A program made the position numbers and the translations under genes. Below, one piece after another: positions 1-64,000 of a DNA stretch of 64,000 nt. The notes beneath the pieces are model-generated. The model saw nothing but the letters and a program-made list of their open reading frames with translations, made no database searches and had not been told where the DNA came from. Position 1 is the stretch's first letter. Every line of letters starts with the position of its first letter. This DNA comes from Smithellaceae bacterium. Its GTDB lineage: Bacteria; Desulfobacterota; Syntrophia; Syntrophales; Smithellaceae. Location: assembly GCA_050008655.1 (NCBI GenBank), contig JBEKMF010000001.1, positions 1,445 to 65,444 on the forward strand, in the 5' to 3' direction.

Positions 1-1
1 T

Positions 2-286
2 CCGGAGACGTGGGCGGTGGCGATCGGCTACAGCGCTTTTTGCGTCTTCATCGAGTGCTTTTTAAATATCGGCGGCCTTCTCGTCTGGGAATATCCTTTC
101 TGGAACTTATCCTTTAAAGGCGTTTGGCTTATCTTTCTAATCGGCTACTTCCACTTCTTCTGCTGGGCTATCTTAGTGATCAGCTTAAAAAAGTTGAAAA
201 CTAAAATCATGGCCGTGAGCATCATTTACGCTGTGCCGATTTTGATGAATATAGTCGCTATCGGATTTCTGGGCTGGAAATACTAA
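2..286 (+). CDS. hypothetical integral membrane protein, C-terminal fragment (ORF open to window edge)
   Basis: The frame is open from nt 2 and the listed ORF starts at an internal GTG. The sequence is hydrophobic (W/F/I/L-rich) with 2-3 likely TM segments. No family recognised. Confidence 0.35.
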   Translation, partial: PETWAVAIGYSAFCVFIECFLNIGGLLVWEYPFWNLSFKGVWLIFLIGYFHFFCWAILVISLKKLKTKIMAVSIIYAVPILMNIVAIGFLGWKY

Positions 287-298
287 TTCCAGTTCTAT

Positions 299-318
299 AT
301 CAAAGCGCTATCTTTGAT
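299..318. terminator. hairpin between convergent genes (ATCAAAG-cgctat-CTTTGAT)
   Basis: Perfect 7-bp inverted repeat with a 6-nt loop, located between the + gene ending at 286 and the - gene ending at 335. The stem is AT-rich and the U-run is short. Confidence 0.35.
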
Positions 319-334
319 TTAGAACCGGAATAAA

Positions 335-877
335 CTACAGGCTGAGCCCGGAGTATTCTTCGACGACTTTATTGTATTTTTCGTGAATCATTTTGCGGTC
401 GAATTCCCAAAATTCGGCCAGCATCTTTTCCTGCTCGTTTTTGTCGAAGTATTCCTGGCAGGGATAAAAGAAATGCTTATCTTCCTTTTTGATATGCTTT
501 GGGTAAAAATCGCCTAACTGCCGCGCGAGATCTATTATCCCGGCAAGCTTTTCTTTGTCGCCTTGCAAGTATTTTTCTTTAGCCGCCACCAGCATTCCTG
601 TCGTCTTACGGGCCCATACATGCTCGTCGAGGAGCTCCTGCATTGTTTTCTTTAGTTCCGGGGTGAGATTTTTCCGGGCTAAATCCCGAAAGAGAATTTC
701 CTCTTCCTTCCCATGGTGGGTGCGGTCGGCGTAGGTACGGATAAAATCGACAGCTATATCTATTACCAGGGGATTAATTTTCCCGCTTTTTTCGGCTTGA
801 TCGATATGACGCATCACCGCACCGAGCATTTTTTCAATCAATCTATGTTCCCACATCAGCGGCCCAATTGGTTTCAT
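335..877 (-). CDS. hemerythrin-like (HHE cation-binding) domain protein
   Basis: 180 aa. Contains His/Glu-rich helical motifs (WEHRLIEK, TYADRTHHGKEEE, DEHVWAR, HIKKEDKHFF) typical of hemerythrin HHE domains. Confidence 0.7.
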   Translation of the reverse strand: MKPIGPLMWEHRLIEKMLGAVMRHIDQAEKSGKINPLVIDIAVDFIRTYADRTHHGKEEEILFRDLARKNLTPELKKTMQELLDEHVWARKTTGMLVAAKEKYLQGDKEKLAGIIDLARQLGDFYPKHIKKEDKHFFYPCQEYFDKNEQEKMLAEFWEFDRKMIHEKYNKVVEEYSGLSL

Positions 878-960
878 AAACTGTCCTCCTTTGCTGGCTG
901 ACTTATTATTTATGCAGTATTTGGCTGCTATTTATAGCACAAATCAGGTCGCTAGCCAAA

Positions 961-990
961 AATAATTGTTGCAACTCTGTTGCATTATTG
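961..990. promoter_or_regulatory. candidate Fur/Zur-type operator in the hemerythrin/zur divergent region
   Basis: The sequence is AATAAT-TGTTGCA-actc-TGTTGCA-TTATT. It has flanking inverted AATAAT/ATTATT arms, the 8-bp palindrome GTTGCAAC, and an 11-nt-spaced direct repeat TGTTGCA. It lies about 15-40 nt upstream of the zur start. Confidence 0.3.
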
Positions 991-1003
991 ATAAAGACCG
1001 GCC

Positions 1004-1468
1004 ATGAACATGAATAAGAAATATAAAGACGCCTTGTTTACTTTGCAAAATGCCGGCCTTTCCAAGACGCCGCAGCGTGTCGCTGTTTTGACTTTATTGC
1101 TCAAAGCAACAACTCCTTTAAGTGCACGCGAGATAAGTCGAGCGCTGGCAGACAACGCACGCATTGATAGAGTGACAATTTACCGTATTCTGTCGCTATT
1201 TAAACAGCATGGTATTGTCCGTGAAATAGCTTCGTCCGGCGGCACTAATTATTTTGAAATGGCTTCCTATGAAAATCCTGTGCATCCCCATTTTAACTGC
1301 CAGAGCTGTGGAGAGTTGAGCTGTATGGAACCTCTGACCTTTTCCCAGGCTCGTCAGCTAATTTCCGCCAAAGAAGATTACAGTGTTGACCATATCGAAA
1401 TCAATATATCCGGTCTTTGCGCCGCATGCAAAAATGCAACCAAGTTGCGAAAGCAATCGAACAAATGA
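1004..1468 (+). CDS. zur: Fur-family metalloregulator, probably Zur
   Basis: Winged-helix region (PQRVAVLTLL...LSAREI...DRVTIYRIL) plus HPHFNCQSCG and a C-terminal CAAC metal-site motif. It sits immediately upstream of znuACB-like genes; the Zur assignment rests on that context. Confidence 0.7.
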   Translation: MNMNKKYKDALFTLQNAGLSKTPQRVAVLTLLLKATTPLSAREISRALADNARIDRVTIYRILSLFKQHGIVREIASSGGTNYFEMASYENPVHPHFNCQSCGELSCMEPLTFSQARQLISAKEDYSVDHIEINISGLCAACKNATKLRKQSNK

Positions 1469-1479
1469 GGATGAAGATT

Positions 1480-2409
1480 ATGTCTTCAAAAAATATATTT
1501 GTTTTTCTCCTTCTCGTTTTATCAATTATTTTATCCTGTCAGCCCGCAAGAGAAACAGGCGCAGCAAATAATAAATTAAAGGTAATGGCCACGATTTTTC
1601 CTCTTTATGATTTTGCCCGGATTATCGGCGGGAACAAAATCGACGTAACCATGCTCTTGCCGCCGGCAACCGACGCTCACCATTACGAGCCGAAGCCTGA
1701 CGATATAGTTAAAGTATGCAAAAGCGACATTTTTCTTTTCACCAATTTCGAAATGGAACCCTGGGCTTATAAAATCATCCAGGGATCGGCGGAAAATACA
1801 AATATGTTGACGGTGGAAACCGGTGCAGGAGTTTTCTTGCTGCCGCTCAATGAAAAAGACCGGGAAAATAATGATTATAAATTCGATCCGCACATCTGGC
1901 TCGATCTAGATAATGCTCAAAAAATTGTGGATAATATTGCCAAGTCATTTGTCCACAAGGATCAACGCAACAGCGACTATTACTTAAAAAACGCCGCCCA
2001 ATACAAATTGAAATTGGCTGCTCTGGATCGAAGATATAACTTTGAACTGGCCAAATGCCGGAATAAAACAATTTTTCACGCCGGACATTGGGCTTTTGCC
2101 TATTTGGCCAAAAAATATAACTTAGAATATATTGCGGCTTATAATTCATCAACCGAATCCGAACCTCTGCCGCAAAATATTTTTACTCTAATCGAACAGA
2201 TAAAAAAGCAAAAGATACGTTACATCTATTACGAAGACCTGGCTGCTCCACGCCTGGCGCAAACGATTGCTAAAGAAACAAGGACTAATTTGCTCCAACT
2301 CCACAACGGCCACGATATAAGCAAGAATGATATCAAAAAAGGGGTATCCTTTCTTATGTTGATGGAGGAGAATTTGAAAAATTTAAAAAAGGGATTACTA
2401 TGTCCGTAA
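1480..2409 (+). CDS. znuA: metal (Zn/Mn) ABC transporter substrate-binding protein, ZnuA/TroA family
   Basis: Signal peptide (MSSKNIFVFLLLVLSIILSC), then KVMATIFPLYDF, DAHHYEP and DPHIWLD motifs. I prefer the start at ATG 1480, which follows GAGGA, over the track start at 1417, which overlaps zur. Confidence 0.8.
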   Translation: MSSKNIFVFLLLVLSIILSCQPARETGAANNKLKVMATIFPLYDFARIIGGNKIDVTMLLPPATDAHHYEPKPDDIVKVCKSDIFLFTNFEMEPWAYKIIQGSAENTNMLTVETGAGVFLLPLNEKDRENNDYKFDPHIWLDLDNAQKIVDNIAKSFVHKDQRNSDYYLKNAAQYKLKLAALDRRYNFELAKCRNKTIFHAGHWAFAYLAKKYNLEYIAAYNSSTESEPLPQNIFTLIEQIKKQKIRYIYYEDLAAPRLAQTIAKETRTNLLQLHNGHDISKNDIKKGVSFLMLMEENLKNLKKGLLCP

Positions 2410-3143
2410 ACTTGATCAGCACCGAAAATCTGACTTTCTGCTTCAACGGAGTGGAGGTCCTTAGCAATATTTCCTTTGCCGTAAAAAAAGGCGATTATAT
2501 GGGCATTGTGGGACCAAATGGCTCCGGAAAAAGTACTCTGATTAAAAACATTCTGGGCATCCTACAGCCGCAGAAAGGCTCTGTCAGTCTTTTCGGCCAA
2601 CCGCTTTCTTCTTTTCGCCAGTGGAATAAGATCGGTTATCTGCCCCAGAAGTTAAGTGCCTTAAACTCCCATTTTCCCGGCAATGTTGAAGAAATAGTCC
2701 AGCTGGGGCTGCGGAATAAAAACGCGCAGAATTTGGAACAGGTTCTTCAGCTCATGGGAATTAAGCATCTTTCTTCCCGCCTGATCGGCGAGCTCTCTTA
2801 CGGCGAACAGCAGCGGGCAATGCTGGCGCACGCACTGGTCAGCCGACCGGAACTGCTTGTCTTCGATGAGCCGACAACCGCTCTTGATCCCGAAACAAGG
2901 GATATTTTTTATTCGCTCACCCACGAATTGAATCGCGTTCACGGCACAACTATCGTTCTTATTACCCATGACATAGGGAGCATCGGTAAATATGCCCGAA
3001 ACCTTCTCTATCTCGATAAGAGAGTAATTTTTGCGGGAACATTTGAAGATTTTTGCACTTCACCGGACATGGCAGGACTTTTCGGGCCAATGAGTCAACA
3101 CATCATCTGCCACCAGCATGATGCATTGGGGACTAATCCATGA
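2400..3143 (+). CDS. znuC: metal ABC transporter ATP-binding protein
   Basis: Walker A (GPNGSGKST), signature LSYGEQQR and Walker B (LLVFDEP). The start overlaps the end of znuA. Confidence 0.85.
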   Translation: MSVNLISTENLTFCFNGVEVLSNISFAVKKGDYMGIVGPNGSGKSTLIKNILGILQPQKGSVSLFGQPLSSFRQWNKIGYLPQKLSALNSHFPGNVEEIVQLGLRNKNAQNLEQVLQLMGIKHLSSRLIGELSYGEQQRAMLAHALVSRPELLVFDEPTTALDPETRDIFYSLTHELNRVHGTTIVLITHDIGSIGKYARNLLYLDKRVIFAGTFEDFCTSPDMAGLFGPMSQHIICHQHDALGTNP

Positions 3144-3970
3144 TCGGGCTTGGGGAAATATTCAAATACGAATTCGTTCAGCGAGCTTTGCTTGCCGGTG
3201 TGCTCATTGCCGCCGTTTCTTCCGTGTTGGGAATATTTCTCGTCTTGCGCCGGCTGTCCTTGATCGGCGACGGACTCGCGCACATTACCTTTGGCAGTGT
3301 AGCGGTAGTATTATTGATTGGATTCAGCCCTCTTTATGTTACTGTGGCCGCTCTGCCTCTGGTTATGCTTTCATCTCTGGCCATACTTCAACTGACTCGC
3401 TATAAGCGCATTCACGGTGATGCGGCCATCGGTATCATCTCTTCCGTGGGAATCGCCGTGGGCATAATCCTGGCCAGTCTCTCAGGGGGCTATAATGTCG
3501 ATTTATTAAGCTACCTCTTCGGCAACATTCTCACGGTAACGCAAACGGAACTCTTGCTGTCTTTTATTGTTTTTATAGTTGTAGTTGGCACTGTTATTTT
3601 TTTCTATAATGATCTGTTTGCAGTTACTTTTGACGAAGAACTGGCCAAAAGCATGGGTATTAAGACAAAAAGAATCAATATCATTCTTTTATTATTGACT
3701 GCCGTGGCCGCTGTTTTAGCGATGAAAGTTACCGGTATAATGCTGGTTTCGGCATTGCTGATTATTCCCCCGCTTACGGCGTTGCAGCTTTCTTTCAGCT
3801 TTAAAACGACTATTATTATCTCGGCCGCTATTTCCATCTTCTCGGTAATTAATGGTATAATATTTTCTTTTTTATTGAACTTGCCGGCAGGAGGAACTAT
3901 AGTAATTTTCAATATAGCTTTCCTTTTGATTATTTTTGGAGCTAAAAAAATCTTGCATTTTCAGAGGTAA
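3140..3970 (+). CDS. znuB: metal ABC transporter permease
   Basis: 276 aa polytopic membrane protein of ABC-3 type (LLSYLFGNIL, DEELAKSMGI). Translationally coupled to znuC by an ATGA overlap. Confidence 0.85.
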   Translation: MIGLGEIFKYEFVQRALLAGVLIAAVSSVLGIFLVLRRLSLIGDGLAHITFGSVAVVLLIGFSPLYVTVAALPLVMLSSLAILQLTRYKRIHGDAAIGIISSVGIAVGIILASLSGGYNVDLLSYLFGNILTVTQTELLLSFIVFIVVVGTVIFFYNDLFAVTFDEELAKSMGIKTKRINIILLLLTAVAAVLAMKVTGIMLVSALLIIPPLTALQLSFSFKTTIIISAAISIFSVINGIIFSFLLNLPAGGTIVIFNIAFLLIIFGAKKILHFQR

Positions 3971-3974
3971 AAAA

Positions 3975-4952
3975 ATGGCTCGATTCAAATATCTTGTTTT
4001 TTCCCGCGCGGCATCTTTTCTTTCCCGCTTCGCATATCTTCCTTCCCGCTCTAACATACTTTTTCTTGCTTCTGTGCTTTGCGGTTTTGTTTTACCTCAG
4101 GCGAATGTAGTCGCCGCCGCCCTGACCTTGCCCGCGCTGACGGTCATTCTGACAATTACGCCGTTAAAAATACCGCCCGGCTTTTTCCGTCGATCTAAAA
4201 AACTCGCGTCTCCTGCTCTCCGGGGTAATGTAATTAACTATCTCCTTTGGGGAAATTTTATAATTCTGACCGGTATTTTTTTTATTCTTGACGAAAACTT
4301 TTGGATCGGCATGGTGTTGATCGCTGCCACACCACCGGCACTTGCCGTAATACCGTTGAGCAATTTATTTAAAGCTGACACAACTTCATCAATCGCCGGT
4401 CTCGCCGGCACTTATTTGGGTGCCCTGTTAATCGCTCCATTAATCGTTTTAGGTTTTATTAAAGATGCTCCCATTGATTATTGGACTTGTATTTTCCTCA
4501 CTGTCGAATTAATTGTATTGCCGCTCGTCGTTTCTCGAATTGCCGTAGAAAAAGACTGGGATAAACTTATTGACCCGTATGAAGGGATAATAATCGATTG
4601 CTGTTTCTTTATCGTATTTTACAGCATAAGTGCAAACGGCAGAGATGTAATTATGAATTGGCCACCCGACCTAATTTCTATTGTCTTAATAGCTTTTATA
4701 GGCATTTTTTTATTTGCTTTGGCAATTAAGAAAACTGGAGAGTTTTTTCATGTCGCTGAAAAGAAGATTACTTCTTTTCTTCTTCTGGGGACTACGAAAA
4801 ATTACGCGCTTTCCGGTGGTATAGCGCTAATTATCTTTAACCGGGAAGCCGCTCTTCCGTCATTAGTTTTCGCTATTATCACTTTCTTTTATATAAATTG
4901 GCTCAAATATAAAATGGGATATAACGCTACCGGTTCAAGTAAGCGGCATTGA
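3975..4952 (+). CDS. polytopic membrane protein, putative transporter (BASS/AEC-like, uncertain)
   Basis: About 10 hydrophobic segments. I prefer the start at ATG 3975 (after AGAGG) over 3936. No diagnostic motif recognised. Confidence 0.4.
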   Translation: MARFKYLVFSRAASFLSRFAYLPSRSNILFLASVLCGFVLPQANVVAAALTLPALTVILTITPLKIPPGFFRRSKKLASPALRGNVINYLLWGNFIILTGIFFILDENFWIGMVLIAATPPALAVIPLSNLFKADTTSSIAGLAGTYLGALLIAPLIVLGFIKDAPIDYWTCIFLTVELIVLPLVVSRIAVEKDWDKLIDPYEGIIIDCCFFIVFYSISANGRDVIMNWPPDLISIVLIAFIGIFLFALAIKKTGEFFHVAEKKITSFLLLGTTKNYALSGGIALIIFNREAALPSLVFAIITFFYINWLKYKMGYNATGSSKRH

Positions 4953-5191
4953 CCATCAGTGCAAGTTTTGAGTTTCCTCATCCCGCCACGCTTCGCTCAG
5001 GGGATCAATTCCACCTGTGGCTGGATTGATTCGGCTAGCAAATTTAAAGGCTCTCCTCAGTAATCTTTAAAGAACCTTTAAATTTGAGTCTCATTGACCA
5101 CGGGTATCTATGATTCCCTCCGCCTATGGCGGGATCAATTCCACTTACGCTTCAAACTACACTCCATTTGTTTTCAGCGAGTGTCATTGAC
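4947..5191 (+). repeat. family-1 modular intergenic repeat, locus 1
   Basis: Contains alpha hairpins (CCCGCCACGCTTCGCTCAGGGGATCAATTC and CTCCGCCTATGGCGGGATCAATTC), a stem AAATTTAAAGG...CCTTTAAATTTGA, and the GAGTCTCATTGA tail, plus degenerate tails (GAGTTTCCTCAT, GAGTGTCATTGA). Confidence 0.85.
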
Positions 5192-5242
5192 AAACCGCAA
5201 TTGCGCCTTATATTTAAAACAATAAAGAAAGGAGAACAAAAT

Positions 5243-5836
5243 ATGGCTATAAATTTACCAAACCTGCCTTACGGGAAAGACGCGCTAGCGCCCTATATCA
5301 GCTCCAATACCTTGGATTTCCACTATGGCAAACATCACAAAGCTTATGTGGATAACTTAGTGAAGCTGATTGCCGGCACCGACCTTCAAGAAAAACCACT
5401 GGAAGAAATTATTAAGATCGCGGCCAAAGATCCGGCCAAAGCCGGCATCTTCAACAATGCAGCCCAAGTTTGGAATCATTCTTTCTACTGGCAATGCCTG
5501 AAAAAATCAGGTGGGGGCACACCTACCGGAACAATTGGTAGCAAGATAAACGCTACCTGGGGAAACTATGATAAATTTGCCGAAGAATTGAAAAACGCCG
5601 GAGTCACTCAATTTGGCAGCGGCTGGGCCTGGCTGGTCTTGGAGGGAAAGCAGTTAAAAATAACAAAAACAGCTAATGCCGATACTCCCATTGCCCATGG
5701 CCAGAAACCGCTCCTGACTATCGATGTCTGGGAACATGCCTATTATCTCGATTATCAAAACAGAAGACCGGATTATCTTTCTGCTGTCATTCAAAATTTG
5801 ATTAATTGGGATTTTGTTAACGGAAACTTAGGCTAA
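5243..5836 (+). CDS. sodB: Fe-type superoxide dismutase
   Basis: Motifs LPYGKDALAPYIS, FHYGKHH, FNNAAQVWNHSFYW (Fe-type Gln position) and DVWEHAYYLDYQNRRPDY. ATG 5243 follows AAAGGAGA. The track start at 5126 lies inside the repeat. Confidence 0.9.
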   Translation: MAINLPNLPYGKDALAPYISSNTLDFHYGKHHKAYVDNLVKLIAGTDLQEKPLEEIIKIAAKDPAKAGIFNNAAQVWNHSFYWQCLKKSGGGTPTGTIGSKINATWGNYDKFAEELKNAGVTQFGSGWAWLVLEGKQLKITKTANADTPIAHGQKPLLTIDVWEHAYYLDYQNRRPDYLSAVIQNLINWDFVNGNLG

Positions 5837-5863
5837 TTTGATTGAACAATGGCAATTAATGAT

Positions 5864-5896
5864 AAAAAGGGGACTTTATTTACGTCCCCTTTTTTT
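5864..5896. terminator. bidirectional rho-independent terminator (sodB / ihfB)
   Basis: AAAAAGGGGAC-tttatttac-GTCCCCTTTTTTT. A GC-rich stem is flanked by an A-run and a T-run, between convergent genes. Confidence 0.75.
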
Positions 5897-5921
5897 ATTT
5901 TATATAAGCAGGCTAGGATTG

Positions 5922-6203
5922 CTATTTTTTCCTATCAACTCTATCTTTTAATTCTTTTCCCACTTTAAAGAAGGGTAATTTTTTGGGTTCAACTTGAATC
6001 TTAGCGCCCGTTTTAGGATTTCTTCCCGTGTAAGCGCCATACTTCTTCACCACAAAACTGCCGAACCCTCTGATTTCAATACGGCCGCCTTTTTTTAGCT
6101 CATCGGTAAAACCTTTGAAAACAAGATTGACAACGTCAATTGCTTTCTTTTCGGTTAAATTGAGCTTAGTACTCAAAGATTCGATTAGATCGGATTTGTT
6201 CAT
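5922..6203 (-). CDS. ihfB: integration host factor beta-like (HU/IHF family) DNA-binding protein
   Basis: 93 aa. IEIRGFGSF...GRNPKTG...FKVGKELKDRV is the IHF-beta-like pattern. Confidence 0.65.
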   Translation of the reverse strand: MNKSDLIESLSTKLNLTEKKAIDVVNLVFKGFTDELKKGGRIEIRGFGSFVVKKYGAYTGRNPKTGAKIQVEPKKLPFFKVGKELKDRVDRKK

Positions 6204-6319
6204 AAGCCCTCCTTAAATCTGTTTACAATCCCGCATCACCTGACGATATTATGTTTATTTCTACACGCTTATACGTGCTTAAACTTATTATTTATTTTAT
6301 GGCGAATGTCAAGAAAATT

Positions 6320-7051
6320 TTACTCATTCTTATTTAGCGCATAATTAAGCAGACGGGTTATTTCTTTTTTCGTCAAATACCGCCAGGAACCTTCCTTCAG
6401 GCTTCCCAGTTTAATGTCGCCTACGGCTTCCCGCGCCAGACGCGTTACCCGATAAGAACTCGCTTCAAAACCTCTTCTTATTATTCTATTTTTCCCTTCT
6501 TTCAGCGTCAGCCGCAACCAACAACTACGGTCATTGATTTTTTCCATTTGGATATTTTCCGGTTTAAAGACGCCGTCAGACAATTTAATACCTCTGCTTA
6601 ACTTTTTTAATTCTTCTTTCGATAAATGTCCTTGAATCTTAACCCGGTAAACTTTAGGTATCTGAAAACGGGGATGCTGAATTTTTTGTGCGAAATCACC
6701 GTCATTAGTCAAAAGCAAAAGTCCCGCGGAATCGTAATCAAGTCTCCCTACCGGATAAACCCTTTCCGGCACTGTGCTTAGCAAATCCATAACTGTCGGC
6801 CGCTTTTGCGGATCGCTCATGGTAGTAATAAATCCGGCCGGTTTATTTAAAGCAATATATAAATTTGTTTTTTCGACGGAAATAATTTTCCCGTCAATCC
6901 GGATAATATTTCTTTGGGCGTCAGCTTTTACCCCCAGCTCTTTCACGACGGCGCCGTCGATGCTGACGCGCCCGGCAGTTATCAGTTTTTCCGCGTGACG
7001 CCGTGACGCAATCCCGGCGGCGGAAATAATCTTTTGCAAACGTTCTTTCAT
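6320..7051 (-). CDS. rluB: 23S rRNA pseudouridine synthase, RluB/RsuA family
   Basis: N-terminal S4 domain (ERLQKIISAAGIASRRHAEKLI..GRVSIDG) and catalytic motif VGRLDYDSAGLLLLTNDG. Confidence 0.85.
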   Translation of the reverse strand: MKERLQKIISAAGIASRRHAEKLITAGRVSIDGAVVKELGVKADAQRNIIRIDGKIISVEKTNLYIALNKPAGFITTMSDPQKRPTVMDLLSTVPERVYPVGRLDYDSAGLLLLTNDGDFAQKIQHPRFQIPKVYRVKIQGHLSKEELKKLSRGIKLSDGVFKPENIQMEKINDRSCWLRLTLKEGKNRIIRRGFEASSYRVTRLAREAVGDIKLGSLKEGSWRYLTKKEITRLLNYALNKNE

Positions 7052-7602
7052 GTGTCGGAATGATCTTCGAGGGGTTCCTGCTGTTCGTGAAGCTCTTTCA
7101 ATTCCCGCAAAGTGGGCAGCTCCGAGAGATCTTTCAGGTTAAAAACCTCTAAAAATCTTTTTGTGCTTCCATAAATGATGGGCTTGCCGGGCACATCTTT
7201 TCGCCCGACAATGCGCACGAGCTTCTTTTCCAAAAGACTCTTAAGTTGATAACCTACATCCACACCGCGAATACTTTCGATTTCCGATTTGACTATCGGC
7301 TGCCTGTAAGCAATAATCGCCAACGTCTCCAGAGCAGCGGGCGATAACGAAGCCGGTTTTGTGCTTTTTAACCTTTTTACCCAATCGCCAAATTCCGGTC
7401 TCGTCCGAAATTGCAGACCGCCGGCAACTTCCTGTAGACAAATCCCACCCTGTCTTTCTTTATATTCCTCAATTAGCTCACCGACGGCTTCATCGATCAG
7501 CGTTTTTTCTGTTTCCGGAAGAACCGCATAAATCTTTTGCAATACCAACGGAGCTTCGGAAGCTAAAATAAGGGCTTCAATTATAGATTTAATATTTTCC
7601 AT
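7048..7602 (-). CDS. scpB: segregation and condensation protein B
   Basis: Motifs IIEALILASEAPL, LSPAALETLAIIAYRQPI and IRGV. Coupled to scpA and rluB. Confidence 0.85.
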   Translation of the reverse strand: MENIKSIIEALILASEAPLVLQKIYAVLPETEKTLIDEAVGELIEEYKERQGGICLQEVAGGLQFRTRPEFGDWVKRLKSTKPASLSPAALETLAIIAYRQPIVKSEIESIRGVDVGYQLKSLLEKKLVRIVGRKDVPGKPIIYGSTKRFLEVFNLKDLSELPTLRELKELHEQQEPLEDHSDT

Positions 7603-8346
7603 TTAGGACTCCACAGCCGGAAATATCCGGATCACGCCAAAAGCCGAGGTTTGATAAGCTTTCACGATTCTGAGTTTAACTAATTCGAGTAAAGCTAAAA
7701 AAGTGTAAATAATGCGCCAGCGCTCTTTTTTTTCTCCAAGCAGTTCATCGAAAGTCAGGTTTTTTTCATTAGACAGCCGTTCCATTATATCGTTAATTAT
7801 ATCCGTAAGCGACATCTTTTCCAGATCGATTTCCAAAAGGGCTTTTTTATCGATGCGCGAAACAATACGATGGAAAGCTTCTATAAGTTCAAAAATACTT
7901 ACCTCAATAAGTTCTTCTTCGGCCGTAGCCGACTTTTCAGACTCTTCCGGCAAGAAGGCTGCCCGGGTAAACACGTCTCTTTCCAAAATCGGCCTTTCTC
8001 CCAAATTAGTCGCAGCTTCTTTAAACGCTTGATATTCTAAAAGCTGTCTGACCAATTCCGCTCGGGGATCTTCTTCCTCTTCTTCTTCCGTCTCTTCCGG
8101 CTCAGGTAAAAGCATCTTGGATTTTATGTGAATGAGTGTCGAGGCCATGACCAAATACTCACCGGCTAAATCGAGGTTGAGTGATTTGATCATTTTGAGG
8201 TACTGAAGATACTGTTCCGTAATCAAGGCTACCGGGATGTTATAGATATCAATTTCATTTTTTTTAATTAAATACAAAAGCAGGTCGAGCGGACCTTCGA
8301 AAATATCAAGTTTAATGGCATAACCTGTCGTCTGTTCTTCATTCAT
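7603..8346 (-). CDS. scpA: segregation and condensation protein A
   Basis: FEGPLDLLLYLIKKNEIDIYNIPV is the ScpA N-terminal signature. Also has an acidic linker and a C-terminal winged helix. Confidence 0.85.
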   Translation of the reverse strand: MNEEQTTGYAIKLDIFEGPLDLLLYLIKKNEIDIYNIPVALITEQYLQYLKMIKSLNLDLAGEYLVMASTLIHIKSKMLLPEPEETEEEEEEDPRAELVRQLLEYQAFKEAATNLGERPILERDVFTRAAFLPEESEKSATAEEELIEVSIFELIEAFHRIVSRIDKKALLEIDLEKMSLTDIINDIMERLSNEKNLTFDELLGEKKERWRIIYTFLALLELVKLRIVKAYQTSAFGVIRIFPAVES

Positions 8347-8361
8347 AAATATTGAGCCGGG

Positions 8362-9351
8362 TCAGATTTTAACCGCGGCGCGGACTTCTTCCATTGTTAG
8401 ACGCGCTATCTTTGTCGCCTTTTCGTTGCCTTCTTCAATAACCGACTTAATTTCATCCGGATGATTCATATAATAGTCCATCCGCTCGTGAATGGGGTGC
8501 ATAGCATCGGCAATTCGCCCTGCGAGCATTTTTTTACAATCAGTGCAGCCGATGGCCGCCTTCCTGCAGCTTACATCTATTTCTTTTACGGTCCCCGCAT
8601 CCGAATACAAACCATGAAAGGTAAAGACGTTGCATATTTCAGGATTTCCCGGATCTGTTTTTTTCACGCGCTGAGGATCAGTGAACATGGACGAAATCTT
8701 CTGCTGCAATTCTTTACCGCGGTCGCTGATATAAATTGAATTCTCGTAGGACTTGCTCATTTTTCTTCCGTCAATACCTAGAAGCTTAGGCACACTGGTT
8801 AATAAAGGCTCCGGAATCGGAAAGATTTCCTTGTAAAGAAAATTAAAACGACGCGCGATCTCGCGGGTAAGTTCTACGTGGGGCAGTTGGTCAACCCCGA
8901 CAGGAACGCCGTAAGCCTTATACATGATAATATCGGCAGCTTGCAGCACCGGATAGCCCAGGAAACCAAAAGTGGATAGATCCTTGTTGGCCAGTTCCGC
9001 TTTCATCTCCTTATAGGTGGGATTGCGCTCGAGCCAAGCGAGCGGAGTGATCATCGAAAGCAGAAGGAAAAGCTCGGCATGTTCTTTAATCGCCGATTGC
9101 ACAAAGAGCGTGCTTTTCTGAGGATCAAGCCCGACGCTGAGCCAGTCAATGACCATGCTGATTATGTTATCCTTGATTTCCTCTGTGGAGCTGTATTCGC
9201 TGGTAAAGGCATGCCAATCGGCGACAAAATAAAAGCAATCGTATTTGCCGTTATTCTGCAATTCGATCCAGTTTCTCAATGCCCCGTGTAAATTGCCTAA
9301 ATGCAGTTTTCCCGTAGGCCGCATCCCGCTCAAGATTCTTTTGAGTGCCAA
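8362..9351 (-). CDS. trpS: tryptophan--tRNA ligase
   Basis: Class I HIGH-type motif (SGMRPTGKLHLGNLHG), KMSKS motif and 329 aa length. Confidence 0.95.
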   Translation of the reverse strand: MALKRILSGMRPTGKLHLGNLHGALRNWIELQNNGKYDCFYFVADWHAFTSEYSSTEEIKDNIISMVIDWLSVGLDPQKSTLFVQSAIKEHAELFLLLSMITPLAWLERNPTYKEMKAELANKDLSTFGFLGYPVLQAADIIMYKAYGVPVGVDQLPHVELTREIARRFNFLYKEIFPIPEPLLTSVPKLLGIDGRKMSKSYENSIYISDRGKELQQKISSMFTDPQRVKKTDPGNPEICNVFTFHGLYSDAGTVKEIDVSCRKAAIGCTDCKKMLAGRIADAMHPIHERMDYYMNHPDEIKSVIEEGNEKATKIARLTMEEVRAAVKI

Positions 9352-9380
9352 AACAAAAACTCCTTATGATTATTATCCTC

Positions 9381-9758
9381 CATCACAGGTATTCGATACC
9401 CGCTTTGCGGAACAGTCCCGCTGAGCTTCGCTCGCGGGATCAACCCCACCTCTGGTGGGATCAATTCGGCTAACATGTTGTAGTTCACTACATTCCTAAA
9501 ACATGAGTCTCATTGATTCAACTACCGTTCCAAACTTCACTGCGTTCGTTTCACCACAGCGCTACGCGCCTGGTATAATTTGTCCAGCAAACTTCAGCGC
9601 ACTTTGTTTCTGAAGCTTGGGTCTCATTATCAGCGAGCGTCATTGATTCGGCTTACAATATAGTCCCACATGACTTCGCATGTGGGATAATTCGGCTTGC
9701 AAATTTCGCTGCACTGCGCTTGTGAAATTTGAGTCTCATTAAAATTTGAGCCTCATTA
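9381..9758 (+). repeat. family-1 modular intergenic repeat, locus 2 (about 4-5 concatenated units)
   Basis: Alpha hairpins are CCCGCTGAGCTTCGCTCGCGGGATCAAC, CCACCTCTGGTGGGATCAATTCGGCT and CCCACATGACTTCGCATGTGGGATAATTCGGCT. Stems are AACTTCAG...CTGAAGCTTG and CAAATTTC...GAAATTTG. Five GAG(T/C)(C/G)TCATT tails. Confidence 0.85.
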
Positions 9759-9767
9759 TAAATGCAG

Positions 9768-9808
9768 TGAGGCCTCCGATTGTTTCTCTGAAAAATGCGG
9801 AGGCCTCA
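9768..9808 (-). terminator. strong hairpin downstream of hup (possible terminator)
   Basis: Perfect 11-bp inverted repeat TGAGGCCTCCG / CGGAGGCCTCA with a 19-nt loop, 25 nt past the hup stop. There is no clear U-run, so it may be a stabiliser rather than a terminator. Confidence 0.4.
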
Positions 9809-9832
9809 GTTGAATAATGACTTAAAAATTTA

Positions 9833-10105
9833 TTACTTACATTTGTCAGCCAGTTCCTTACCGGCCTTGAATTTTACGACTTTCTTCGCAGGAATCTTAA
9901 TGGCCTTACCGGTTTGAGGGTTCCTGCCATCCCTCGCCTTCCTTTTAGCCACAGAAAACGTACCAAATCCTACCAGGCCAATCTTGCCGCCCTTCTTCAG
10001 TTCTTTCGTGACTGCATCAACGTATGCGTCCAGTGCCAATGCTGCTGCTGCCTTGGTAATATCTGCTTCTTTTGCCATAGCATCGACCAAATCTGCTTTT
10101 GTCAT
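9833..10105 (-). CDS. hup: HU family DNA-binding protein
   Basis: 90 aa. Pattern MTKADLVDAMA...GFGTFSV..R.AR.GRNPQTG..I.IPA...V.FKAGKEL. Confidence 0.9.
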   Translation of the reverse strand: MTKADLVDAMAKEADITKAAAALALDAYVDAVTKELKKGGKIGLVGFGTFSVAKRKARDGRNPQTGKAIKIPAKKVVKFKAGKELADKCK

Positions 10106-10544
10106 TCTTGAAATGCCTCCTTTCCTAAGATTAGATATATGAGATTATAATCAACCGCTTTTGCGGCTACAGCTAAGTTTCCGGCACTAAACCTCTATTG
10201 AATCTGTGTTCCCCCTGATAATAACCGGCGTTAAACCTCAAAGTCAGCTTTAAATTCATCGCGCATCTGTCAAATCTGAAATGTTTAACTTTTTCTCAGC
10301 CTGCATGATTACTCATTCGAGAAGGTGTCTTCCCTGCAAACTTGCGCTACGCCTAACACAAAAAAAATCAACAAGCAAGAAAAAAGTAATTCTTTCTCCG
10401 CAACCTCGTACCTCCGATTTTTACCGCTAACTTTTCATGGCTATATTGATCCTACGCACACAATATCGCCGGAAAAATACTGTAGAGCCCTTTGACAAAG
10501 ACGACCCTTTATGTTAGTAAACCGCCGCACAACATCGGCAGCTT

Positions 10545-11465
10545 ATGCAATATTCAGTAAAACAAATACTAGGGGGATGGTTTAGCCTTTCCCGGCCTCC
10601 CTTTCATACAGTAGGAATACTGCCTTTTATATTAGGAACCGTACTTGCTTATAAATTCACGTCCTCAGTCAGTATTACAGTTTTCTTTCTTGGTGTTTTA
10701 GCGGTAATCCTGATCATGCTTTCCACTTACCATGCCGGAGAGTACTTCGATTACCAAGAAGACGAAATATCGCATCGTTTTTATAAGAGTAATTTTGCCG
10801 GCGGATCCGGAGTTATTCAAAAAGGAGTATTGCCCCGTTCGGTTCCATTTTGGACCAGCATTATTTCTTTTCTCCTTGCCGGATTCATCGGGCTGACTTT
10901 GCAGTTCTACTTCCAAACAGGCACATATACGCTCGCCCTCGGTTGCCTCGGGGCTTTCCCGGGTTTTTTTTATTCCGCTAAACCGATACGCTTTGTCCAG
11001 CGCGGTTTCGGTGAATTATTTATCGGTTTCTGTTATGGCTGGCTGCCCATCGCCTCCGCCTATTATATTCAAACCGCTACCATTGATCCGATCATTCACT
11101 GGCTGGGCATACCTATAGGATTTACCGTCTTCAATGTAATTTTACTCAACGAATTCCCCGATTATATAGCCGATAATTCCGCGGGAAAAAGAAATTTGCT
11201 CAACCGTCTGGGCAAAAAAGCCAGCATGATCATTTATGTAACTTTATCCTTATTAGCATCACTGGCCGTACTTGCCTCACCACTTCGGGGCATTCCTTTC
11301 CGAGTTTTATATTTTTATTTGCCCATACTGATCATTTCCTTATTTATCGTTCTGATGATGCTACGCGGCAAATATGAAGACAGAAAAACGCTGGAAATTT
11401 TATGCGCATTGAATATCGTCGTCAATCTGGGAACATCTCTGACGTACATTGTGACGTACATATAA
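10545..11465 (+). CDS. UbiA-family (MenA-like) aromatic prenyltransferase
   Basis: 306 aa with about 8-9 TM segments. It has two Asp-rich motif regions (GEYFDYQEDE and NEFPDYIADNSAGKRNL). Confidence 0.8.
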   Translation: MQYSVKQILGGWFSLSRPPFHTVGILPFILGTVLAYKFTSSVSITVFFLGVLAVILIMLSTYHAGEYFDYQEDEISHRFYKSNFAGGSGVIQKGVLPRSVPFWTSIISFLLAGFIGLTLQFYFQTGTYTLALGCLGAFPGFFYSAKPIRFVQRGFGELFIGFCYGWLPIASAYYIQTATIDPIIHWLGIPIGFTVFNVILLNEFPDYIADNSAGKRNLLNRLGKKASMIIYVTLSLLASLAVLASPLRGIPFRVLYFYLPILIISLFIVLMMLRGKYEDRKTLEILCALNIVVNLGTSLTYIVTYI

Positions 11466-11474
11466 AACTTCATC

Positions 11475-12734
11475 ATGCAGAAAAAAAAGAAAACAAAATC
11501 ATTTTATAACTCTCCTTCCCTTTTATTCAGACAAATGGGCAGTGTTTTACTCATGGGATATTTAAACCGCTGGCGGCACTTCCCCGGATGGCTTGTCCAT
11601 CACGGATTTAAGTCTATACTGGTTGCCAACGGTTCTTTAGGCATGGGCTGCATCGGCTATCCCGGTCATCCGGTCTGGGAAGTAACCGGCGCTTGTAATT
11701 TAAAATGCATTCACTGTCATGCGGTAAGCGGTAAAGCCGCCCCCGACGAGCTGACTACAAATGAAGGGAAGAAACTTATCGACATGCTGGCGGATAGAAG
11801 CGAATTCCGCACCTTGATCTTTACCGGCGGCGAACCACTGGTTAGACCGGATATTTTCACTCTGCTTAGACATTCGCAACAGGCCGGGCTGGCCAATATC
11901 ATTGCCACCAACGGAACATTGATCGACGAAGAGATGGCCTTCAAGCTGAAGGACCACGGTGTTGTCTGCAATGCCATCAGCATTGACGCCGCCAATGCCG
12001 AAATTCATGATTTGGTAAGAAACCAGCCCGGTGCTTTCGATCAGACACTCAGGGCAATTGAAGCCACAAAGAAAGCGGGAATACTTTTGCAAATCAACAC
12101 AACGGCCATGGAATACAATATGGCTCATTTACCCGATCTCATTGATTTTGCCGACGGATGCGGCGCAGGTATTATGCTGATGTATCAGCTTGTCGCCGTC
12201 GGCCGGGGAGAGAAAATAGAAAAAGCCACTTTAAAGAAAAGCGCCAATAAATATTTAAGCGAACTTATTGCCGCTAAACAAAAAATCGCCAAAACCATTA
12301 TCGAACCGGTTGCCGGACCGCAATATTGGCCCTATATTCTGGAAAAAAACGGTATCCGGGGCGGTTCGCTGTTAAAACTAGCAGGCAATTTTTTCCACGG
12401 CTGCGCTGCTGGCAGGAGTTTTGTTTACATCAAGGCCAACGGCGATGTCTGGCCCTGTCCCTTCGTCGAGATCAATGCGGGAAATATCAGGAATGCAAGT
12501 TTCCGGCAAATATATACCGAAGCGCCGGTATTCCAAAATTTGCGGTGGCGTGAAGAAAAACTCAAAGGCATCTGCGGCGAATGCAATTACAGAACTGTTT
12601 GCGGCGGCTGCCGCGGACGCGCCCTAGCTTATAGCGGAGACTACCTGGCGGAAGATCCCCGCTGTTTTATTCGTGAGACTACAATTTCAAAAAAGAAGTG
12701 CATTGAAATTGTTAAGTCGAACAATCCCGCCTGA
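11475..12734 (+). CDS. radical SAM / SPASM-domain protein, NirJ/AhbC/AhbD-like
   Basis: CNLKCIHCH radical SAM cluster motif, GGEPL, and a C-terminal Cys-rich SPASM-like region (CPF...CGECNYRTVCGGCRGRALAYSGDYLAEDPRC). Confidence 0.8.
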   Translation: MQKKKKTKSFYNSPSLLFRQMGSVLLMGYLNRWRHFPGWLVHHGFKSILVANGSLGMGCIGYPGHPVWEVTGACNLKCIHCHAVSGKAAPDELTTNEGKKLIDMLADRSEFRTLIFTGGEPLVRPDIFTLLRHSQQAGLANIIATNGTLIDEEMAFKLKDHGVVCNAISIDAANAEIHDLVRNQPGAFDQTLRAIEATKKAGILLQINTTAMEYNMAHLPDLIDFADGCGAGIMLMYQLVAVGRGEKIEKATLKKSANKYLSELIAAKQKIAKTIIEPVAGPQYWPYILEKNGIRGGSLLKLAGNFFHGCAAGRSFVYIKANGDVWPCPFVEINAGNIRNASFRQIYTEAPVFQNLRWREEKLKGICGECNYRTVCGGCRGRALAYSGDYLAEDPRCFIRETTISKKKCIEIVKSNNPA

Positions 12735-12890
12735 GGCGAACTGAAGGCGGATGGTATCGCAGACACCCGTGGTAAGAGAAAAAATAAAGAACCAATAGAG
12801 TTGTCTTTCCCTGAAATAATAACTACCGATTTTTTTAGACAGATCACAAAAAAAGCGTGTAATACCATTTCGCTTTCAAAAGATTCCAGC

Positions 12891-14918
12891 CTATCCAATC
12901 CTGACCCACCGGGAGGCGGCAAGGGATGTCAAATTCGATATCGTTCCCAGAATGCGGCGTTGTTCCGGAAGCAGGTTCTTAAACTCATATTTTATGCCGA
13001 CTACACCGATCGTCTCCTCCTGGGATTTGATGGGCAGAAAACTATAGGGGATACTCGGCAGAGTCTCAGTTCCGGCACCGGAAATTTCTCCGTGAGAAAA
13101 CGACCAATGGGCAACGGCCAGATCATTTTGATTAATTTCCAAATCCGGACTGCTTCTTGACCATAGCTGCAGATCGCCTCCCTTTGCCTTGAACAGGACA
13201 AAACAAGGAACGTTGATAACCTTCTGAACATATTTGACGGTAAGATTGCTTATGTCGTTAAGAATCGTTGTTCGTAAAAAGGCCAGCGTGTTCATCGTTT
13301 CCTGAGAAAAAGTAGCCAGTCCTTCCACCAGCTGTTCGAGAGGGGGAAGAATCAAAAATTCCTTGCTCATCTCTTCGATCAGGACAACCCTCTCCAGCCT
13401 TAGTTGCAGGGCGACATTCTGTTTTTTCACAACCTTTACCAACTGCCCGACAATAATTGCAGTAAAAAGAAAAACCAGTAGGTTGATTATTTCCTTGGGA
13501 TCATTCATCGAAAAGCTGTATTTGGGCGCGGTAAAGAAAAAATCAAAAGTTAAAAGACTAAAGATCGAAGTAAATATTGACGGCCATACACCAAACAACA
13601 AGGCACTAACAATTGTAGCAATTAAATAGATATAAACTAACGAAGACGGATCAACAAAGTTCTGAAGAACAGCGTTAACCATAGTGATAATTGCAATCAT
13701 ACCCAGTGTCATTAAGTAATCGGATAACTTAAACGCTACTTGCCGATGAGGAGGACTGGGTTCTTTTTCTTTTTTTCCCACTGTCGGAGTAATGAGATGA
13801 AGTTCAAAATCACTCGAGGCATAAAGGAGACGGGAAGCAGGTGATCTTTTAAAAAATTCAATAATAGGCGAACGCAGCGGCTTACCGATCACGATCTGTG
13901 TAATATTGTTCTCCCGGGCAAAACGAATAATTTCATCGGCAATATCGTCGCCGGTAAGCGTCATGATTTTTGCTCCCAGCTCTTCCGCGAGATTCAGCGC
14001 TTCCGTTAAATAAACTTTTGCCTTACCCGAGGGCTCCGTTAAGCCACTGGATAAAACATAGACTGCATACCATTCGGCGTGCGCATCCTTAGCGATCGAA
14101 TAGGCTTTGCGTATTAATTGTTTGGCATAGGGGCTGGCAGCAATGCAGACAACAACTTTTTCCGCGGTAGGCCAGGGGCCGGGAATTGCTTTTGCCCTCA
14201 TATAATTGATCAGCTCGCTATCCATCTTGCGAGCTACAAGGGTTAACATTAGTTCGCGCAGGGCAAATAAATTGCCCCGCTGGAAAAAGTTATCTATAGC
14301 ATGGAGAGCCTGCTCGGGAATATAAACCTTGCCCTCCTTTAACCTCTGCGTCAGCTCTTCCCACGGAATGTCGATTACCTGGACCTCGTTGGCCAGGTCA
14401 AAAAACGTGTCCGGCAATGTTTCCAGCATACGGACAGAGGTGATTTTAGCAACGGCGTCGTTCATGCTTTCAAAGTGCTGGATATTGACCGTGGTGTGAA
14501 CATCAATTCCTTGTTCCAGTAATTCCTCAATATCCTGATAACGCTTCGGATGGCGGCTACCCTCGACATTAGTGTGGGCAAGTTCATCCACCAGAACAAC
14601 GGCGGGATGCCTCGTAAGAACGGCATCCAGATCCATTTCTCCGATGGAAATACCCTTATAATTAATCATCTTCCGGGGTATTACTTCCAGGCCGGCAAGA
14701 AGCAATTCCGTATCGGCGCGCTTGTGTGTTTCGACAATACCCACGACGACATCTATCCCGCGTTTCTTCAACACATGGGCATCATTGAGCATCGCATAGG
14801 TTTTACCGACACCAGGAGCGTAGCCGAGAAATATTTTTAATCTTCCCTTCCGAACATCTTCTTTTTCGACTTCTTTCAAAAGGGCATCGGGATCAGGTCT
14901 TAATTTTTTCTCTTCCAT
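12891..14918 (-). CDS. kdpD: KdpD-like sensor lacking the histidine kinase (DHp/CA) domains
   Basis: KdpD N-terminal domain with Walker A (GYAPGVGKTYAM), a USP-like domain, four TM segments and a GAF-like C-terminal region. The protein ends at 675 aa with no H-box or N/G1/G2 boxes. Confidence 0.85.
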   Translation of the reverse strand: MEEKKLRPDPDALLKEVEKEDVRKGRLKIFLGYAPGVGKTYAMLNDAHVLKKRGIDVVVGIVETHKRADTELLLAGLEVIPRKMINYKGISIGEMDLDAVLTRHPAVVLVDELAHTNVEGSRHPKRYQDIEELLEQGIDVHTTVNIQHFESMNDAVAKITSVRMLETLPDTFFDLANEVQVIDIPWEELTQRLKEGKVYIPEQALHAIDNFFQRGNLFALRELMLTLVARKMDSELINYMRAKAIPGPWPTAEKVVVCIAASPYAKQLIRKAYSIAKDAHAEWYAVYVLSSGLTEPSGKAKVYLTEALNLAEELGAKIMTLTGDDIADEIIRFARENNITQIVIGKPLRSPIIEFFKRSPASRLLYASSDFELHLITPTVGKKEKEPSPPHRQVAFKLSDYLMTLGMIAIITMVNAVLQNFVDPSSLVYIYLIATIVSALLFGVWPSIFTSIFSLLTFDFFFTAPKYSFSMNDPKEIINLLVFLFTAIIVGQLVKVVKKQNVALQLRLERVVLIEEMSKEFLILPPLEQLVEGLATFSQETMNTLAFLRTTILNDISNLTVKYVQKVINVPCFVLFKAKGGDLQLWSRSSPDLEINQNDLAVAHWSFSHGEISGAGTETLPSIPYSFLPIKSQEETIGVVGIKYEFKNLLPEQRRILGTISNLTSLAASRWVRIG

Positions 14919-14946
14919 GCCGGCCGCCTTTTACCGATTAAACGGA

Positions 14947-15525
14947 TTACTGCTTAGTTTTAAAGTTATCAAGCGCAATGTTTAGATTCAGCACATGCAC
15001 CCTCTCTTTTCCCCAAATTCCCCAAAAAGGTTTTTCCGTGTTTTGCTGAACGATTTTCTCAATTACGGATTGGGAAATGTTCCTTTCCCTGGCAATACGC
15101 GGCACCTGAAGCAGGGCAGCTTCCGTGCTGATATGCGGATCAAGCCCGGAGGCCGATGCTAAAACCAGATCGGCGGGAATCGATGCATTCTCAGGCAATC
15201 TATTTTCTCGGCGAACCTGCTCAATGCGCGTCCGGACTTGCTCTAACAGCTTGGCGCTGGAAGGCGCCAGATTACTACCGCCGGTATTGCTCGCATCATA
15301 GGGAGGGTCTGTGGCCGACGGGCGGCCGTGAAAGTACTCGGGGCGAGTGAATAATTGTCCGATAAGCTGCGATCCGATGATGACATCGCCGTTTTTAATT
15401 ATGTTGGCATTGGATTGCCGGGGGAATATGGCTTGTGATGCCACCGTAATCACGAGCGGATAAACCAAGCCGCAAATAAGAGATAATCCTGCAAATACCA
15501 AAACAGCACGTTTTAGCTGCTTCAT
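14947..15525 (-). CDS. kdpC: K+-transporting ATPase subunit C
   Basis: 192 aa with an N-terminal TM segment and motifs FHGRPSA and SGLDPHIS. Confidence 0.9.
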   Translation of the reverse strand: MKQLKRAVLVFAGLSLICGLVYPLVITVASQAIFPRQSNANIIKNGDVIIGSQLIGQLFTRPEYFHGRPSATDPPYDASNTGGSNLAPSSAKLLEQVRTRIEQVRRENRLPENASIPADLVLASASGLDPHISTEAALLQVPRIARERNISQSVIEKIVQQNTEKPFWGIWGKERVHVLNLNIALDNFKTKQ

Positions 15526-15536
15526 TGGCGCCTCCT

Positions 15537-17573
15537 TTACACTAGCCTCAATACCGATAATAACATATCGATAAGTTTTATGCCGATAAAAGGCAAGATC
15601 AATCCCCCTATTCCGTAAATCAATAGATTTCGGCGCAGTAAAGCCGATGCGCTGGAAGGATTGTAATGAACACCGCGCAGTGCCAGAGGAATCAAGAGCG
15701 GAATGATGATAGCGTTAAAAATCACCGCCGACAGAACCGCGCTCTGAGGACTGGCCAGATGCATGATATCGAGTATCCGTAACTGAGGATACCCCAGAAT
15801 AAAGATCGCCGGAATGATGGCAAAATATTTAGCGACATCATTAGCAACACTGAAAGTCGTCAACGCCCCGCGGGTAATGAGAATCTGTTTGCCGATTTCA
15901 ACAAGGTCGAGAAGCTTGGTCGGGTTGGAATCGAGATCAACGATGTTGGCCGCTTCTCGGGCTGCCTGCGTGCCGGCATTCATCGCCACGGCCACATCGG
16001 CCTGAGCCAAGGCCGGCGCATCGTTGGTTCCGTCACCGATCATCGCCACCAGATGTCCCATCCCTTGATATCTACGAATGAGTTCCAATTTTGTTACCGG
16101 TCTGGCCTGGGCAACAAAATCATCCACTCCGGCCTCAGCGGCAATGGTAGCCGCCGTTAAGGGATTGTCTCCGGTAATCATAATCGACTTAATCCCCATC
16201 TGCCGCAGTTTGGCAATACGGCCGCTGATGCCTTCTTTGAGAACGTCCTTGAGCCGGATTACGCCGAGGATTTCCCCGTCCTCGGCAACCAAAAGAGGCG
16301 TCGAACCTTCAGTGGAAATATTGGTTACTATTTTTTCAACATCCTCTGCTATGGGCACCCCTTTGACCGCTACAAAATCTTTGATAGCATCCAGAGCTCC
16401 TTTTCTTATCCGGTGGCCGCTCCAGTCAATACCGCTCATCCGCGTCTCCGCACTAAAAGGGGAAAAAACAGCTCCCTCCGGGGCGCGAATATCACTGCCG
16501 CGTATTCCCAGTTTTTCTTTAGCCAAAACAACAATGCTTCTGCCTTCGGGTGTATCGTCGGCAAGCGATGATAAAAGCGCTGCATTGATCAGGTCGGTTT
16601 CTTTTTTCTTATCCAGAGGAACAAATTCTGTCGCCATCCTATTGCCCAGCGTTATCGTGCCGGTTTTATCCATGAGCACAATATCAACATCTCCGGAAGC
16701 TTCCACGGCACGGCCGCTCATCGCTATAAAATTATACTGGAGCAACCTATCCATGCCCGCAATTCCTATGGCCGGCAATAATCCTCCGATAGTGGTGGGC
16801 ATCAGACACACCAGCAGAGCAATCAGCGTCGCCACGGCAACACTAACGCCCATGTAAGCGGCAAAATATTTTAAGGTCACGACAACAACAATGAAGAGGA
16901 CCGTGAGCGCAATTAAAAGCATATTCAGCGCCCGCTCATTGGGAGTCTTCTGTCTTTTGGCGCCCTCGACCATATGAATCATTTGATCGAGGAAGCTTTC
17001 GCCGGGATTGGCGGTAATGCGAACTTTTATTTTCCCCGAAAGCACTCGCGTTCCTCCGGTCACGCCGCTGCGGTCGCCGCCGCATTCTCTGATGACGGGT
17101 GCGGATTCTCCGGTTATGGCCGATTCATCAATAAGCGCGGTCCCCACGGCGACCTCACCGTCTCCGGGAATAGTGTCGCCGTCTTCCAGAAGGACCATGT
17201 CATCTTTTTTCAACTGCAAAGCGGATATTGTTTCCGTGCTGCCGTCATTCAATAATCGTTTAGCTACAGCTTCCGAACGGTTCTTTTTGAGAGAATCGGC
17301 TTGCGCCCGTCCCTGGCCTTCGGCCAGGGCTTCAGCAAAATTGGCAAATATTACAGTAAACCACAACCAGAGAGTGATCTGCAAATCAAAGGCGATACTG
17401 CTGCCGGTAAATATATCATGCAGAACTATGAACGAAGTTACGATGGTAACCATCTCTACAATGAACATCACCGGACTTTGAATCATTCTCACCGGATTTA
17501 GTTTTATGAGCGAATCTTTCAGCGCCGGTAAAATAAACTTCGTCTGCCAGATATTAATTTTTTTCGATTTCAT
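15537..17573 (-). CDS. kdpB: K+-transporting P-type ATPase subunit B
   Basis: DKTGTIT phosphorylation motif, TGDN and [10 protein letters not shown]; 678 aa. Confidence 0.95.
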
Positions 17574-17584
17574 TTTCCTTTACC

Positions 17585-19291
17585 TCAAAACGTTTTGCCG
17601 ATCGCCAGGAGCAGATGTTCCAGAAACGGCCCCAAAGTGAACACCGGGAAATATGTCAGCGCGCCGACAACAATGATTACACTGACCAGCATGACAATAA
17701 AAAGAATACTTGTCGTGGGAAAAGTCGCTACACTTGTCGGAACAATTTTCTTGCCCGCCAGAGCGCCGGCAATCGCCAAAGCCGGAATGATTGTGGAAAA
17801 CCTGCCGACCAGCATGGCCAAAGAAGTAGTAAGATTGTAGAAAATTGTGTTGGCATTTAGTCCGGCAAAGGCAGAGCCGTTATTGCCGGTGGTAGAGGCA
17901 TAAGCATAAATAATTTCGGATAACCCATGCGGCCCGGCATTCCCGAGGCTCGCAAGGCCTAGCGCCGTAGAAATGGCGAGGCTCGATAAGATGAGCAGTA
18001 AAATAGCCGGCGAAAGAATAATCACTACCGCCATAACCATTTCAAAGAGTTCCAGCTTTTTGCCGATTAGCTCCGGAGTCCGGCCGATCATCAATCCGGC
18101 GAGAAACATAGTGATAATGGCATAACCGAGCATGCCGATGAGACCGGTGCCCACGCCGCCGAAGATGACTTCACCAATGGCCATGTTAAACATGAGAACC
18201 AGCCCGCCGAGCGGCATCATACTATCGTGCATGCTGTTGACGGCTCCGCAGGAGGTAACAGTTGTGGACTGAGCAAATAAAACAGAATTGACCACTCCGA
18301 ATCTTACTTCCTTACCTTCCATGTTTATCCCGCTGGCAACTCCTGCTTTTTCCAGTAAGGGATTCCCCCGCGTTTCCGCCCAGGCAAAAAGGCTAAGGCC
18401 CGCAAGATAGAGAATCATCATCGCGGCAAATATTGCCAATCCCTGACGCCGTTTTTTCAACATCGCTCCCAGAGTAAAAGGCAAAGCCGCCGCAATTAAA
18501 AGAAGCCCCAGCACTTCCAAAAAATCAGTCAGCGGTGTCGGGCTCTCGAAGGGATGGGCGGAATTGGCGTTAAAGAATCCGCCTCCATTGGTGCCGATCT
18601 GCTTGATTGCTACCTGGGAAGCCACAGGACCGACAGCAATAACCTGTTTACTTCCTTCCAATGTCTGCGCCTGGACAGAGGGACTCAAAGTTTGAACTGC
18701 TCCCTGCGAAACCAGAAGAATTGACCATATAATCACCAGCGGCAGCAACACATATAAAACACAGCGGGTGAGATCAACCCAGAAGTTGCCGATCGCTGCT
18801 GCTGATTTACGGATGAACCCTCTGATTAAGGCAATGACGGCAACAATGCCAATGGCCGCGGAAGAAAAGTTTTGGAAAGTAAGGCCTAACATCTGGGTCA
18901 AGTAACTCATGGTTTGTTCTCCGCTGTAGGCCTGCCAGTTGGTGTTGGTACCGAAAGAGATAGCGGTATTGAGAGCAGTATCCCAGCGCACAGCGCCGAA
19001 TTTCTGCGGATTGAATGGAAGTATTCCCTGAATAAGCTGCAGAAAGAATAATGCCGCTATGCCGATTACATTAAATACAACCAGAGAGAGGGCATAAGTT
19101 TTCCAGGACATTTCTTCTCCCACATCAACTCTGAACAGCCGATAAAGAAGTCTTTCCACAGGAGCAACAATAGGCGCGAGAAATGAACGCTCGCCGCTGA
19201 ACACCCGAGCCATGTATTCTCCCAAAGGAAAAGCCAATAGCGTTAAGATTAACGGAAATAACGTAATGCATAACCAGTCATTCGTTGTCAT
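17585..19291 (-). CDS. kdpA: K+-transporting ATPase subunit A
   Basis: 568 aa polytopic protein with KdpA selectivity-filter-like motifs (NTNWQAYSGE, GTNGGGFF, TSCGAVNSMHDS, NNGSAFAG). Confidence 0.95.
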   Translation of the reverse strand: MTTNDWLCITLFPLILTLLAFPLGEYMARVFSGERSFLAPIVAPVERLLYRLFRVDVGEEMSWKTYALSLVVFNVIGIAALFFLQLIQGILPFNPQKFGAVRWDTALNTAISFGTNTNWQAYSGEQTMSYLTQMLGLTFQNFSSAAIGIVAVIALIRGFIRKSAAAIGNFWVDLTRCVLYVLLPLVIIWSILLVSQGAVQTLSPSVQAQTLEGSKQVIAVGPVASQVAIKQIGTNGGGFFNANSAHPFESPTPLTDFLEVLGLLLIAAALPFTLGAMLKKRRQGLAIFAAMMILYLAGLSLFAWAETRGNPLLEKAGVASGINMEGKEVRFGVVNSVLFAQSTTVTSCGAVNSMHDSMMPLGGLVLMFNMAIGEVIFGGVGTGLIGMLGYAIITMFLAGLMIGRTPELIGKKLELFEMVMAVVIILSPAILLLILSSLAISTALGLASLGNAGPHGLSEIIYAYASTTGNNGSAFAGLNANTIFYNLTTSLAMLVGRFSTIIPALAIAGALAGKKIVPTSVATFPTTSILFIVMLVSVIIVVGALTYFPVFTLGPFLEHLLLAIGKTF

Positions 19292-19530
19292 TTCAACCTC
19301 CTTTTGTTTTCCCCATTCTCCAACGTATCAAAAAATAACGAAACAACACGGCCAATCAAGCCCTGGAGTGCCATGGATAAAAATTAAAACAATCATGAAG
19401 CGTTTGATAAGAAGACAAATCAATAAAAATCATTGGAAAGCTAAAGACAAGCGGGCACAGTGATTCCCCATTTTCAGCAAAAGACAATCGCCGTAGAAGA
19501 ATTGATGAAAAAAGAACAGTCATTTTTTTA

Positions 19531-19660
19531 TCCTCCCATACGCCGACGAGGTTAGCTGACGGGCTCGGACATGGAAGTGTCCTCTTCTTCACTCGCTAAG
19601 AAATTCGCCCCAAACTACCCGGTTCCCCCGTATCCACACTATATATGGATTTAGGCATTG
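19531..19660 (-). promoter_or_regulatory. c-di-AMP riboswitch-like leader (ydaO/kimA class) upstream of the kdp operon
   Basis: The minus strand reads CCUAAAUCC...GGAUACGGGGGAACCGGGUAGUUUGGGGCGAAUU...CCGAGCCCGUCAGCUAACCUCGUCGGCGUAUGGGAGG. This matches, from memory, the pseudo-twofold ydaO core blocks (ACGGxGGAACC, UUGGGGUxAAUC, ACCCGxCAGCUAACxxCGxxGGC). An SD (GGGAGG) follows directly. Confidence 0.65.
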
Positions 19661-19958
19661 TTAAAAAACATTGTCGAGCTAGCTATGCCCTTTTTAAATG
19701 ACTGTCAAGCAATATTTGCCATACATTTTTGTATTATTTCTTCATCCTTTTTGAGTAAAAGGGAGGAATTCAATCCGTAATAAACACAATTGAAGTTCTT
19801 CGCGTCAAGCCACTGAGAATCTTCGATTCTTAGGGGGCCATATTAGTCGGTATTCACTCGCTTACCCGCAGCAAGCTACAGGGAATGCGCTTGCTGTCGA
19901 ATTCACACCCGGCAACAAACATCGACACTACACCCCATATTTTGCGGTCAATATTCCA

Positions 19959-19987
19959 TTGACACACAAGATTGCTCTTAGTATACT
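19959..19987 (+). promoter_or_regulatory. sigma-70-type promoter for the 20045 gene
   Basis: TTGACA (19959-19964), a 17-nt spacer, then TATACT (19982-19987), about 58 nt upstream of the start codon. Confidence 0.45.
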
Positions 19988-20044
19988 TCTAAACCGAAAA
20001 AGAAAATTCTTATCAATCAATTTAGTCTTCAATAGGAATTTCTG

Positions 20045-20980
20045 ATGATTAAGCCCGACAAAGAAGACGTTGCTTGGATGGCTGTCGGAGCAGTAATACT
20101 GCTGCTGATCCTCCTGGTTGTGTTTCATTTCTACCAAAAACAGAATCCCGCCGAACAATTGGCCTTCAAAGCGAGCCGAGTTGACTTAGTAAATCGGATG
20201 CGCTTAGCCTTGGCTTCAGCTTCAGAAGCGGAAAAGAGCACAGTCCTTGCCATCACCGACCAAGACTCGCGATCATTTGCGGGCCAGAGCAGAACGGCCA
20301 CGGCAGAAGTCGAACAGGAACGTCGGGAGTTGAGTGAACTCCTGAAAGCTGGCGGCACCCAAGACGAGAAGGAGTTATTTAACCAATTCTCTGAACTTTT
20401 CGCTGAGTTCCAGCACATCGATACCAATTTACTAAATCTGGCAGTCAAGAACACCAACATCAAGGCGTATAGTCTGGCGTTTGGACCGGCCGCTGCTACA
20501 CTCAATGAAATGGACGCCGCGCTATCCCGCTTAATTGCATCAAATATTGGCTCTCCAGAGGATAGACAGGTGATGTTCCTTGCTTACCGCACAGAGATCA
20601 GCGCCCTGCGCCTTCAAACTTTGATTCCACCACACATTGCGGAGGAAAGCGATCAGAAAATGGATGAATTGGAAGCCCTAATGTCCAAGGAAGACAAGCA
20701 GATTCGTAAGAATCTGGATGAACTGACTGCGCTTCCAAAATTAAACCACAATGCCGATCTGACAGAGGCGGTATCAAGCTATGCCAGGTTCAACAAAATC
20801 AAAACCAAAATTCTGGCACTTTCGCGGGAAAACACCAACGTGAAGTCGCTGTCCATTTCCCTTAATCAGAAGCGCAAGATGATGCTCCTGTGTCAGGATA
20901 CCTTGAACAAGCTGCAACAAGCTATCTTAGAGGAACCCATTGCGGGAGTCACCTATGGCCGTCCGGCCAGACCCCGCTAG
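20045..20980 (+). CDS. membrane-anchored helical protein, 4HB_MCP-like sensory module without an output domain (hypothetical)
   Basis: One N-terminal TM segment, then about 280 aa of Ala/Leu/Glu-rich helices resembling the periplasmic four-helix-bundle of chemoreceptors. No HAMP or signalling domain. Confidence 0.35.
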   Translation: MIKPDKEDVAWMAVGAVILLLILLVVFHFYQKQNPAEQLAFKASRVDLVNRMRLALASASEAEKSTVLAITDQDSRSFAGQSRTATAEVEQERRELSELLKAGGTQDEKELFNQFSELFAEFQHIDTNLLNLAVKNTNIKAYSLAFGPAAATLNEMDAALSRLIASNIGSPEDRQVMFLAYRTEISALRLQTLIPPHIAEESDQKMDELEALMSKEDKQIRKNLDELTALPKLNHNADLTEAVSSYARFNKIKTKILALSRENTNVKSLSISLNQKRKMMLLCQDTLNKLQQAILEEPIAGVTYGRPARPR

Positions 20981-21079
20981 CTTCCTGAAGAGACCTTGAA
21001 TCACTTCTTAATTCATCTGCGCTATGATCATTTTGAATGATAATCAACAATAAATCCCGACCATGATTTTAAAAGAATT

Positions 21080-21150
21080 GTACATACGTTGAGGAAGCCG
21101 ACGACGATGCCAACAAAGATAGCATTTTGATTTAGAATTGGAATAAAGCA
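21080..21150 (+). repeat. family-2 repeat, copy a (degenerate)
   Basis: ACGTTGAGGAAGCCGACGACGATGCCAACAAAGATAGC, nearly identical to copies at 30367-30450 and 62314-62407. It lies 14 nt beyond the mltA stop. Confidence 0.8.
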
Positions 21151-21163
21151 AAGCGATTTCCTG

Positions 21164-22342
21164 TTATTTTTTGATTAACAAATACAGTTCGCCCTTTTCT
21201 TTGAGAGTGCCAGCGGTGGCCTCCGCCTTTCCTCCAAACCCGCAGAAAAGGTCAACCCGTCCGGGGCCTTTGATTGCCGAGCCCTTATCCTGGCTCAACA
21301 CAAACCGAGAAAAGCTAATCCTTTGCGAAATATTGCCTGCGGCATCGAAAACAGGCTTCTTCAGGCGGATAAACGCCAGGGCTCCTTCCGGAAAGTAGTC
21401 CGGATCCGTGGCAATCGATCTCCCTTCTGTTACCGGCACGCCCAGAGAACCCAGAGGATCTTTATCCACAAAACGAAAGAAGATATAACTCTCGTTGTAA
21501 CTTAAAATTTCATAGAGCTCCTGCTCCTGCTTTCCTTTCAGAAGGGCTTTTACGTTGCGATAGGAAGTCTCCCCGCTCTTTATTTTGCCGTGGTCCAGCA
21601 TGAATCTTGTTACACTGCGGAAAGGCCGGCCATTGGTTTGGGCAAAACTGACCGTCAATAAAGTTTCGTCGGGAAGTTTAATCTTCCCAGAGCCCTGCAC
21701 ATGCAGAAAAAACAAATCCACCGGATCGGTCACCCAAACAAGCTCCAGATTTTTCCCCCGCAATACTCCATCAACATCAATTTCCTCGCGGTTATAGTAA
21801 GGAACAAACTCACCGCCTTCACTCCGGCCAATCCTGTTTTCATTTTTAATCAAATCGCCCGGCACTCGATAAAGCGGATATTTGTATTTTTCGCTCTTCG
21901 TCAATGAGCCTTCAAGGAGCGGTTCGTAATAACCGGTAAAAAGCGTTCTCCTGTCCGCGTCAGCGCCCGCCACCATATAGATATCAAAGTCAACCGCGAT
22001 GTTTCTGTTTAAATCATCCTGCTTTTCGGAGTGACGCAGAACTTCACCAAACGCGATAAGCGTTTCCTTCAACTTCGCCGCGTCAACCGGTGGTCTATCC
22101 GCGATCAGATAGACTTTATCCCGGCCGTTAGTTTCATAATATTGGATGCTGCGATCGATCGCTAATTGCAAAGAGTCTAAATCGAGATCATCCGTAAAAT
22201 TAATATCGGAGGCGGAAACAAGAAAAAGAGGCACCAGATGTTTTTCCGGTGGTCCGGACGGAATTTTTGGCAGGGCCTTTACGCACCCGGCAAAGCAAAC
22301 GGCAATCAATAGCAATCGTATAATATTGCGCCAGTGTTTCAT
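21164..22342 (-). CDS. mltA: murein transglycosylase A
   Basis: Lipoprotein-like signal (LLIAVCFAGC), MltA domain and a C-terminal 3D domain motif (QDKGSAIKGPGRVDLFCGFG). Confidence 0.85.
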   Translation of the reverse strand: MKHWRNIIRLLLIAVCFAGCVKALPKIPSGPPEKHLVPLFLVSASDINFTDDLDLDSLQLAIDRSIQYYETNGRDKVYLIADRPPVDAAKLKETLIAFGEVLRHSEKQDDLNRNIAVDFDIYMVAGADADRRTLFTGYYEPLLEGSLTKSEKYKYPLYRVPGDLIKNENRIGRSEGGEFVPYYNREEIDVDGVLRGKNLELVWVTDPVDLFFLHVQGSGKIKLPDETLLTVSFAQTNGRPFRSVTRFMLDHGKIKSGETSYRNVKALLKGKQEQELYEILSYNESYIFFRFVDKDPLGSLGVPVTEGRSIATDPDYFPEGALAFIRLKKPVFDAAGNISQRISFSRFVLSQDKGSAIKGPGRVDLFCGFGGKAEATAGTLKEKGELYLLIKK

Positions 22343-22797
22343 AGCTCCATAATCATCGCCGTCTCATCGCAGTAGTCGGGATACTTGGAACAGCGCAGAC
22401 AATCCGACCAAATCTTTTCCGGCAGAGTTGCCCTATCAACTTCTTTAAAACCCAGCTTGGCAAATAAATCGCTTTTGTAGGTAAGCGTGAATATCTTAAA
22501 GAGTCTCAGTGTAATAGCTTCGGAAATGCAGGCTTCCACAAGTTCCTTGCCGACGCCTTTTCCCCGATGATTTTCGTCAACATAGAGAGAGCGGATTTCC
22601 GCGAGATTTTCCCAAATAATATTCATCGCGCAAATGCCGGCCACCGACGATTCATCCTCATCATAATAAACAAAAAAATCGCGCAAAGAATTGTAAATAT
22701 CCATCAGCGAACGCGGCAGCATTTCGCCCTTGCCCGCCGATGAATTTATCAGACGGTGAATCGTTTTTACGTCATCAATGCGCGCCTTCCTTAACAT
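22339..22797 (-). CDS. GNAT family N-acetyltransferase (short ArgA-like)
   Basis: 152 aa with acetyl-CoA binding motif HRGKGVGKELV. Overlaps both neighbours and so lies within the operon. Confidence 0.75.
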   Translation of the reverse strand: MLRKARIDDVKTIHRLINSSAGKGEMLPRSLMDIYNSLRDFFVYYDEDESSVAGICAMNIIWENLAEIRSLYVDENHRGKGVGKELVEACISEAITLRLFKIFTLTYKSDLFAKLGFKEVDRATLPEKIWSDCLRCSKYPDYCDETAMIMEL

Positions 22798-24509
22798 TTT
22801 CCTCTCCCGCCCGAATTACTGGAATTTGATATTTTGGAACCATCGAGCATCTCGCGGGCGTGCTTACGTGTAGTCTGGGTTACATCCACTCCGCCCAGCA
22901 TCCGGCTTATTTCTTCAATCTTTTGTTCCTCATCGAGTTTGGTGACGGCGGTGGTTGTCCGGCCCTTTATGATCTTTTTGGAAACATACAAATGATCTTC
23001 GCCAAAACAAGCAATTTGCGGCAAATGGGTGATACAAATAATCTGATGATTGGCGGACACCTCTTTTAATTTGCGGCCGACAATTTCCGCCGTTGCTCCG
23101 CCGATGCCGTTATCCACTTCATCAAAAATAATCGTCGCCACGGAGCCGGTGCGCGACAAAACATTTTTCAGCGCCAGAACTATACGCGATAATTCACCGC
23201 CGGAGGCAATCTTGTTTAGGGGCTTGGGCTCTTCTCCGGCATTAGCCGTCAGATAAAACTCTATTTCATCGCCGCCTTTTGGTCCGAAAGATTCGACATT
23301 TTTATCAGCGGCGTTTTTTTTAAAGTTAGCCTCAAAGGAGGCATGGGGCATATTTAACTCATGAATTTCCTTATCCACGGCATCTTTCAGCTTCGCCGCT
23401 GCCTGGCCTCTGAGTTGAGAAAGATCGAGCGCTTTTTGGCGCAAATTATTTTTTGCGGCTGTTTCTTCTCTACTCAGATTTTCCAACTCTTCTTCCACGG
23501 AAAAAACCCGGCGCAATTCTTCTTCTATTTCTTGTTTTTTGTTAAGAACACTTTCGAGAGATCCGCCGTGTTTGCGTTTAAGCCGGCCCAGCATTTCGAG
23601 ACGTTCGTCAATAGTCGCCAGCCTCTCCGGATCGAAGAAAAGATTTTTACTGTAATCGCGCAGAACCAAAGCCGCTTCCTGGAGTGTAATAAAACTGCCT
23701 TCAATATCCGCAGGGACAAGCTTCAAATTCGCATCAATATTTTTGATTTCTTTTACCTGATTTTGAACTTCTTTCAACTTAACGACGGCGGAATCCTTCT
23801 CGCCGTAGAGCAAATCATAAGCGTGGTTGGCCCAGTCCATGAGCTTTTGCGCGTTAACGAGAACTTTTTTTTCATCGGAGAGTGTTGTGTCTTCCTTCGG
23901 CTGTGGATTAATATCCTGAATTTCCTTTAGCTGAAATTTGAACAAATCTGCTTTTTCTTCGCGGCTGCGGCGCAAATTTTCCATTTTTTCTATTTTAGTT
24001 CTGATTTGCGTATATTGATTATACGCCTCGGCATAGGAAGTCCGGAGAGGAAGACAGCCACCGAATTCATCCAGTATATCTATATGATTTTCGGCATTGA
24101 GAATTATCTGATGTTCATGCTGGCCGCAGATATTAATCAGCGATTCGCTGATGGCGGACAAATTAGCCAAAGTTGCCATTTGACCGTTGATGAGCGCCTT
24201 ATTTTTGCCGGTACGCGAAATAATCCTACGGATTATCAGCTCTTCACTGTCGGCAAAACCCATGGCTGCGATTTTCTCCCTGAGCTCACTATTCCCGGCA
24301 ACTTTAAAGAGCGCTTCCACTGTTGCCGCATCCGCCTGCGATCTGATCAAATCCGCTGTCGCTCTATCGCCTAAGAGTAAACTTACCGCGCCGATAATAA
24401 TCGACTTTCCGGCACCGGTTTCTCCGGAGATAACATTCAGCCCTTCACCAAAGGAAACGTGGAGTTCATCAATGATGGCGAAGTTTTTAATGCTCAGGTC
24501 ATTAAGCAT
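22791..24509 (-). CDS. recN: DNA repair protein RecN
   Basis: N-terminal Walker A (GETGAGKSIII), a long coiled coil, and C-terminal SGGELSRI and IFDEVD motifs. Confidence 0.95.
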   Translation of the reverse strand: MLNDLSIKNFAIIDELHVSFGEGLNVISGETGAGKSIIIGAVSLLLGDRATADLIRSQADAATVEALFKVAGNSELREKIAAMGFADSEELIIRRIISRTGKNKALINGQMATLANLSAISESLINICGQHEHQIILNAENHIDILDEFGGCLPLRTSYAEAYNQYTQIRTKIEKMENLRRSREEKADLFKFQLKEIQDINPQPKEDTTLSDEKKVLVNAQKLMDWANHAYDLLYGEKDSAVVKLKEVQNQVKEIKNIDANLKLVPADIEGSFITLQEAALVLRDYSKNLFFDPERLATIDERLEMLGRLKRKHGGSLESVLNKKQEIEEELRRVFSVEEELENLSREETAAKNNLRQKALDLSQLRGQAAAKLKDAVDKEIHELNMPHASFEANFKKNAADKNVESFGPKGGDEIEFYLTANAGEEPKPLNKIASGGELSRIVLALKNVLSRTGSVATIIFDEVDNGIGGATAEIVGRKLKEVSANHQIICITHLPQIACFGEDHLYVSKKIIKGRTTTAVTKLDEEQKIEEISRMLGGVDVTQTTRKHAREMLDGSKISNSSNSGGRGKC

Positions 24510-25443
24510 TTTCCCTTTTCCCAGCTCCTGAAGGTAAACCGCCCCAGCCTAGTTTGGAACGTAATATTTCCCAGTAACTGCGATGTGGCGAAAGAACCAA
24601 CTTAGTCACATATTTTGATTTTTTTATAGTCACAACATCTCCGGACTCGATTTGGTAGGATTCCTGTCCGTCCAAAGTCAAAGTGGCACCCCTTCCTTTG
24701 GACCATAGTGTTATTTTCAAATTCGAATCCTGCGGAAAAATAATCGGGCGGTTAGTCAAAGTGTGAGGGCAGATGGGATTAATAATTATCAAGTCTTTTG
24801 CGGGAAAGACAATCGGGCCACCCGCCGAAAGCGAATAGGCCGTGGAACCGGTAGGCGTCGAAATAATCAGACCGTCTCCCTTGTAAGTCGTCAGGTACTC
24901 ATCATTAACCGATGTTTCCAGTTCAGTAATGCGGGATAGATTGCCGCGATTGATGACCACATCATTCAACACGTCGCCTACATCAGCGATAGTGTTGCCG
25001 TGCTTGACGGCTACGGTGAGCATCATTCTTTTTTCCGCTGCAAATTTGCCGCCCAGAATCACTTCCAGCGCCGAATGCATTTCGTTTAAATTGACTTCGG
25101 TGAGATAGCCGAAACTACCCATATTGATTCCCAGAATAGGAACACCATATCTCGCCACAGCGCGCGCTGCACGGAGCATCGTTCCATCACCGCCTAAAAC
25201 AATAAGCAGTTGAGATTTTCGCGCCAGCTCATCCCATTTAAGTCCGCCACCGATGCCGGCTTTAGCGGCTATTTGAGCTTCCAGGAAAACTTCATTGTCT
25301 TTTTCTTCCAGCCACTCCTTTAGAGATTTGGCGTGCCGGGCTATTTTTACTTTTTCTATATTGGCAACAATACCGACTTTCTTGATTTTCAGTGGAGCCA
25401 CCTCCAACAGGAGCCTGAAGCTCCTTATAATAATGAGACCCAA
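24502..25443 (-). CDS. nadK: NAD kinase
   Basis: Motifs GGDGTML, NxGxLGFL-like (NMGSFGYL) and TPTGSTAYSLSAGGPI. The listed TTG start at 25443 lies inside repeat locus 3. The true start is probably further in (TTG 25407, or later near LKIKKVGIVAN). Confidence 0.85.
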   Translation of the reverse strand: MGLIIIRSFRLLLEVAPLKIKKVGIVANIEKVKIARHAKSLKEWLEEKDNEVFLEAQIAAKAGIGGGLKWDELARKSQLLIVLGGDGTMLRAARAVARYGVPILGINMGSFGYLTEVNLNEMHSALEVILGGKFAAEKRMMLTVAVKHGNTIADVGDVLNDVVINRGNLSRITELETSVNDEYLTTYKGDGLIISTPTGSTAYSLSAGGPIVFPAKDLIIINPICPHTLTNRPIIFPQDSNLKITLWSKGRGATLTLDGQESYQIESGDVVTIKKSKYVTKLVLSPHRSYWEILRSKLGWGGLPSGAGKRENA

Positions 25444-25672
25444 ACTTCAGAAATAAAGTGCATAACCTAATAACCTGAGGGTCACAAGAGGTCACGTCAC
25501 CACTCAAGCTTGCAGGTCGAATGAATGAAACTCAAATATTACAAACGCAGTGCAGTAATATTTGTAAGTTGAATGCATCCCGCAAAGCAGATGATAAAGC
25601 GACCTCCCGCGGATTACCGCGCATTTCTACTTTGGCCAGAGCCGGGGAATTCCAAATCGCGGGATCGATTGC
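25410..25672 (-). repeat. family-1 modular intergenic repeat, locus 3 (mostly reverse orientation)
   Basis: The reverse complement of 25431-25525 aligns base-for-base with the long unit at 27683-27775 (ATTCGACCTGCAAGCTT...GTGACGTGACCTCTTGTGACCCTCAGGTTATTAGGTTATGCAC...CTGAAGTTTGGGTCTCATTA). Additional alpha-like hairpins occur at 25640-25672. Confidence 0.85.
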
Positions 25673-25840
25673 AACCTCGAAATATGAAGCTCACTAACAT
25701 AAAAAAAAGCCGCTGTCTACGCATAAATATTTTACTGATACATTTACAAAGCAATTAATTTTTTAGGATAATTACCGAGGATAAAGTCTTGACAGATTCA
25801 GGGCGTTTAATATACCGTGCACGCAGGTTTGGTGCTAATT

Positions 25841-26911
25841 ATGGGTTTGCTCAAAGGCAATTTTACTTTTATGAGATTTCATGTGGAAGGTCGGCTGCCG
25901 CAAGAATTTTTGAATTTCGTCAATGACCGCATTAAAGCCAATGCTTTTCGCGAGACGTCCAAGTCAACCCAAGAAAAACAATTAGGCTGGGTTTCTCTTA
26001 CCGATGTGTTGGATGCTGACTTCGAAAAGGCTGATTATACATTGGGTGATTATCTTATTTTTTGCCTGCGCATTGACCGTAAGCTGGTCCCGCCCAAATT
26101 GATGAAGCTAAAATTGATGACTCAAGAGAGAAACTATCTTACTCAAAGCGCAGGCACCGGCCGGATTAATAAAGAAACCGCAACAGCGATCAAAGATAAG
26201 GTCAAACTAGAATTGGTGACCAAACTTGATCCCGTGCCTTCTTTTTATGATGTCTGCTGGTCCATAGGACAAAACAAGATTTATTTTTCCTCACTTGCCG
26301 ATACGGTAGCAGATGATTTTGTTGATTTGTTCCAGAAAACTTTTTCTTTAAATCTTAAACGCTTTTTGCCGCAAGAAAATCCGCAGATAGCAAAAAATGA
26401 TGGACCCGCAGAGGCCATCTCTCTTATCGGCCGTGAATTTTTAACCTGGCTCTGGTTTAAATCGGAAGAGCGCAACGGCAGGATAACGCTTACGGACAGT
26501 GAAGAAGTCGAACTTCATTTCTTAAAAAGAATTGTATTGGAATCCGGCGAAGGCGAGTATTCCCAGGGTGTTGTTTGTCATGGAATCCACACTGAGCTTA
26601 AAGAAGGCAAGGAAGCTATCCGCCAGGGAAAAAAAGTTAAGGAAACGGGAATCAAGCTAAGTCATAATCAAAATGAATGGGAATTCACTTTTAAAGCCGA
26701 TTCTTTTAATTTTCATTCATTGAGCCTGCCGGCAATATCCCCTCGGGAAACTCCAGAAGACCCTGTGGGAAACCTGTTGGAAAGAATTTATCTTGTGGAA
26801 AACGCGGTAAAAACAATGGATAACCTTTTCGAATCTTTTTTACGTATCCGTTATTTACCCCAGTGGGAAGAACGTGAGTTGAAGCTTGTAGCCAAGTGGC
26901 TGGAACGTTAA
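25841..26911 (+). CDS. RdgC-like recombination-associated protein (putative)
   Basis: The N-terminus MGLLKGNFTFMRF...LGWVSL...FCLRIDRKLVPPKL parallels the RdgC pattern (MxFKNxxxYRL...MGWVPP...ICxRxEEKxLPxxV). I prefer ATG 25841 over GTG 25817. Confidence 0.5.
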   Translation: MGLLKGNFTFMRFHVEGRLPQEFLNFVNDRIKANAFRETSKSTQEKQLGWVSLTDVLDADFEKADYTLGDYLIFCLRIDRKLVPPKLMKLKLMTQERNYLTQSAGTGRINKETATAIKDKVKLELVTKLDPVPSFYDVCWSIGQNKIYFSSLADTVADDFVDLFQKTFSLNLKRFLPQENPQIAKNDGPAEAISLIGREFLTWLWFKSEERNGRITLTDSEEVELHFLKRIVLESGEGEYSQGVVCHGIHTELKEGKEAIRQGKKVKETGIKLSHNQNEWEFTFKADSFNFHSLSLPAISPRETPEDPVGNLLERIYLVENAVKTMDNLFESFLRIRYLPQWEERELKLVAKWLER

Positions 26912-26918
26912 TATTAAT

Positions 26919-27581
26919 TTATGGGCGGAGATGTAAGTAAGGCCGCATGGCATTTTCCAGAATTTGTCTTTGGTTTTCCAAATCCGCTTTATCTTTTGCC
27001 GGTGGGAGCTTAATCATTTCACAGAAAACAATGGTTACGCGGGAAAATGGCTTAGGAATCATAAATTTATCCCAGCTACTTAAATACCAAGCATTTTCGG
27101 CCTGGACATATCCCGGCAGGATAACCGCGTCCGCCGCATGAGCAAGGCTGATCACGCCAGGCTTTGCCACACCTGCCGGGCCACGCGGCCCATCCGGAAA
27201 AAGAATTGCCAGACCGTGTTTTTTCAGCCTATTGGTCATCTCTCTGAGAGCGGGACCACCATCGCGGGAAGAAGAGCCACGAACCGGATACCAGCCTACC
27301 TCTCTGGCCACCCCTGCAGTAATCTCTCCATCCAGGCTTTTCGAAGCCATAATACTGGGATTATATTTTCGAAATTTTTTACCATAATAAAATGCGGAAA
27401 ATAATTGCTGATGCCACGCACAAATTAAAACACGGCCGCCTTGATCCAAATAATTCAGCAAAGGTTCTTCATTCACTACCTGGAAACGGAAAGTCACGCA
27501 ATATAAACGAACCAGCCAGTATATAATCTTACTGGCTGGTTTTGTCGTTGCTAACTTACGTAACGGCTTAAACATTTCCAC
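26919..27581 (-). CDS. lysophospholipid acyltransferase family protein (DUF374-type)
   Basis: 220 aa with motifs RVLICAWHQQLF, SxSxDGE, and LFPDGPRGP-like. Confidence 0.65.
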   Translation of the reverse strand: MEMFKPLRKLATTKPASKIIYWLVRLYCVTFRFQVVNEEPLLNYLDQGGRVLICAWHQQLFSAFYYGKKFRKYNPSIMASKSLDGEITAGVAREVGWYPVRGSSSRDGGPALREMTNRLKKHGLAILFPDGPRGPAGVAKPGVISLAHAADAVILPGYVQAENAWYLSSWDKFMIPKPFSRVTIVFCEMIKLPPAKDKADLENQRQILENAMRPYLHLRP

Positions 27582-27647
27582 ATCCTAAGAATCAATTTTC
27601 CGACCGGCAAAAATATACATGGCAGGCAAACTGACTAAGTATCTTTC

Positions 27648-28048
27648 AATCACGGGTATCTACGATACTCTCCGCCTTCGCGGGATAATTCGACTGCAAG
27701 CTTCAGCATGTGTGACCTCTTGTGACCTTCAGGTTATTAGGTTATGCACTCTGCTTCCGAAGCCTGTGTCTCATTACAACTTACTAATTTTCCCACATTC
27801 GTTATGAAAATTGGAGTTTCACGAACCACGGGTATGAATCCCAAAGCAAGCTGGGGATATTAGTATTGCCCCGCTAAGCTTCGCACGCGGGATAACCCCA
27901 GTAGCCTTTGCTATAGGATTAATTCAGCTAACAGATATTACAAGCGCAGCGCAGTAATATCTGAGTTTCATAAATTCGACTTGCAAGCTTCGGCGGTGAC
28001 GTGACCTCTAGGTTATGCACTCTGTTTCTGAAGCTTGAGTCTCATTAC
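27648..28048 (+). repeat. family-1 modular intergenic repeat, locus 4 (about 4 units, best-preserved copies)
   Basis: It starts CACGGGTATCTACGATACTCTCCGCCTTCGCGGGATAATTCGACTGCAAGCTTCAG, followed by the nested stem GTGACCT..GTGACCT..AGGTTAT..AGGTTAT and then CCGAAGCCTGTGTCTCATTA. A second full unit spans 27975-28048 and ends in GAGTCTCATTA. Confidence 0.9.
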
Positions 28049-28833
28049 GGCTGGATATTATTTTTTGCGGTTCTGCTTTTTTCTTGCCGGGCTTTTTTTA
28101 ATTTTTCTTCCTCAGCCTTTTTCAACTTCTCTTCTTCGGCAATTTTCGCTTTGGTTTCATTAATAAAATATTCTACCTTATAATCAAGTCCGACGTTCGC
28201 ATAATCTCGCACTATTGTTTCAAAACGCGCAAGAGCGGCCTGATATTTTTTCTGCTTGAAATAAAAATGCCCCACATAAAATTCTGCTTCTGCCAGTTTC
28301 TGCTTGCAGTCGTAAATCAACTTCTCGGCCATTATGGCAAATTTACTATCAGGGTGACGGGAGACAAGCTTTTCGAATTCTTTTTTTGCTTTAATTGCCG
28401 ATGTCTGATCGCGATCGATTGCATCTATTTGGTTGTAATGACACATACCTATTTGGTAGATGGCATAAGGAACATTCTCGTTAGTAGGATGAAGAGTGAT
28501 AAAATCGTTGTACGCATTTTCCGCTTCCATGTATTCCTTGTCACTATAATGGCAATCGGCTATTCCTATTTCCGCTAAAATAGCCAGATTATGCAGGGGA
28601 TATTCTTCTTTAACCCTCATAAAATATTCCCGGGCTTTTTTATAATCGTTATAATAATTGCTTTTCTGAAATTCGGCAGCTCCGCGCGAGTAAAGCCATT
28701 CCGGAGTATTCTTGGCCGTTTCTTTCTTGCTAAATATATCCAATAAAGAACAACCGCTAATGGAACATAATATCAATAAAATAATTATAAATATTTTCCA
28801 ATTCAATGTTTCCCGCAATCTTTTTAAATACAT
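28045..28833 (-). CDS. bamD: outer membrane protein assembly factor BamD (TPR lipoprotein)
   Basis: Lipoprotein signal (ILCSISGCS), TPR-like repeats and a Lys/Glu-rich C-terminal tail (EEEKLKKA x2). The stop codon is the TTA of the repeat tail CTCATTA. Confidence 0.8.
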   Translation of the reverse strand: MYLKRLRETLNWKIFIIILLILCSISGCSLLDIFSKKETAKNTPEWLYSRGAAEFQKSNYYNDYKKAREYFMRVKEEYPLHNLAILAEIGIADCHYSDKEYMEAENAYNDFITLHPTNENVPYAIYQIGMCHYNQIDAIDRDQTSAIKAKKEFEKLVSRHPDSKFAIMAEKLIYDCKQKLAEAEFYVGHFYFKQKKYQAALARFETIVRDYANVGLDYKVEYFINETKAKIAEEEKLKKAEEEKLKKARQEKSRTAKNNIQP

Positions 28834-28866
28834 GCCTTCACTACCTTTCAGCGGTACATTCTTAAT

Positions 28867-29232
28867 TTATAAACTTTTTTTAACGAATTCTTCCAGTTTT
28901 GCCTTGGGAACAAGGCCGATGAGAGTATCGAGTACTTTGCCTTCCTTAAAAAGGATAAGGGTCGGTATGCTCCTAACACCGAAACTAAGCGCTGTTTTCT
29001 GATTTTCGTCAACATTTAATTTCATTATTTTGACGCTATCTTGAAATTGCCCGGCAAGCTCTTCAACTATAGGGCCGATAGCTTTACATGGCCCGCACCA
29101 CGGCGCCCAAAAATCAATGAGCACCGGCTTGGCGCTTTTCAGAACTTCGGCTTCGAAGTTATCGTCGGTGGCGACGCCTAAAAATTCACTGCTCACCAAT
29201 TGCGCTCTCCTTAACTCTTGTTTTGATTGCAC
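28867..29232 (-). CDS. trxA: thioredoxin
   Basis: WAPWCGPCK active site and thioredoxin-fold length. Confidence 0.95.
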   Translation of the reverse strand: MQSKQELRRAQLVSSEFLGVATDDNFEAEVLKSAKPVLIDFWAPWCGPCKAIGPIVEELAGQFQDSVKIMKLNVDENQKTALSFGVRSIPTLILFKEGKVLDTLIGLVPKAKLEEFVKKSL

Positions 29233-29400
29233 GCCTATATGTCATAAAGGAACCTCAAAAGTCAAATGCTATTTGGCAATAGTTTTTGGTTGCTAAATGA
29301 CAATTTGTTTTATATTAAAAAGCCTAAATTAATGCCCCTTTGCAGTCAAAAGAGGACATCGGCTGCAAGGAACAGGCGACACTGCATGCGCCGGGCAGGC

Positions 29401-29475
29401 AGCAGGCGTATTTCTTATATGTTGAGGAACCGATGGCTCAACACACGCCGGACAGGCTTTGGCCAACAAAGATAA
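29401..29475 (+). repeat. family-2 repeat, copy d (diverged, with internal insertion)
   Basis: AGCAGGCGTAT..TATATGTTGAGGAACCGATGGCTCAAC...GGCCAACAAAGATA shares the GCAGGCGTAT, GTTGAGGAA and GCCAACAAAGATA blocks with copies a-c. Confidence 0.6.
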
Positions 29476-29505
29476 AATAATGGATGCGAATTGGAGGAGG
29501 TTTTT

Positions 29506-30219
29506 ATGGCTCTCATAGGCGTTATTTCCACCAGCTTAGTCATGGAAAAAAGCGATTTATTGAAAAAGGGCAAAGCCAGACCGATGAAAAACGAATTCGG
29601 CCGAACAGAAGTATTTCTTACCGATAAAACAGCCTTGATTTTGCGCCACGGCAATAACCCTAATAATCATATTTTGCCTCATTTGATCAACCATCGCGCC
29701 AATATGCAAGCCCTGAAAGATACCGGCGTAACCGAAATAGTCGGCATTAATTCCACCGGCTCTTTAAAAAAGAATTTATGCCCGGGAATAATCGTTGTTC
29801 CCGATGATTTTATCACGCTTACCGCCACCCCTACCATTTATCAAAATAGCACCGTTCATATCACTCCTTTATTAAACGAAAAAGTGCGACAAAAGATTAT
29901 CCAAGCGGCGCGAAACTGCGGAATTAATTTTGTCGATAGGGGAACTTATTGGCAAACGCAGGGTCCGCGACTGGAGACAAAAGCGGAAATTAAAATGATG
30001 GCTAATTTTGCCGATATTGTCGGCATGACTATGGCTAATGAAGCTGTAATCGCTCTGGAGATGGACTTGCCTTACGCGTCTGCCTGTTCCATTGATAATT
30101 TCGGTAATGGCTTACTTACTGAACCTTTAAGTATGGAAGAAATACTCGCCGGTATTAGTAAAAACGCCGATTTAATGATTCGCTTGCTGCAAAGTTATTT
30201 GAAAATTTCCTATCCGTAA
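29506..30219 (+). CDS. MTAP-family purine nucleoside / methylthioadenosine phosphorylase
   Basis: Motifs NHRANMQALKDTGV, YWQTQGPRLETKAE and ADIVGMTMANEAV. ATG 29506 follows GGAGGAGG. Confidence 0.65.
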   Translation: MALIGVISTSLVMEKSDLLKKGKARPMKNEFGRTEVFLTDKTALILRHGNNPNNHILPHLINHRANMQALKDTGVTEIVGINSTGSLKKNLCPGIIVVPDDFITLTATPTIYQNSTVHITPLLNEKVRQKIIQAARNCGINFVDRGTYWQTQGPRLETKAEIKMMANFADIVGMTMANEAVIALEMDLPYASACSIDNFGNGLLTEPLSMEEILAGISKNADLMIRLLQSYLKISYP

Positions 30220-30366
30220 AAACGACTTTGAATTATCAAGCGGTAATCCACAGGAAATTATACTAATGCCAAGTCGCCTTCAAGAGGATATCGCGACGGC
30301 AGTGAAACTCGAATTACAGTCACGCAGAAACTGGAATTCGTTAGTTGAACTGTCCCGCTTCAGTGG

Positions 30367-30450
30367 GGCAAGGAAGAGGCGACGCAGGCGTATAGTAAGG
30401 AGCCGATGACGATGCCAACAAAGATAGCCGAAGGAGGGCGGATTGGTATC
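30367..30450 (+). repeat. family-2 repeat, copy b
   Basis: GGCAAGGAAGAGGCGACGCAGGCGTATAGTAAGGAGCCGATGACGATGCCAACAAAGATAGCCGAAGGAGGGCGGATTGGTATC. Its last bases overlap the stop codon of the 30449 gene. Confidence 0.85.
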
Positions 30451-30883
30451 AAAAAGCTCCCAGTTGACAAGGCTTAATCTTTATTTGCATTGCTTCGCAG
30501 GCGGCGGAAACCTTCATGCGGGGAATATTAAACTTCTCGGCAATTTCCCAAGCGATGCTACAGGGAAGACAACCGTTTTTCAAGGCCGCTAAAATATTTT
30601 TTTTCAGAACCGGCGCGATTTCTTTGACGGGCTGCACAATTTTTTTATGCGGGCTATGACCAAAAAGACCCAATTGACATTCGATAATCTTGATATTTAA
30701 AATGTCAATGGTAATACCGATATTGTTTTGAGCTATTCCTTTTCGTCGGGCAATTTCTTCCGCGGCCGCGCAGGAAATATCATTCGCCTCGACATTCTGC
30801 AGAATCTCCTGTTTTAAAGAATCATCAACTTTGGCCTTACCAGGGTGTTTTTGAAAATATTTGTCTTGATCCAAGTGGGTCAT
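30449..30883 (-). CDS. hypothetical protein with two tandem about 60-aa repeats each ending in CQLG(L/A)F
   Basis: The internal duplication is ISCAAAEEIARRKGI...IKIIECQLGLFG versus LPCSIAWEIAEKFNI...IKIKPCQLGAF. It is the last gene of the paaK-ACT operon. Confidence 0.5.
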   Translation of the reverse strand: MTHLDQDKYFQKHPGKAKVDDSLKQEILQNVEANDISCAAAEEIARRKGIAQNNIGITIDILNIKIIECQLGLFGHSPHKKIVQPVKEIAPVLKKNILAALKNGCLPCSIAWEIAEKFNIPRMKVSAACEAMQIKIKPCQLGAF

Positions 30884-30907
30884 AATCCTTTCCCCGCAAT
30901 CTCGGGC

Positions 30908-31360
30908 TTATTTTACATAAAGCGTCGGTTCGATCGCCGAAAGCTTTTCTGTGTTAAGAGTTTCAAATCCTTTTTCCTCCAGAAGCTTTTCCGTTTTTTG
31001 AATCTGGTCGACATCGACTACAAACACCGCCTTTTTAGAGCCTTCCAGAACAAAGCCATACGCATTATTAATGTTAATGCCTTCCTGAAGGAGCAATTGG
31101 GTAAGGTTATCCAAACCACCGGGTTTGTCCCGAATAAGAATCGCCAACACTTCCCGCAAATGCACGGTCATTCCTGCTTTGGCCAGAGCGGTTTCCGCGC
31201 GCTTCGGGTCGTCAACAATCAGGTTGATTACCCCAAATGTATCGGCCGTTGATATTGTTGTAGCCCGGATATTTATTTTTTCCTTAGCCAGAACTCCGGT
31301 TACCAGAGCAAGTTTTCCGGGCTTATTTTCCGCGAAAATTGAAAGCTGATAAGCAATCAT
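30908..31360 (-). CDS. ACT domain-containing protein (two ACT domains)
   Basis: 150 aa. Two beta-alpha-beta-beta-alpha-beta units (LSIFAENKPGKLA and LAILIRDKPGGLD). This is the typical partner of PaaK-like ligases. Confidence 0.8.
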   Translation of the reverse strand: MIAYQLSIFAENKPGKLALVTGVLAKEKINIRATTISTADTFGVINLIVDDPKRAETALAKAGMTVHLREVLAILIRDKPGGLDNLTQLLLQEGININNAYGFVLEGSKKAVFVVDVDQIQKTEKLLEEKGFETLNTEKLSAIEPTLYVK

Positions 31361-31612
31361 AATTTTCTCCTTTGTTTATTTTCAAGTGACACAATTTTTT
31401 ATCCACAAATAATACATTTACACCACTTTGCTATCCAAAGTACAACGCGCCGGTGAATGAAATCATCGCTGCTATTCCTAGTTTATTTTTGATGATGAAT
31501 AAAAAGCTCCAGATGCAAGGCGCGCGATGAATCGCAATCCGGCATGCGCCGGATAAACTCCGCATATGCGCAACCCGGCGAATGGCGGGAACTTTTCACT
31601 GTATCATCCATG

Positions 31613-32911
31613 TTAATCTTTGCGGTTGTCAATGACGCGCACCGCCTTCCCCTCTCCTTTGGGAATGCTATCCGGCTCCACCAAATCAACTTTGGGCGTG
31701 ACCAGAATTTCGCTTTTCAGTTCTTCGACGATTTTCTTTCTTAATGCATCCAACTGTTTTATATCGCCCACAAAATATTTTTTGTTTACCTCGACCTTCA
31801 CCGTCATATCATCGTTAAATCCTTCGCGTTCCAGAATAATCAAAAAGTTAGTACCGACACCTTCTATCTCCATTAGCTTCTTTTCAATCTGCATGGGATA
31901 GATATTGACCCCCTTAAGAATAAGCATATCGTCCGTTCTTCCCTTGATACGCTCAATCCGCCGGTGGGTGCGCCCGCAGGCGCAAGCTTCAGGAATAATC
32001 CGCGTTAAATCTTTGGTGCGGTAGCGAATGAGTGGCATGCCTTCTCTTTGCAGTGTGGTCATGACCAGTTCGCCTTCCACGCCGTCGGCCACTGGCCGCA
32101 GAGTGTCAGGATCAATAATTTCCACCAGAAAACTATCTTCCCAGATATGCATGCCCTCCTGATAAGGGCATTCAAAGGCCACGCCCGGCCCGTTCATTTC
32201 GGAGAGTCCATAGGAGTTGAAGGCCTTATAACCATATATTTCTTCAATTTTTTTGCGCATTATTTCCGTATGCGGCTCCGCGCCTAAGAAAGCGATTTTT
32301 ACTTCAGTATCTTTGCGCGGATCAATTTTCAGTTCAGCAAAGACAGTGGACAAATGCAGGGCGTAACTAGGGATGACATGGATGGTGGTTGTCGCAAAAT
32401 CCATCATCAGTTGAATCTGGCGTTTGGAATTGCCCGCGCCGGCGGGAATTACCAGCGCGCCTATTTTTTCCGCACCGTAATGGAAACCAAGGCCGCCCGT
32501 AAAAAGGCCATAAGTCATCATGTTTTGAAAAACATCGCTTTTGCGCATACCGGCCATATACATGCACCGCGCCAGGAGATTCGACCAGACGGCAATATCG
32601 TTAGCTGTATGGAAAACTACCGTTGCTCTGCCCGTGGTTCCCGAAGACGAATGCATCCGGACAAGTTCCTCCTTCGGCACGGCAATAAATCCGTAAGGCC
32701 AGTGTTCACGCAAATCATCTTTAGTCGTAAAAGGAAATTTATTAATATCGTTCAGGGACCTGAGCGATATTACATTCAATCTTTTTCCTTTTAATGTTTT
32801 GCCGTAATAAAAAGACTTCTGAGCGCTCCTGATGGTATCCTTTAGTCGTGCCAATTGCATTTTTTCCAGCCTGGCGCGGCTCAGTGTCTCTATACTCTTT
32901 TCCCAATACAT
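31613..32911 (-). CDS. paaK: phenylacetate--CoA ligase family protein
   Basis: 432 aa with adenylate-forming motifs SSGTTGRATV, GLSEMNGPGV and YRTKD. Confidence 0.9.
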   Translation of the reverse strand: MYWEKSIETLSRARLEKMQLARLKDTIRSAQKSFYYGKTLKGKRLNVISLRSLNDINKFPFTTKDDLREHWPYGFIAVPKEELVRMHSSSGTTGRATVVFHTANDIAVWSNLLARCMYMAGMRKSDVFQNMMTYGLFTGGLGFHYGAEKIGALVIPAGAGNSKRQIQLMMDFATTTIHVIPSYALHLSTVFAELKIDPRKDTEVKIAFLGAEPHTEIMRKKIEEIYGYKAFNSYGLSEMNGPGVAFECPYQEGMHIWEDSFLVEIIDPDTLRPVADGVEGELVMTTLQREGMPLIRYRTKDLTRIIPEACACGRTHRRIERIKGRTDDMLILKGVNIYPMQIEKKLMEIEGVGTNFLIILEREGFNDDMTVKVEVNKKYFVGDIKQLDALRKKIVEELKSEILVTPKVDLVEPDSIPKGEGKAVRVIDNRKD

Positions 32912-33013
32912 TTATAATTCCTCCAACTACTATTAATAGAGGTTTTTACAACCCGGCCGATTTTTTATCAAGTCAAATTAAATTTTTTGGATAATTACTA
33001 GAATGAGAAATAT

Positions 33014-33904
33014 TTATGTTCTCCGGTATTGATTCTTATCACGGACAATTTGCCCTTGCGTCTCCAAACGTTCCAGATGCTTATTCACGAGAACGCGCTC
33101 ATTAAATTCAAAGAACTCCAGAGGTTTTCGGGGCTTGCCATAAATCAGCCACGCGGCGGCAATTTCTTCCAGTGTGTGCGGTTTTTTTAAAAATTCCAGA
33201 ATTTTCCTTTCGCGTTCATAGATAATATTTTCGTAGTTATCCCAGAGCTTCCCCGGATTTTCCTCAAACAAGCCGTCTTCATGACAGACAATCCACTTTT
33301 TTGCCGGTATTTTTTTCAATCGCCGGATTGATTTGATGGTTTCATCAATACTGGATTGCACATCGCCATACCAGGGACCGAATGCGGTCAAATCGTAATC
33401 TCCTAAAAAAAGAAGTTCTTCTGCGGGAAAAAAGAAAGACAGGTGGCCGGGGGTATGTCCCGGGGTAGCAATCGCCTGCACCTTAACTTGCCCCAGATCA
33501 ATTTCTTCTTCATTTCCGATAAAACGTGCCTGAGACTGAGGCTGAAAATTGAATACATCTCTCATCACTTGTTTCCAGTAAGTGCGGCTACGTTCATCGG
33601 AAATGCCGTACCAATCCAGAAAAATCTCGATGTCCGTGAGCGGCGGGAAATCCCGCTCGGAAACCCACAAAGGTGAGTCCCCAAAAAGATATACGTAATG
33701 GAAATGATCTTCATGCCAGTGGGAAAGCCAGACCATATCCACGCCTTCCTTATCGCGCAGGCGAGATAGCTTTTCCGAACTGCAGGCCGGATCGATGATA
33801 ACGCGAGCTTCATTACTTTCCACATAAAGTGAATGATTAAACGGATATTTGCCGCGGTTTTCTCCGCCAATAAAACGCAGGCGGCCAAACTGACGATCTT
33901 TCAT
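33014..33904 (-). CDS. MBL-fold metallo-hydrolase
   Basis: HWHEDH metal-binding motif, TPGHTPGH, and a C-terminal winged-helix-like tail. Confidence 0.8.
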   Translation of the reverse strand: MKDRQFGRLRFIGGENRGKYPFNHSLYVESNEARVIIDPACSSEKLSRLRDKEGVDMVWLSHWHEDHFHYVYLFGDSPLWVSERDFPPLTDIEIFLDWYGISDERSRTYWKQVMRDVFNFQPQSQARFIGNEEEIDLGQVKVQAIATPGHTPGHLSFFFPAEELLFLGDYDLTAFGPWYGDVQSSIDETIKSIRRLKKIPAKKWIVCHEDGLFEENPGKLWDNYENIIYERERKILEFLKKPHTLEEIAAAWLIYGKPRKPLEFFEFNERVLVNKHLERLETQGQIVRDKNQYRRT

Positions 33905-34184
33905 AAAAACCTCTTTAAATTATAGCCGCAGAATATATGAAATAATTAGAACAATTTCCATTATTAATTATCGGAAGTCTTACCAAATATTGCGCTTTTG
34001 AGTGAAACACATTCCCTGCTTTCGAACACTAGTATCGGACAAAAATGTAATGAAATCATTAACAATATTAGGATTGACTTTCAGTAATTCAGGAGTAAAA
34101 TTGATGTATAATTAAAGCGAAGTCAGGCTTTTTACTAAACATCATATTTACTGACCACCAAGTTTAAAATAAACGGGGAGGAAT

Positions 34185-34370
34185 ATGATCCATATCAAAG
34201 CCAGAGCGCTTTTACGTTTTACTATCCTTGTGCTTACCGCCCTTGCGGTCACCGCACTGACCGTCACCGGCTGCCAGCCGCAGAAGCAGGCAGGCCCACC
34301 GGAAAAAATCACCATAGCATATACGACCTTGATTAATACCGTTCTCGTCCATATCGCCATTGCTATACTC
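34185..34370 (+). pseudogene. possible remnant: lipoprotein signal plus first strand of an NMT1/SsuA-like substrate-binding protein
   Basis: LTALAVTALTVTGCQPQKQAGPPEKITIAYTT..NTVLVHIAIA looks like the start of a periplasmic binding protein and then degenerates. It lies at the left edge of the GC-rich segment. Confidence 0.3.
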
Positions 34371-34465
34371 ATCAATTCAACCTTTATCGGCAGAACCGCT
34401 ATGATACGCGTAACAGCGCTTCATGAAGGGTTCGAAATCATCGGAGGTGAGAGGGAAGCAATACT

Positions 34466-36838
34466 ATGAACGACGCAAACCGCACCCGCTCTTCCAAGGG
34501 GCTTCTGTTCGGTCTGTTCGCCATCGCCACGGGCGCCGTGGTACTTGTAGGTTGGCTGTTTGACATCCCCAGCCTGAAGAGTGTACTGCCGGGGTTCGTG
34601 ACCATGAAGGCCAACACCGCCGTGGGCTTCGTACTCGCGGGGTTGTCGCTGGCGCTGTTGGGATGCGCGGCCCGCTTTGTGTGGGTGCGGCAGTTGTCGC
34701 GAGTGTGCGCGTGCGCCACGGCGCTGCTGGGCCTCCTCACCCTCAGTCAGTATCTCTTCGGCGTGGACTTCGGCATTGACCAACTGCTCTTCCGAGAAGC
34801 GGCTGGCGCCGTGGGTACGCTGTCCTCAGGCCGCATGGCCCCCGTGACAGCGGTCAATTTCCTCCTGTTGGGTTGCGCGCTCTTCCCCGCAGGCTTCCGC
34901 CGTACCATCCCCGCCGCGCAACGTCTGGTCCTAGTTACGGGACTCATGGGTATGCTGTCTCTGATGGGGTACGCATACGGCGCAACTGAGCTTTTTGGCA
35001 TCGGCACCTACACGCAGATGGCCATCCACACGGCCGTGCTCTTTATCCTCCTGAGCCTGGGGGTGCTGTTACTGCATCCGGCGGACGGCTTTATGCGAAC
35101 AGTCACCAGCGATACCGTTGGCGGCTGGCTACTGCGGCGTTTGGCGCCGTTCGTAGTGGGGATTCCGCTGGTCCTCGGGTGGTTGAGGGTGCAGGGCGAA
35201 CAGAGGGGCATCTTCAATGGTCCATTTGGCGTGGCCTTAATGATGATGGTCATGATGCTCATTCTGACGGGCCTGATCTGGTGGACAGCCCATGCACTGA
35301 ACCGGCTCGGCACCGTCCGCCGGCAAGAAGATGCAGCCCGCGAATACGCCGAGAGCATCATCAACACCGTACGTGAACCCTTAATTGCTCTGGATCAAGA
35401 TTTAAGGGTAGTCACGGTCAGCCGCTCCTTCTATGAAGTCTTTAAGGTTAAACCTGAAGAGACCGTGGGACAGCTTATTTATGACCTGGGCAATAAACAG
35501 TGGGATATTCCCAAGCTGCGCGAACTGCTGGAAACCGTCCTTCCCCAAAAGGCGACTTTTGATAATTATGAGGTGGAACACGATTTTGCGACCATCGGCA
35601 GGCGCATAATGCTTTTGAATGCCCGGCAAATTAAAAGAGTATTGGGAAAAGAACGGATCATCCTCCTGGCCATCGAGGATATAACCGAGCGCAGGGAGAT
35701 AGAAATTGGGCTAGAAAAGACCCGAAAAGAACTGGAGATTATTAAAAAAACCGCAGATGAAGCCAGTGAATTCGCCGAGAGCATCATCAACACCGTGCGT
35801 GAACCTTTAATTTCTTTGGATCAAGACCTCAGGGTGGTCACGGTCAGTCGCTCCTTCTATGAAGTCTTTAAGGTAAAACCTGAAGAGACCGTGGGACAAC
35901 TTATTTATGACCTGGGCAATAAACAGTGGGATATCCCCAAGCTGCGGGAACTGCTGGAAACCATCCTTCCCCAAAAGGCAACCTTTGATAACTATGAAGT
36001 GGAACACGATTTTGCAACCATTGGCAGGCGCATAATGCTTTTGAATGCCCGGCAAATTCAAAGAGTATTGGGAAAAGAACGGATCATCCTTCTGGCCATC
36101 GAGGACATCACCGAGAAAAAGATGCTGGAAAGAGGGGTGGTGAAGGCAAGGGATGTTGCTGAAGCTGCCAACAAGGAACTGGAGACATTCAGCTATTCTG
36201 TTTCCCATGATTTACGGGCGCCGCTGCGGGGCATAGACGGATTCAGCCAGGCGCTCCTGGATGATTATAGCGACAAACTTGATGCCACGGGGAAAAATTA
36301 CCTGGAGCGCATCCGCGCGGGTACACAGCGCATGGGATTGCTGATCGATGATATGCTGAAACTTTCGCGGATAACCCGGGCTGAATTTAACTATGAATCC
36401 ATCGACTTGAGTAAAATGGTCCGGACAATTGCAGATGCATTTCAGAAAAATAATCCTGATAAGACCCGCAAGGTGACCATCCAGAAGGGTCTCATCATCC
36501 AAGGTGACTCTCACTCCATGCAGATTGCTTTGATGAACCTGATAGATAATGCCTGGAAGTTCACCGGCAAACAAAAACATGCCCGGATTGAATTCGGCAC
36601 GACTCTCCAGGAGGGGAAAATGGTCTTTTTTGTTCGAGATAACGGCGTCGGATTTGACATGTCCTATGTGGGCAAACTATTCGGCGCGTTCCAGCGTCTT
36701 CATACGATGGATGAATTTGCGGGAACGGGAATAGGCCTGGCAACTGTACAGCGAATCATCCACCGTCACGGGGGGAAAATCTGGGCGGAGGGCGAAGTTG
36801 GGAAAGGGGCAACCTTCTTCTTCACGCTGCCAGCGTGA
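34466..36838 (+). CDS. sensor histidine kinase: multi-TM N-domain, 2 x PAS, HisKA, HATPase_c
   Basis: About 290 aa of hydrophobic N-domain, two near-identical PAS modules, H-box (SYSVSHDLRAPLR), N box (DNAWKF), G1 (DNGVGF) and G2 (GTGIGLA). Confidence 0.9.
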   Translation: MNDANRTRSSKGLLFGLFAIATGAVVLVGWLFDIPSLKSVLPGFVTMKANTAVGFVLAGLSLALLGCAARFVWVRQLSRVCACATALLGLLTLSQYLFGVDFGIDQLLFREAAGAVGTLSSGRMAPVTAVNFLLLGCALFPAGFRRTIPAAQRLVLVTGLMGMLSLMGYAYGATELFGIGTYTQMAIHTAVLFILLSLGVLLLHPADGFMRTVTSDTVGGWLLRRLAPFVVGIPLVLGWLRVQGEQRGIFNGPFGVALMMMVMMLILTGLIWWTAHALNRLGTVRRQEDAAREYAESIINTVREPLIALDQDLRVVTVSRSFYEVFKVKPEETVGQLIYDLGNKQWDIPKLRELLETVLPQKATFDNYEVEHDFATIGRRIMLLNARQIKRVLGKERIILLAIEDITERREIEIGLEKTRKELEIIKKTADEASEFAESIINTVREPLISLDQDLRVVTVSRSFYEVFKVKPEETVGQLIYDLGNKQWDIPKLRELLETILPQKATFDNYEVEHDFATIGRRIMLLNARQIQRVLGKERIILLAIEDITEKKMLERGVVKARDVAEAANKELETFSYSVSHDLRAPLRGIDGFSQALLDDYSDKLDATGKNYLERIRAGTQRMGLLIDDMLKLSRITRAEFNYESIDLSKMVRTIADAFQKNNPDKTRKVTIQKGLIIQGDSHSMQIALMNLIDNAWKFTGKQKHARIEFGTTLQEGKMVFFVRDNGVGFDMSYVGKLFGAFQRLHTMDEFAGTGIGLATVQRIIHRHGGKIWAEGEVGKGATFFFTLPA
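35348..36115 (+). repeat. in-frame tandem duplication of a PAS module (2 x 342 nt, period 426 nt)
   Basis: 35348-35689 and 35774-36115 differ at about 24 of 342 positions by hand alignment. Most differences are third-codon-position changes, with only 4 amino-acid changes. Confidence 0.9.
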
Positions 36839-36895
36839 AGAAGCGTATCTCGTAATTCGTGAATGGTATCTCGCATATAGAGAAGCGATTGAATT
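36820..36895 (+). promoter_or_regulatory. structured junction element J1 (CTTCACGCT/AGCGTGAAG hairpin spanning the kinase stop codon, plus 2 x CGTGAA..GTATCTCG)
   Basis: A 9-bp perfect hairpin at 36820-36840 includes the kinase TGA. It is followed by AAGCGTATCTCG-taatt-CGTGAATGGTATCTCGC. Confidence 0.7.
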
Positions 36896-37270
36896 ATGGA
36901 AAAGGAAAACGGTAAGATAAAAAATTTCAGAGATCTGGATGTGCGGAAACTAGGTATGGAAATAGTCTTCGATTTTTATAAATATACAAAATCATTCCCC
37001 AAAGAAGAAGTATACGGTTTGGTAAGTCAAATGAGAAGAGCGGCTTTGTCGATTGCTTCCAATATCGCCGAAGGATTCAACCGTTACCATAATAAAGAGT
37101 ATCGTCAATTTTTATATGTTGCTCTCGGATCATGCGCCGAACTGGAAACGCAAATCGAGGTTAGTTTGCTTTTGGGATATATTACGCAATCCGCAAGATA
37201 TAAAATAATTGAGAAACTCGATTATGAATCGCGGATGTTGAGAAACTTGATAAAGCGCCTGAATGCGTAA
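36896..37270 (+). CDS. four-helix-bundle protein (23S rRNA intervening-sequence protein / Avd family)
   Basis: 124 aa with the family pattern F.DL.V...........Y....FPKEE.YGL.SQ.RRAA.SI.SNIAEG..R....E...FL..A.GS..E..T. Confidence 0.85.
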   Translation: MEKENGKIKNFRDLDVRKLGMEIVFDFYKYTKSFPKEEVYGLVSQMRRAALSIASNIAEGFNRYHNKEYRQFLYVALGSCAELETQIEVSLLLGYITQSARYKIIEKLDYESRMLRNLIKRLNA

Positions 37271-37333
37271 AGTGCGCCTCGTAGCTCGCGCTTCACGTTT
37301 CACGCTTCACGAAACACGAAAGGAGTTTTTATC
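37271..37333 (+). promoter_or_regulatory. structured junction element J2 (heptad array CTTCACG-TTTCACG-CTTCACG-AAACACG plus RBS)
   Basis: Only the right-arm polarity of the CGTGAAGCG/CGCTTCACG element is present. The 3' end (ACGAAAGGAGTTTTTATCATG) parallels J3 and J4 (ACAAAAGGAATTTATAATG). Confidence 0.7.
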
Positions 37334-37777
37334 ATGGATAACAGAATTATTTTGCTGGTGGAGGATAATCCCGATGATGTCGAGTTGACTCTAAGGGCAT
37401 TCAAGAAAAACGATATCTCCAATAAGGTGATCGTGGCCAAAGACGGTGTGGAAGCATTAGATTACCTTTTTGGAAAGGGAATGTATGCAGGACGGGAAAT
37501 AAATGATCTGCCCGTAGTTACCCTGCTGGATTTGAAACTCCCCAAAATAAGCGGCCTGGAGGTGCTGAAGGCCATCCGCCAAAATGAGTTCACCAAACTA
37601 CTGCCGGTGGTCATCCTCACGTCTTCAATGCATGAACGGGACGTGGTCAACGGGTATAAACTGGGCGTTAATAGTTATGTCCGCAAACCGGTTGACTTTA
37701 AAGAGTTTGTGGAAGCTATCAAATTTCTAGGCCTGTACTGGCTGGTCTGGAATCAACCTCCTCCTTTGGGAAAGTAA
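37334..37777 (+). CDS. single-domain response regulator (CheY-like receiver)
   Basis: Motifs ILLVEDNPDD, LLDLKLPK (phospho-acceptor Asp), ILTSS and KPV. Confidence 0.9.
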   Translation: MDNRIILLVEDNPDDVELTLRAFKKNDISNKVIVAKDGVEALDYLFGKGMYAGREINDLPVVTLLDLKLPKISGLEVLKAIRQNEFTKLLPVVILTSSMHERDVVNGYKLGVNSYVRKPVDFKEFVEAIKFLGLYWLVWNQPPPLGK

Positions 37778-37852
37778 TTCGTGAAGCGTTGTTCGTGAAG
37801 CGTATCTCGCTCTTCACGCTTCACGAGATGCGAGATACAAAAGGAATTTATA
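37778..37852 (+). promoter_or_regulatory. structured leader element J3
   Basis: 2 x CGTGAAGCG, GTATCTCGC, CTTCACGCTTCACG, CGAGAT-GCGAGATAC, then AAAAGGAATTTATAATG. There are several mutually exclusive 6-9 bp pairings. Confidence 0.75.
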
Positions 37853-40099
37853 ATGGCAAAAAAAGTTTTATCTGCACCAAGCAAGCTGAAACCTAAAATT
37901 AGCAAGCCGCAATTACTCCGGGTATTGGTAGTTGAAGATTCGGAAGACGATGCTCTGCTGATAATTCGTGAACTGAAAAAAGGCGGTTACAATCCGGTGT
38001 ATGAACGGATGGAAACAGCACCAGCGATGAAAAAAGCCCTCAGCCAGAAGCCCTGGGACATCATCCTTTGCGATTATAAACTGCCGAAATTCAATGCGCC
38101 CTCAGCCATTACCGTATTAAAAGAAACAAATATCGACATCCCTCTCATCATTGTATCCGGCACTATCGGTGAAGAGACGGCTGTAGAGTGTATGCGCTCG
38201 GGCGCCAAAGATTATGTCATGAAGAGTAACTTATCGCGTCTGTGCCCCGCCATTAAAAGAGAATTAGAAGAGGCAAAAACAAGAGTCCAACGCAAGCGGG
38301 CAGAAGAGGCGCTGCAGGTGAGCGAGGAGAAATATCGTGCCATTATTGAGAACATGCAGGAGGGTTATTTTGAACTTGACCTTGCCGGTAATTTTACCTT
38401 CGTTAATGACGCTGAGTGTATAAATCTGAGATATCCTCGAGAAGAACTGATCGGAATGAACAACAGGCAGTATCAAGATGAAACAAACGCTCAAAAAATG
38501 TATCAACTCTTCAGAGAGCTTTACAGAACAGGTGAACCGGTTAAGGCATTAGATGTTGAAATTATCAGAAAAAACGGGACGAAAGGTTTTAACGAAATTT
38601 CTGTATCTCTTGTCCGGGATGCAGAAGGTAAACCGATCGGATTTTGGGGTGTTTCTCGGGATGTCACCGAGCGCAAGCAGGCCGAGCAGGCGCTACGAGA
38701 GAGCGAAGCCCAGTATCGGCTGCTGGCCGACAACATGCAAGACCAAGTATGGCTCATGGACCTGAACTTAAAACCGACATACATCAGCCCATCTGTTGAG
38801 AAGATACGGGGATACACATTTGAAGAGATTGCGCAACTTCCGCTGGATAAGCAACTCACGGCAACATCCTTACAGTCGGCGATGGAGTTTTTCTCCATTG
38901 AGATGCCCAAGGCGCTGGCAGATCCAACCTATTTCGCGCTTCCACTGGAACTAGAGTTCTACTGTAAAGACGGCTCAACTCTATGGGTGGAAAGCACGTT
39001 TAGTCAAGTCCGGGACGAAAATGGTAAGCCGTTATCCCTACTGGGCGTCGGTAGAGACATCACCGAGCGCAAGCGAACGGAGGAAGCACTGCATAAAAGC
39101 GAACATCTACATAGAGTTATCACAAATAACATTCGGGACACCGTAGCGCTGCTGGACATTAATTTTCGCGCAACATGGATCAATCCGTCAGTAACCAAAA
39201 CACTAGGATTTACTCTGGACGAACTTGCCCAAGTCCCTCTGGAGCGGCAAGTAACGCCGGATTCTATGCAGCGTATGCAGGATCTCATGCTGGAGCATCT
39301 TACAGCAGAAAATTTGACCGATAAAAACAAGGAACTTAATGTCACCGGCGAGTTTGAATTTTACCGGAAAAACGGCGATATTTTCTGGGATGAGATGAAT
39401 ATATCGCTTCTGCGGGATACAGATGGAAAGCCCACCGGCTTTCTGACGGTAGGCCGCGACATCACCGAACGCAAACGAGCGGAGGAAGAACGTAAGCAGA
39501 GCTTTGAGCGGATGAGAAAAGCTCTGAGAGCCACGGTTCAAGCCATCTCTCTGACTGTGGAAATGAAAGATCCCTATACTTCGGGTCATCAACGGCGAGT
39601 ATCCGATCTGGCCCGGGCGATAGCGACAGAAATGGGCTTATCGGCAGACCGGCGGGACTTTATCCGCACTGCCGCCACTATTCATGACATCGGTAAAATA
39701 GCCATTCCATCGGAGATACTCAGTAAACCGACAAAACTGACTGATCTGGAATTCAGTTTGATTAAAACACACGCCCAGGCAGGCTATGATATCCTGAAAG
39801 ATATCGAATTTCCCTGGCCCGTGGCCGATGTCGTCCTTCAGCATCATGAACGGATGGATGGATCCGGCTATCCTCAGGGCCTCAAGGGAGCTAATATTCT
39901 TCTGGAGGCACGGATTCTGGCCATCGCCGACGTTGTGGAAGCCATCGCTTCCCACCGTCCCTATCGTCCGGCATTTGGAATTGATATTGCCTTGAAGGAG
40001 ATTTCCGATAATAAGGGTATCCTTTATGATGCAGTTGCCGTGGATGCCTGTCTGAAATTATTTCGAGAGAAAGGCTACGGCTTGGTTTTAAAAAAGTAG
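37853..40099 (+). CDS. response regulator with REC, about 4 PAS domains and an HD-GYP (c-di-GMP phosphodiesterase-type) domain
   Basis: REC (VVEDSEDD, LCDYKLPK), repeated PAS-end signatures (GVSRDVTERK, GVGRDITERK), and HD-GYP motifs (HDIGKI, HHERMDGSGYPQGL). Confidence 0.9.
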   Translation: MAKKVLSAPSKLKPKISKPQLLRVLVVEDSEDDALLIIRELKKGGYNPVYERMETAPAMKKALSQKPWDIILCDYKLPKFNAPSAITVLKETNIDIPLIIVSGTIGEETAVECMRSGAKDYVMKSNLSRLCPAIKRELEEAKTRVQRKRAEEALQVSEEKYRAIIENMQEGYFELDLAGNFTFVNDAECINLRYPREELIGMNNRQYQDETNAQKMYQLFRELYRTGEPVKALDVEIIRKNGTKGFNEISVSLVRDAEGKPIGFWGVSRDVTERKQAEQALRESEAQYRLLADNMQDQVWLMDLNLKPTYISPSVEKIRGYTFEEIAQLPLDKQLTATSLQSAMEFFSIEMPKALADPTYFALPLELEFYCKDGSTLWVESTFSQVRDENGKPLSLLGVGRDITERKRTEEALHKSEHLHRVITNNIRDTVALLDINFRATWINPSVTKTLGFTLDELAQVPLERQVTPDSMQRMQDLMLEHLTAENLTDKNKELNVTGEFEFYRKNGDIFWDEMNISLLRDTDGKPTGFLTVGRDITERKRAEEERKQSFERMRKALRATVQAISLTVEMKDPYTSGHQRRVSDLARAIATEMGLSADRRDFIRTAATIHDIGKIAIPSEILSKPTKLTDLEFSLIKTHAQAGYDILKDIEFPWPVADVVLQHHERMDGSGYPQGLKGANILLEARILAIADVVEAIASHRPYRPAFGIDIALKEISDNKGILYDAVAVDACLKLFREKGYGLVLKK

Positions 40100-40184
40100 C
40101 TGACGGTGGCCGGTGAAGCGTCGTTCGTGAAGCGTATCTTGTGCTTCACGCTTTACAAGATGTTAGATACAAAAGGAATTTATA
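40100..40184 (+). promoter_or_regulatory. structured leader element J4 (paralogous to J3)
   Basis: GGTGAAGCG-tcgtt-CGTGAAGCG-TATCTTG-tg-CTTCACG-cttta-CAAGAT-GTTAGATAC-AAAAGGAATTTATAATG. It carries a compensatory change relative to J3 (TCTCG/CGAGA becomes TCTTG/CAAGA). Confidence 0.75.
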
Positions 40185-43100
40185 ATGACAAAAAGAACTG
40201 AATCTACCGCAAGCAAGCCGCAATCACTTCGGGTATTGATGGTTGAAGACTCGGAAGACGATGTGCTGCTGATAATCCGTGAGCTGAAAAAAGGCGGCTA
40301 CAATCCGGTGTATGAATGGGTGGAAACCGCCACCGCCATGAAAAAAGCCCTTAAGGAAAAGCAATGGGACATTATTCTTTGCGATTATAAACTGCCGAAA
40401 TTCAATGCTCCCTCCGCCATTGCCCTGTTAAAGGAAGCAAATATCGACATCCCTCTCATCATTGTATCCGGAACTATCGGTGAAGAGACTGCTGTGGAGT
40501 GCATGCGTCTGGGCGCCCATGATTATATAATGAAGAACAACTTATCCCGTCTCTGCCAAGCTATAACCAGAGAATTAGAAGGGGCAGATTCAAGAAGCAG
40601 ACGGAAACAGGCGGAAAAGTCACTCCGGGAGTCCGAAGAGAGATTCCGCAGTCTGTTCGAAAATTCCTTAATGGGAATATCTGCGGCAACGCCTAACGGA
40701 CATCTGATTCACGCCAATCCAGCGTATGCCCTGATGTACGGCTATGACAACCCGGTACAGATGATCGCTGCGATAACCGATATTGGGCATCAGCTTTATG
40801 CAAACCCGGAGGAACGGAAGGAAGTGCTACGGCTTCTAAGCAAGAAGGGCTTCATGGAACCAAGGGAAGTGGAAGTGATTAAACGCGATGGAACGCGGTT
40901 TTCTGTTCTCGTTTCAGCGCGGGAAATCAGAGATGCCGGCGGCAAACTGCTTTACTACCAAGCCGCGCACCTGGACATTACCGACCGGAAGAAATTAGAA
41001 GAAATTCTGGTAAAAGAGCGGGAGGACCTTAAACTCATTATCGATGCTTCGCCGATCAGAGTTTTCTTCAAAGACAAAGAGGGGAAATTTATACGCGTCA
41101 ATAGGATATATGCCAAGACGCTCAACATGCCGGAAGAAAATATCATAGGAAAAACGGTCTTTGACCTTTATTCCCCGCAGATTGCTCAAAGCATGACTGG
41201 CGATGACCAGGAGGTTTTCCAATCACGACGTCCTAAACTTAACATAATAGAACAATATGAATCTGCCAGCGGCATACGATGGGTGCAGACAGATAAGATT
41301 CCGATCTTTGATAAAGATGGCGTTCCAGTCGGTCTCATAGGTTTTGCACAGGACATCACCGACCGGGAGAAATTGCAGGAAATTCTGGTAAAAGAGCGGG
41401 AGGACCTTAAACTCATTATCGATGCTTCGCCGATCATAGTCTTTTATAAAGATAAGGAAGGCAGATTTATACGCGTCAATAAGATATTTGCCGACGCTCT
41501 TAATATACGTGAAGAATCTTTCGTGGGAAAAACAGTCTTCGACTTTTATTCCCCGCAGATTGCTCAAAACATGACTGACGATGACCAGGAGGTTCTCCAA
41601 TCACGGCGCCCCAAACTTAACATAATAGAACAATATGAATCGGCAAGCGGCCTACGATGGGTGCAGACAGATAAGATCCCGATTTGTGACAAAGATGGTA
41701 TCCCACTCGCTCTTATAGGCTTTGCACAGGACATCACCGACCGTAAGCAGACAGAGAGGGCTTTACGCGAGAGCGAAGAAAACTTCCATATTTCTTTGGA
41801 TAATTCCCCGCTGGGAGTCCGCATTGCGACCGCAGAAGGCGAGACACTTTATGCCAATCAGGCGGTTCTGGATATGTTCGGCTACACAAGTATTGACGAG
41901 CTGAGAAAAACACCCCTGAAAGATCGTTATACACCGGAGAGTTATGCCGATTTCCAGATAAGAAAGAAAAAAAGAGGGCGGGGTGAGTTTGCCCCATCTG
42001 AATATGAAATAAGCATCGTGAGAAAAAACGGTGAGATCCGTCATCTTCGGGTTTTCCGCAAAGAAGTCATTTGGAACGGCGCAAAACAGTTTCAGATCAT
42101 CTACCAGGACATTACCGAACGCAAACAAGCCGAGGAGACGTTGCGTGAGAGCGAGGAGAAATATCGTAATATTCTGGAAAGCATCGAAGACGGTTATTAC
42201 GAAGTTGATCTTGCCGGCAACTTAACTTTTTTCAACGATTCGCTATGCCGTATAAACGGGTATCCGCGGGAAGAATTGATGGGGATGAATAACCGGCAAT
42301 ATACAGATGAATATAACGCGAAACAAATATTTCAAGCTTTTAATGAAGTTTATAGAACGGAAAAGCCCGCTACCGGATATGAATATGAGGTTATCAGGAA
42401 AGACGGCGCCAAAGCCTATATTGCCGCCTCTATATCGTTGCGCAAAGATGCAGCGGGTAAAAAAATCGGTTTCAGAGGGATTATACATGATATCACCGAG
42501 GCCAAGAGAACGGAGGAGGCGCTAAAGAAGAGCGAAGAAAAATACCGGCTAACTTTTGCGAGCACCTCTGACATCATTTTTACGGTTGATCCAGAATTAA
42601 AAGTTTCCAATATTACTCCCAGTGTCGAGAAAGTATTGGGCTATAGCCCTGAGGAATTGATCAACAAACACTTCTCGGATTTGAATCTTATGACGCCGGA
42701 ATCACTGGAAAGAGCAATCTTCAATGTGCAGCAAGTTTTCTCCGGTCTCGATGTCCCAAACGCTATTTACGAATTTATAACAAAGGATGGAGTAAAAGGA
42801 ATAGGCGAAGTTACCGGTTCGCCAATCATTCAAGAAAATAAAATCATTGGTGTCACCTGCGTGGCCAGAGATATTACCGAACGCAAGCTGGCGGAGACGG
42901 CGCTAACCAAGAGTGAAGAAAAATACCGCAGCCTCGTGGAAAACGCGCAGGAAGGTATCTACCAGTCAGCCGTCGGATATCTTACCTTAAACCCAGCACT
43001 CGCGCATATGCTGGGCTATGATTCCCCCGAAGAAGTCATGGCAACCGTCACCGACATTGCCCGGCAGCTTTATGTCAACCCGGATGACCGCAAGAAATTG

Positions 43101-43883
43101 CTGGAAATAGTAAATGAAAAAGGTTCTATAACGAATTTTGAAACAGAGTATTATAAAAAAGACGGCAGCCGTATCTGGGTATCCATCAACATGCACGCTG
43201 TCCGGGATGATCAGGGACACATTCTCTATTACCAGGGAATTAATCAGGACATTACGGAGAAAAAGAAAATAGAAGCGGAACGGCAGGAAAATATCGCACG
43301 CTTAAGAAAATCTCTGGGCGCCACAATTAATGCCATGGCTGTAACTGTCGAAACAAGAGACCCCTACACGGCAGGCCATCAACGAAGAGTGGCTGATCTG
43401 GCGCGCGCTATTGCCACGGAGATGAATCTCACCGGCGATCAAATCGACGGCGTGCGCATGGCCAGCATGATTCATGATATCGGCAAGATATCCATTCCTT
43501 CCGAGATTCTCACCAAACCGACTAAGCTTACCAACCTGGAATTTAATTTAATTAAAACGCACCCGGCATCCGGATATAATATCCTCAAAGACATTGAGTT
43601 CCCCTGGCCCATCGCCCAGATTGTTCTGGAGCATCACGAACGTATAGATGGCTCCGGTTATCCGAACGGCCTTAAGGGAGAGCAAATCCTCCTGGAATCG
43701 AAGATTATAGCCATAGCCGATGTAGTGGAAGCCATTTCTTCGCACCGGCCCTATCGCGCCGCCTTCGGCATTGATGCGGCATTGGATGAGATCACTAAAA
43801 ACAGGGGTATTCTCTTTGATCCTGATCTTGTGGATGCCTGTCTGCGGCTTTTCCGGGAAAAGAATTATAATCTGGCCGCTTGA
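40185..43883 (+). CDS. response regulator with REC, about 8-9 PAS domains and an HD-GYP domain
   Basis: 1232 aa. The REC domain is about 85% identical to that of the upstream paralog. It has many PAS-end signatures (DITDRK, DITERK, DITEAK, DITEKK) and HD-GYP motifs (HDIGKI, HHERIDGSGYPNGL). Confidence 0.9.
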   Translation: MTKRTESTASKPQSLRVLMVEDSEDDVLLIIRELKKGGYNPVYEWVETATAMKKALKEKQWDIILCDYKLPKFNAPSAIALLKEANIDIPLIIVSGTIGEETAVECMRLGAHDYIMKNNLSRLCQAITRELEGADSRSRRKQAEKSLRESEERFRSLFENSLMGISAATPNGHLIHANPAYALMYGYDNPVQMIAAITDIGHQLYANPEERKEVLRLLSKKGFMEPREVEVIKRDGTRFSVLVSAREIRDAGGKLLYYQAAHLDITDRKKLEEILVKEREDLKLIIDASPIRVFFKDKEGKFIRVNRIYAKTLNMPEENIIGKTVFDLYSPQIAQSMTGDDQEVFQSRRPKLNIIEQYESASGIRWVQTDKIPIFDKDGVPVGLIGFAQDITDREKLQEILVKEREDLKLIIDASPIIVFYKDKEGRFIRVNKIFADALNIREESFVGKTVFDFYSPQIAQNMTDDDQEVLQSRRPKLNIIEQYESASGLRWVQTDKIPICDKDGIPLALIGFAQDITDRKQTERALRESEENFHISLDNSPLGVRIATAEGETLYANQAVLDMFGYTSIDELRKTPLKDRYTPESYADFQIRKKKRGRGEFAPSEYEISIVRKNGEIRHLRVFRKEVIWNGAKQFQIIYQDITERKQAEETLRESEEKYRNILESIEDGYYEVDLAGNLTFFNDSLCRINGYPREELMGMNNRQYTDEYNAKQIFQAFNEVYRTEKPATGYEYEVIRKDGAKAYIAASISLRKDAAGKKIGFRGIIHDITEAKRTEEALKKSEEKYRLTFASTSDIIFTVDPELKVSNITPSVEKVLGYSPEELINKHFSDLNLMTPESLERAIFNVQQVFSGLDVPNAIYEFITKDGVKGIGEVTGSPIIQENKIIGVTCVARDITERKLAETALTKSEEKYRSLVENAQEGIYQSAVGYLTLNPALAHMLGYDSPEEVMATVTDIARQLYVNPDDRKKLLEIVNEKGSITNFETEYYKKDGSRIWVSINMHAVRDDQGHILYYQGINQDITEKKKIEAERQENIARLRKSLGATINAMAVTVETRDPYTAGHQRRVADLARAIATEMNLTGDQIDGVRMASMIHDIGKISIPSEILTKPTKLTNLEFNLIKTHPASGYNILKDIEFPWPIAQIVLEHHERIDGSGYPNGLKGEQILLESKIIAIADVVEAISSHRPYRAAFGIDAALDEITKNRGILFDPDLVDACLRLFREKNYNLAA
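40976..41731 (+). repeat. in-frame tandem duplication of a PAS module (2 x 378 nt)
   Basis: The protein repeat runs ITDR(K/E)KL(E/Q)EILVKEREDLKLIIDASPI...GFAQDITDR. A run of about 58 nt (GAAATTCTGGTAAAAGAGCGGGAGGACCTTAAACTCATTATCGATGCTTCGCCGATCA) is identical in both copies; the remainder is about 85% identical. Confidence 0.85.
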
Positions 43884-43894
43884 TGATATTTTAT

Positions 43895-44479
43895 TTATCT
43901 TGCAGTTTTTATAAACAGAGCTGATTTACTTAAGGAAATATGCGGACTATAGCCAAGAGTAAATCCTGTTTTTAAGGCTAAATGAACAGTCTGGGCGAAT
44001 TTTGCTTTTGTAACATGGATTTTCGGTTCCGCCATTAAAAATCTACCGTCATCTTTTAACAAAGAATGTAACTCGGCAAAAAACCGCACTTTGTCGGGAA
44101 CCTCGTGTACCATCCAGAAAGCCAAAATAAAATCCAGCTTCGTTTTAACTCCTAACGAATCTGAAGATGCCAACTGAAGCTCAATGCGCTGTAATACGTT
44201 AGCGCGTTGCGCCCTCTTTCTTATGGCGTTAAGCATTTCTTGTTGAATATCGGCGGCAATCACCCGCCCGCTATCATCAACCAGTTCCGCCAGAGGTATC
44301 GTAAAATAACCGATCCCGGGGCCGACATCCAGAACGGTGTCTCCTTCTTTTACGTAAGGCCGAAGAATTTCATACGGATCTTGCAGTAATTTACGAAATA
44401 CATTGTCAAAGGTAAAACACAGCCAACGCGGACAAACGTGTTTAAATCTAAAAAAGAATAAGTCGGAAATTTTGTTCAT
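43895..44479 (-). CDS. class I SAM-dependent methyltransferase
   Basis: Motif I (VLDVGPGIGYFT), post-I acidic residue (AADI) and 194 aa length. Confidence 0.8.
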   Translation of the reverse strand: MNKISDLFFFRFKHVCPRWLCFTFDNVFRKLLQDPYEILRPYVKEGDTVLDVGPGIGYFTIPLAELVDDSGRVIAADIQQEMLNAIRKRAQRANVLQRIELQLASSDSLGVKTKLDFILAFWMVHEVPDKVRFFAELHSLLKDDGRFLMAEPKIHVTKAKFAQTVHLALKTGFTLGYSPHISLSKSALFIKTAR

Positions 44480-44502
44480 ATTACTTCTTGGGTCGTTTCC
44501 GT

Positions 44503-46677
44503 TTAAAAAATGTTTTTTAAAAACTCTAAAACTTTAGCGTTTACCTGCTCGGCTTCTTTTCCCCGCAATATCCCGTGATGATTGGCCTCGATTCGGATAA
44601 GTTCCTTTTTGGGAGCACCAAGTTTTTCCAATATTTCCCGCCCGCTTACCGGATTCACTACCGGATCTTCCGACCCTTGTATGACCAGTGTCGGGTCTTT
44701 GATGTATTTAAGTCGCTCTTCAACGGTATTCATAAGTTTTTCGAGTTCATTCACCCCGCTGACAGGATTGCGCAGGTAATTTATATCTGGATTTTCCGGG
44801 TCGTTGGCAATGAATTCCATTTTCCCTTTGTTTGTGTTCATTTTCGAAAGGAATTTGTTCCAGGCGACAACCACGGATGAAAGCCTGGAGGAAATATTTT
44901 GAAGCTTTAAAGGAGCATTAATCGATATTACTTCCACAAATCTGCCGGGCTTATTCGAAGCCTGCAATAAGGCTATTCCCGCGCCTGTGGAAAAGCCGCC
45001 AATGGCAAAAGATTTCAGGGAATTTTTCATGATGATGTATGCCCTGCTTACAGAATCATACCATTTTTGCCACTTGCAGCCTGCCAAATCTTCCGGGGAC
45101 GTACCATGCCCCCGCAGACGCGCGCCATATACGTTGTAGCCCTTCTTATAGAGGTAATCCGCCAGCGGCCTAATCTCTTCAGGGGCCGCCAAGTATCCGT
45201 GAACTAGGATCACCCCTTTATTACAGAAGAAATGCTTCAGAAAAAAAGGAGCTCCGATATTTTTGGGCTTGCTCTCGCCTTTTATATAATACTGTTGATA
45301 GTCTTGGTCAAAAAGACGCTTATCCAGTTCGATAAAGTGATTCCTTATCTTCATGCGGATAAAACCATCAGGCAGGAGCATTAGACGATCCAAGGACTTG
45401 GTGAGCTCCTGAAGAGGCTCTATCTCATTTTTGAGAACCTCAATGATATTATCCTTCCGGATAGTTTGGAAATCATATTTTTTGCTGAAAAGTTTTCGAT
45501 TTTTGATAATCATCCCGTCTTTTATAGTAATAAAATTATCGGCTGTCGCGGCCTTTATAAAACTTTCGTATTCTTCATGATAATCATCCGTGAGAAGATA
45601 GAACTGCTTTTTATTCAGAGACGTATGATAGTTCGTCAAACCGCTGGCGCGTAAATGTTCGATCGCCAGAAAAACGCGGTTTTTAAAATCGTTTTCACTA
45701 ATTTTGTTTCTACTGTATTTTGTCAAGATATAAGAAAAAAGATGATCATGATTAACGGTCGTCATGGAGTATATGGCATCCATATAATCATACATAATTT
45801 CGATATAGAGCTTTTTAAATGGAGAAACATACTTCAATTCTCCGGGATGCAAATAAAGATTATTATCCGCCAGCATCTTTTTCACTCCCACGCTCGCCGT
45901 GATATATGTTTTCATTGGTATCGGCTGGCCGAAATTAATATCGATATCCACACCGTCCATAATCATGGAGCCTTCGACTTGCATCTCTTCTTCAAACCGC
46001 GCTGAAACCTTATCGACAAATATATTAACAAGCTTGTTGATAGCGTTATTCCTCGCCCGGATCGGGTAATAGGTAATATTTACCGGCACAATATATGTTT
46101 CTTTCTGGAGAATTCGGTCTAAATCCGCGGTATCAAAACCGAAGTGTTTCGCGATTTGAGTAATAGACGAATCATCGCCTCTGTCGCGCAGGAGGCGTAA
46201 TTCTTCGCGAATGAACTGGGAGCGCAGAGCGATCCGCCCCGCGCCGGTATGGGGAGGCCGCCTGATTCCGGTATTGTAGACCATATACTTGCCCTTCTCG
46301 ATAATCTTCTTGTCCTTTATCATCTGGCCTTCCGGGTAAATAATGACCGGGTTAGAATCGGTAAGAAGCGCGTTGATAAGCAGTGTATCCCTGTTGGGGT
46401 CCTCAGTGGAAATTCCACCTAATCTGTCCATAAGCTCGCCCATTTTCCCGCCAAAAAAAGAGCTGTCCGCCAGAGAAATGGGATATTTTTTTATGCTCTT
46501 TTTGATTATGTAGGGCATCAAAATTGTTTCCATCCGCGTAAAGTGATTGATGACATAGAGAACAGGCTGGTCAGGCACTCCTTCAGTTCCATGCAGGCGT
46601 ATATCCGTGCCCGATGCTTTAAATACGACATCGAGTGTGACTATAATGGTTTTAATCAGAGTATTTGATATATTCAT
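44503..46677 (-). CDS. fusion protein: N-terminal PlsC-like acyltransferase plus C-terminal alpha/beta hydrolase (lysophospholipase/esterase-like)
   Basis: N-terminal NHFTRME (an HX4D-type variant) and YPEGQ-type motifs. C-terminal VHGYLAAPEE, nucleophile elbow GFSTGAG, GSEDPVV and a C-terminal His. About 220 aa in the middle are unassigned. Confidence 0.65.
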   Translation of the reverse strand: MNISNTLIKTIIVTLDVVFKASGTDIRLHGTEGVPDQPVLYVINHFTRMETILMPYIIKKSIKKYPISLADSSFFGGKMGELMDRLGGISTEDPNRDTLLINALLTDSNPVIIYPEGQMIKDKKIIEKGKYMVYNTGIRRPPHTGAGRIALRSQFIREELRLLRDRGDDSSITQIAKHFGFDTADLDRILQKETYIVPVNITYYPIRARNNAINKLVNIFVDKVSARFEEEMQVEGSMIMDGVDIDINFGQPIPMKTYITASVGVKKMLADNNLYLHPGELKYVSPFKKLYIEIMYDYMDAIYSMTTVNHDHLFSYILTKYSRNKISENDFKNRVFLAIEHLRASGLTNYHTSLNKKQFYLLTDDYHEEYESFIKAATADNFITIKDGMIIKNRKLFSKKYDFQTIRKDNIIEVLKNEIEPLQELTKSLDRLMLLPDGFIRMKIRNHFIELDKRLFDQDYQQYYIKGESKPKNIGAPFFLKHFFCNKGVILVHGYLAAPEEIRPLADYLYKKGYNVYGARLRGHGTSPEDLAGCKWQKWYDSVSRAYIIMKNSLKSFAIGGFSTGAGIALLQASNKPGRFVEVISINAPLKLQNISSRLSSVVVAWNKFLSKMNTNKGKMEFIANDPENPDINYLRNPVSGVNELEKLMNTVEERLKYIKDPTLVIQGSEDPVVNPVSGREILEKLGAPKKELIRIEANHHGILRGKEAEQVNAKVLEFLKNIF

Positions 46678-47513
46678 AAGTTTTTACCTTCGCTTTTTTG
46701 AGTTTGTTTTATATCTGCCAATACTGCCTTTAATATGTCCGGTTTATTAGTAAAAATCCCGCTGACACCCGACTTGATAAAACGATGCATGTTTTTTTTA
46801 TCGTTTACTGTATAGATATTTACCGGAATATTATTTAATTTAAGATTCATAAGCCATTTCTTGCTAAGCTCATTTTTGGAGCAGTTGAAGGCATCGGCTC
46901 CGAGTAATTCAATTATCTCCGAAGGCAACTTTGATCCATAATATTCTTTTTCAAACAACACTGCAGCAGCCATTTTGACGGCAGCCGCTACAGTGCGATC
47001 TATTTCCTTGAGATGTTTAATGGCCCGCGGATCAAAGCTGGAGAACACTACGTGCTCCCGCATCCCTTTCATCTCAACAATGTTCATGCTCTTTTCCTCA
47101 ATGCCGTTCCGGATTTTTTCATCAACTGCTTCGGTCTTGATTTCAATGTTTACTGCAATTTTATTACGGCAAAGGTTTAACACCTCCTCCAGAGTTGGTA
47201 TCGTTGTACCTTTATACTCTTCGCCAAACCAGCTTCCCGCATCCAGTTTTTTTAGCTCGGAAAGGGCGTATTCGGCAATCCTGCCTTTACCATTCGTGCA
47301 GCGCGTTAGTTTTTCATCGTGAAATACCACCACTTCTCCGTCCCTGGTCAGTTGAACATCGAGTTCGATCATATCGGCACCCATCGAGATCGCCCCCTGA
47401 AATGATTCAATGGTGTTCTCCGGGTAATAGGCGGAAGCGCCGCGGTGGGCGATGGCTGTAAATTCGTCACCTTTAATATAGTTGTATTTAAATAAATAAT
47501 ACGGTTTTCCCAT
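46674..47513 (-). CDS. glycerophosphodiester phosphodiesterase
   Basis: Motifs IAHRGAS..YPENT, ELDV and FHD. The stop overlaps the start of the downstream fusion gene. Confidence 0.9.
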   Translation of the reverse strand: MGKPYYLFKYNYIKGDEFTAIAHRGASAYYPENTIESFQGAISMGADMIELDVQLTRDGEVVVFHDEKLTRCTNGKGRIAEYALSELKKLDAGSWFGEEYKGTTIPTLEEVLNLCRNKIAVNIEIKTEAVDEKIRNGIEEKSMNIVEMKGMREHVVFSSFDPRAIKHLKEIDRTVAAAVKMAAAVLFEKEYYGSKLPSEIIELLGADAFNCSKNELSKKWLMNLKLNNIPVNIYTVNDKKNMHRFIKSGVSGIFTNKPDILKAVLADIKQTQKSEGKNL

Positions 47514-47774
47514 TACTATATCATCCGATAAGTTTAATATGAATAATTTTACCTATTTATTTTATCATTAAACACCAGACAAGTTCATTAAAAATATTTA
47601 GATGAGGCATCCTGATTCCAGAAAGATATTTTTACAAACCGTGGATTTGGAGGTCTCTTTTTTTGCTATAAATAAGCGCAATTGTTTCGGTTTATGGTGA
47701 CAAACATAAAAATTTATGCAACATTATATAGCCGCGTACATTTGTGGTAAAAAATTGTGCTGGTTTAAAGGTAA

Positions 47775-48419
47775 ATGTTCAACTTGGAAAAATATTCTTT
47801 GCTGCAAAACATACTTCTGGGACTTTCGCTGGCCGCGCCGATTGGACCGGTAAACCTGGAAATAATCAGACGTGGCTTGCAATCAGGCTTTAAGCAGGCG
47901 TTTCTTACCGGTGCCGGTGCGATGAGTGCCGATACTACTTATTTGGCGCTTATTTTTTTCGGCCTTACTTCTTTTTTGAATATCGCTTTCATGAAAATTA
48001 TTTTAGTCATCACCGGAAGCATTATTTTGATTTATCTCGGTTTAATCAGCGCCAATGAGTTTTTCCATAAAGCTGCTGTTGCGAAAAATCCGCCGCGACG
48101 GCTGTTCAATAATTCCTTTATCACCGGCTATGTTTTGGCTATTTCCAGCCCGATGACAATTGTCTGGTGGACAGGAGTTTTTGGCGCACTACTGGCATCA
48201 CAAACTCATACGCAAACAAACTTATCCGCCTTTTTATCATGTCTTTCTATTTTGCTGGGTTGTTTTCTTTGGGTGGTTTCTTTTACCCTTGCTCTGCATT
48301 GGGGTAGAAAAATCATCAATGAAAAAATAACCGGGTATATTTCTCTGATCGCCGGAATATTTCTTATTGGATTTGGTTTTTATTTTTTACACCAAGCCTG
48401 TAAATTAATAATTTATTAG
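47775..48419 (+). CDS. LysE/RhtB family amino-acid exporter
   Basis: 214 aa with about 6 TM segments and N-terminal motif APIGPVNLEIIRRGL. Confidence 0.8.
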   Translation: MFNLEKYSLLQNILLGLSLAAPIGPVNLEIIRRGLQSGFKQAFLTGAGAMSADTTYLALIFFGLTSFLNIAFMKIILVITGSIILIYLGLISANEFFHKAAVAKNPPRRLFNNSFITGYVLAISSPMTIVWWTGVFGALLASQTHTQTNLSAFLSCLSILLGCFLWVVSFTLALHWGRKIINEKITGYISLIAGIFLIGFGFYFLHQACKLIIY

Positions 48420-48589
48420 CAGTTCCCCAGGAAATAAATTACCGTGACGCTCTTTTCACTGACAGCTGTATAAGCCTGTTACTTACTGTCGAAACGGCAA
48501 TATGTAATGTTTCTGGATTCCACCGGATTTCACCGCCGTTGCTTGCTTCCTGCATGTATTCGGCGCACTCTGCATGCTTGACATTTAGA

Positions 48590-50014
48590 TTATTTTTTGG
48601 ACAGATACTCATGAATCGCTTTGGCTGCTTTGCGTCCCGCACCCATCGCCAAAATTACTGTTGCCGAGCCCGTGACAATATCGCCGCCGGCATAAATACC
48701 CTCGCGGCTGGTGAGTCCCGATTCGTCTTTAGTAATAATATAGCCGCGCTTGTTTGTTGTGAGTCCCGGTGTAGTTGCCGGCACGATGGGATTGGCCATC
48801 GTCCCTACGGCCACAACAACGGTATCGACATCTATCACAAATTCCGATCCTTTGATGGGTATGGGGCTTCTTCTTCCTGAAGCATCCGGCTCGCCCAATT
48901 CCATCTTGATACATTTGACGCCGGTGACCCAACCCGCGGCATTACCGATATATTCCACAGGGGCGGTCAGCATCAAAAACTCCACACCTTCTTCCCGGGC
49001 ATGATGAACTTCTTCTTTACGTGCGGGCATTTCCACTTCGGTACGGCGATAAATTATCATGGCTTTCTCGGCGCCTAAGCGTAGCGCCGTGCGCACCGAA
49101 TCCATAGCCACATTACCGCCGCCAATTACTGCCACACGCCTACCTCGAACAATCGGGGTATCATATTCGGGAAAGCGATATGCTTTCATTAAATTCGATC
49201 TGGTTAGATATTCGTTAGCGGAATAAATGCCGCTTAAGTTTTCACCGGGGATATTCATAAAAACAGGCGCTCCTGCGCCTACGCCGATAAATACCGCGTC
49301 ATAACCCTCGGCAAAAAGTTCATCAATGGTTTTAGTGCGACCAATGACAAAGTTAGTCTCGATTTTTACGCCCAGCTTCTTTAAATATTCCACTTCTGCT
49401 TCGACGATGGCTTTGGGCAGACGAAATTCCGGAATACCGTAGACAAGCACGCCGCCGGCCTTATGTAAGGCCTCAAATATTGTCACATCATAACCCAATT
49501 TGACTAGATCGCCCGCAATAGTAAGGCCTGCAGGGCCCGCGCCCGCAATAGCTATCTTCTTGCCATTGGTTTTAACTTTGGGAGGAATTGTTACCTTGCC
49601 GGCACTGCGTTCATAATCGGCGGCAAAGCGCTCCAGGCGGCCAATGGCCACCGGTTCGCCCTTTTTACCCAGAATACATTGTTTTTCGCATTGATCTTCC
49701 TGCGGACAAACCCGGCCGCAAACCGCCGGAAGACTATTCGTTTCTTTTAACTTTTTGGCAGCTTCGACGAATTTCCTTTCGGCGATATCTTTGACAAATT
49801 CAGGAATTTTAACATCGACAGGACAGCCGCCGATGCAGCCCGGCTTTTTGCATTGGATGCAGCGTTTGGCCTCGGCTATCGCTTCTTCCTCGGAATAGCC
49901 CAGAGGCACTTCTTCGAAATTGGCGACCCTCTTTCGCGGATCCTGCTCGGGCATCTTTTGCCGCGGCACTTTTTCCTTCTTTTCCTTAGGTTCCTTAGTT
50001 TCCATCGCACCCAC
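48590..50014 (-). CDS. nfnB: NfnB / SudA-type NADPH-dependent oxidoreductase (GltD-like, homotetrameric glutamate synthase family)
   Basis: N-terminal Fe-S motifs (CIQCKKPGCIGGCP, CGRVCPQEDQCEKQC), two dinucleotide folds (GAGPAGL, GGGNVAMD) and GGDIVTG. An alternative start at 50005 is possible. Confidence 0.8.
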   Translation of the reverse strand: MGAMETKEPKEKKEKVPRQKMPEQDPRKRVANFEEVPLGYSEEEAIAEAKRCIQCKKPGCIGGCPVDVKIPEFVKDIAERKFVEAAKKLKETNSLPAVCGRVCPQEDQCEKQCILGKKGEPVAIGRLERFAADYERSAGKVTIPPKVKTNGKKIAIAGAGPAGLTIAGDLVKLGYDVTIFEALHKAGGVLVYGIPEFRLPKAIVEAEVEYLKKLGVKIETNFVIGRTKTIDELFAEGYDAVFIGVGAGAPVFMNIPGENLSGIYSANEYLTRSNLMKAYRFPEYDTPIVRGRRVAVIGGGNVAMDSVRTALRLGAEKAMIIYRRTEVEMPARKEEVHHAREEGVEFLMLTAPVEYIGNAAGWVTGVKCIKMELGEPDASGRRSPIPIKGSEFVIDVDTVVVAVGTMANPIVPATTPGLTTNKRGYIITKDESGLTSREGIYAGGDIVTGSATVILAMGAGRKAAKAIHEYLSKK

Positions 50015-50831
50015 ACTTATGCAGCTCGTAAGCCTGACGTTCGGAATCGCAATACATCTTCAGCCGGTCGGCAAGCAGCTTATAATCAACTTCGTGGCCG
50101 TCGAATTCCGGGCCGTCCACACAAGTAAATTTAGTTTTCCCCCCAACAACAACGCGGCAAGCGCCGCACATTCCCGTCGCATCGACCATAATGGAATTAA
50201 GGCTTACGATTGTCTTGATGCCCCGCGGCCGGGTAACATCGCTTACCACCTTCATCATCGGCACCGGACCAATGGCAAAAACTCGGTCGATTTTCTCGCC
50301 CTTATTGATCAAATCTTCTAGCACCTGGCTCACAAATCCATGGAAACCGTAACTGCCGTCATCCGTGGCTACAATTAGTTTATCAGATATTACGCCCATC
50401 TCCTTTTCCAAAATGAGCAAATCCTTTGTTCGCGAACCAATGATCGACATTACCTCGTTGCCCGCTTTCTTCAGGGCAACGGCTAACGGATAAACAACGC
50501 CTACGCCTACGCCGCCGCCAATGCAGACCACGCGTCCGTAATTTTTGATCTCCGTGGGATTACCGAGCGGCCCCTGCACATCCTGAATCGTGTCGCCAAC
50601 TTTCATCTTCGCGAGCATTGCCGTCGTTTTACCGACGACCTGAAAGATAGCCGTGATGGTTCCGGACTGAGCATCGGAATCGACGATGGTCAGCGGTATG
50701 CGTTCACCTTTTTCATCGATTTTCAAAATGATGAACTGGCCGGCCTTTCTCTTCTCGGCGATAACCGGTGCTGTGAGCACCATCTGAACGACATTTTCGG
50801 ATAAATTCTTTTTTTCGACGATCTTATTCAA
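49995..50831 (-). CDS. nfnA: NfnA / SudB-type ferredoxin-NADP reductase-like subunit (PyrK family)
   Basis: FAD/NAD-binding barrel (GQFIILKI, GERIPLTI, IGGGVGV) and a C-terminal 2Fe-2S motif (MVDATGMCGACRV...CVDGPEF). Confidence 0.8.
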   Translation of the reverse strand: MNKIVEKKNLSENVVQMVLTAPVIAEKRKAGQFIILKIDEKGERIPLTIVDSDAQSGTITAIFQVVGKTTAMLAKMKVGDTIQDVQGPLGNPTEIKNYGRVVCIGGGVGVGVVYPLAVALKKAGNEVMSIIGSRTKDLLILEKEMGVISDKLIVATDDGSYGFHGFVSQVLEDLINKGEKIDRVFAIGPVPMMKVVSDVTRPRGIKTIVSLNSIMVDATGMCGACRVVVGGKTKFTCVDGPEFDGHEVDYKLLADRLKMYCDSERQAYELHKCGCDGN

Positions 50832-50852
50832 AGTTTCTCTCCGTAATTATAC

Positions 50853-50877
50853 AAAAAAAGGGAGTCCAACGGCTCCC
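50853..50877 (-). terminator. rho-independent terminator after the flxA-like gene
   Basis: The minus strand reads GGGAGCCGTTGGACTCCC followed by TTTTTTT. It separates the flx/hdr transcription unit from nfnAB. Confidence 0.7.
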
Positions 50878-50932
50878 TCTATATATGCAAATCTCCGATT
50901 CATCAAGTCCCTAACCGAAACATTAATGAATA

Positions 50933-51772
50933 TTAGTACTCTTTGGTCAGCTTATCCAACTCCGCCAGAGAAAAGACAGGGCCATCTTTACAAACATATT
51001 TGCTGCCTACATTACAGCGGCCGCACTTACCAATGCCGCACTTCATCCTCATTTCCAGGGAGGTGATGATATTCTCCTTCGAAAAGCCAAGATCGAAAAA
51101 CACCGGCAGTGTAAAACGGATCATCACCGGCGGTCCACAGATTACAGCCACAGCGTTTTCCTTGCTGGGAGCAACTTCCTTACATACTGCAGGAACAAAA
51201 CCTTCCCTGCCCTTCCAGTCGGCATCTCCCTTATCTACCGTTACATTAAGATTTAAGTCGCTTCTTTTACCCCATTCGGCCAATTCACCTTTGTAAAGCA
51301 AAAGCCCGGGAGTTCTGGCGCCGTAAATAATCGTGATCTTGCCGAAACGTTTTCGGTTATCTTCGTGAATCATGTAATTAATCAGAGACCGCAACGTCGT
51401 AAAAGCGAATCCGCCGCCGACAATCACAATGTTTTTACCCTCCAGATATTTGAGGGGCCAGGAATTACCCAATGGTCCGCGGATACCCATTAATGCGCCT
51501 TCTTCCATCTCATGCAACGCCGTGGTTACAACTCCGGCTTTCTGGACGGTGAATTCCACATATCCCTTTTGGGTCGGCGATGATGCTATCCCTATGGGCG
51601 ATTCGCCCTTGCCGTAGATGGAGAGTTCGCCGAATTGTCCCGGAATATACTTATATTTTTCTTCATCTTCCGGGTTTACGAATGTAAAACGAAATGTCTT
51701 GATGTCTTTCGTATCCACTTCTGTGATTATTTTGTCTACCTTTACAGGAATCGGTACATACTGATTTTGCAT
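50933..51772 (-). CDS. FAD/NAD(P)-binding oxidoreductase with C-terminal 2Fe-2S, FlxA/HydG/AsrB-like
   Basis: Motifs PGQFGELS, RGPLGN, VGGGFAF and MKCGIGKCGRCNV...CKDGPVF. Confidence 0.7.
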   Translation of the reverse strand: MQNQYVPIPVKVDKIITEVDTKDIKTFRFTFVNPEDEEKYKYIPGQFGELSIYGKGESPIGIASSPTQKGYVEFTVQKAGVVTTALHEMEEGALMGIRGPLGNSWPLKYLEGKNIVIVGGGFAFTTLRSLINYMIHEDNRKRFGKITIIYGARTPGLLLYKGELAEWGKRSDLNLNVTVDKGDADWKGREGFVPAVCKEVAPSKENAVAVICGPPVMIRFTLPVFFDLGFSKENIITSLEMRMKCGIGKCGRCNVGSKYVCKDGPVFSLAELDKLTKEY

Positions 51773-51786
51773 TACTAACTCCCTAA

Positions 51787-52809
51787 TTATAATTTTGAAA
51801 TATCTTCAACAATTTTTCTAATATCTATATTAACGGGACAATACATGACGCAGCGACCACAACCGACGCAGGAAATTGCTTTAAAATTATCGACGTAATA
51901 CTTGAATTTATGCATGGTGCGTTGACGCCATCTTTCCTTCTGCGAAGGACGCGGATTGTGACCTGACGTTTCCTTGGTAAACAAGGGGAACATACAGGAA
52001 TCCCACGACCTAATGCGAACACCGTCGCTGCCTTTCACTTCATCGCTGATATCAAAACAATGACAGGTGGGACATAGATATGTACAAGTACCGCAAGCCA
52101 AACATTTAGAGTGAATTGTGTTCCAGAAAGGATGTTCAAAGTTATTATCCAAAATAGGCTTTATTTCATGAGCCGGAATTTTCGATGTAATGGCTGCTTT
52201 GGCCTTAGTGACAATTTCATTTTTCTTTGTTTCGGCTGCTGCATCCGCTTTGGTTTCACCAAAGTATTTAGCTAATTTTTCACCTTTTGGAGTGATAAAC
52301 TCGACAAGGTAGTCACTGCCGATATCTGTGAGAAGAATGTCTGCGCCTTCTGCGGATACGGGCTCACCATCAACCGATGTACAGAAGCAGGTAGTATAAG
52401 GAGGTTGCGAACAAGCTAGGGAAATAACCGTCGTGCTCTGTCTTTTGGCTACATAATAGCCGTCTTGATATTTTTCCTGATTAAAAAGTTTATCGAGCAG
52501 AAGAAAACTGTGGGCATCGCAAGGGCGAACACCAAACAATACCGATTCTTGTGTCTTGTTTTCGTCTGAGGAAAAAACCATGCCCTTTCCTGTACGGGTA
52601 TATTTCATCATAGTTTCCGTATGTGGGAAGAAAACATTTTTCGGCGCGTTCTTGGAATTCAAATAAGCAAAGAAAGGCTCGGCACCTTTTTGCAAGGGCT
52701 CAAAAAGAACATTATCTTCTTTTTTTACCGGCGCCCAAACCAGGAAGTCCCCGGCCATTTTCTTGGCAATGCCCGCTAGGGCATCTTTTTTAATTAAACG
52801 TTTTTCCAT
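51787..52809 (-). CDS. iron-sulfur protein, FlxB/HydB/AsrA-like
   Basis: CLACGTCTYLCPTCHCFD and CVGCGRCVMYCP motifs. Paired with the FlxA-like gene. Confidence 0.65.
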   Translation of the reverse strand: MEKRLIKKDALAGIAKKMAGDFLVWAPVKKEDNVLFEPLQKGAEPFFAYLNSKNAPKNVFFPHTETMMKYTRTGKGMVFSSDENKTQESVLFGVRPCDAHSFLLLDKLFNQEKYQDGYYVAKRQSTTVISLACSQPPYTTCFCTSVDGEPVSAEGADILLTDIGSDYLVEFITPKGEKLAKYFGETKADAAAETKKNEIVTKAKAAITSKIPAHEIKPILDNNFEHPFWNTIHSKCLACGTCTYLCPTCHCFDISDEVKGSDGVRIRSWDSCMFPLFTKETSGHNPRPSQKERWRQRTMHKFKYYVDNFKAISCVGCGRCVMYCPVNIDIRKIVEDISKL

Positions 52810-52830
52810 AATTTTCCCTAATTAAGAATT

Positions 52831-52932
52831 TAATGAGACCCAAGCTTCAGAAGCGAAGCACATAACCTAAAGGTCATCTGCGACTGAGCTTGCAGGTCGA
52901 ATTATCCCCGAAGCGAAGCGGAGTGGGATAAT
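52831..52932 (-). repeat. family-1 repeat, locus 5: single complete unit inside the hdr/flx operon
   Basis: The minus strand reads ATTATCCCACTCCGCTTCGCTTCGGGGATAATTCGACCTGCAAGCTCAG...GATGACCTTTAGGTTATGTGC...CTGAAGCTTGGGTCTCATTA. It lies between the hdrB stop (52956) and the flxB-like start (52809). Confidence 0.9.
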
Positions 52933-52955
52933 ATCAATATTCCTCCATAAATATA

Positions 52956-53804
52956 TCAAATCAACTGCAATTTTTTCAAAAGCGGTTGTGGATTAAACAT
53001 ATGGGATTTAAACGTATCCTTTGATCCGTCCAAACCCATCGCCAGAGCAATTAATTCCGTGAAATAAAACACCGGAAGTTTTAATTTGCTACTGGGGCGC
53101 ATATCCAGATTGGCCATACAAAGAGGACAGGCGGTGACCACGCAATTGGCGCCGGCTTCTCTCGCCGCGCTCATCAATTTATCGCACATATCGACGACAA
53201 TTTTTGTCTTGCTGATGGCTAATGACCCGCCACAGCAATCTGTTTTGTAAGACCATTTTTTTACATCGGCGCCGATTGTGCCCAATATTTTATCGAGCAT
53301 AAAAGGATTTTCATAGTTTTCAAACTCGCAAACATCAGGTGGTCTTAAAAGCAGACAACCATAATACGAAACCGGTTTCAATCCGATCAAGGGTTTGACT
53401 ACCTTTGCCGTCAGTGTGTCAATGCCAATCTCATTAAAAATGATATCAATAGGATTGCGGATAGCAATGCCTCCCTGATACTTGGCGCCAACCGCATCTT
53501 CAATCTTTGTTTTTAATTTCTTATCGGTCTTCAAATGATGTTCGGCCATTTTGAAGCGATTGAAGCAGGCGGCACAGGGAACCATTACATCCAGAGCGTT
53601 TTTTTCCGCGGAAATCAGGTTACGCGCCGAAAGAGCAATGGCTAAGTCAAAATTTGTGCTGTGCGCAGAGGAAGCTCCGCAGCAAGACCAGTCATCAACT
53701 TCTTTCAGTTCTATGCCCAGAGCGGAACTTACCGACTTCATGGACTGATCATATTCTTTTCCCGTCGCATGCAGCGAGCAGCCCGGATAGTATGAAACTT
53801 TCAA
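52956..53804 (-). CDS. hdrB: heterodisulfide reductase subunit B-like (two CCG domains)
   Basis: Motifs YYPGCS, WSCCGAS, VPCAACF, YYGC, TDCCGGS and TACPLCMANL. Confidence 0.85.
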   Translation of the reverse strand: MKVSYYPGCSLHATGKEYDQSMKSVSSALGIELKEVDDWSCCGASSAHSTNFDLAIALSARNLISAEKNALDVMVPCAACFNRFKMAEHHLKTDKKLKTKIEDAVGAKYQGGIAIRNPIDIIFNEIGIDTLTAKVVKPLIGLKPVSYYGCLLLRPPDVCEFENYENPFMLDKILGTIGADVKKWSYKTDCCGGSLAISKTKIVVDMCDKLMSAAREAGANCVVTACPLCMANLDMRPSSKLKLPVFYFTELIALAMGLDGSKDTFKSHMFNPQPLLKKLQLI

Positions 53805-53825
53805 CTCTAGCCTCCTTAGCCTTCT

Positions 53826-54353
53826 TTACAAATGCTTTGTTTTCTCAAATATATCTTTTACCGACTTCATATCCTTCGTACGCGGAGATAGAAGCGACAA
53901 CTTGCCCTTCATAAACATACCCGGAGCCATTAAAACGTCCGAGAACAGGTCCAGAGATTTTAATTTGTACTGGGCCATCATCATTGGCTCATTGATACGT
54001 CCACCTCGTTTAATTCCGGCAAGGAACGCTTCATGGAATTTCAATATATTCTTTTCGCGAGCACCGATACCTTCTTCAATAGCCATCTGCCTTAGCACAT
54101 CCATCATTCGGGCGATATCGATCTGATTGGGACACCGCGTAATGCATGTTTCACAAGACAAGCAAATCCAGATTGTCGAACTGTTCAGCACCTCATCGCG
54201 CTTGCCATTCTGTATCATTCTTACAACCTTGTTCAGGTTATATTCCATATGCGCTGCCACGGGGCAGCCGGCTGTGCATTTACGACACTGATAACATCGC
54301 TGTAGAGGCACACCGTTGATCTTCTTGTTTACTTCTTCCAGAAAAGTTTCCAT
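53826..54353 (-). CDS. hdrC: heterodisulfide reductase subunit C-like (2 x [4Fe-4S])
   Basis: CYQCRKCTAGCP and CLSCETCITRCP motifs; 175 aa. Confidence 0.85.
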   Translation of the reverse strand: METFLEEVNKKINGVPLQRCYQCRKCTAGCPVAAHMEYNLNKVVRMIQNGKRDEVLNSSTIWICLSCETCITRCPNQIDIARMMDVLRQMAIEEGIGAREKNILKFHEAFLAGIKRGGRINEPMMMAQYKLKSLDLFSDVLMAPGMFMKGKLSLLSPRTKDMKSVKDIFEKTKHL

Positions 54354-54377
54354 ACTGGCTCCATTACCTCGAACTAA

Positions 54378-55388
54378 TTATGGGTTGAAGATAAATTCTT
54401 CTTTATCATGATGTTCATCATATTTACCGAGCGGTGGCATATCTTCCATCGAAGAGCCGGCACGGTTACTGAAAAGCTCCCAGCAATCTTTGTCGATCTT
54501 TTTCAGGAATTTGCGCAAGTCAACGCCCATGGGACAAACGGCAACGCAAGAACCGCAATCGACACAGCGTCCGACCATATGATAGAGGCGCATCAACTGA
54601 AATACCTGCGTATCTGTTTTATCTTCACCGATGCCCACCCACTGCGGCTGGCTCTGCTCAACAAAACAAGTGGGGCAGTAGCAGGAAGGACAGGCCTGAC
54701 GGCAGGCATTGCAGCGTATGCACTTTTCCATCTCCTTGGTAAAATAGGCAAAACGTTCTTCTATTGATTTGGCTTCAAATTCCTTCACGTCATTATATTC
54801 GGCATCGGGATTCATGGCGGGAGCATTTTGGCCGACCATGACATCGGAAATTATCGGATTATTGAAACGGCAGGTGCGGCAGCTGTCAGCCAGCACGTCT
54901 TTTAATGCGACTGCCTTTTCCCCATCCGGGGTTTTCATCTTGATCTGCCCGTTTTCTATCGATCCTTCCACTATATCTGCGCCATTGATAGCCGCTTTCA
55001 ATTTCTTCCCATCCAGATAACCTGTGCAGGGCACGCCGATGATATAGACTTCATCGCGGCCATATTGTCTTTCCTGCAAATGGATGATCAGCGAACGAGT
55101 AGTACAGCCACGGGCAACAACACCGATAACTTTTTTCTTCCGGTCTTCCGGTTTAACCCGCTTTTGTGAGTTTTTGTGCGCCGTTATCAGATCATGCACG
55201 AATTTAGCCAAATTCTGCGTACAGAGATTATTCCATACGAGTTTGTCGGCTTCTTCCGGCGTGGTGATAAAACAAGGTGTTGCCGTGAGTGGAAGCGTGC
55301 CTTTTTCATAGCCGATAATCACGTCGGCCTTTTTTTCCAAAAGCAGCCTTTTTGCTTCTTCCCGCAATTTTGTCTCGATGTTTTCCAC
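54378..55388 (-). CDS. iron-sulfur oxidoreductase subunit, FlxC/HydB-like (uncertain)
   Basis: CIRCNACRQACPSCYCPTCF and CVDCGSCVAVCP motifs. The N-terminal Cys-containing domain (ARGCTTRS, GVPCTGY) is unassigned. Confidence 0.5.
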   Translation of the reverse strand: MENIETKLREEAKRLLLEKKADVIIGYEKGTLPLTATPCFITTPEEADKLVWNNLCTQNLAKFVHDLITAHKNSQKRVKPEDRKKKVIGVVARGCTTRSLIIHLQERQYGRDEVYIIGVPCTGYLDGKKLKAAINGADIVEGSIENGQIKMKTPDGEKAVALKDVLADSCRTCRFNNPIISDVMVGQNAPAMNPDAEYNDVKEFEAKSIEERFAYFTKEMEKCIRCNACRQACPSCYCPTCFVEQSQPQWVGIGEDKTDTQVFQLMRLYHMVGRCVDCGSCVAVCPMGVDLRKFLKKIDKDCWELFSNRAGSSMEDMPPLGKYDEHHDKEEFIFNP

Positions 55389-55425
55389 AGTAATTGTTTC
55401 CCCGTTTAATTTTTATTCCTGAAGT

Positions 55426-55866
55426 TTAACCAATTTTCTTTACTAATTTTTTGGCCGGCCCTAAAGCTTTAACTTTGGCAGTAACGCCTCTAATCACTTG
55501 AGCAAAACGGTCACCTTCGGATGCAGAAACCCAAGTAAACATGGTTCTATCACCCTCCATACCGATATACGACAAAAAGCTCTTTAAAGCGGCAAACTTC
55601 CGGCGCGCCACTAAATTTCCGGAGATGTAATGACACTCACCCGGATGACAACCGGAAACCAGAACGCCATCCGCTCCGCCTTGCAAGGCTTTGACGATAT
55701 AGAAAGGATTAATTCTTCCGGTGCAGGGAACACGGATAATTCTTACATTCGGTGGATACTGAATTCTGCTGATACCGGCCAGATCGGCTCCGGCATAAGT
55801 GCACCAGTTACAGACAATAGCAACAATTTTCGGCTCCCAATCTTTCTTTGCCACATTCTCAGCCAT
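55426..55866 (-). CDS. mvhD: MvhD/FlxD-type hydrogenase iron-sulfur subunit D
   Basis: Motifs IVAIVCNWCTYAGADLAG, IRVPCTGR and GADGVLVSGCHPGECHY. Confidence 0.9.
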   Translation of the reverse strand: MAENVAKKDWEPKIVAIVCNWCTYAGADLAGISRIQYPPNVRIIRVPCTGRINPFYIVKALQGGADGVLVSGCHPGECHYISGNLVARRKFAALKSFLSYIGMEGDRTMFTWVSASEGDRFAQVIRGVTAKVKALGPAKKLVKKIG

Positions 55867-55905
55867 ATATTCTCCGTCTCACGACTCACTTATGAGCCGT
55901 TTGCC

Positions 55906-58900
55906 TTAGTTTAAATTTTCCATCTGTGCCAATACTTCTTCGTTATTGAAACCGTTGAGATCAACTGCATTCATACGGCAGGATGCCGTACAGACACCGC
56001 ATCCTTTACATAAAACGGTATTGACGACCGCGCAGCCTTCCTTAAGATCTACCTGGATCGCGCTATATGGACAATTGATTTCACAAAGACCGCAAGCCGA
56101 ACATCTATCCTTATTGACATAAGCCGTCTTACCTTCCGCCTCTATGAAATCAAGAGTGAGGATTGTGCAAGCGCGTGACACTGCGGCATTCGCCTGAGTT
56201 ATTGATTCGTCACTGAACTTGGGCGAATGCGCCATGCCGCACATAAACACACCATCTGTCTGGAAATCAACCGGACGTAATTTCACGTGCGCTTCGAGGA
56301 AGAAACCGTCTTGATTGGTGGGTACCTTCAGCATTTGACCGATGGCCGCATTTTCGGGATTCGGCACAACGCCGACACTCAGAGCCACAATATCTGCCGG
56401 CAAAACAATCGCTTCATTAAGAATCGGATCAAATACTTTTACTTCGACTTTGTTGCCTTTGGCTATCACTTCCGGTTTCCTATCCTCTTCGAAAGATATA
56501 AATTTGATATTGGCTTCACGCGCTTTTTTGTAATAGTCCTCTTTAAAGGCAAAAGTGCGAATGTCACGGTAAAGAATTGTGATATCGCGGGAGGGATCGG
56601 CAGCTTTAAGTTCCAGTGCATTTTTAACTGCCTCGGAGCAGCAATAACGGCTGCAATAAGGTCTCTCTTTATCGCGCGAACCTACACATTGGATCATTAC
56701 GACATTTTTCACCGCGGCCAGTTTCGGATCTTTTTCGTAAACCAGAGTTTCCAGCTCTCTTTGCGTCTTCACTTTGGCATTTTGGCCGTAGAGATATTCT
56801 TTGGGTTTGTTCTCATTAGCACCGGTGGCTACGATCACCACGCCATGCTCGAAAACTTTTTCGCCTTCTTTAACCTTAACCGTGGTTTTGTAATTGCCGA
56901 TAAACCCTTCGATCTTTTCAATCCTGGCGCCGGTGGCTACTTGGATTAAAGGATTCTTGTAAACTTTTTCCAAAAGACTCTTCAAGTGAGAGCGAGTATC
57001 CAAACCTTCCAGAGTTTTATAGAGGTGATTGTAATTGCCGCCCAGACGTTCTTCTTTTTCCACAATGAACGAAGCAAAACCCTGATCGGCCAGTGACAGG
57101 GCAGCAGTCATGCCGGCCAAACCGCCGCCGATGATCAAAGCCTGATGATTCACAGAAAGCTGACCTGGTTTCAAGGGTTTCAGATATTGCGCCTTGGCCA
57201 CAGCCATGCGTATCAAATCTTTAGCTTTTTCCGTCGCCGCCTGAGGTTCATTCATATGCACCCAGGAATCCTGATCGCGAATATTGGCCATCTCGAACAA
57301 ATATCTGTTTAAACCGGCCTTCTCGCAGTTTTCCTGGAACAAACCTTCATGTGTGCGCGGTGAACAGGAGGCCACAACAACTCTCGTGAGATTTTTTTCT
57401 TTGATGACTTCGGCCATCTTCACGGCCGTATCCTGCGAACAGGTGAACAGATTGTCAGCGGAATAAACTACTGTGGGCAATGTCGCGGCATAATCTCTGA
57501 CGGCGGGTACATCTACTACACCGCCAATGTTGATGCCGCAATGGCAGACAAATACGCCGGTACGCACTCCCGTGCCACGTAAATCTTTTTCTTCCGGATT
57601 TTCCACCGCGGTGATCAGCGTGCCGCGCTGTGAAGCCAGAAGTCCTTCCGCACAGGCAGCGGCGGCACTGGCTTCCATAACCGTTTCGGGAATATCCTTC
57701 GGACCACCGAAAGCGCCGCAAACAAAAACGCCCGGACGAGAAGTCTGCACCGGATTTTCCAACTGTGTTTTGCAGAATCCATGCTCTTCCAACTCTATCC
57801 CCAGACTGCCCGCAAGCTTCTTGGCCTCTTTAGGCGGCATCAGACCGACGGAGAGAACAACCATGTCGAATTCTTCTTCGGTGAATGTTCCGTCCTGATT
57901 GACATATTTAATCAGCAGATTATTCCTCTGCTGTAGTTCTTTGATTGCTGACGGCATCGAACGGATGTAACGAATGCCGTATTCTTCTTTGGCACGATTG
58001 ACAAAACGGTCAAAATCCTTGCCATGGGCGCGAATGTCCATGTAGAAAATTGTCGGTTCCAGACCCTTGGCATGTTCTTTACCGATGATGGCTTCTTTGG
58101 TCGCATACATACAGCAAACCGACGAACACCAGCTGTTGTCGCAGGAGACGTCGCGGGAACCTACGCATTGAATGAACGCGATTTTCTTTGGTTCTTTGCC
58201 ATCGGAAATTCTCTGTACATGGCCGAAGAACGGCCCGGATGCGGATAGAATTCGTTCAAACTGAATGGCGGAAACAACATTTTTATAAATACCGTATCCA
58301 TATTCGCCGCGGATACGGGCATCAAATATTTCAAAACCGGGCGAGGCAATGACGGCGCCTACTTCGATGATTTCTTCTTCAACTTTCATGTCGTGGTCAA
58401 CAGCTTTGGCAATACAAGCTTCCACACACTGATAACATTCGGAGCATATGCCGCAATTCAAACAACGCAGTGCCTCGGCCACAGCTTGAGCTTCATCAAA
58501 GCCAATGCCGACTTCCTTGAAATTGGTTCGGCGATCTTGCGGTTTCATGAGGGGATATTTCACGCGGGGACTCTTGGGCACATCAGAAACATCGGCCTTG
58601 TCCGCCAGGTCTTTGGTCCAATCTTTTTCGCGTCCGGCCTTAATATCTTCACCCAAGAGATAACGATTGATGGACTTGGCTGCTTCTTTACCTGAATAAA
58701 CAGCCTTAACGACCGTCTGAGGACCGGTGACCACGTCACCACCGGAAAATACGCCAGCAATGTTTGTCGCGTAAGTAATCTTATCGTAATCGATATTGTT
58801 CCATTTGTTGATGGAAACGCCGCTTTCTTTGGTAATGAAAGAGAGGTCGGCTTCCTGGCCGATAGCGGGAACGATGGCATCGCATTGGACCATAAATTCC

Positions 58901-60333
58901 GATCCTTTGATTTCAATGGGTCGGCGGCGACCACTCGCATCCGGTTCGCCAAGCTCCATGCGCGTGCATTCGATACCCGTAACTTTCCCGTTCTTGCCGA
59001 GAACCCGCTTCGGGGCAACGAGGAATTTCATCTCGATTCCTTCTTCCATGGCTTCTTCGATTTCCTCCGGTGATGCGGGCATTTCCGCGCGGGTCCGGCG
59101 ATAGAGAATGAAAACATTCTTGGAGCCGGTGCGCACAGCCACGCGGACGGCATCCATGGCTACGTTACCGCCGCCAATAACAGCTACTCTGTCACCCAGA
59201 GAAACTTTTTTACCAAGATTGATCTGCATCAGATAATCAACGCCATGAACCACTCCCTGCATATCCTCGCCGGGAATGTTGAGCTTACTACTCTTCATCG
59301 TACCGCAGCCGATGAAGATCGCGCTGTAATCTTTCCGGAGCTGATCAAAGGAAATATCTTTGCCGATTTTTGTATTGAGGTGAATCTTCACACCCAGGTC
59401 TTGAATGACTTTGATTTCCGCATTGAGAATATTCTTGGGAAGACGGTATTCGGGAATGCCAACAGCCATCCAGCCGCCTGCGACCGGCAGGGCTTCAAAA
59501 ACTTCTACATCATAGCCTTCGATGGCCAGGTAGTAAGCACAGGTCAGACCCGAGGGACCGGCGCCGACAACAGCTACCTTCTTCCCTTTGCTTTCTTTCT
59601 TTTCGGGCAGGTAACGCGTATCGCCACTTAGATCGAGATCCGCAACAAAACGCTTCAGGTGCATAATATCGATGGGATCGTCCACTTTGCCCCGCATACA
59701 GGCCGTCTCGCAGGGATGGTTGCAAACGCGTCCGCAAACAATGGGAAAAGGGTTATCCTGTTTGATAAGTTTGAGTGCTTCTTTAAACTTGCCCTGACCA
59801 ATCAAGGCCACATAACCCTGAACACTGATATGAGTAGGACAATTGGCTTTACAGGGAGAGGTTCCCAGTTTATCGATGGCAAAACCGCTGGGAATAGCCT
59901 GAGGGAAATGGCGGAAGATAGCTTTTCTTTCACTCAAATTACCATTAAATTCAGCTTTTATAGAAACCGGGCAAACATTAGCGCAATCACCGCAACCTGT
60001 ACATTTATCCAGATTAACAAAACGCGGCGCTCTGGTTAATTTAACTTTAAATTTTCCCGGTTCACCTTCGACCGACTCCACAGTCCGTAGTGTTTTAATT
60101 TCGACATTGGGATGGCGCCCTACTTCCACCAGTTTCGGCGACAATATGCAGGCGGAACAGTCATTTGTGGGAAAAGTCTTGTCCAGTTGCGCCATGACGC
60201 CGCCGATACTGATCCCGTTTTCGACCAGATATACTTTCATTCCGGAATTGGCTAAATCGAGAGAGGCCTGAATGCCGGCGATTCCCGCACCAACAACCAT
60301 TACTGCACCAACTTTTTCGTTATCTTTTAGCAC
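55906..60333 (-). CDS. giant HdrA-like flavoprotein (HdrL-type): HdrA module interrupted by a GltD/NfnB-like module, fused to a second complete HdrA module
   Basis: 1475 aa. Four dinucleotide folds (GAGIAG aa 15-20, GAGPSG about 257, GGGNVA about 387, GGGLAG about 1069). Two CVGSRD motifs. Fe-S motifs at about 111, 161-211, 624-640, 1411-1452. The GltD-like block (aa about 155-570) aligns with the NfnB encoded at 48590. Confidence 0.85.
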   Translation of the reverse strand: MLKDNEKVGAVMVVGAGIAGIQASLDLANSGMKVYLVENGISIGGVMAQLDKTFPTNDCSACILSPKLVEVGRHPNVEIKTLRTVESVEGEPGKFKVKLTRAPRFVNLDKCTGCGDCANVCPVSIKAEFNGNLSERKAIFRHFPQAIPSGFAIDKLGTSPCKANCPTHISVQGYVALIGQGKFKEALKLIKQDNPFPIVCGRVCNHPCETACMRGKVDDPIDIMHLKRFVADLDLSGDTRYLPEKKESKGKKVAVVGAGPSGLTCAYYLAIEGYDVEVFEALPVAGGWMAVGIPEYRLPKNILNAEIKVIQDLGVKIHLNTKIGKDISFDQLRKDYSAIFIGCGTMKSSKLNIPGEDMQGVVHGVDYLMQINLGKKVSLGDRVAVIGGGNVAMDAVRVAVRTGSKNVFILYRRTRAEMPASPEEIEEAMEEGIEMKFLVAPKRVLGKNGKVTGIECTRMELGEPDASGRRRPIEIKGSEFMVQCDAIVPAIGQEADLSFITKESGVSINKWNNIDYDKITYATNIAGVFSGGDVVTGPQTVVKAVYSGKEAAKSINRYLLGEDIKAGREKDWTKDLADKADVSDVPKSPRVKYPLMKPQDRRTNFKEVGIGFDEAQAVAEALRCLNCGICSECYQCVEACIAKAVDHDMKVEEEIIEVGAVIASPGFEIFDARIRGEYGYGIYKNVVSAIQFERILSASGPFFGHVQRISDGKEPKKIAFIQCVGSRDVSCDNSWCSSVCCMYATKEAIIGKEHAKGLEPTIFYMDIRAHGKDFDRFVNRAKEEYGIRYIRSMPSAIKELQQRNNLLIKYVNQDGTFTEEEFDMVVLSVGLMPPKEAKKLAGSLGIELEEHGFCKTQLENPVQTSRPGVFVCGAFGGPKDIPETVMEASAAAACAEGLLASQRGTLITAVENPEEKDLRGTGVRTGVFVCHCGINIGGVVDVPAVRDYAATLPTVVYSADNLFTCSQDTAVKMAEVIKEKNLTRVVVASCSPRTHEGLFQENCEKAGLNRYLFEMANIRDQDSWVHMNEPQAATEKAKDLIRMAVAKAQYLKPLKPGQLSVNHQALIIGGGLAGMTAALSLADQGFASFIVEKEERLGGNYNHLYKTLEGLDTRSHLKSLLEKVYKNPLIQVATGARIEKIEGFIGNYKTTVKVKEGEKVFEHGVVIVATGANENKPKEYLYGQNAKVKTQRELETLVYEKDPKLAAVKNVVMIQCVGSRDKERPYCSRYCCSEAVKNALELKAADPSRDITILYRDIRTFAFKEDYYKKAREANIKFISFEEDRKPEVIAKGNKVEVKVFDPILNEAIVLPADIVALSVGVVPNPENAAIGQMLKVPTNQDGFFLEAHVKLRPVDFQTDGVFMCGMAHSPKFSDESITQANAAVSRACTILTLDFIEAEGKTAYVNKDRCSACGLCEINCPYSAIQVDLKEGCAVVNTVLCKGCGVCTASCRMNAVDLNGFNNEEVLAQMENLN

Positions 60334-60491
60334 CTGATACTCCTCATATATTCTCTATAGGCAAAACCTTTTAAAATATTATTTAATACAAGGCCGGACA
60401 AACTGGCGTCGGCTAACATAATTTAATCATCCTGTCAAGGCTAGCAGCTTTCTTATATCTACTTTTTTAATAATTATTGTATAAGAAATTT

Positions 60492-60506
60492 TTGACCATC
60501 GGTCAA
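60492..60506. promoter_or_regulatory. perfect palindrome TTGACC-atc-GGTCAA upstream of the hdrL-like gene
   Basis: 15-bp dyad 160 nt upstream of the 60333 start codon, nested between a 10-bp inverted repeat (GCCGGACAAA 60393-60402 / TTTGTCCGGC 60516-60525). The cognate regulator is unknown. Confidence 0.3.
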
Positions 60507-60688
60507 GAAAAATATTTTGTCCGGCTCACTTTAAATGTTATGGTAAAAAAATCAGTATTAAATCAATGGCTTTAACTGAAAAAAGCTTGTCTGATATCAT
60601 TTATTACCTTAACTATAACCTTAATATAACTATTTCTTTACAAATATCAAATTCAGGAACTTGGCCCTCTTCCGGATTTCACTGACAA

Positions 60689-61288
60689 CTAGCAATTCTT
60701 CTGTGAACGCAAATGATCTTCCAATGACTGCCAAATTTCTTCTTTGCCTTTCTGAGTTTTTGCAGAAAATAAAATAGTTTTTATTCCCGCCGACACCTGC
60801 AAATTGCGTTCAATTGCGTGACGGCGCCTGAGAGTTTGGCTGTACGGTATCTTATCCGTTTTAGTTAAAATGTAAAGATAAGGTATCCGGTAATGCGTAA
60901 GCCAATCTCGCAGTGATAAATCGTCTTCACTGGGATCGCGACGGATATCTAAAATAAATACTACCAAGGTAAGGCTTTGCCGTTCTTTTAAGTACGCCTC
61001 CACCATTTCTCCCCAATTCTTTTTAACCGACTGGGAAACTTTGGCAAAACCATAGCCGGGGAGATCAACAAACGATATTTTTTCATTGATAGTAAAAAAG
61101 TTAATTAGTTGTGTTCTGCCAGGAGTATTGCTGGTCTTGGCCAGATTTTTGCGTCCGACAAGCGTGTTGACCAAAGATGATTTGCCGACATTGGAACGCC
61201 CGACGAAAGCAATCTCCGGCAGTGTCGCCGGTGGGTACTGAGGCGGCCAAACCGCGCTTTTTACAAATTCCGCTTTCGTAATTTTCAT
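60689..61288 (-). CDS. engB: ribosome biogenesis GTP-binding protein YsxC/EngB
   Basis: G1 (GRSNVGKSS), G3 (DLPGYG), G4 (TKTDK) and 199 aa length. Confidence 0.9.
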   Translation of the reverse strand: MKITKAEFVKSAVWPPQYPPATLPEIAFVGRSNVGKSSLVNTLVGRKNLAKTSNTPGRTQLINFFTINEKISFVDLPGYGFAKVSQSVKKNWGEMVEAYLKERQSLTLVVFILDIRRDPSEDDLSLRDWLTHYRIPYLYILTKTDKIPYSQTLRRRHAIERNLQVSAGIKTILFSAKTQKGKEEIWQSLEDHLRSQKNC

Positions 61289-61357
61289 GGTTTAAATATT
61301 AGGGCGCTGTTGTCCCTAATTTCACAATGAACGAGATATAAAAAACAATAACTATTC

Positions 61358-61885
61358 TTATAAACGAATGAACAAGTAATAAAGAATTTCAACTATAAAC
61401 ACTATCGAAAATATGGAGATAATACCTGATATCAAAGAAGGTTTATAGTCGTTGTAAAAATTACGAAAATAATTCCTTATCCAGAAGTAAAGGATCAACA
61501 TTATAACGAAACCTAAAAGTTCAATTATAATTGTATGTAAGTTATCATCTCTTTTCAACTTCCCGTAATATGAACTATACATGAATAATAAGACAACCCA
61601 TCCCCATCCCCACTTACGTCTTTTTTTGTCTTTCTCATCCCTCAAAAATGTTTCCAATATTGTATCATCTTCTAACGTCTTTTCAGTATTTGATGTGTAT
61701 AAGGGGTCATTGTCTTTTTTATCATTAGTATTTTCCTCCTTCATATCGGAAATTATTGGTTTGTCAATATTATCAGAAGGAAGTGATGACACATCCGTCT
61801 TTTCAACATTTAAAATTATCGAACCACAAGAATAACAAAAGATTGAGTCATCACTGATTTCTTTTCCACATTTTGAACAAAACAT
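61358..61885 (-). CDS. zinc-ribbon domain membrane protein (hypothetical)
   Basis: N-terminal CSKCG...CYSCG zinc ribbon, an acidic/Lys-rich linker and 2-3 C-terminal TM segments. Confidence 0.55.
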   Translation of the reverse strand: MFCSKCGKEISDDSIFCYSCGSIILNVEKTDVSSLPSDNIDKPIISDMKEENTNDKKDNDPLYTSNTEKTLEDDTILETFLRDEKDKKRRKWGWGWVVLLFMYSSYYGKLKRDDNLHTIIIELLGFVIMLILYFWIRNYFRNFYNDYKPSLISGIISIFSIVFIVEILYYLFIRL

Positions 61886-62313
61886 TTTCTATTCTCCATT
61901 TATAGAAGATTAAAAAATAAAAAACCCCAAATCCTTTCGGGACTGGAGTTTCATGTTATCTGAAATCGTTCATCTGTTACCCTCGCATTATTAAAGGGAA
62001 TGACTGAACCAATTAAAATTAATTAATTTTTAAAATACCAAATTTCTAATAATTTACAAGATATAAATTCCTCTTGTTCAACTTTTCAACTCAATACTGA
62101 ACAAATTTTCTAAATTTTCTCTGTTATTAGGAACAGCAGGTCTTGAAATATCAGTTCTATTTCCATTTCCCATCCGCTATTTTGCATTTGTTTCCCGGAT
62201 TCACCCTAAAGGTTACTTCGCCCGCCTACGCGGGAATGACTACTTTTGTAGCTTTTAGTAATATCCACTTCGCCATTATTTTATATCATTTCGATTTCAA
62301 AGGATAACCAGGC

Positions 62314-62407
62314 GGCAAGGAGGAGGCTCCGCAGGCGTATATGAATATACGTTGAGGAAGCTGACGACGAAGCCAACAAAGTTAGCCAAAGAAAGCGGAA
62401 TGGTATC
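62314..62407 (+). repeat. family-2 repeat, copy c
   Basis: GGCAAGGAGGAGGCTCCGCAGGCGTATATGAATATACGTTGAGGAAGCTGACGACGAAGCCAACAAAGTTAGCCAAAGAAAGCGGAATGGTATC. It ends 8 nt before the stop codon of the ntrC-type gene. Confidence 0.85.
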
Positions 62408-62414
62408 GGGCACA

Positions 62415-63797
62415 CTATTCCCGCTCAAAGGCTATCCCATACTTTTCCAGCTTCCGTTCAAAGGTCGGCCGGGAAATTCCCAATATCTCGCAAATTTCCC
62501 CTTTATTTTTATTCGTTTCTTTAATGACCTTTCGAATGTAGCGCTCTTCCACTTCATCCAGGGTCAGAAATTTGCCCAACTCGGCAGACGTAAATACATC
62601 TGTTGTTGCCTCCTTTGGCTGCTGGGCTGTCTCATCCTTACCGAGCTCGGGAAAATCATTTTTGCCCAAGACCTGCCCCTTAGCCACAACACAGGCCCGG
62701 ACCAATAAATTCTCCAACTCGCGGATATTGCCAGGCCAGCCATAGTTCATGAATATTTCCATCATTTCGTCCGAGATGCCGATAATTTTCTTGTGCAAAT
62801 CCAAATTAATTTTTGCCAGCAAATAATCAAGCAGGGGAGGAATATCTTGACGGCGCGTGCGCAACGGCGGAATATTTATCGATACAATATTCAAGCGATA
62901 ATACAGATCATCGCGGAATTTTCCTTCTTTCACCAGAGCCTTTAAATCCTTATTGGTCGCGGCCATAATCCGGGCGTTAACCTTGACTTTATCTTTACCC
63001 CCTACCCGATCAAATTCCATTTCCTGCAAAACACGCAAAAGCTTTGCCTGCAGGTTCACGGACATTTCGCTGATTTCATCCAGAAAGACCGTGCCGTAAC
63101 GGGCCAGCTCAAACTTGCCCAGTTTGCGGGCAACTGCACCGGTAAACGAACCCTTTTCATGACCGAATAATTCCGACTCCAGAAGTGTCTCGACAATCGC
63201 CGAACAATTAACGGCAATAAATGGTTCGTCGGGCGACGTATTATGATGGATGACTTTGGCGATTAATTCTTTGCCCGTACCGCTTTCCCCCTGAATGAGA
63301 ACGGTAGTCCGGCTTTGTGAAACTACTCCTATCGTTTTAAATATTTCCCGCATTTCATTGCCGGTGCCGACAATATCGCCGACCCGGAAATTGCGCGAAG
63401 GCTCCATCAAAAGCCCGTCAATCTTTTTTTCCATTTCCAGGGATTTCAGGGCCTTTTTAATCGCGATATCCAGTTCATCAACATTGACCGGTTTATGAAT
63501 ATAATCGAAGGCTCCGCTTTTCATGGCGTTAATCGTTGTTTCCATGTCATGATAAGCGGTAATCATAATCACTTTTATGTTTTCATTTTCTTCCTTCAGG
63601 TCTTCCAGCACGGAGAAGCCATCGACATCCGGCAGTCGAATATCTAAAATCACAACGTCTGCCGGATTTTGCACATACTTATTCAGGCCTTCCGTGCCGC
63701 TTTGAGCGGTTTCCACAGTGTAGCCTTCCTCAGTCAGGTACAAATCTAGAGTTTCCCTGATCGAAGCATCATCATCAATAACCAGAATTTTGGACAT
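62415..63797 (-). CDS. sigma-54-dependent response regulator (NtrC/AtoC family)
   Basis: REC (ILVIDDD, ILDIRLPD), AAA+ sigma-54 activator motifs (GESGTGKE, GAFTGA-like GSFTGA, ESELFGH) and a C-terminal Fis-type HTH. Confidence 0.9.
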   Translation of the reverse strand: MSKILVIDDDASIRETLDLYLTEEGYTVETAQSGTEGLNKYVQNPADVVILDIRLPDVDGFSVLEDLKEENENIKVIMITAYHDMETTINAMKSGAFDYIHKPVNVDELDIAIKKALKSLEMEKKIDGLLMEPSRNFRVGDIVGTGNEMREIFKTIGVVSQSRTTVLIQGESGTGKELIAKVIHHNTSPDEPFIAVNCSAIVETLLESELFGHEKGSFTGAVARKLGKFELARYGTVFLDEISEMSVNLQAKLLRVLQEMEFDRVGGKDKVKVNARIMAATNKDLKALVKEGKFRDDLYYRLNIVSINIPPLRTRRQDIPPLLDYLLAKINLDLHKKIIGISDEMMEIFMNYGWPGNIRELENLLVRACVVAKGQVLGKNDFPELGKDETAQQPKEATTDVFTSAELGKFLTLDEVEERYIRKVIKETNKNKGEICEILGISRPTFERKLEKYGIAFERE

Positions 63798-63808
63798 AAT
63801 GAGCGACC

Positions 63809-64000
63809 TTAATTATTGAGCGGACTAACTAAACGTTGATCATCAATTTCCAGCGGTAAAACAATACTAACCACCGTACCTTCATTCTTTTTGCTTAAAA
63901 CATCAATAGTCCCCCGATGAAGATCAATTATTTTCTTTACCTGAGACAGTCCTAAACCTGTACCATATTTTTTCACCGTAAAGAAAGGATTAAATATATG
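63809..64000 (-). CDS. sensor histidine kinase, C-terminal fragment (continues beyond window)
   Basis: The reverse-strand translation is ...IFNPFFTVKKYGTGLGLSQVKKIIDLHRGTIDVLSKKNEGTVVSIVLPLEIDDQRLVSPLNN-stop. This contains the G2 box of HATPase_c. It sits 11 nt upstream of the ntrC-type gene. Confidence 0.8.
   Translation of the reverse strand, partial: HIFNPFFTVKKYGTGLGLSQVKKIIDLHRGTIDVLSKKNEGTVVSIVLPLEIDDQRLVSPLNN

Follow-up and report, generated by a model that had tools for sequence, protein, structure and literature searches.

A c-di-AMP riboswitch in the kdp leader of a Syntrophia bacterium, with a pseudoknot strand that overlaps a leader-ORF Shine-Dalgarno sequence

Introduction

The closest described system is the kdpFABC operon of Bacillus thuringiensis BMB171, which has a c-di-AMP riboswitch and a truncated KdpD and lacks a KdpDE relay (Wang et al. 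2019, PMC6488665). According to the same study, a kdp riboswitch and KdpDE exclude each other; its survey found the kdp riboswitch arrangement in Bacillales only (PMC6488665). In Corynebacterium glutamicum, reporter data suggested that nlpC's c-di-AMP riboswitch acts on translation without a terminator (PMC9960051). The N-terminal Walker A/B module of KdpD is a serine kinase for S162 of KdpB, and KdpD versions without the histidine kinase act only post-translationally (PMC11018627). Long KdpD proteins truncated for DHp and CA occur in Campylobacterota and Archaea, where transcriptional control may be superfluous (PMC11018627).

Here we analysed a 64-kb stretch of DNA (the window), in which a c-di-AMP riboswitch had been predicted in front of a kdp operon (the original prediction). 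The host is a Smithella/Syntrophaceae-like syntrophic bacterium of the phylum Thermodesulfobacteriota, class Syntrophia. Since a kdp riboswitch with a truncated KdpD has already been published for B. thuringiensis (PMC6488665), of the Bacillus cereus group, the novelty is smaller than the original prediction implied: the locus is a further member, from a new phylum, possibly with a variant expression platform.

Results and discussion

The aptamer in the kdp leader

The original prediction proposed a search with Rfam family RF00379. In cmscan, RF00379 matched 19667..19526 on the minus strand. The score was 89.5 bits (E 1.3e-19), the gathering score being 38, and the alignment ran untruncated over the full model (positions 1-134). 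The match thus exceeds the threshold by a wide margin and is far beyond chance, and no second Rfam family reached its gathering score in the whole 64-kb window. The aptamer lies in the 5' leader of kdpABC, a K+ transport context as expected for RF00379. Its parts are as follows.

19526..19667, minus strand: c-di-AMP riboswitch aptamer (Rfam RF00379 match)
19540..19544, minus strand: 3' strand of P1, GGCGU, pairing with AUGCC at 19658-19654 (cmscan structure line and sequence)
19571..19577, minus strand: 5' strand of the pseudoknot, loop CUUCCAU, complementary to the tail AUGGGAG
19533..19539, minus strand: 3' strand of the pseudoknot, AUGGGAG, overlapping the Shine-Dalgarno (SD) sequence GGGAGG (19537-19532) of the leader ORF

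On inspection, the blocks CCUAAAUCC...GGAUACGGGGGAACC, UUGGGGCGAAU and CCGAGCCCGUCAGCUAACCUCGUCGGC, which the original prediction had quoted together with the P1 pairing AUGCC/GGCGU, were all found on the minus strand where it had placed them. The conserved core CGGGGGA.CC, GGGGNGAAU and CCCGUCAGCUAACCUCG is complete in the window aptamer, with high posterior probability against the consensus, and the core blocks are invariant in 15 aligned relatives and in the 8 leaders of alignment A1. When 15 related leaders were folded de novo by RNAalifold, 28 pairs were predicted in the Rfam arrangement, 7 of them with double, pair-keeping (compensatory) changes, and the P1 pairs were retained in 15/15 relatives. 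With the pseudoknot also present, the helices thus fold in the architecture of the class, as had been anticipated. P1 to P7, the core blocks and the loop-tail pseudoknot are shared with ydaO/kimA and ktrAB of Bacillus subtilis and with the crystallised ydaO (PDB 4QLM), and here as in B. subtilis the regulated gene serves K+ uptake. Judged from its sequence and covariation, this is a true c-di-AMP riboswitch of the well-known ydaO class, of which it is an unexceptional representative, and as such it is predicted to bind two c-di-AMP per aptamer.

We gathered 21 distinct clade leaders by protein search, contig look-ups and a metagenome pattern scan; alignment A1 consists of 8 leaders and the RNAalifold aptamer set of 15 related leaders. 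An exact look-up of the window KdpA returned no record, and homologues with 83-93% identity were found by protein search in Smithella/Syntrophaceae and metagenomes. The layout of riboswitch, kdpABC and kdpD without the histidine kinase was present in 9/9 Smithella/Syntrophaceae-clade contigs scanned with Rfam, with RF00379 at 77-86 bits and 139-354 nt upstream of kdpA. A pattern search of 80 GTDB species-representative loci found no riboswitch before kdpA, nor did Rfam on 9 of them; the KdpA of these loci was at most 67% identical among the matches listed, and they are unfit for leader comparison. These findings extend c-di-AMP riboswitch control of Kdp beyond Bacillales to syntrophic Thermodesulfobacteriota, and the metagenome matches suggest several further host lineages.

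Two elements that may act as the promoter of the riboswitch leader, as read from their sequence, lie upstream of the aptamer.

19703..19708, minus strand: TTGACA, -35-like hexamer, invariant in 8/8 aligned leaders
19680..19685, minus strand: TAGCTA, weak -10-like element; T36, A37 and G38 do not vary within alignment A1

TTGACA and the TAG-containing -10-like element are 17 nt apart. A consensus promoter scan did not call this site, because the -10 element is weak.

The pseudoknot strand and the leader ORF

The loop CUUCCAU is closed by the hairpin GGAC (19582-19579)/GUCC (19570-19567), and when the RNA is folded, the 7-bp pseudoknot that it forms with the tail takes in five of the six nucleotides of the SD. 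An equivalent pairing is found in the crystallised ydaO construct 4QLM (sequence from PMC5393176). Because the loop core TTCC was preset by the search pattern, the flanking pair alone is informative for covariation. The base just 3' of CUUCC and the one just 5' of GGRAG do covary: among 82 scored loop and tail combinations the pair is Watson-Crick in 61 (A:U 41, G:C 17, U:A 3), a count reached by 0 of 10000 permutations. The original prediction had taken GGGAGG for a Shine-Dalgarno sequence that directly follows the aptamer. Its reading as an SD stands, with an SD-like tract 7-12 nt before an invariant ATG in 18/18 non-deleted clade leaders, but its separateness does not: GGGAGG is part of the aptamer itself, the known pseudoknot 3' strand of the class, and it is at the same time the SD of a leader ORF.

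Two other pairings involving this region were rejected. For an extension of P1 that would hide the SD via the 5' flank, complementarity was inconsistent across leaders, as judged by eye. For an alternative pairing of the aptamer UUUCUU/GAAGAA helix with the downstream AAGAAG/UUCUUC hairpin, L087 and L091 were without matching covariation.

19356..19523, minus strand: leader ORF (uORF) of 55 codons, ATG at 19523, stop TGA at 19358-19356 (ORF scan)
19508..19529, minus strand: weak hairpin of an A-run with a U-run, surrounding the leader AUG (21 leaders folded locally)

The ATG at 19523 had been read as the kdp start. SD and ATG are both there; however, the ATG (19523-19521) sits 232 nt upstream of the kdpA start (19291) and opens the 55-codon leader ORF, for which no Pfam match was found. 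From the equivalent ATG, 19/21 clade leaders have an ORF of 42-85 codons (48 in L141), which takes up 66-100% of the spacer. In 6/21 leaders the frame closes with the TAA in TAAGGAGG, which is 10 nt from the start codon of kdpA, and thus ends exactly at the kdpA SD.

We propose that binding of two c-di-AMP would lock the fold, P1 and the pseudoknot included. With the pseudoknot locked and the SD buried, ribosomes could not start on the leader ORF. The U-rich leader of about 230 nt between aptamer and kdpA would then be left untranslated and kdpABC expression would fall, either by transcriptional polarity, via Rho or a weak hairpin and U-run at 19374-19328, or because translational coupling into kdpA is lost. 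When c-di-AMP is low, the pseudoknot would open, the leader ORF would be translated and kdp would be expressed. By analogy with known members of the class, it is most likely that the K+ pump is turned off at high c-di-AMP, that is, when K+ is plentiful; this OFF logic, translation of the uORF and its link to kdp are the steps that we infer. The explanation as a whole, in which a c-di-AMP riboswitch buries the SD of the uORF in its pseudoknot and shuts off kdp through polarity or lost coupling, seems to us reasonably probable. The translational or combined control suggested originally looks right in kind, with the amendment that it would operate via the leader ORF and not via a kdp ATG.

The SD is hidden in a ligand-stabilised pseudoknot in SAM-II and preQ1 riboswitches, and polarity that depends on leader translation operates in E. 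coli ribB FMN, Salmonella mgtA and pyrBI attenuation. The kdp leader would work in the same way if the mechanism holds, although the RNA classes and ligands differ. The C. glutamicum nlpC riboswitch likewise has no canonical terminator; however, it regulates a cell-wall peptidase and no leader ORF has been described there, and a freed CTCC-RBS pairing was proposed for it, in contrast to the pseudoknot-embedded SD that we propose here.

It is also possible, with slightly less than an even chance in our estimate, that Syntrophia and several uncultured lineages share a hitherto undescribed platform, in which the pseudoknot 3' strand is the SD of a uORF of 40-85 codons. The peptide would be irrelevant, but kdp and kimA-like K+ uptake genes would be expressed only if the uORF is translated, the link being anti-polarity or coupling. 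If such a platform is real, the aptamer's own pseudoknot strand is reused as a ribosome-binding site, a terminator-free use of the class is open to Gram-negative bacteria, and an ATG after such aptamers should not be annotated as the start of the regulated gene.

Among the alternatives, the one that survives best, unlikely as it is, is a real repressing riboswitch that works by another route, such as a direct effect of the folded aptamer on Rho loading, RNase access or RNA stability. The uORF would then be accidental, the purine-rich tail no more than the pseudoknot strand, and the ATG retained for the sake of the neighbouring hairpin. A GGRAG tail belongs to the structure of the class with or without a start codon behind it, and the rpfA riboswitch of S. 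coelicolor reportedly has neither a terminator nor Rho dependence (cited in PMC9960051). Substitutions in the leader ORF have no codon-position bias, their distribution being flat, and relatives are put into different frames by 1-nt indels. The leader peptide is thus not conserved, and selection could act on nothing but the translation itself. This region is generally poor in stops, so that open frames are quite frequent and other frames are sometimes open too: shuffle p-values for the open frame range from 0.004 to 0.25 per sequence over about nine lineages, which is weak for any single sequence, and a rough Fisher combination gives about 1e-4 if lineages are assumed independent. Moreover, in the close relatives L081 and L121 a 95-nt deletion abuts the SD on an in-frame ATG; from this spacing poor initiation should be expected, and both still keep riboswitch and operon. 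Against an accidental uORF, the ATG is invariant while its flanking nucleotides vary (leader conservation line), also across lineages whose hairpin arms change, and its distance from the SD is held at 7-12 nt. The frame stays open through 3-nt indels in some relatives and, as mentioned above, runs exactly to the kdpA SD in six leaders. The module of pseudoknot SD, ATG and uORF also recurs before unrelated transporter genes, namely KimA-like permeases, and before another kdp operon in other metagenome lineages, and in further lineages the position equivalent to ATG 19523 opens a long ORF, which continues for at least 390 codons, as far as the examined sequence reached.

That the uORF encodes a small conserved protein or a diverged KdpF was rejected for its lack of Pfam match and codon bias and for the frameshifting indels. 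A 28-aa ORF at 19374..19288, whose stop overlaps the kdpA ATG, was rejected as coding, since L103 has a 1-nt indel that alters the frame.

Termination, activation or decay as alternatives

According to PMC6488665 and PMC9960051, the biochemically characterised c-di-AMP riboswitches of Firmicutes all act by termination. B. thuringiensis kdp has an intrinsic terminator; in the window leader none was found, and there the pseudoknot strand is the uORF SD. B. subtilis ydaO/kimA and ktrAB likewise have a terminator platform in place of the SD and leader ORF. A transcriptional OFF switch as in Bacillus, in which an intrinsic terminator would form upon c-di-AMP binding and neither ATG nor uORF would matter, is nevertheless quite improbable at this locus. 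Textbook terminators do lie 30-45 nt past the conserved aptamer block in metagenome members of the same subtype (L118, L128, L158, L092 and others). In the window, however, the standard scan called no canonical intrinsic terminator on the minus strand at 19200-20100, which takes in the region from aptamer to kdpA. Only a lenient scan gave a hairpin plus UAUUUUUU.

19328..19374, minus strand: hairpin (19374-19338) followed by UAUUUUUUGA, weakly supported candidate attenuator (lenient scan)

The uORF stop codon sits in the loop of this hairpin. The fold has -11.4 kcal/mol with a z-score of -1.3, which is shuffle-like (22/200 shuffles were as stable), and hairpin and U-run are kept only in the closest relatives L081 and L121, and partly in L103, and are missing from most clade leaders. 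This sole candidate is 165 nt from the aptamer, a distance too great for competition with P1 or the pseudoknot. The hairpin that comes directly behind the aptamer (19508..19529) is a degenerate counterpart of the relatives' AAGAAGAA(AUG)...UUCUUCUU hairpin; in the window it is A/U-rich, has -3.6 kcal/mol and is no better than shuffles, and in several lineages a consistent U-tract is lacking. RNAalifold recovered an invariant CUC:GRG as the sole pairing in the post-aptamer region, because the alignment loses the register of the hairpins. As for Rho, a rut site is not evident in the leader, the C/G skew being at about the 95th percentile of background.

The invariant CUC:GRG pairing also bears on an ON switch, in which c-di-AMP would expose the SD and activate leader ORF and kdp. 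In nearest-neighbour folding without the pseudoknot, with the aptamer helices either enforced or open, the open aptamer pairs the SD with CCUC of the P3 3' strand, and SD accessibility is equal or higher with the helices enforced: 0.46-0.71 with P1 and P3 enforced versus 0.16-0.24 in five relatives. In the window itself, however, the two states are equal (0.13 vs 0.12), and the modelling leaves out the 7-bp pseudoknot over 5/6 SD nucleotides. Because the pseudoknot is outside such models, thermodynamic bound-versus-free folding is uninformative or misleading here. Every characterised class member is an OFF switch and high c-di-AMP means K+ sufficiency (PMC6488665, PMC5575661); to induce a high-affinity K+ pump at K+ sufficiency would make no physiological sense. 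We regard an ON switch as very unlikely.

No DisA_N/DAC domain or c-di-AMP phosphodiesterase was found in the window among ORFs of at least 150 aa, minus five opposite-strand ORFs inside larger genes; DAC genes are reported for Deltaproteobacteria in general (PMC4686210, PMC5575661). The lack of a c-di-AMP synthesis gene in the 64 kb might point to a decayed or non-functional relic, but this is scarcely credible for an aptamer that scores more than twice the gathering threshold, has all core blocks intact and is conserved with compensatory changes among relatives whose KdpA are 74-93% identical.

The kdp operon and KdpD

19297..19303, minus strand: SD of kdpA, AAGGAGG (sequence; AGGAGG is invariant in alignment A1)
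17585..19291, minus strand: kdpA, 568 aa (Pfam KdpA, E 1.3e-231)
15537..17573, minus strand: kdpB, 678 aa, P-type ATPase subunit (Pfam E1-E2_ATPase and Hydrolase; TGES with Ser157, DKTGT)
14947..15525, minus strand: kdpC, 192 aa (Pfam KdpC, E 4.3e-68)
12891..14918, minus strand: kdpD without the histidine-kinase module, 675 aa (Pfam KdpD-N, Usp, DUF4118 transmembrane region, GAF)

The operon was predicted to be kdp with a kinase-less KdpD, and this is what the domain content shows: kdpABC is followed by a KdpD in which Pfam found neither HisKA nor HATPase. The protein stops after GAF, where DHp would begin, and the end of a convergent radical-SAM gene, 157 nt downstream of kdpD, leaves no room for a kinase module. 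Neither HisKA nor HATPase was listed for KdpD at the 11 related loci retrieved, where the orthologues are intact with 674-679 aa (L081, L083, L085, L087-L091) or split or shortened (L082, L084, L086). Without the histidine-kinase module KdpD cannot signal to KdpE, and kdpE is absent from the locus. The term kinase-less is right for the histidine kinase only, as the N-terminal Walker A/B serine-kinase module is retained.

The locus resembles that of B. thuringiensis in having the same riboswitch class in the kdp leader, a KdpD unable to act as a histidine kinase, no KdpDE relay and the expected logic that high c-di-AMP turns kdp off. This supports the rule, already published, that a working KdpDE relay and a kdp riboswitch exclude each other. 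The locus differs in that KdpD is a 365-aa N-terminal fragment in B. thuringiensis, whereas here it has 675 aa with Usp, transmembrane and GAF regions; kdpF, which is present there, was not seen at the window locus, and the host belongs to Thermodesulfobacteriota.

The window KdpD resembles the serine-kinase-only KdpD (Silberberg et al. 2024, PMC11018627), with which it shares Walker A (G-x5-GKT, here G32-YAPGV-GKT40), Walker B with DE (VVLVDE112), the TGES motif of KdpB (here ITGES, with Ser157 kept) and the lack of DHp/CA, the H-box being absent. In contrast to the long form described in that study, the truncated KdpD of the window is paired with a riboswitch, and it is a counter-example to the view that DHp/CA-truncated KdpD occurs where transcriptional control is dispensable. 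From its domain content, the window KdpD probably acts only post-translationally on the pump, control of synthesis being left to the riboswitch. If this is true, Kdp control would be split between c-di-AMP acting on the RNA, for synthesis, and a K+-sensing serine kinase acting on the protein, for pump activity. The position after GKT is Tyr instead of the adenine-contacting Trp, so that serine-kinase activity is not assured.

The S. aureus-type c-di-AMP-binding motif SxS-x20-FTAxY (PMC4686210) is absent from the Usp domain of the window KdpD. Unlike S. aureus KdpD, this domain has AAS-x20-WYAVY, which corresponds to the E. coli-type RxxxR-x8-WxAVY with Ser replacing the second Arg (RxxxS-x8-WYAVY).

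A c-di-AMP riboswitch precedes the kdp operon

The aptamer upstream of the kdp operon fully belongs to the class of c-di-AMP riboswitches. When the entire 64-kb window was scanned with Rfam 15, RF00379 (ydaO/yuaA) was the sole family above its gathering score. The match, at 19667..19526 on the minus strand, reached 89.5 bits (E 1.3e-19), far beyond the gathering score of 38, and spanned model positions 1-134 of 134 untruncated. The RF00379 test that the original prediction named was thus comfortably passed. The original prediction had proposed this aptamer from short sequence blocks, every one of which was found on the minus strand at 19660-19531, as was its P1 pairing of AUGCC (19658-19654) with GGCGU (19544-19540). 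RNAalifold recovered the Rfam helices de novo from 15 aptamers, with compensatory double changes in 7 pairs. It is very likely that a functional c-di-AMP riboswitch governs kdp. In an alignment of 8 leaders, TTGACA and, 17 nt further on, TAG are both invariant immediately 5' of the aptamer; judged by sequence, this arrangement is promoter-like with a weak -10. The features discussed below are as follows.

19303-19297, minus: strong Shine-Dalgarno (SD) sequence AAGGAGG, kdpA's own
19291..17585, minus: kdpA (Pfam KdpA, E 1e-231)
17573..15537, minus: kdpB, downstream of kdpA
15525..14947, minus: kdpC, downstream of kdpB
14918..12891, minus: KdpD-like protein of 675 aa (KdpD N-terminal, Usp, transmembrane DUF4118 and GAF domains)
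37853-40099 and 40185-43883, plus: REC-PAS(n)-HD-GYP-type (HD_5) proteins, 3' of the kinase at 34466-36838

The operon encodes KdpABC and a KdpD without the histidine kinase module

No HisKA or HATPase domain was found among the Pfam domains of the 675-aa protein, and a motif search detected no H-box. Converging on kdpD, a radical-SAM/SPASM gene reaches to within 157 nt of the kdpD stop, so that no space is left for a kinase module after kdpD. No kdpF is recognizable at the operon. The KdpD N-terminal domain is a serine kinase that phosphorylates the TGES serine of KdpB and thereby inactivates it, and KdpD versions lacking DHp/CA act purely post-translationally and are found in species without KdpE (PMC11018627). 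The window's KdpD has Walker A (G32-x5-GKT40) and Walker B (VVLVDE) motifs, and its KdpB retains the TGES serine (Ser157). The proposal of c-di-AMP control of the operon in place of a KdpDE phosphorelay is reasonable from the locus, but KdpD is "kinase-less" only as regards the histidine kinase. K+ might still be sensed by the transmembrane and GAF domains that remain. The Usp motif is of the E. coli type (RxxxS-x8-WYAVY) and not the c-di-AMP-binding SxS-x20-FTAxY of S. aureus KdpD, so there is no sign of c-di-AMP acting on this KdpD as well.

Among the window's ORFs of 150 aa or longer, excluding five nested in larger opposite-strand genes, a domain scan found neither a diadenylate cyclase domain nor a recognized c-di-AMP phosphodiesterase architecture. 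A signaling cluster at 34466-43883 (plus strand) comprises a PAS-PAS-HisKA-HATPase kinase and the two large HD_5 proteins, which are probably cyclic-di-GMP phosphodiesterases unrelated to c-di-AMP. Divergently, upstream of the kdp promoter, lies a gene for a 311-aa 4HB_MCP_1 sensory-domain protein (20045-20980, plus strand), which is also the upstream neighbor in L081, a close relative, and is not found there in more distant relatives.

The arrangement is conserved among relatives

The closest named KdpA homologues, 77-85% identical, belong to Smithella sp. F21 (Smithella is in Thermodesulfobacteriota, class Syntrophia) and to Syntrophaceae and Smithellaceae MAGs; metagenome KdpA proteins are up to 93% identical. 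Seven homologues were traced to contigs, giving 11 loci, and each of the 11 has kdpA, kdpB and kdpC together with a kdpD that lacks kinase domains (674-679 aa where intact; kdp genes are split or shortened in three contigs). RF00379 was found 139-354 nt upstream of kdpA, at 77-86 bits, in all nine related loci scanned with Rfam. Scanning metagenomes for an aptamer pattern gave 81 instances, 25 of them with kdpA within 3 kb downstream; 15 of these 25 fall in the window's clade, and about 10, with KdpA only 33-54% identical, in other lineages.

In contigs labelled Methanobacteriaceae and Methanomethylovorans (L003 and L044), KdpA shares 62-64% identity with that of the window, equalling the best bacterial species representatives among the matches listed; this hints that kdp moved between syntrophs and methanogens or that binning went wrong. 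A Syntrophaceae MAG has two cobalamin riboswitches in tandem (RF00174, 118 and 96 bits; L089:14504-15012) immediately after kdpD, ahead of a gene for a TonB-dependent receptor (Plug domain).

The aptamer pseudoknot overlaps the Shine-Dalgarno sequence of a leader ORF

The SD sequence GGGAGG (19537-19532) and the ATG (19523-19521) that the original prediction placed after the aptamer are both present on the minus strand. However, GGGAGG belongs to the aptamer itself, and the ATG opens a leader ORF (uORF), not kdp; about 235 nt separate the aptamer's 3' end from the kdpA start codon. In the metagenome set, the tail that directly follows P1 on its 3' side is rich in purines (GGAAG or GGGAG) with or without a downstream start codon, and is complementary to CUUCC in the loop of a hairpin GGAC...GUCC. 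Since the search pattern fixed the loop core, only the flanking pair is informative for covariation: the nucleotide 3' of CUUCC and that 5' of GGRAG are Watson-Crick partners in 61 of 82 cases (A:U 41, G:C 17, U:A 3), a count reached by none of 10000 permutations, which ignore relatedness. Because the crystallized ydaO RNA 4QLM has the equivalent pairing, of loop CUCCUUC with tail GAAGGAG, this is the known pseudoknot of the class, which has been described as stable (PMC5393176). In the window, CUUCCAU (19577-19571) pairs with AUGGGAG (19539-19533) and takes in five of the six GGGAGG nucleotides. The pseudoknot strand thus overlaps the conserved SD-AUG.

The uORF has 55 codons, from the ATG at 19523 to a TGA at 19358-19356 (minus strand), 64 nt before the kdpA ATG. 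Across the clade its ATG is invariant amid varying neighbors, with an SD-like tract 7-12 nt 5'. In 19 of 21 distinct clade leaders assembled, the frame is open for 42-85 codons, or 66-100% of the spacer, and in 6 of the 21 the stop is the TAA within TAAGGAGG, which leaves 10 nt to the kdpA ATG. Dinucleotide shuffles gave p 0.004-0.25 per sequence for this openness; a rough Fisher estimate, taking about nine lineages as independent, gave a combined p of about 1e-4. The leader region is generally poor in stop codons, and other frames are sometimes open too. The peptide is unconserved, with substitutions spread evenly across codon positions and 1-nt and 3-nt indels among relatives, and has no Pfam match; it is therefore neither KdpF nor another conserved small protein. 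If anything, translation as such, not the peptide, would be what selection acts on.

Relatives with KdpA 93-96% identical measure 255 (L103), 207 (L133), 158 (L121) and 159 nt (L081) from the conserved aptamer block to the kdpA ATG, and the window 255 nt. In L081 (2993-3282) and L121, with KdpA 93-95% identical, a 95-nt deletion removes the hairpin around the uORF AUG and the first 29 uORF codons, fusing GGGAGG straight to an in-frame internal ATG; the ORF is kept, with poor spacing. A 28-codon ORF at 19288-19374 (minus strand), whose stop overlaps the kdpA start (ATGA), resembles a coupled upstream peptide, but it is probably non-coding because a 1-nt indel in L103 shifts its frame.

Proposed mechanism

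From the aptamer to kdpA, a standard scan called no intrinsic terminator on this strand. The hairpin around the uORF AUG is A/U-rich and, at -3.6 kcal/mol in the window, no better than shuffles; in relatives it is stronger (about 5-10 bp, mostly A-U), with an inconsistent U-tract. A lenient scan found a hairpin at 19374-19338 followed by UAUUUUUU, with the uORF stop codon inside its loop; its stability is no better than that of shuffles (z -1.3), and it is kept in the nearest relatives only. The C/G skew of the window leader reaches only about the 95th percentile of background. Nearest-neighbor modeling, which cannot represent the pseudoknot, compared "aptamer enforced" with "P1 blocked" and did not consistently show the SD occluded when the aptamer was folded.

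The riboswitch is probably an OFF switch, because all characterized members of the class are OFF switches (B. subtilis kimA and ktrAB, B. thuringiensis kdp, S. coelicolor rpfA and C. glutamicum nlpC; PMC6488665, PMC5575661, PMC10117811, PMC9960051) and c-di-AMP signals K+ sufficiency. We propose that c-di-AMP would lock P1 and the pseudoknot and bury the SD, leaving the uORF untranslated, and that kdp expression would then fall through polarity (Rho or a weak attenuator), through lost coupling into kdpA, or both. At low c-di-AMP the uORF would be translated and kdp expressed. That the uORF is the link to kdp expression has about an even chance of being correct.

The riboswitch itself will not surprise a specialist: in B. 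thuringiensis, c-di-AMP control of kdpFABC by a riboswitch, with a truncated KdpD and without KdpE, has been published, and the survey in that paper found 12 species, all Bacillales, and concluded that the riboswitch and KdpDE exclude each other (PMC6488665). According to the introduction of that paper, several phyla, Proteobacteria among them, had already been predicted by bioinformatics to have c-di-AMP riboswitches ahead of ktr, trk, kdp and kup. Our literature search found nothing linking c-di-AMP or riboswitches with Smithella or Syntrophus. Unlike the B. thuringiensis system, the window's belongs to another phylum, has a longer KdpD remnant and lacks a terminator. The proposed uORF-based platform is possibly a new element.

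Related modules in other lineages

In other metagenome lineages, the same module of SD within the pseudoknot, ATG, AAGAAG(AUG)...UUCUUC hairpin and 44-62-codon ORF precedes APC-family permeases (Pfam AA_permease_2) in contigs L099:386-2287, L124:2942-5130, L148 (minus) and L206:2342-4616. These permeases look KimA-like and have about 658 aa where complete (the L099 copy is cut by the contig end). In L124 the uORF stops within a few nt of the permease start, and in L148 a DUF4118-only protein follows the permease. In another metagenome lineage (L120:4525-9656 and L138, minus, 7165 down to 1), the same aptamer subtype and a 59-60-codon uORF precede a 565-aa fusion of KdpD N-terminal, Usp and PTS EIIA-2 domains, followed by kdpA (609 aa), kdpB and kdpC. 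In this riboswitch-controlled kdp operon, the first gene encodes a kinase-less KdpD of a different architecture.

The module also precedes a divergent kdpA in L101:7333-13262, L139 and L152. In L101, the first 60 nt past the aptamer (SD, ATG and the start of a 54-codon uORF) closely resemble those of L103 and L133, the window's nearest relatives; a 609-aa KdpA, 37% identical to the window's, lies about 820 nt further on, followed by a 339-aa KdpC with two KdpC stretches. The L101 type could be a second, divergent kdp operon sharing the regulatory cassette.

About a third of the instances instead have a classical GC-rich terminator. In 11 GC-rich metagenome contigs (L095, L105, L125, L134, L142, L164, L173, L175, L187, L201 and L207), an ORF at least 390 codons long, as far as the sequence was examined, opens with ATG/GTG 3-13 nt past the pseudoknot strand (e.g. 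CGGAAGCGCC then ATG/GTG). This suggests, from sequence, direct translational control with the pseudoknot strand as SD, though long ORFs easily arise in GC-rich DNA. In a Vicinamibacterales (Acidobacteriota) MAG (L005:13714-13858), an RF00379 match (64 bits) lies downstream of the kdp genes, not upstream of kdpA. In contig L093 (minus, 3197 down to 1), a classical terminator accompanies a c-di-AMP riboswitch; next come a 113-aa ORF with no Pfam match, the gene for a BBP2/OmpL-like beta-barrel porin, and then kdpA. This looks like a porin-containing kdp operon under this riboswitch class.

Follow-up and report, generated by a model that had tools for sequence, protein, structure and literature searches.

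The window, by which we mean the whole 64-kb stretch of DNA analyzed here, contains seven intergenic clusters of a short structured repeat that together cover about 1.5 kb (2.4% of the window). The repeat is probably a lineage-specific, non-coding, and non-autonomous mobile element that is defined more by its fold than by its sequence and moved as a single strand by an enzyme encoded elsewhere. By analogy, it may represent the same style of element as REP/BIME, the ends of IS200/IS605, and attC. Five of the clusters had been described in the initial annotation as a modular, hairpin-rich, head-to-tail intergenic family of the REP/BIME type with a total length of about 1.4 kb. That description is supported, and all five loci hold the modules it named; however, the list was incomplete. 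A covariance model of the unit (R1) adds clusters at 12671-12773 (−) and 30300-30368 (−), as well as units at 5139-5189 and 27775-27824 within loci that were already known.

A complete element is about 103–135 nt long (about 112 nt is given as the complete unit). Its leader AAYCAC is followed by three types of hairpin that abut each other: S, the start hairpin (GGGTAT...ATACCC); H1, which is short and present at least once; and H2, which closes the element. The start module, leader and S, is a third module type that had been overlooked and occurs at five sites in the window (S starts at 5099, 9384, 12771, 27651, and 27827). The seven clusters are organized as follows.

Cluster 1, 4962-5191 (+): two head-to-tail elements with R1 matches at 5030-5094 (33 bits) and 5139-5189 (26.6 bits); the first has no S module and an H2 domain at about 5027-5096, the second has the leader ACCAC (5098-5102), S, H1 (5118-5135), and H2 (5136-5191); sense to both flanking genes, an unknown gene (3936-4952, +) and a sodB-like gene (5234-5836, +).
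Cluster 2, 9381-9758 (+): S start at 9382-9384, several H1, and three H2 units, with R1 matches at 9465-9515 (49.8 bits), 9579-9629 (67 bits), and 9691-9741 (64.4 bits); located between a trpS/tyrS-like gene (8362-9351, −) and the terminator of an HU-like gene (9833-10105, −), and therefore antisense to local transcription.
Cluster 3, 12671-12773 (−): one complete minimal element of 103 nt (ACCAC-S-H1-H2-TCACGA) with an R1 match at 12671-12721 (52.3 bits); in the convergent gap between a radical-SAM/SPASM gene (11475-12734, +) and kdpD (12891-14918, −).
Cluster 4, 25431-25672 (−): H1-type hairpins and two H2 with R1 matches at 25523-25573 (60.7 bits) and 25431-25486 (27.2 bits); in a divergent gap upstream of, and sense to, the NAD kinase gene (24502-25443, −).
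Cluster 5, 27648-28047 (+): elements 5a and 5b with R1 matches at 27775-27824, 27923-27973, and 27978-28042; between a DUF374/acyltransferase gene (−) and bamD/yfiO (28045-28833, −), to which it is antisense.
Element 5a, 27648-27824 (+): AATCAC-S-H1-H2 with a nested double mini-hairpin and a tail GTCTCATTA that ends at 27776, followed by a second H2 unit that ends with TTTCACGA at 27824.
Element 5b, 27825-28047 (+): ACCAC-S, two H1, and two H2, with the tail GAGTCTCATTA.
Cluster 6, 30300-30368 (−): H1 and H2 (CAGT-TC-AACT...AGTT-TC-ACTG) with an R1 match at 30300-30349 (31 bits); in the convergent gap between a PNP/UDP phosphorylase gene (+) and an ORF (30449-30883, −).
Cluster 7, 52831-52932 (−): one H1 and one H2 unit with a single mini-hairpin insert and an R1 match at 52831-52878 (26.7 bits); directly upstream of an ORF with Fer4 domains (51787-52809, −) and downstream of an ORF with a CCG domain (52956-53804, −), sense to both.

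H2 is a 59-nt imperfect palindrome with the layout TAAT-TC-GACY-NN-(10 bp)-loop-(10 bp)-RGTC-TC-ATTA. From the base upward, it comprises a 4-bp helix (P0), a TC/TC internal loop, a second 4-bp helix (P1), a 2-nt bulge on the 5′ arm, a 10-bp helix (P2), and a tip with a structured loop of 12 nt. P0 is formed by TAAT and ATTA, P1 by GACY and RGTC. The sequences GGATAATTCGAC and GRGTCTCATTA, which had been taken for conserved single-stranded linkers, thus pair across H2 and form its stems. The base of H2 is usually also the end of the element; in the ATTA-tailed form, this end is flush with P0.

Structure-preserving covariation in H2 is strong. In the H2 alignment, 95.7% of the cells are paired and double changes occur at 13 of 16 pairs, which none of 500 shuffles reached. 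The pair formed by columns 7-42, which was not used in seed selection, is CG in 59 units and TA in 90. P0 is Watson–Crick paired in 89–98% and occurs as TAAT/ATTA, CAAT/ATTG, TTGT/ACAA, TAGT/ACTA, and CAGT/ACTG, the last being a further compensatory variant of the basal helix found in cluster 6; pairing ends at the fifth base. While the stems covary, the TC/TC mismatch and the one-sided bulge are fixed in about 150 copies, and the TC/TC internal loop is unchanged in at least 149 of 156 units. Folding of 16 copies fetched by the S module alone with RNAalifold independently recovered S, H1, and H2. The inner stem GTGACCT/AGGTTAT with its two G·T pairs, already noticed in the initial annotation, is real and recurrent. 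Both G·T pairs are invariant, and a compensatory change from A-T to C-G is found in 9 copies. In the 3′ unit of cluster 4 (25431-25521), this mini-hairpin is present as a nested double copy. Successive H2 units are spaced in exact 49- or 52-nt registers with no ORFs between them.

The motif GTCTCATT occurs 8 times in the window, as had been counted before, compared with 1.8 expected occurrences (at least 8 in 0 of 100 shuffles). All 8 copies fall inside the five originally reported loci, which also match one another by self-BLAST. The one-mismatch variants of this motif, which had likewise been counted, are at chance level as a class (47 seen versus 49.6 expected) and are informative only where they lie inside the loci. 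A genome scan with the tail pattern returned at least 118 loci, nearly all of them in MAGs of Smithella, Smithellaceae, or “Syntrophaceae”. R1 detects 233 H2 units in these loci and at least 14 in the window, across 34 assemblies, and a metagenome scan with the S module yielded at least 120 further loci. The family has hundreds of copies in more than 30 Smithella/Smithellaceae genomes and is also present in peat and digester metagenomes, and it is restricted to Smithella-type syntrophic bacteria (Smithellaceae, order Syntrophales). Clusters occur roughly once per 9–16 kb in related genomes. The units are intergenic; the apparent overlaps with ORFs all concern either the ends of ORFs or short ORFs that are probably spurious. 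Several contig ends lie within elements of the family. Four matches from a scan of viral contigs were attributed to chance, as the hairpin context is absent. Within a genome, copies are mostly 78–91% identical (median 84%; best pair 94% over 161 nt) and therefore give no sign of recent activity.

The family matches no named family, in line with the initial annotation. At the gathering threshold, the sole Rfam match in the window is a c-di-AMP riboswitch, with none to the repeat family; at E ≤ 5, the regions 27600-28100 and 9340-9820 return nothing relevant and no ribozyme or intron signature. Our literature search did not find a prior description of such repeats in Smithella or Syntrophus.

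Comparison of orthologous loci defines the ends of the element. Four filled/empty pairs are available (L002/L025, L017/L108, L102/L064, and the cluster 3 element 12671-12773 with the empty site in L105), and in all four the boundaries are exact, with no duplication of 4 nt or more. End logos agree with these boundaries: information begins at AA-YCAC and stops after P0 in the ATTA type, or after ACAA and a semi-conserved WWAA (usually TAAA) that follows P0 in the TTTCAC-tailed type. The left flanks of the filled pairs read GCCT(TAA), GAG, GAAA, and CTCT(TA). A fixed tetra- or pentanucleotide 5′ of the element is absent; the flanks have at most NA/AA in common, and the only positions before YCAC at which the logo carries information are the two A residues. 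We also considered a 2-nt crossover core (AA at both junctions) and rejected it, because the left and right dinucleotides mismatch within copies and the right one pairs with an internal base.

The same comparisons reveal units inside other units and sites with differing content. The L105 orthologue of 9691-9741 carries an entire inserted unit within its loop, and in cluster 2 the unit 9550-9631 sits inside a hairpin of the ACGCTTCAA...TTTTCAGCG type. Module content at the orthologues of the cluster 2 site in L105, L011, and L028 differs. The site of cluster 4 is occupied in L031, L001, L019, L024, L063, and L090, with fewer units in the last five. Since orthologous sites vary in which units they hold and in how many, turnover appears to continue. 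Nesting and presence/absence differences between orthologous loci are both characteristic of mobile DNA. Effects on host genes, such as hairpins in untranslated regions or the replaced C-terminal tail of the radical-SAM/SPASM gene, whose last codons and stop are supplied by cluster 3 (12671-12734), appear to be side effects.

The units have a polarity. Orientation is uniform in 60 of 61 multi-unit clusters, and the mini-hairpin has the orientation of its host unit in 55 of 57 cases. One inverted double tail was observed, in L096. The G·T pairs of the mini-hairpin together with its orientation show a fixed polarity of the element, not action as RNA. Relative to its surroundings, the orientation of the element is random. 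Where both flanking genes run in the same direction, the intergenic clusters are sense to them in 43 cases and antisense in 37 (2 and 2 in the window). With local GC skew over 8 kb as a proxy for replication, consistent with the majority strand of the genes at 59 of 77 loci, positive-skew loci carry 23 plus and 31 minus clusters and negative-skew loci 23 plus and 28 minus clusters. The indicators of the folding strand point both ways. The non-Watson–Crick pairs of the H2 stem favor no strand (50 G·T versus 53 A·C), RNA folding energies do not differ between strands (p = 0.26), and DNA folding energies give a weak preference for the bottom strand (33 of 49; p = 0.014). The bottom strand is further favored by the loop motif GCGAAGC and the GA/GA form of the internal loop, the top strand by the G·T pairs of the mini-hairpin.

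We propose that an enzyme encoded elsewhere in the genome reads the structure of the element and moves it as a folded single DNA strand. Candidate enzymes would be a Y1/HUH transposase of the IS200/IS605–RAYT kind or an attC-type tyrosine recombinase. P0 may act as a guide/cleavage-site pairing that defines the right end, as in IS608. Resident copies may offer preferred, strand-specific landing sites, and landing on them would yield both head-to-tail chains and nested copies.

We searched for such an enzyme at several levels. In the window, no transposase or recombinase, and specifically no IntI-type integrase, was found among the ORFs scanned, which comprise those other than 55906-60333, 60689-61288, and 61358-61885. 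The initial annotation had suggested looking for a RAYT/IS200-like transposase; there is no convincing Y1/RAYT match in 0.95 Mb around elements and no RAYT-like match in these 0.95 Mb plus a further 0.70 Mb, a span in which one gene per genome is easily missed. These tblastn searches against all loci used sequences of IS200, IS608, and E. coli RAYT proteins, and weak matches in L115, L089, and L067 turned out to be ordinary metabolic genes. The only genuine match, in L207, is a remnant of an IS200-type TnpA located at a contig end, with a diverged S module 100 nt away. The protein collection contains 55 relatives of this remnant, each a C-terminal fragment (45–88 amino acids), and the contexts of P0004 contain a 5′-truncated remnant beside glycosyltransferase genes where family modules are absent. 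We dropped this TnpA as a partner, as it is truncated like its relatives and has no demonstrable connection to the family. Among 860 neighboring ORFs there is no multi-copy ORF; only AMP-binding, TPR, and TetR paralogues recur.

A more specific form of the mobile-element reading, possible although rather unlikely, is a structure-guided single-strand element of an undescribed kind, with a right end set by P0 as a guide-like helix beside the invariant TC/TC (GA/GA) loop, a preference for landing next to or within copies of its own family, and a mover that is neither RAYT nor a classical IS200/IS605 TnpA. One candidate for such a mover would be a structure-reading recombinase that acts at attC-like hairpins at hundreds of chromosomal sites.

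It is unlikely that the copies are host-maintained DNA structural sites, spread long ago and no longer mobile, that are kept for binding of a nucleoid protein, gyrase, or polymerase or for transcription insulation, as proposed for E. coli REP/BIME. The copies are old, as judged from their median identity of 84%, yet about 95% paired, and a function independent of orientation fits the ratio of 43:37. Some orthologous copies also exhibit compensatory double changes, at 8 of 20 changed pairs. However, this comparison is small (7 orthologue pairs, one of which, L028 4065-4115 versus 12671-12721 of the window, joins different unit types at the same site), and the 7 pair-breaking changes about equal the compensatory ones. 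A search with a structure model also selects for well-paired copies. Quasi-palindrome mutagenesis is an established source of intrastrand-templated changes in palindromes, and such intrastrand repair could yield “compensatory” changes without selection. The variation of unit content and number between orthologous sites also speaks against maintained sites.

The initial annotation had seen hints of a strand-specific role at the RNA level. Accordingly, the repeat would be a structured RNA family, transcribed and acting, for example, as an mRNA stabilizer, a processing site, or a protein-binding sRNA, with its polarity set by G-U pairs and asymmetric loops. The strong covariation is indeed RNA-family-like, the mini-hairpin keeps its two G·T pairs and compensates A-T by C-G, and many copies immediately precede a ribosome-binding site or a terminator. 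Nevertheless, random orientation and symmetric wobbles leave a strand-specific role unsupported, and the equal RNA folding energies of both strands, the blank Rfam search even at E ≤ 5, and the mobile-DNA behavior at orthologous sites argue in the same direction. Moreover, the unit has neither a promoter nor a terminator of its own, as information stops at the element ends. We therefore regard an RNA family as very improbable.

Equally, there is little chance that H2 or the whole element is an ordinary MITE, that is, a deletion derivative of an insertion sequence with a DDE transposase, transposed as double-stranded DNA with inverted repeats and target duplication. The elements are small, intergenic, and high-copy, and the arms of H2 (TAATTCGACY... 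and ...RGTCTCATTA) resemble short inverted repeats, but these arms hold the fixed TC/TC mismatch and the one-sided bulge while the stems covary. The complete element lacks terminal inverted repeats, because its 5′ end AAYCACGGGTAT is not complementary to its 3′ end TCAYNA(TAAA). Two of the four filled/empty pairs have A-rich flanks compatible with an A-rich duplication of 2–3 nt; however, duplication of flanking k-mers (2–5 nt) in 45 complete copies does not exceed that in shuffles, which also leaves a 2-nt AA target duplication unsupported. Double-stranded transposition would not give co-orientation in 60 of 61 clusters, and a DDE transposase was not found near any copy. Spread through an RNA intermediate, as in a bacterial SINE served by a group II intron or a retron-type reverse transcriptase, would account for the exact boundaries without inverted repeats, the A-rich 3′ end of one subfamily (ACAATAAA), and the polarity-specific insertion relative to resident hairpins, but it is extremely improbable given that no reverse transcriptase was seen in the scanned ORFs of the window or near copies, that variable-length target duplications, poly-A tails, and an own promoter are missing, and that Rfam gives no ribozyme or intron signature.

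Small structured repeats form a sizeable and poorly understood share of many bacterial genomes, and we know of neither a mobilizing enzyme nor a host role for most repeat families outside enterobacteria and pseudomonads. The family described here is particularly informative in that its ends are exact and its architecture is resolved pair by pair through natural covariation. The invariant unpaired features are candidate protein contacts, and the nested and chained copies record insertion rules. If the enzyme were identified, the system could stand beside attC/IntI and IS608 as a second natural example of hairpin-programmed DNA recombination, which is relevant to genome-engineering tools. The elements also break MAG assemblies and alter gene ends. 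For Smithella, a key syntrophic degrader of alkanes and propionate, annotation and assembly would gain from a covariance model of the unit.

Among known systems, the pneumococcal BOX element (boxA-boxB(n)-boxC), reportedly described by Croucher et al. in 2011 as modular, strongly folded, intergenic, confined to one lineage, and of unclear mobilization, has a comparable composition: between a fixed start module and an end module, middle modules follow one another head to tail in variable number. BOX differs in host phylum and is unrelated in sequence, and the ends of our family are not inverted-repeat-like, whereas those of BOX are said to behave like inverted repeats. We know of no description of units nested inside hairpins for BOX.

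An HUH enzyme, encoded once per genome and usually far from most copies, is believed to process REP sequences as hairpins of single-stranded DNA. Similar to REP/BIME/REPIN, the family consists of short palindromic hairpins that are intergenic, reach high copy numbers, and form mosaic clusters in which linker types recur, and both are lineage-specific and vertically persistent, with structure kept while sequence drifts. The unit, however, is a composite of three hairpins with defined ends, whereas a REP is a single palindrome of 20–40 bp. The movers of REP/REPIN are RAYT (TnpA-REP) Y1 transposases, none of which was found around the elements. REP/REPIN carry the tetranucleotide GTAG (or CGTC) at one end of the palindrome (PMC3733652), which is absent from the hairpin feet of the family on either strand (TTC-GAC in H2, TCCGC in H1, and CAC-GGGTAT in S). 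In BIMEs and REPINs, REPs alternate or are inverted (PMC2817692, PMC3337134), and the co-oriented clusters (60 of 61) differ from this arrangement.

With the ends of IS200/IS605 elements and of PATEs, their derivatives without an ORF, the family has in common subterminal hairpins at both ends and the lack of both inverted repeats and target duplication. It also resembles IS200/IS605 in its strand polarity and in the route to head-to-tail arrays that opens if the element's own 3′ end resembles the target. In IS608, the cleavage site lies 3′ of the hairpin and is formed by the last 4 nt of the element; it pairs with a guide of 4 nt located 5′ of the hairpin foot, and the target is not duplicated (PMC3201880). 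P0 has the same layout: the final 4 nt of the element pair with the 4 nt that adjoin the right-end hairpin on its 5′ side, and this pairing covaries between subfamilies. P0 stops at the element end, is an ordinary helix, and could simply be the base of the hairpin; it is plain and antiparallel, whereas the guide/cleavage pairing of IS608 mixes canonical and non-canonical contacts (PMC3201880). Further differences are that IS608-type elements insert 3′ of a fixed tetranucleotide, whereas the left flanks here share at most NA/AA, and that they enter the lagging-strand template, whereas orientation here is unrelated to GC skew. In contrast to IS200/IS605, the left and right hairpins are unlike each other, and no intact TnpA linked to the family was found.

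The attC site folds as a single-strand hairpin with an R box, an unpaired spacer, an L box, extrahelical bases, and a variable tip (PMC5027507). The comparison with integrons also takes in clusters of attC sites that lack an integrase. The family differs in having no gene cassettes between units and no integrase nearby, whereas attC is tied to cassettes and IntI, and in occupying hundreds of unrelated sites instead of one array. The conserved R box of attC is RYYYAAC/GTTRRRY with crossover at G|TT, whereas the boundaries of the family lie after P0, and the main type has GAC/GTC (TTCGAC/GTCTCA) in place of the attC core AAC/GTT. In one subfamily (TTTCAC type), however, the 5′ arm reads GTTCAAC where attC has its inverse core RYYYAAC, and the 3′ arm reads GTTTCAC. 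Both systems form co-oriented arrays without target duplication, and both are imperfect palindromes of similar size (57–141 nt for attC) in which structure is conserved over sequence. Apart from the length of the unpaired spacer (2 nt compared with 5–6 nt in attC; PMC5027507), the order of features in H2, from P0 through TC/TC, P1, the 2-nt bulge, and P2 to the variable tip, is that of attC (PMC5027507).

The window carries a real and abundant family of chained-hairpin intergenic repeats, with a density of one cluster per 9 kb. The five loci of the initial annotation, with the modules described for them, were verified in the sequence and are mutually similar in a self-BLAST of the window. The 8 reported copies of the 8-mer GTCTCATT compare with 1.8 expected, and 0 of 100 shuffles reach 8. 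Its one-mismatch variants, which had been counted alongside, are as a class at chance level (47 found versus 49.6 expected), so that only those within loci count. R1, a covariance model of the terminal hairpin module (H2), matched at least 14 H2 units in the window and added two loci:

12671-12773, minus strand, repeat locus
30300-30368, minus strand, repeat locus

Repeat units are intergenic, and the 35 cases of apparent overlap with ORFs all fall at ORF ends or in short ORFs that are probably spurious. In Rfam, the sole match in the window at the gathering threshold was a c-di-AMP riboswitch, and permissive scans of two loci returned nothing relevant. A prior description of the family was not found in the searched literature.

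Stem covariation and the pairing of its outer helix (P0) identify H2 as a 59-nt imperfect palindrome.

Parts of the H2 palindrome
P0: helix, 4 bp
TC/TC: 2x2 internal loop, invariant
P1: helix, 4 bp
Bulge: 2 nt, on the 5' arm
P2: helix, 10 bp
Loop: 12 nt, including two further pairs and a triloop

The segments previously read as conserved single-stranded linkers are actually paired, as is evident from the covariation of the stem. On the 83 seed units, the structure ...((((..((((((((((...((...))..))))))))))))))...... is 95.7% paired, and both sides change in 13 of 16 pairs; the observed values were reached by 0 of 500 shuffles. The GACY-RGTC joining pair, which played no part in seed selection, is CG in 59 and TA in 90 of 156 distinct units, in which the inner pair (columns 23-29) is AT in 88 and GC in 57. 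P0 joins the four bases 5' of the first TC with the four bases 3' of the second TC (89-98% Watson-Crick; variants TAAT/ATTA, CAAT/ATTG, TTGT/ACAA, TAGT/ACTA, and CAGT/ACTG), and pairing ends at the fifth base.

H1, a hairpin of varied sequence, directly abuts the 5' side of H2 in 200 of 236 cases. AAYCAC opens the complete elements and is followed by the start hairpin S (GGGTAT...ATACCC), which often contains two inner hairpins with CAAG loops. RNAalifold recovered S, H1, and H2 from 16 copies of 107-112 nt that had been fetched by the S module alone, predicting 38 pairs with double changes in 10. Different H2 types are joined to one S+H1, and P0 and P1 of those types covary. A mini-hairpin, GTGACCT-NN-AGGTTAT (16-21 nt), is an optional loop insert that is sometimes nested in itself and shares the orientation of its host in 55 of 57 cases. 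Both of its G.T pairs are kept without a single conversion to a Watson-Crick pair, and a compensatory form, GTGCCCT/AGGGTAT, occurs in nine copies.

The repeat is defined by structure, has exact ends, and is gained or lost at orthologous sites. Four orthologous filled/empty pairs, drawn from the window and from loci of other genomes or metagenomes (L numbers), define the insert as AAYCAC/YCAC...TCAYNA.

Orthologous filled/empty pairs
L002 versus L025
L017 versus L108
L102 versus L064
Window 12671-12773 versus L105

None of the four pairs shows inverted termini or a duplication of at least 4 nt. Flank k-mers of 45 complete copies never exceeded shuffle expectation, and thus no target duplication is detectable. 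In logos of 166 5' ends and 274 3' ends, information begins at AA-YCAC (A 0.81, A 0.95); it ends after P0 in the ATTA tail subfamily, whereas the TTTCAC subfamily carries it through ACAA and a following WWAA (usually TAAA). At the orthologous site upstream of trpS, unit sets differ among four species.

The repeat also inserts into existing copies of the family, keeping a fixed orientation relative to them. L105 carries a complete H1+H2 unit within the loop of its orthologue of window 9691-9741, and a unit interrupts another hairpin in its 3' arm within a composite that has been copied widely (window 9550-9631). Successive H2 units keep exact registers of 49 nt (TCATTA joined to CGAC) or 52 nt (TCATTAATT joined to CGAC), and 60 of 61 multi-unit clusters are co-oriented. 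A single H2 with inverted tails on both sides (TAATGAGACC...GGTCTCATTA) lies at L096 2024-2075, the sole palindromic double-tail arrangement seen.

Insertion is indifferent to the direction of genes and replication. In co-directional gaps, 43 clusters are sense and 37 antisense (2:2 in the window), and orientation bears no relation to local GC skew. The strand-specific RNA role proposed in the initial annotation is unsupported by this ratio, by the mismatches in H2 stems (50 G.T versus 53 A.C), and by RNA folding energies, which are equal for the two strands (p=0.26). Folding with DNA parameters shows a slight preference for the bottom strand (33/49, p=0.014). GCGAAGC is an unusually stable DNA mini-hairpin, and the frequent loop GCTTCGC is its complement. 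On the bottom strand, TC/TC becomes tandem G.A, and together with the GCGAAGC loop this is a hint that the bottom strand may be the one to fold.

A scan with GAARYTTGRGTCTCATTA, using one genome per species, found at least 118 loci, nearly all in Smithella, Smithellaceae, or "Syntrophaceae" MAGs (Thermodesulfobacteriota; Syntrophia; Syntrophales; Smithellaceae). R1 detected 233 H2 units in the scanned loci, which together with the window represent 34 assemblies, and scanning metagenomes with the start module added at least 120 contigs. Clusters outside the window occur at roughly one per 16 kb (a rough estimate), and contig ends often lie within elements. The few matches in Vibrio, Gemmatimonadota, Akkermansiaceae, Flavobacteriales, and viral contigs have no hairpin context and are chance matches. 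Genuine high-scoring units are present in L075, a contig binned as Aminicenantes, and L095, binned as "archaeon"; for these, mis-binning seems a likelier explanation than horizontal transfer. Copies within one genome share 78-91% identity (median 84%; best case 94% over 161 nt), and seven orthologous unit pairs differ by 8 compensatory, 7 pair-breaking, and 5 G.U-type changes.

Several other features were observed in the window and in related loci:

19526-19667, minus strand, c-di-AMP (ydaO-type) riboswitch, 89.5 bits
17585-19291, minus strand, kdpA, directly downstream of the riboswitch
15537-17573, kdpB
14947-15525, kdpC
12891-14918, kdpD
11475-12734, plus strand, radical-SAM/SPASM gene
36896-37270, plus strand, "23S rRNA-intervening sequence protein" family gene (PF05635), between sensor-kinase and response-regulator genes
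35329-36115 and 37781-43844, region with a tandem duplication (92% over 361 nt) inside a PAS histidine-kinase gene and, next to it, the two paralogous genes of the following line
37853-40099 and 40185-43883, adjoining paralogous response-regulator/PAS/HD-GYP genes with 74-82% identical stretches and internal PAS repeats
21084-21123, 30401-30450, and 62347-62407, second, unrelated repeat (GAGGAAGCYGAYGACGAWGCCAACAAAGWTAGC...)

The position of the riboswitch upstream of kdpA-kdpB-kdpC-kdpD indicates a riboswitch-controlled Kdp potassium pump operon. The radical-SAM/SPASM gene receives its last ~20 codons and stop from the element inserted at 12671-12773, and the end of the protein differs in L105 (empty site) and L011 (another chain). 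The GAGGAAGCYGAYGACGAWGCCAACAAAGWTAGC repeat (~40-100 nt), also found at L080 34-100 and L032 81-196, has no Rfam match at the gathering threshold; in the window it closely follows the stop codon of a minus-strand gene in three places (mltA-like, ORF 30449-30883, and a sigma-54 activator). More hairpin types outside the model, e.g. ACCCTCCTTTGCTAAAGGAGGGTAGGGAGGATTTTA... and CCCCGAAGCTTGCTTCGC..., occur at L020 5040-5300 and L079 ~7380-7430, and several repeat families are present in the intergenic DNA of these genomes.

A trans-acting enzyme that reads structure may recognize the element as a folded single strand. The scanned window ORFs include no transposase or recombinase, and the search revealed no convincing Y1/RAYT match near elements and no multi-copy ORF among 860 ORFs neighboring elements. 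At the end of metagenome contig L207 (10136-10181, plus strand, and 10288-10410, minus strand), a truncated IS200-type TnpA with the right-end hairpin CCACCGACAAGGTCGGTGG and a diverged S module are found ~100 nt apart. We rejected this candidate, as all 55 of its relatives in the protein collection are short remnants (45-88 amino acids) with no link to the family.

The family works like REP/BIME elements, IS200/IS605 ends, or attC sites, yet fails defining features of each. Membership in REP/RAYT fails on the GTAG/CGTC tag (PMC3733652) and on inverted pairing, and membership in MITEs on inverted repeats and target duplication. IS608 offers one precedent for recognition of a folded strand: its cleavage site, which makes up the final 4 nt of the element, pairs with a 4-nt guide located 5' of the hairpin foot, and no duplication results from insertion (PMC3201880). 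P0 has this guide/cleavage-site layout and covaries, but may simply be the base of the hairpin; membership is opposed by the lack of a fixed target and of a replication bias and by dissimilar left and right hairpins. The second precedent is the integron attC site, which forms co-oriented arrays and whose folded strand bears an R box, unpaired spacer, L box, extrahelical bases, and a tip that varies (PMC5027507). H2 arranges its features in the same order, but with a spacer of 2 nt rather than 5-6 nt; it is devoid of the AAC/GTT core and of cassettes, and the scanned window ORFs include no integrase.

Follow-up and report, generated by a model that had tools for sequence, protein, structure and literature searches.

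The 124-aa four-helix-bundle gene in the kinase-regulator spacer of a Smithellaceae operon, taken together with the inverted arrays of heptads on its two sides, is probably a promoterless single-gene cassette and the counterpart, in an mRNA spacer, of the 23S rRNA intervening sequence (IVS). We propose that the cassette is lodged in the spacer in sense orientation and that its arms travel with the gene rather than belonging to a pre-existing hairpin.

The window is the whole 64 kb stretch of DNA that was analysed, and all features described here lie on its + strand. The upstream cistron was assigned from Pfam, the ORF list and the sequence as a PAS-PAS-HisKA-HATPase sensor histidine kinase (34466..36838). 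Its stop codon TGA (36836-36838) falls within the first heptad of the 5' heptad array CGTGAAG-aag-CGTATCT-CGTAATT-CGTGAAT-GGTATCT-cg (36834..36874, from sequence and motif counts). 5' of the ORF lie CGTGAAGAAGCGTATCTCG at 36834-36852 and CGTGAATGGTATCTCGC at 36858-36874, with a period-7 segment at -52 to -35 relative to the start codon of the 124-aa gene (36896..37270). The gene is followed by the 3' heptad array cg-CTTCACG-TTTCACG-CTTCACG-AAACACG (37289..37318, from sequence and TRF), the complement of the CGTGAAG type, whose units occupy 37291-37318. TRF called it with period 7 and 3.3 copies, and over the whole 64 kb this was the sole period-7 array (37289-37311). The 3' arms adjoin the RBS (AAAGGAG) of the downstream cistron, a 147-aa stand-alone receiver-domain response regulator (37319..37777 including the RBS, ATG at 37334; sequence and Pfam). 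No promoter- or terminator-like excess was found within the operon, and no rRNA match was found in 33900-44000.

The initial annotation had described a hairpin element split by the ORF, with left arms only before the gene and right arms only after it. The motifs proved to be where it had put them, and they were far more numerous than chance predicts: CGTGAAG occurred 17 times in the 64 kb window against 6.1 ± 2.5 expected, a count that none of 100 shuffles reached, and 10 of these 17 copies fell in 3.3 kb (36820-40150). All four copies of GTATCTCG (1.09 expected) lay within 36845-37838. Right arms do lie 3' of the ORF, but the 5' side does not carry left arms only, since a CTTCACG at 36820-36826 lies in the kinase. 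Likewise, arms are present on both sides, but they are arrays of 7-nt units and not the halves of one simple hairpin. The CTTCACG in the kinase, which encodes Phe-Thr, belongs to a perfect 13-nt palindrome, CTTCTTCACGCTG / CAGCGTGAAGAAG, found by repeat search at 36817..36843 (halves 36817-36829 and 36831-36843). This palindrome spans the kinase stop codon and is the local partner of the first 5' arm.

The protein matched Pfam PF05635 with 117.3 bits (cutoff 33.8), residues 12-116 covering profile positions 1-105 of 106, and among the NCBIfam profiles it matched TIGR02436 with 112.3 bits (cutoff 24), which places it in the '23S rRNA intervening sequence protein' family. In the PDB, a sequence match over residues 11-110 identified 2gsc_A (XCC0516; E = 4.5e-20), a homopentamer of four-helix bundles (PMC4990558). 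Compared with the copies at the same junction in three relatives (L088, L091 and L104), dN/dS was 0.06-0.11 at dS 0.8-1.2. Judged by these ratios, the protein is under purifying selection.

To characterize the flanks of the family, we surveyed PF05635 loci, seeding with the 124-aa protein and taking the nearest 80 of more than 500 hits, of which 76-77 loci entered the flank statistics; the identity of neighbouring genes was not catalogued. The 80 genes were drawn from about 20 phylum-level groups, and none of the 80 loci lay within rRNA. Both neighbours were co-oriented with the gene in 56 of 73 cases, with median gaps of 65 and 48 nt. Identity at lag 7 was 0.376 upstream and 0.372 downstream, compared with 0.258 in control segments (77 loci), and lags 14 and 21 were likewise raised in these loci. 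The flank duplex energy averaged -50.7 kcal/mol against -35.6 kcal/mol in mismatched controls (76 loci, p = 1.5e-17). Ungapped inverted-repeat flanks exceeded the control 95th percentile at 42 of 76 loci, and the longest stems reached about 30 bp. The upstream unit was the reverse complement of the downstream unit, with at most one mismatch, at 28 of 43 loci (5.8% in controls); 'GT' was present in 76% of the units upstream and 'AC' in 90% of those downstream. Lone left-type clusters were found 8 times upstream and 0 times downstream of genes, lone right-type clusters 0 times upstream and 14 times downstream, and 20 gene-less clusters in the fetched loci had left and right types contiguous. On these statistics, 5' NGT-type heptads (CGTGAAG and CGTATCT in the window copy) with their complement 3' of the gene are a family-wide signature of PF05635 genes.

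The heptads themselves differed between members of the family. The proportion of gene pairs sharing a heptad rose from 2-5% below 60% protein identity to 37% above 70%. CGTGAAG/GTATCTC and CTTCACG/GAGATAC flank relatives in Smithellaceae, Pirellulales, Phycisphaerae, Sedimentisphaerales, Nitrospira and Omnitrophota, which met the expectation that other copies of the family would carry the same arms. More distant relatives had different heptads in an unchanged arrangement. A PF05635 gene on a Nostoc plasmid was flanked by (AGTAGGG/AGTGGGG)x8 and (TCCCTAC)x4-5, and at one locus (L017) two PF05635 paralogues each had matched heptads of their own. Within this sample, heptad sequence co-varies with PF05635 protein sequence. 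We infer that the PF05635 protein probably recognises its own heptads.

Junction states were taken from 80 relatives of the regulator gene. One of them, L005 (on an 833-kb contig), is syntenic throughout and shares its neighbours on both sides with the window, but it has no four-helix-bundle gene. Its kinase-regulator spacer of 62 nt is one intact 11-bp hairpin, CTCGTGAAGCG-14 nt-CGCTTCACGAG (11953-11991), so that the predicted empty site, with one intact element at that spot, does exist. L092, L100 and L111 also had a hairpin only, with contiguous arms and no gene. L088, L091 and L104 carried the gene of the window (82-86% identity), likewise with its heptads, and no related genome carrying the junction had split arms without the gene; in this respect too the initial annotation withstood comparison. 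L089 and L090 were bare, with neither arms nor gene. Among the relatives, the bare state included a spacer of 24 nt, and the gene-less hairpins included multi-heptad ones. L113 had a 50%-identical PF05635 gene with AGGTGAT-type heptads, and the spacer of L114 was bare, although its regulator gene is 97.9% identical to that of L113. L094, L099 and L110 had cassettes of the GxxExxY/PF13366 nuclease family with their own GATTACnGnGAT repeats. In L104, an 80-nt direct repeat (loop plus right arm) with 95% identity was present on both sides of the gene. These states were intermixed on a neighbour-joining tree of the 147-aa regulator, built without support values. As read from these genomes, the occupancy of the junction turns over among close relatives.

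Two gene-less heptad hairpins lie downstream in the same operon. E1 (37778..37838), before the RBS of a 748-aa REC-PAS-HD(GYP) gene, reads (TTCGTGAAGCG)x2-TATCTCG and then CTTCACG x2-AGATGCG-AGATACA, and folds with an 11-bp stem. E2 (40110..40170), before a 1232-aa REC-PAS-HD(GYP) gene, is a degenerate paralogue of E1. In both, the arms are contiguous with no gene between them, and AAAAGGAATTTATAATG comes next. E1 and E2 are the empty form of the gene-bearing element and are similar in appearance to the STRR heptamer hairpins known from cyanobacteria.

The same hairpins could instead be the operon's own regulatory or processing structures, one at each spacer, with an unrelated small gene having landed in a loop and the arms belonging to the site. 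The intact hairpin of L005, with the same motif at the same site, agrees with such an origin. So does the conservation of the spacer between the regulator and the REC-PAS-HD gene, where all close orthologs retain a hairpin, with variable heptad number. E1 differs between the window and L005 by one base (C to T), a change compatible with a G-U pair, whereas the coding DNA on its flanks has 77-90% identity. E2 differs from E1 in having GTATCTTG / CAAGAT in place of GTATCTCG / CGAGAT, a change that affects both sides of a pair. However, relatives of the gene are surrounded by the same heptads in loci and phyla that are unrelated, and the more similar the proteins, the more their heptads agree. 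At the junction itself, the other PF05635 gene of L113 brings other heptads while the near-identical regulator locus of L114 is bare, and L089 and L090, which are equally close, have no hairpin. We consider a site-owned hairpin unlikely. Because of L113 and L114, the evidence also favours 'hairpin-bounded' over 'hairpin-targeted', two possibilities that had been proposed together for the gene family.

Less likely still is that the gene is an old, vertically inherited member of the two-component operon, such as an accessory regulator, that was lost several times, with the arrays having arisen by simple-sequence slippage and serving to tune how well the neighbouring cistrons are translated or how stable they are. 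In favour of this reading, purifying selection on the gene is strong, and heptamer repeats between genes are known to be over-represented and length-variable (PMC4692102, PMC4679880). Four lineages have the gene at the same junction (the window, L088, L091 and L104), and the divergence of these copies is similar to that of the regulator gene, so vertical inheritance with repeated loss is not excluded. Whether the difference between the window and L005 is a gain or a loss is not settled. However, slippage alone does not explain the two-sided heptad complementarity, which is far above control, and three different cassette types occupy this one junction. Furthermore, across the 80 loci PF05635 genes from the many phylum-level groups sit in co-directional strings with the same architecture. 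A chance or coding artefact, in which a few spacers happen to share short G+C-rich words of no common origin, could claim the Phe-Thr codons at 36820-36826 and the 14-mer CGTGAAGCGTGAAG, found in viral contigs with no family gene nearby, but it is refuted by the shuffles, by unit complementarity, and by the lag-7 signal, inverted-repeat excess and left/right segregation across 76-77 independent loci.

We also evaluated the proposal that the operon mRNA is cleaved at a long-range stem between the two arms. In the window copy, complementarity between the 5' and 3' arms was limited to 14 nt at 86% (36850-36863 with 37306-37319) plus 8 nt at 100%. The arm duplex had an energy of -27.8 kcal/mol (z = -1.7), and 32 of 500 shuffles were equally good. 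The long-range stem was not used in the minimum free energy (MFE) fold of 36800-37340. The first 5' arm pairs more strongly with its local partner, the kinase palindrome (local fold of the region -28.9 kcal/mol, z = -3.7), than with its long-range partner. Heptad types do not follow a mirrored order in the two arms (A-A-B on one side, A'-A'-B'-B' on the other), a pattern that repeated protein-binding sites would explain no less well than a simple RNA stem. Across the family, arm mismatches showed a modest sense-strand bias, with 36 G:U against 19 A:C (p = 0.03) and 72 others of neither kind. On the folding models, the long-range stem of the window copy appears to have decayed, which makes RNA processing at this copy doubtful.

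For the cassette we favour, gain and loss are inferred to occur by recombination inside the heptad arrays. If a circular unit of gene plus hairpin had crossed over once with a hairpin already resident at the site, the 80-nt repeat of L104 would be the expected trace. Recombination of such direct repeats with each other would remove the gene, with a solo hairpin left behind as in L005. The cassette encodes no recombinase, transposase or nuclease, and the mechanism of movement is undemonstrated. No target-site duplication was definable in the window copy. At the RNA level, we infer that both arrays can pair within the polycistronic transcript and that RNase III probably cuts the long stems, such as those of the relatives, as it does in rRNA IVSs, although cleavage is untested. 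Such a cut would free the mRNA of the cassette and end the coupling between the cistrons on either side.

Only tentatively, we extend this picture to a widespread, undescribed class of miniature cassettes at hairpin tips and intercistronic spacers across phyla. It would comprise PF05635 and GxxExxY PD-(D/E)XK genes with matched inverted repeat arrays, each protein recognising its own heptad, with the 23S IVS as a special case and heptamer/STRR repeats as the empty form. A unit of gene and heptad arms with turnover at operon junctions brings together, in one testable picture, three questions that were kept apart for decades: the origin of rRNA IVSs and the role of their ORF; the over-representation of tandem heptamers between bacterial genes and the purpose of STRR hairpins; and the role of the very large, multi-copy 'four helix bundle protein' family outside diversity-generating retroelements (DGRs). 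The elements split operon spacers and probably break metagenome assemblies, most close homologues being on contigs <3 kb, and they may alter the coupling of neighbouring genes, for example a kinase and its regulator.

Among known systems, Avd of DGRs belongs to a homologous four-helix-bundle fold family (cd16375/PF22296 relatives; PMC10053308). Avd acts as a partner protein associated with nucleic acids, which makes nucleic-acid binding by the window protein a reasonable guess. However, the window protein falls short of the Avd model, with no match to the Avd equivalog NF033474, and none of the genes called within 10 kb was listed with a Pfam reverse-transcriptase family (the search did not extend to template and variable repeats). 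REP/BIME elements and MITEs are, like the window elements, short palindromic intergenic repeats dispersed between co-directional genes, and the gene-less copies could be non-autonomous derivatives of the gene-bearing element. In contrast to them, the window arrays consist of tandem 7-nt units of lineage-dependent sequence, no RAYT or other transposase partner was identified, and a target-site duplication is undefined.

Integron cassettes, which pair a promoterless ORF with an imperfect palindromic attC, resemble the element as single-ORF units beside an imperfect palindrome, sense-oriented in a transcribed array. Their cargo is likewise interchangeable at one site, and in L104 each side of the gene carries a copy of a segment that resembles a recombination site. 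However, an integrase family was listed for no called gene within 10 kb, the CGTGAAG/CGTATCT heptads are unlike the attC core (GTTRRRY / RYYYAAC), and window-type units are single and dispersed in ordinary operons rather than stacked at attI.

STRR hairpins of 7-bp units lie between cistrons in cyanobacteria, with unknown function (PMC2670836), and other intergenic heptamers are GGGAATC in Xanthomonas, GGGGAYT in Nostoc, and TAACTGA in Beggiatoaceae, cyanobacteria and Bacteroidetes (PMC2670836, PMC4692102, PMC4679880). Their patchy distribution is suggestive of horizontal spread (PMC2670836, PMC4692102, PMC4679880). These repeats are tandem 7-nt intergenic units inside operons, often hairpin-paired and variable in length, and E1, E2 and the L005 hairpin fit this description. 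The window host differs in being a member of the Smithellaceae (Desulfobacterota), with the identical protein attributed by one source to a Smithellaceae MAG, and not a heterocystous cyanobacterium, and the window arrays are tied to one gene family. The three papers (PMC2670836, PMC4692102, PMC4679880) make no mention of an associated gene, a four-helix-bundle protein or an IVS.

The 23S rRNA IVS (Coxiella burnetii helix 45; Leptospira; S23p ORF) encodes a protein of the same PF05635/TIGR02436 family. In Coxiella, the terminal stem of the IVS is 28 bp long and is cleaved by RNase III, and tandem heptamers stand before the S23p ORF (PMC4990558), so the parallel with the rRNA element drawn by the initial annotation is well founded. 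The window element differs in its location, an intercistronic mRNA spacer between protein-coding genes, and in its short stem; the Coxiella ORF has been considered dispensable and probably not translated, whereas the window protein is under purifying selection. In both systems, inverted repeats bound the element, and they form or, in the window copy with its modest pairing, may form a stem with the ORF in its loop. In both, tandem heptamers, in a number that varies between strains (PMC4990558), directly precede the ORF. Both are distributed sporadically among relatives, the window junction being occupied, hairpin-only or bare, and in both the element replaces or extends a hairpin tip.

The 124-aa PF05635/TIGR02436 four-helix-bundle gene (36896-37270) lies in a single co-directional gene string on the plus strand, extending from about 34185 to 43883. 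The string opens with a 94-aa ORF, followed by a PAS-HisKA-HATPase histidine kinase (34466-36838), the PF05635 gene, a stand-alone receiver-domain regulator of 147 aa (37334-37777) and two REC-PAS-HD(GYP) genes (37853-40099 and 40185-43883), all on the plus strand. The sole good promoter-like site was found upstream of the string (34074-34101), and promoter- or terminator-like sites showed no excess inside the operon. The hairpins of the operon were ruled out as intrinsic terminators, having no U-tract after them. The 1232-aa REC-PAS-HD gene carries a 378-nt tandem duplication at 40973-41747 (2.1 copies, 86% matches), presumably of PAS domains. The 124-aa gene is intact and under purifying selection, with dN/dS of 0.06-0.11 at dS of 0.8-1.2 relative to three other copies at the kinase-regulator junction. 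A protein identical to its product is recorded from a Smithellaceae MAG, and a JGI metagenome contig represents the same locus.

The initial annotation described left-arm motifs before this gene and right-arm motifs after it, the two halves of a hairpin found intact elsewhere in the operon, and all of its motif positions were correct in the sequence. The arms are, however, not halves of a single stem but arrays of 7-nt units (heptads), of CGTGAAG/CGTATCT type on the 5' side (left-type) and of the complementary CTTCACG type on the 3' side (right-type). CGTGAAG occurs 17 times in the window against 6.1 ± 2.5 expected, a count reached in none of 100 shuffles, and ten of the copies fall within 36820-40150. 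All four copies of GTATCTCG lie within 36845-37838, and the only period-7 tandem array reported by TRF over the 64 kb was at 37289-37311. The split of the arms around the gene holds as to position, but the first 5' arm also has a local partner, with CTTCTTCACGCTG (kinase codons) and CAGCGTGAAGAAG forming a perfect 13-nt palindrome across the kinase stop codon.

A long-range stem joining the two arms, at which the operon mRNA may be cleaved, had also been proposed. Some complementarity is present (14 nt at 86% and 8 nt at 100%), with an arm duplex energy of -27.8 kcal/mol (z = -1.7), but it is weak and goes unused in the minimum free energy fold of 36800-37340, which contained no long-range stem (z = -1.1). 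Because the stem is short and the 13-bp local hairpin competes with it, processing of the window copy is in question, and its cleavage as RNA is unproven and doubtful. The gene-less heptad hairpins E1 (37778-37838) and E2 (40110-40170), which precede the two REC-PAS-HD genes, differ from each other on both sides of the pairing (GTATCTCG/CGAGAT versus GTATCTTG/CAAGAT). No Rfam family matched the elements, and alignment columns are unreliable since heptad numbers slip between orthologs of E1-type hairpins. E1 and E2, together with the ribosome-binding site and first codons of both REC-PAS-HD genes, are paralogous (37778-37860 and 40095-40192).

We surveyed the family by a scan with one genome per species, taking the nearest 80 of more than 500 matches to the 124-aa protein (42-83% identity). 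These loci came from Desulfobacterota, Planctomycetota, Nitrospirota, Omnitrophota, Verrucomicrobiota, Patescibacteria, Bacteroidota, Acidobacteriota, Fibrobacterota, Proteobacteria and others, and none of the 80 was within an rRNA gene. Flank statistics were restricted to genes with complete flanks. The duplex energy between the 100 nt upstream and the 100 nt downstream averaged -50.7 kcal/mol, compared with -35.6 for mismatched pairs (76 loci; Mann-Whitney p = 1.5e-17). On either side of the gene, base identity at lag 7 was raised (0.376 upstream and 0.372 downstream, versus 0.258 in control segments), and lags 14 and 21 were also above control (77 loci). A heptad array was present upstream in 62 of the 77 genes, downstream in 49 and on both sides in 43. 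Ungapped inverted repeats exceeded the control 95th percentile at 42 of 76 loci and direct repeats at only 6. The upstream unit was the reverse complement of the downstream unit, with at most one mismatch, at 28 of the 43 two-sided loci versus 5.8% of controls; 'GT' was present in 76% of the upstream units, and 90% of the downstream units had 'AC'. Mismatches within the arms leaned towards G:U over A:C on the sense strand (36 versus 19, p = 0.03), which gives weak support to a role in the sense RNA. Of 73 PF05635 genes, 56 pointed the same way as both neighbours, and the median gaps were 65 and 48 nt. The genes sit as promoterless inserts in co-directional strings, as in the window.

The arms expected around other family copies were found, as the window heptads (CGTGAAG, GTATCTC / CTTCACG, GAGATAC) also lie on either side of relatives (60-83% identity) from Smithellaceae, Pirellulales, Phycisphaerae, Sedimentisphaerales, Nitrospira and Omnitrophota. 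Other heptads, such as GTCGTCA, TAGCTTG, AGTGGTT and AGTAGGA, were found around more distant relatives, and heptad sharing rose from 2-5% of pairs below 60% protein identity to 37% above 70%. At one locus (L017) two paralogues 400 nt apart each had their own matched heptads. The distinction between split and intact elements was borne out by the CGTGAAG-family clusters. Upstream of genes, 8 were left-only, 8 left+right and none right-only, while downstream 14 were right-only, 7 left+right and none left-only (8/0 versus 0/14; Fisher exact test by hand, about 3e-6), and the 20 gene-less clusters were left+right. Two relatives of 82-83% identity (L008 and L009) lie 4.8 kb apart on one contig (PHBK01000010.1, 106398-117545), and between them are several further gene-less left+right clusters and isolated left-only or right-only clusters. 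Heptad clusters there, for example at 253-308 and 582-646 of L008, could enclose further small genes. Among the closest homologues (75-93% identity), most were on contigs of 0.5-3 kb, as would be expected if repeat-flanked multi-copy cassettes break metagenome assemblies.

An empty site carrying one intact element, the counterpart that an insertion would call for, was found in the closest full-context relative of the kinase, on an 833-kb contig (L005). This locus has the same upstream neighbours as the window (RdgC, DUF374, YfiO, thioredoxin, PNP, ACT, AMP-binding enzyme and a lactamase_B protein) and the same downstream neighbours (methyltransferase, acyltransferase/hydrolase and GDPD), and no four-helix-bundle gene at the syntenic position. 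Its kinase-regulator spacer is cgtatgaCTCGTGAAGCGtatatcgtacgttaCGCTTCACGAGacactaaaaaggagggaagATG, a single 11-bp hairpin that is intact and made of the window's motif. The spacer between its regulator and REC-PAS-HD gene differs from E1 by a single base, a C to T change in the right arm that would keep pairing as G-U. The pairwise alignment with the window, in which insertion boundaries and a target-site duplication were sought, was ambiguous within the repeats, and a possible CTCG/TCG duplication was too short to count. At 12529-18862 of L005 the long REC-PAS-HD gene (1218 aa) precedes one of 853 aa, and the second spacer lacks a heptad hairpin, so rearrangement or duplication has taken place in the operon around these hairpins.

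For comparison of the kinase-regulator junction, 80 loci were retrieved from metagenomes with the regulator protein as query. Besides the single hairpin of L005, the junction was a bare 24-nt spacer at two loci (L089 and L090), held gene-less multi-heptad hairpins of 107-174 nt at three (L092, L100 and L111), and held the same gene (82-86% identity) with the same heptads at three others (L088, L091 and L104). At three more loci the four-helix-bundle gene was replaced by a GxxExxY gene (TIGR04256 / PF13366 PD-(D/E)XK, about 135 aa), with several GATTACnGnGAT units upstream and GATTAC.../ATCnCnGTAATC hairpins downstream. These elements (L094 894-1501, L099 940-1501 and L110 926-1501) look like a second cassette type of the same architecture with 12-nt repeats. 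Neither cassette protein matched a PADLOC defence-system model. In a neighbour-joining tree of the regulator the junction states were intermixed, with the window sister to the occupied L088 and the next relatives bare or hairpin-only.

Whether the hairpin is merely a target or the boundary of the cassette was addressed by L113, whose junction holds a 50%-identical PF05635 gene with AGGTGAT-type heptads upstream and AAACCTA-type heptads downstream. Its regulator gene is 97.9% identical in DNA to that of L114, which has a bare spacer, while the last 600 nt of the two kinase genes are only 66% identical, and the cassette sits exactly at the homology breakpoint (near 1054-1501 / 1483-1501). The L113 cassette therefore brought its own arms, and of the two options in the initial annotation the hairpin-bounded one is favoured, with arms that travel with the gene. 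At L104 an 80-nt segment comprising the hairpin loop and right arm is directly repeated on both sides of the gene (179-258 and 639-718, 95% identity), downstream of a perfect (CGTGAAG CGTGAAG CGTGTCT)x3-4 array at 95-178, and looks like the trace that integration by a single crossover would leave. Left-type heptads were present on both sides of the gene at L088 and L091.

The gene behaves as a unit together with its matched inverted heptad arrays. Homologous junctions either have this unit or lack it, and the gene-less arrays are contiguous hairpins. The original observation is confirmed and its interpretation supported with two refinements, that the arms travel with the gene and that cleavage is unproven and, for this copy, doubtful. 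We infer that the cassette is gained and lost by recombination within the heptad arrays, with the responsible enzyme unidentified. The direct repeat of L104 looks like what one crossover of a 'gene plus hairpin' unit with a resident hairpin would produce, and the reverse crossover would leave a solo hairpin like that of L005; the difference between the window and L005 may be a gain in the former or a loss in the latter. Long arms are inferred to pair in RNA and to be cut by RNase III as in rRNA intervening sequences (IVSs), and the protein is inferred to bind its cognate heptads. Among viral contigs with CGTGAAGCGTGAAG, only 2 of 80 fetched stretches were hairpin-like and none of the 80 had a family gene nearby. 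These matches are mostly chance, so phages are no evident vehicle; the 124-aa protein also had no relative in the phage collection.

Weighed as an integron cassette or as part of a diversity-generating retroelement (DGR), the window element fitted neither class; as an IS/MITE-type element it has inverted arrays but no transposase and no clear target-site duplication. Literature searches by family name turned up papers on DGRs, CRISPR association and Coxiella alone, and a search of limited scope on the heptad strings themselves found nothing relevant, which does not exclude an earlier description. In a figure legend of a terascale CRISPR survey, '23S rRNA IVP' is listed among proteins associated with CRISPR adaptation modules (PMC10910872), an association to which tandem repeat arrays beside these genes might add. 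Heptamer repeats are known in their own right. In filamentous cyanobacteria, 7-bp STRR repeats make hairpins that lie between cistrons and have no known function (PMC2670836); intergenic DNA is enriched in heptamer repeats of unknown role, such as GGGAATC arrays in Xanthomonas and GGGGAYT arrays in Nostoc (PMC4692102); and TAACTGA repeats in Beggiatoaceae, cyanobacteria and Bacteroidetes have apparently spread horizontally by no evident mechanism (PMC4679880). All three papers are silent on any four-helix-bundle, S23p or IVS gene. Plasmid relatives of the 124-aa protein were mostly from Nostoc and Calothrix. On Nostoc edaphicum pNe_5 (L168 1395-1500 and 1855-1905) the gene lies antisense between two ribonucleotide reductase genes, flanked by (AGTAGGG/AGTGGGG)x8 and (TCCCTAC)x4-5, which points to the STRR-type repeats of cyanobacteria as the arms of such cassettes, or as their empty form.

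Among the closest known systems is the 23S IVS of Coxiella, which encodes an S23p ORF of the PF05635 family and is cut by RNase III at a 28-bp terminal inverted-repeat stem. The ORF is preceded by tandem heptamers (GACAGAT), three to four depending on the strain, and the origin and mobility of this IVS were called unknown (PMC4990558). IVSs are said in the Coxiella literature to replace a helix tetraloop. The finding ties together rRNA IVSs, the large four-helix-bundle family and unexplained heptamer repeats. The window element is not in rRNA, fails the defining location test and is therefore not filed as an rRNA IVS, but apart from its weak long-range stem it behaves like an IVS in the features open to testing.
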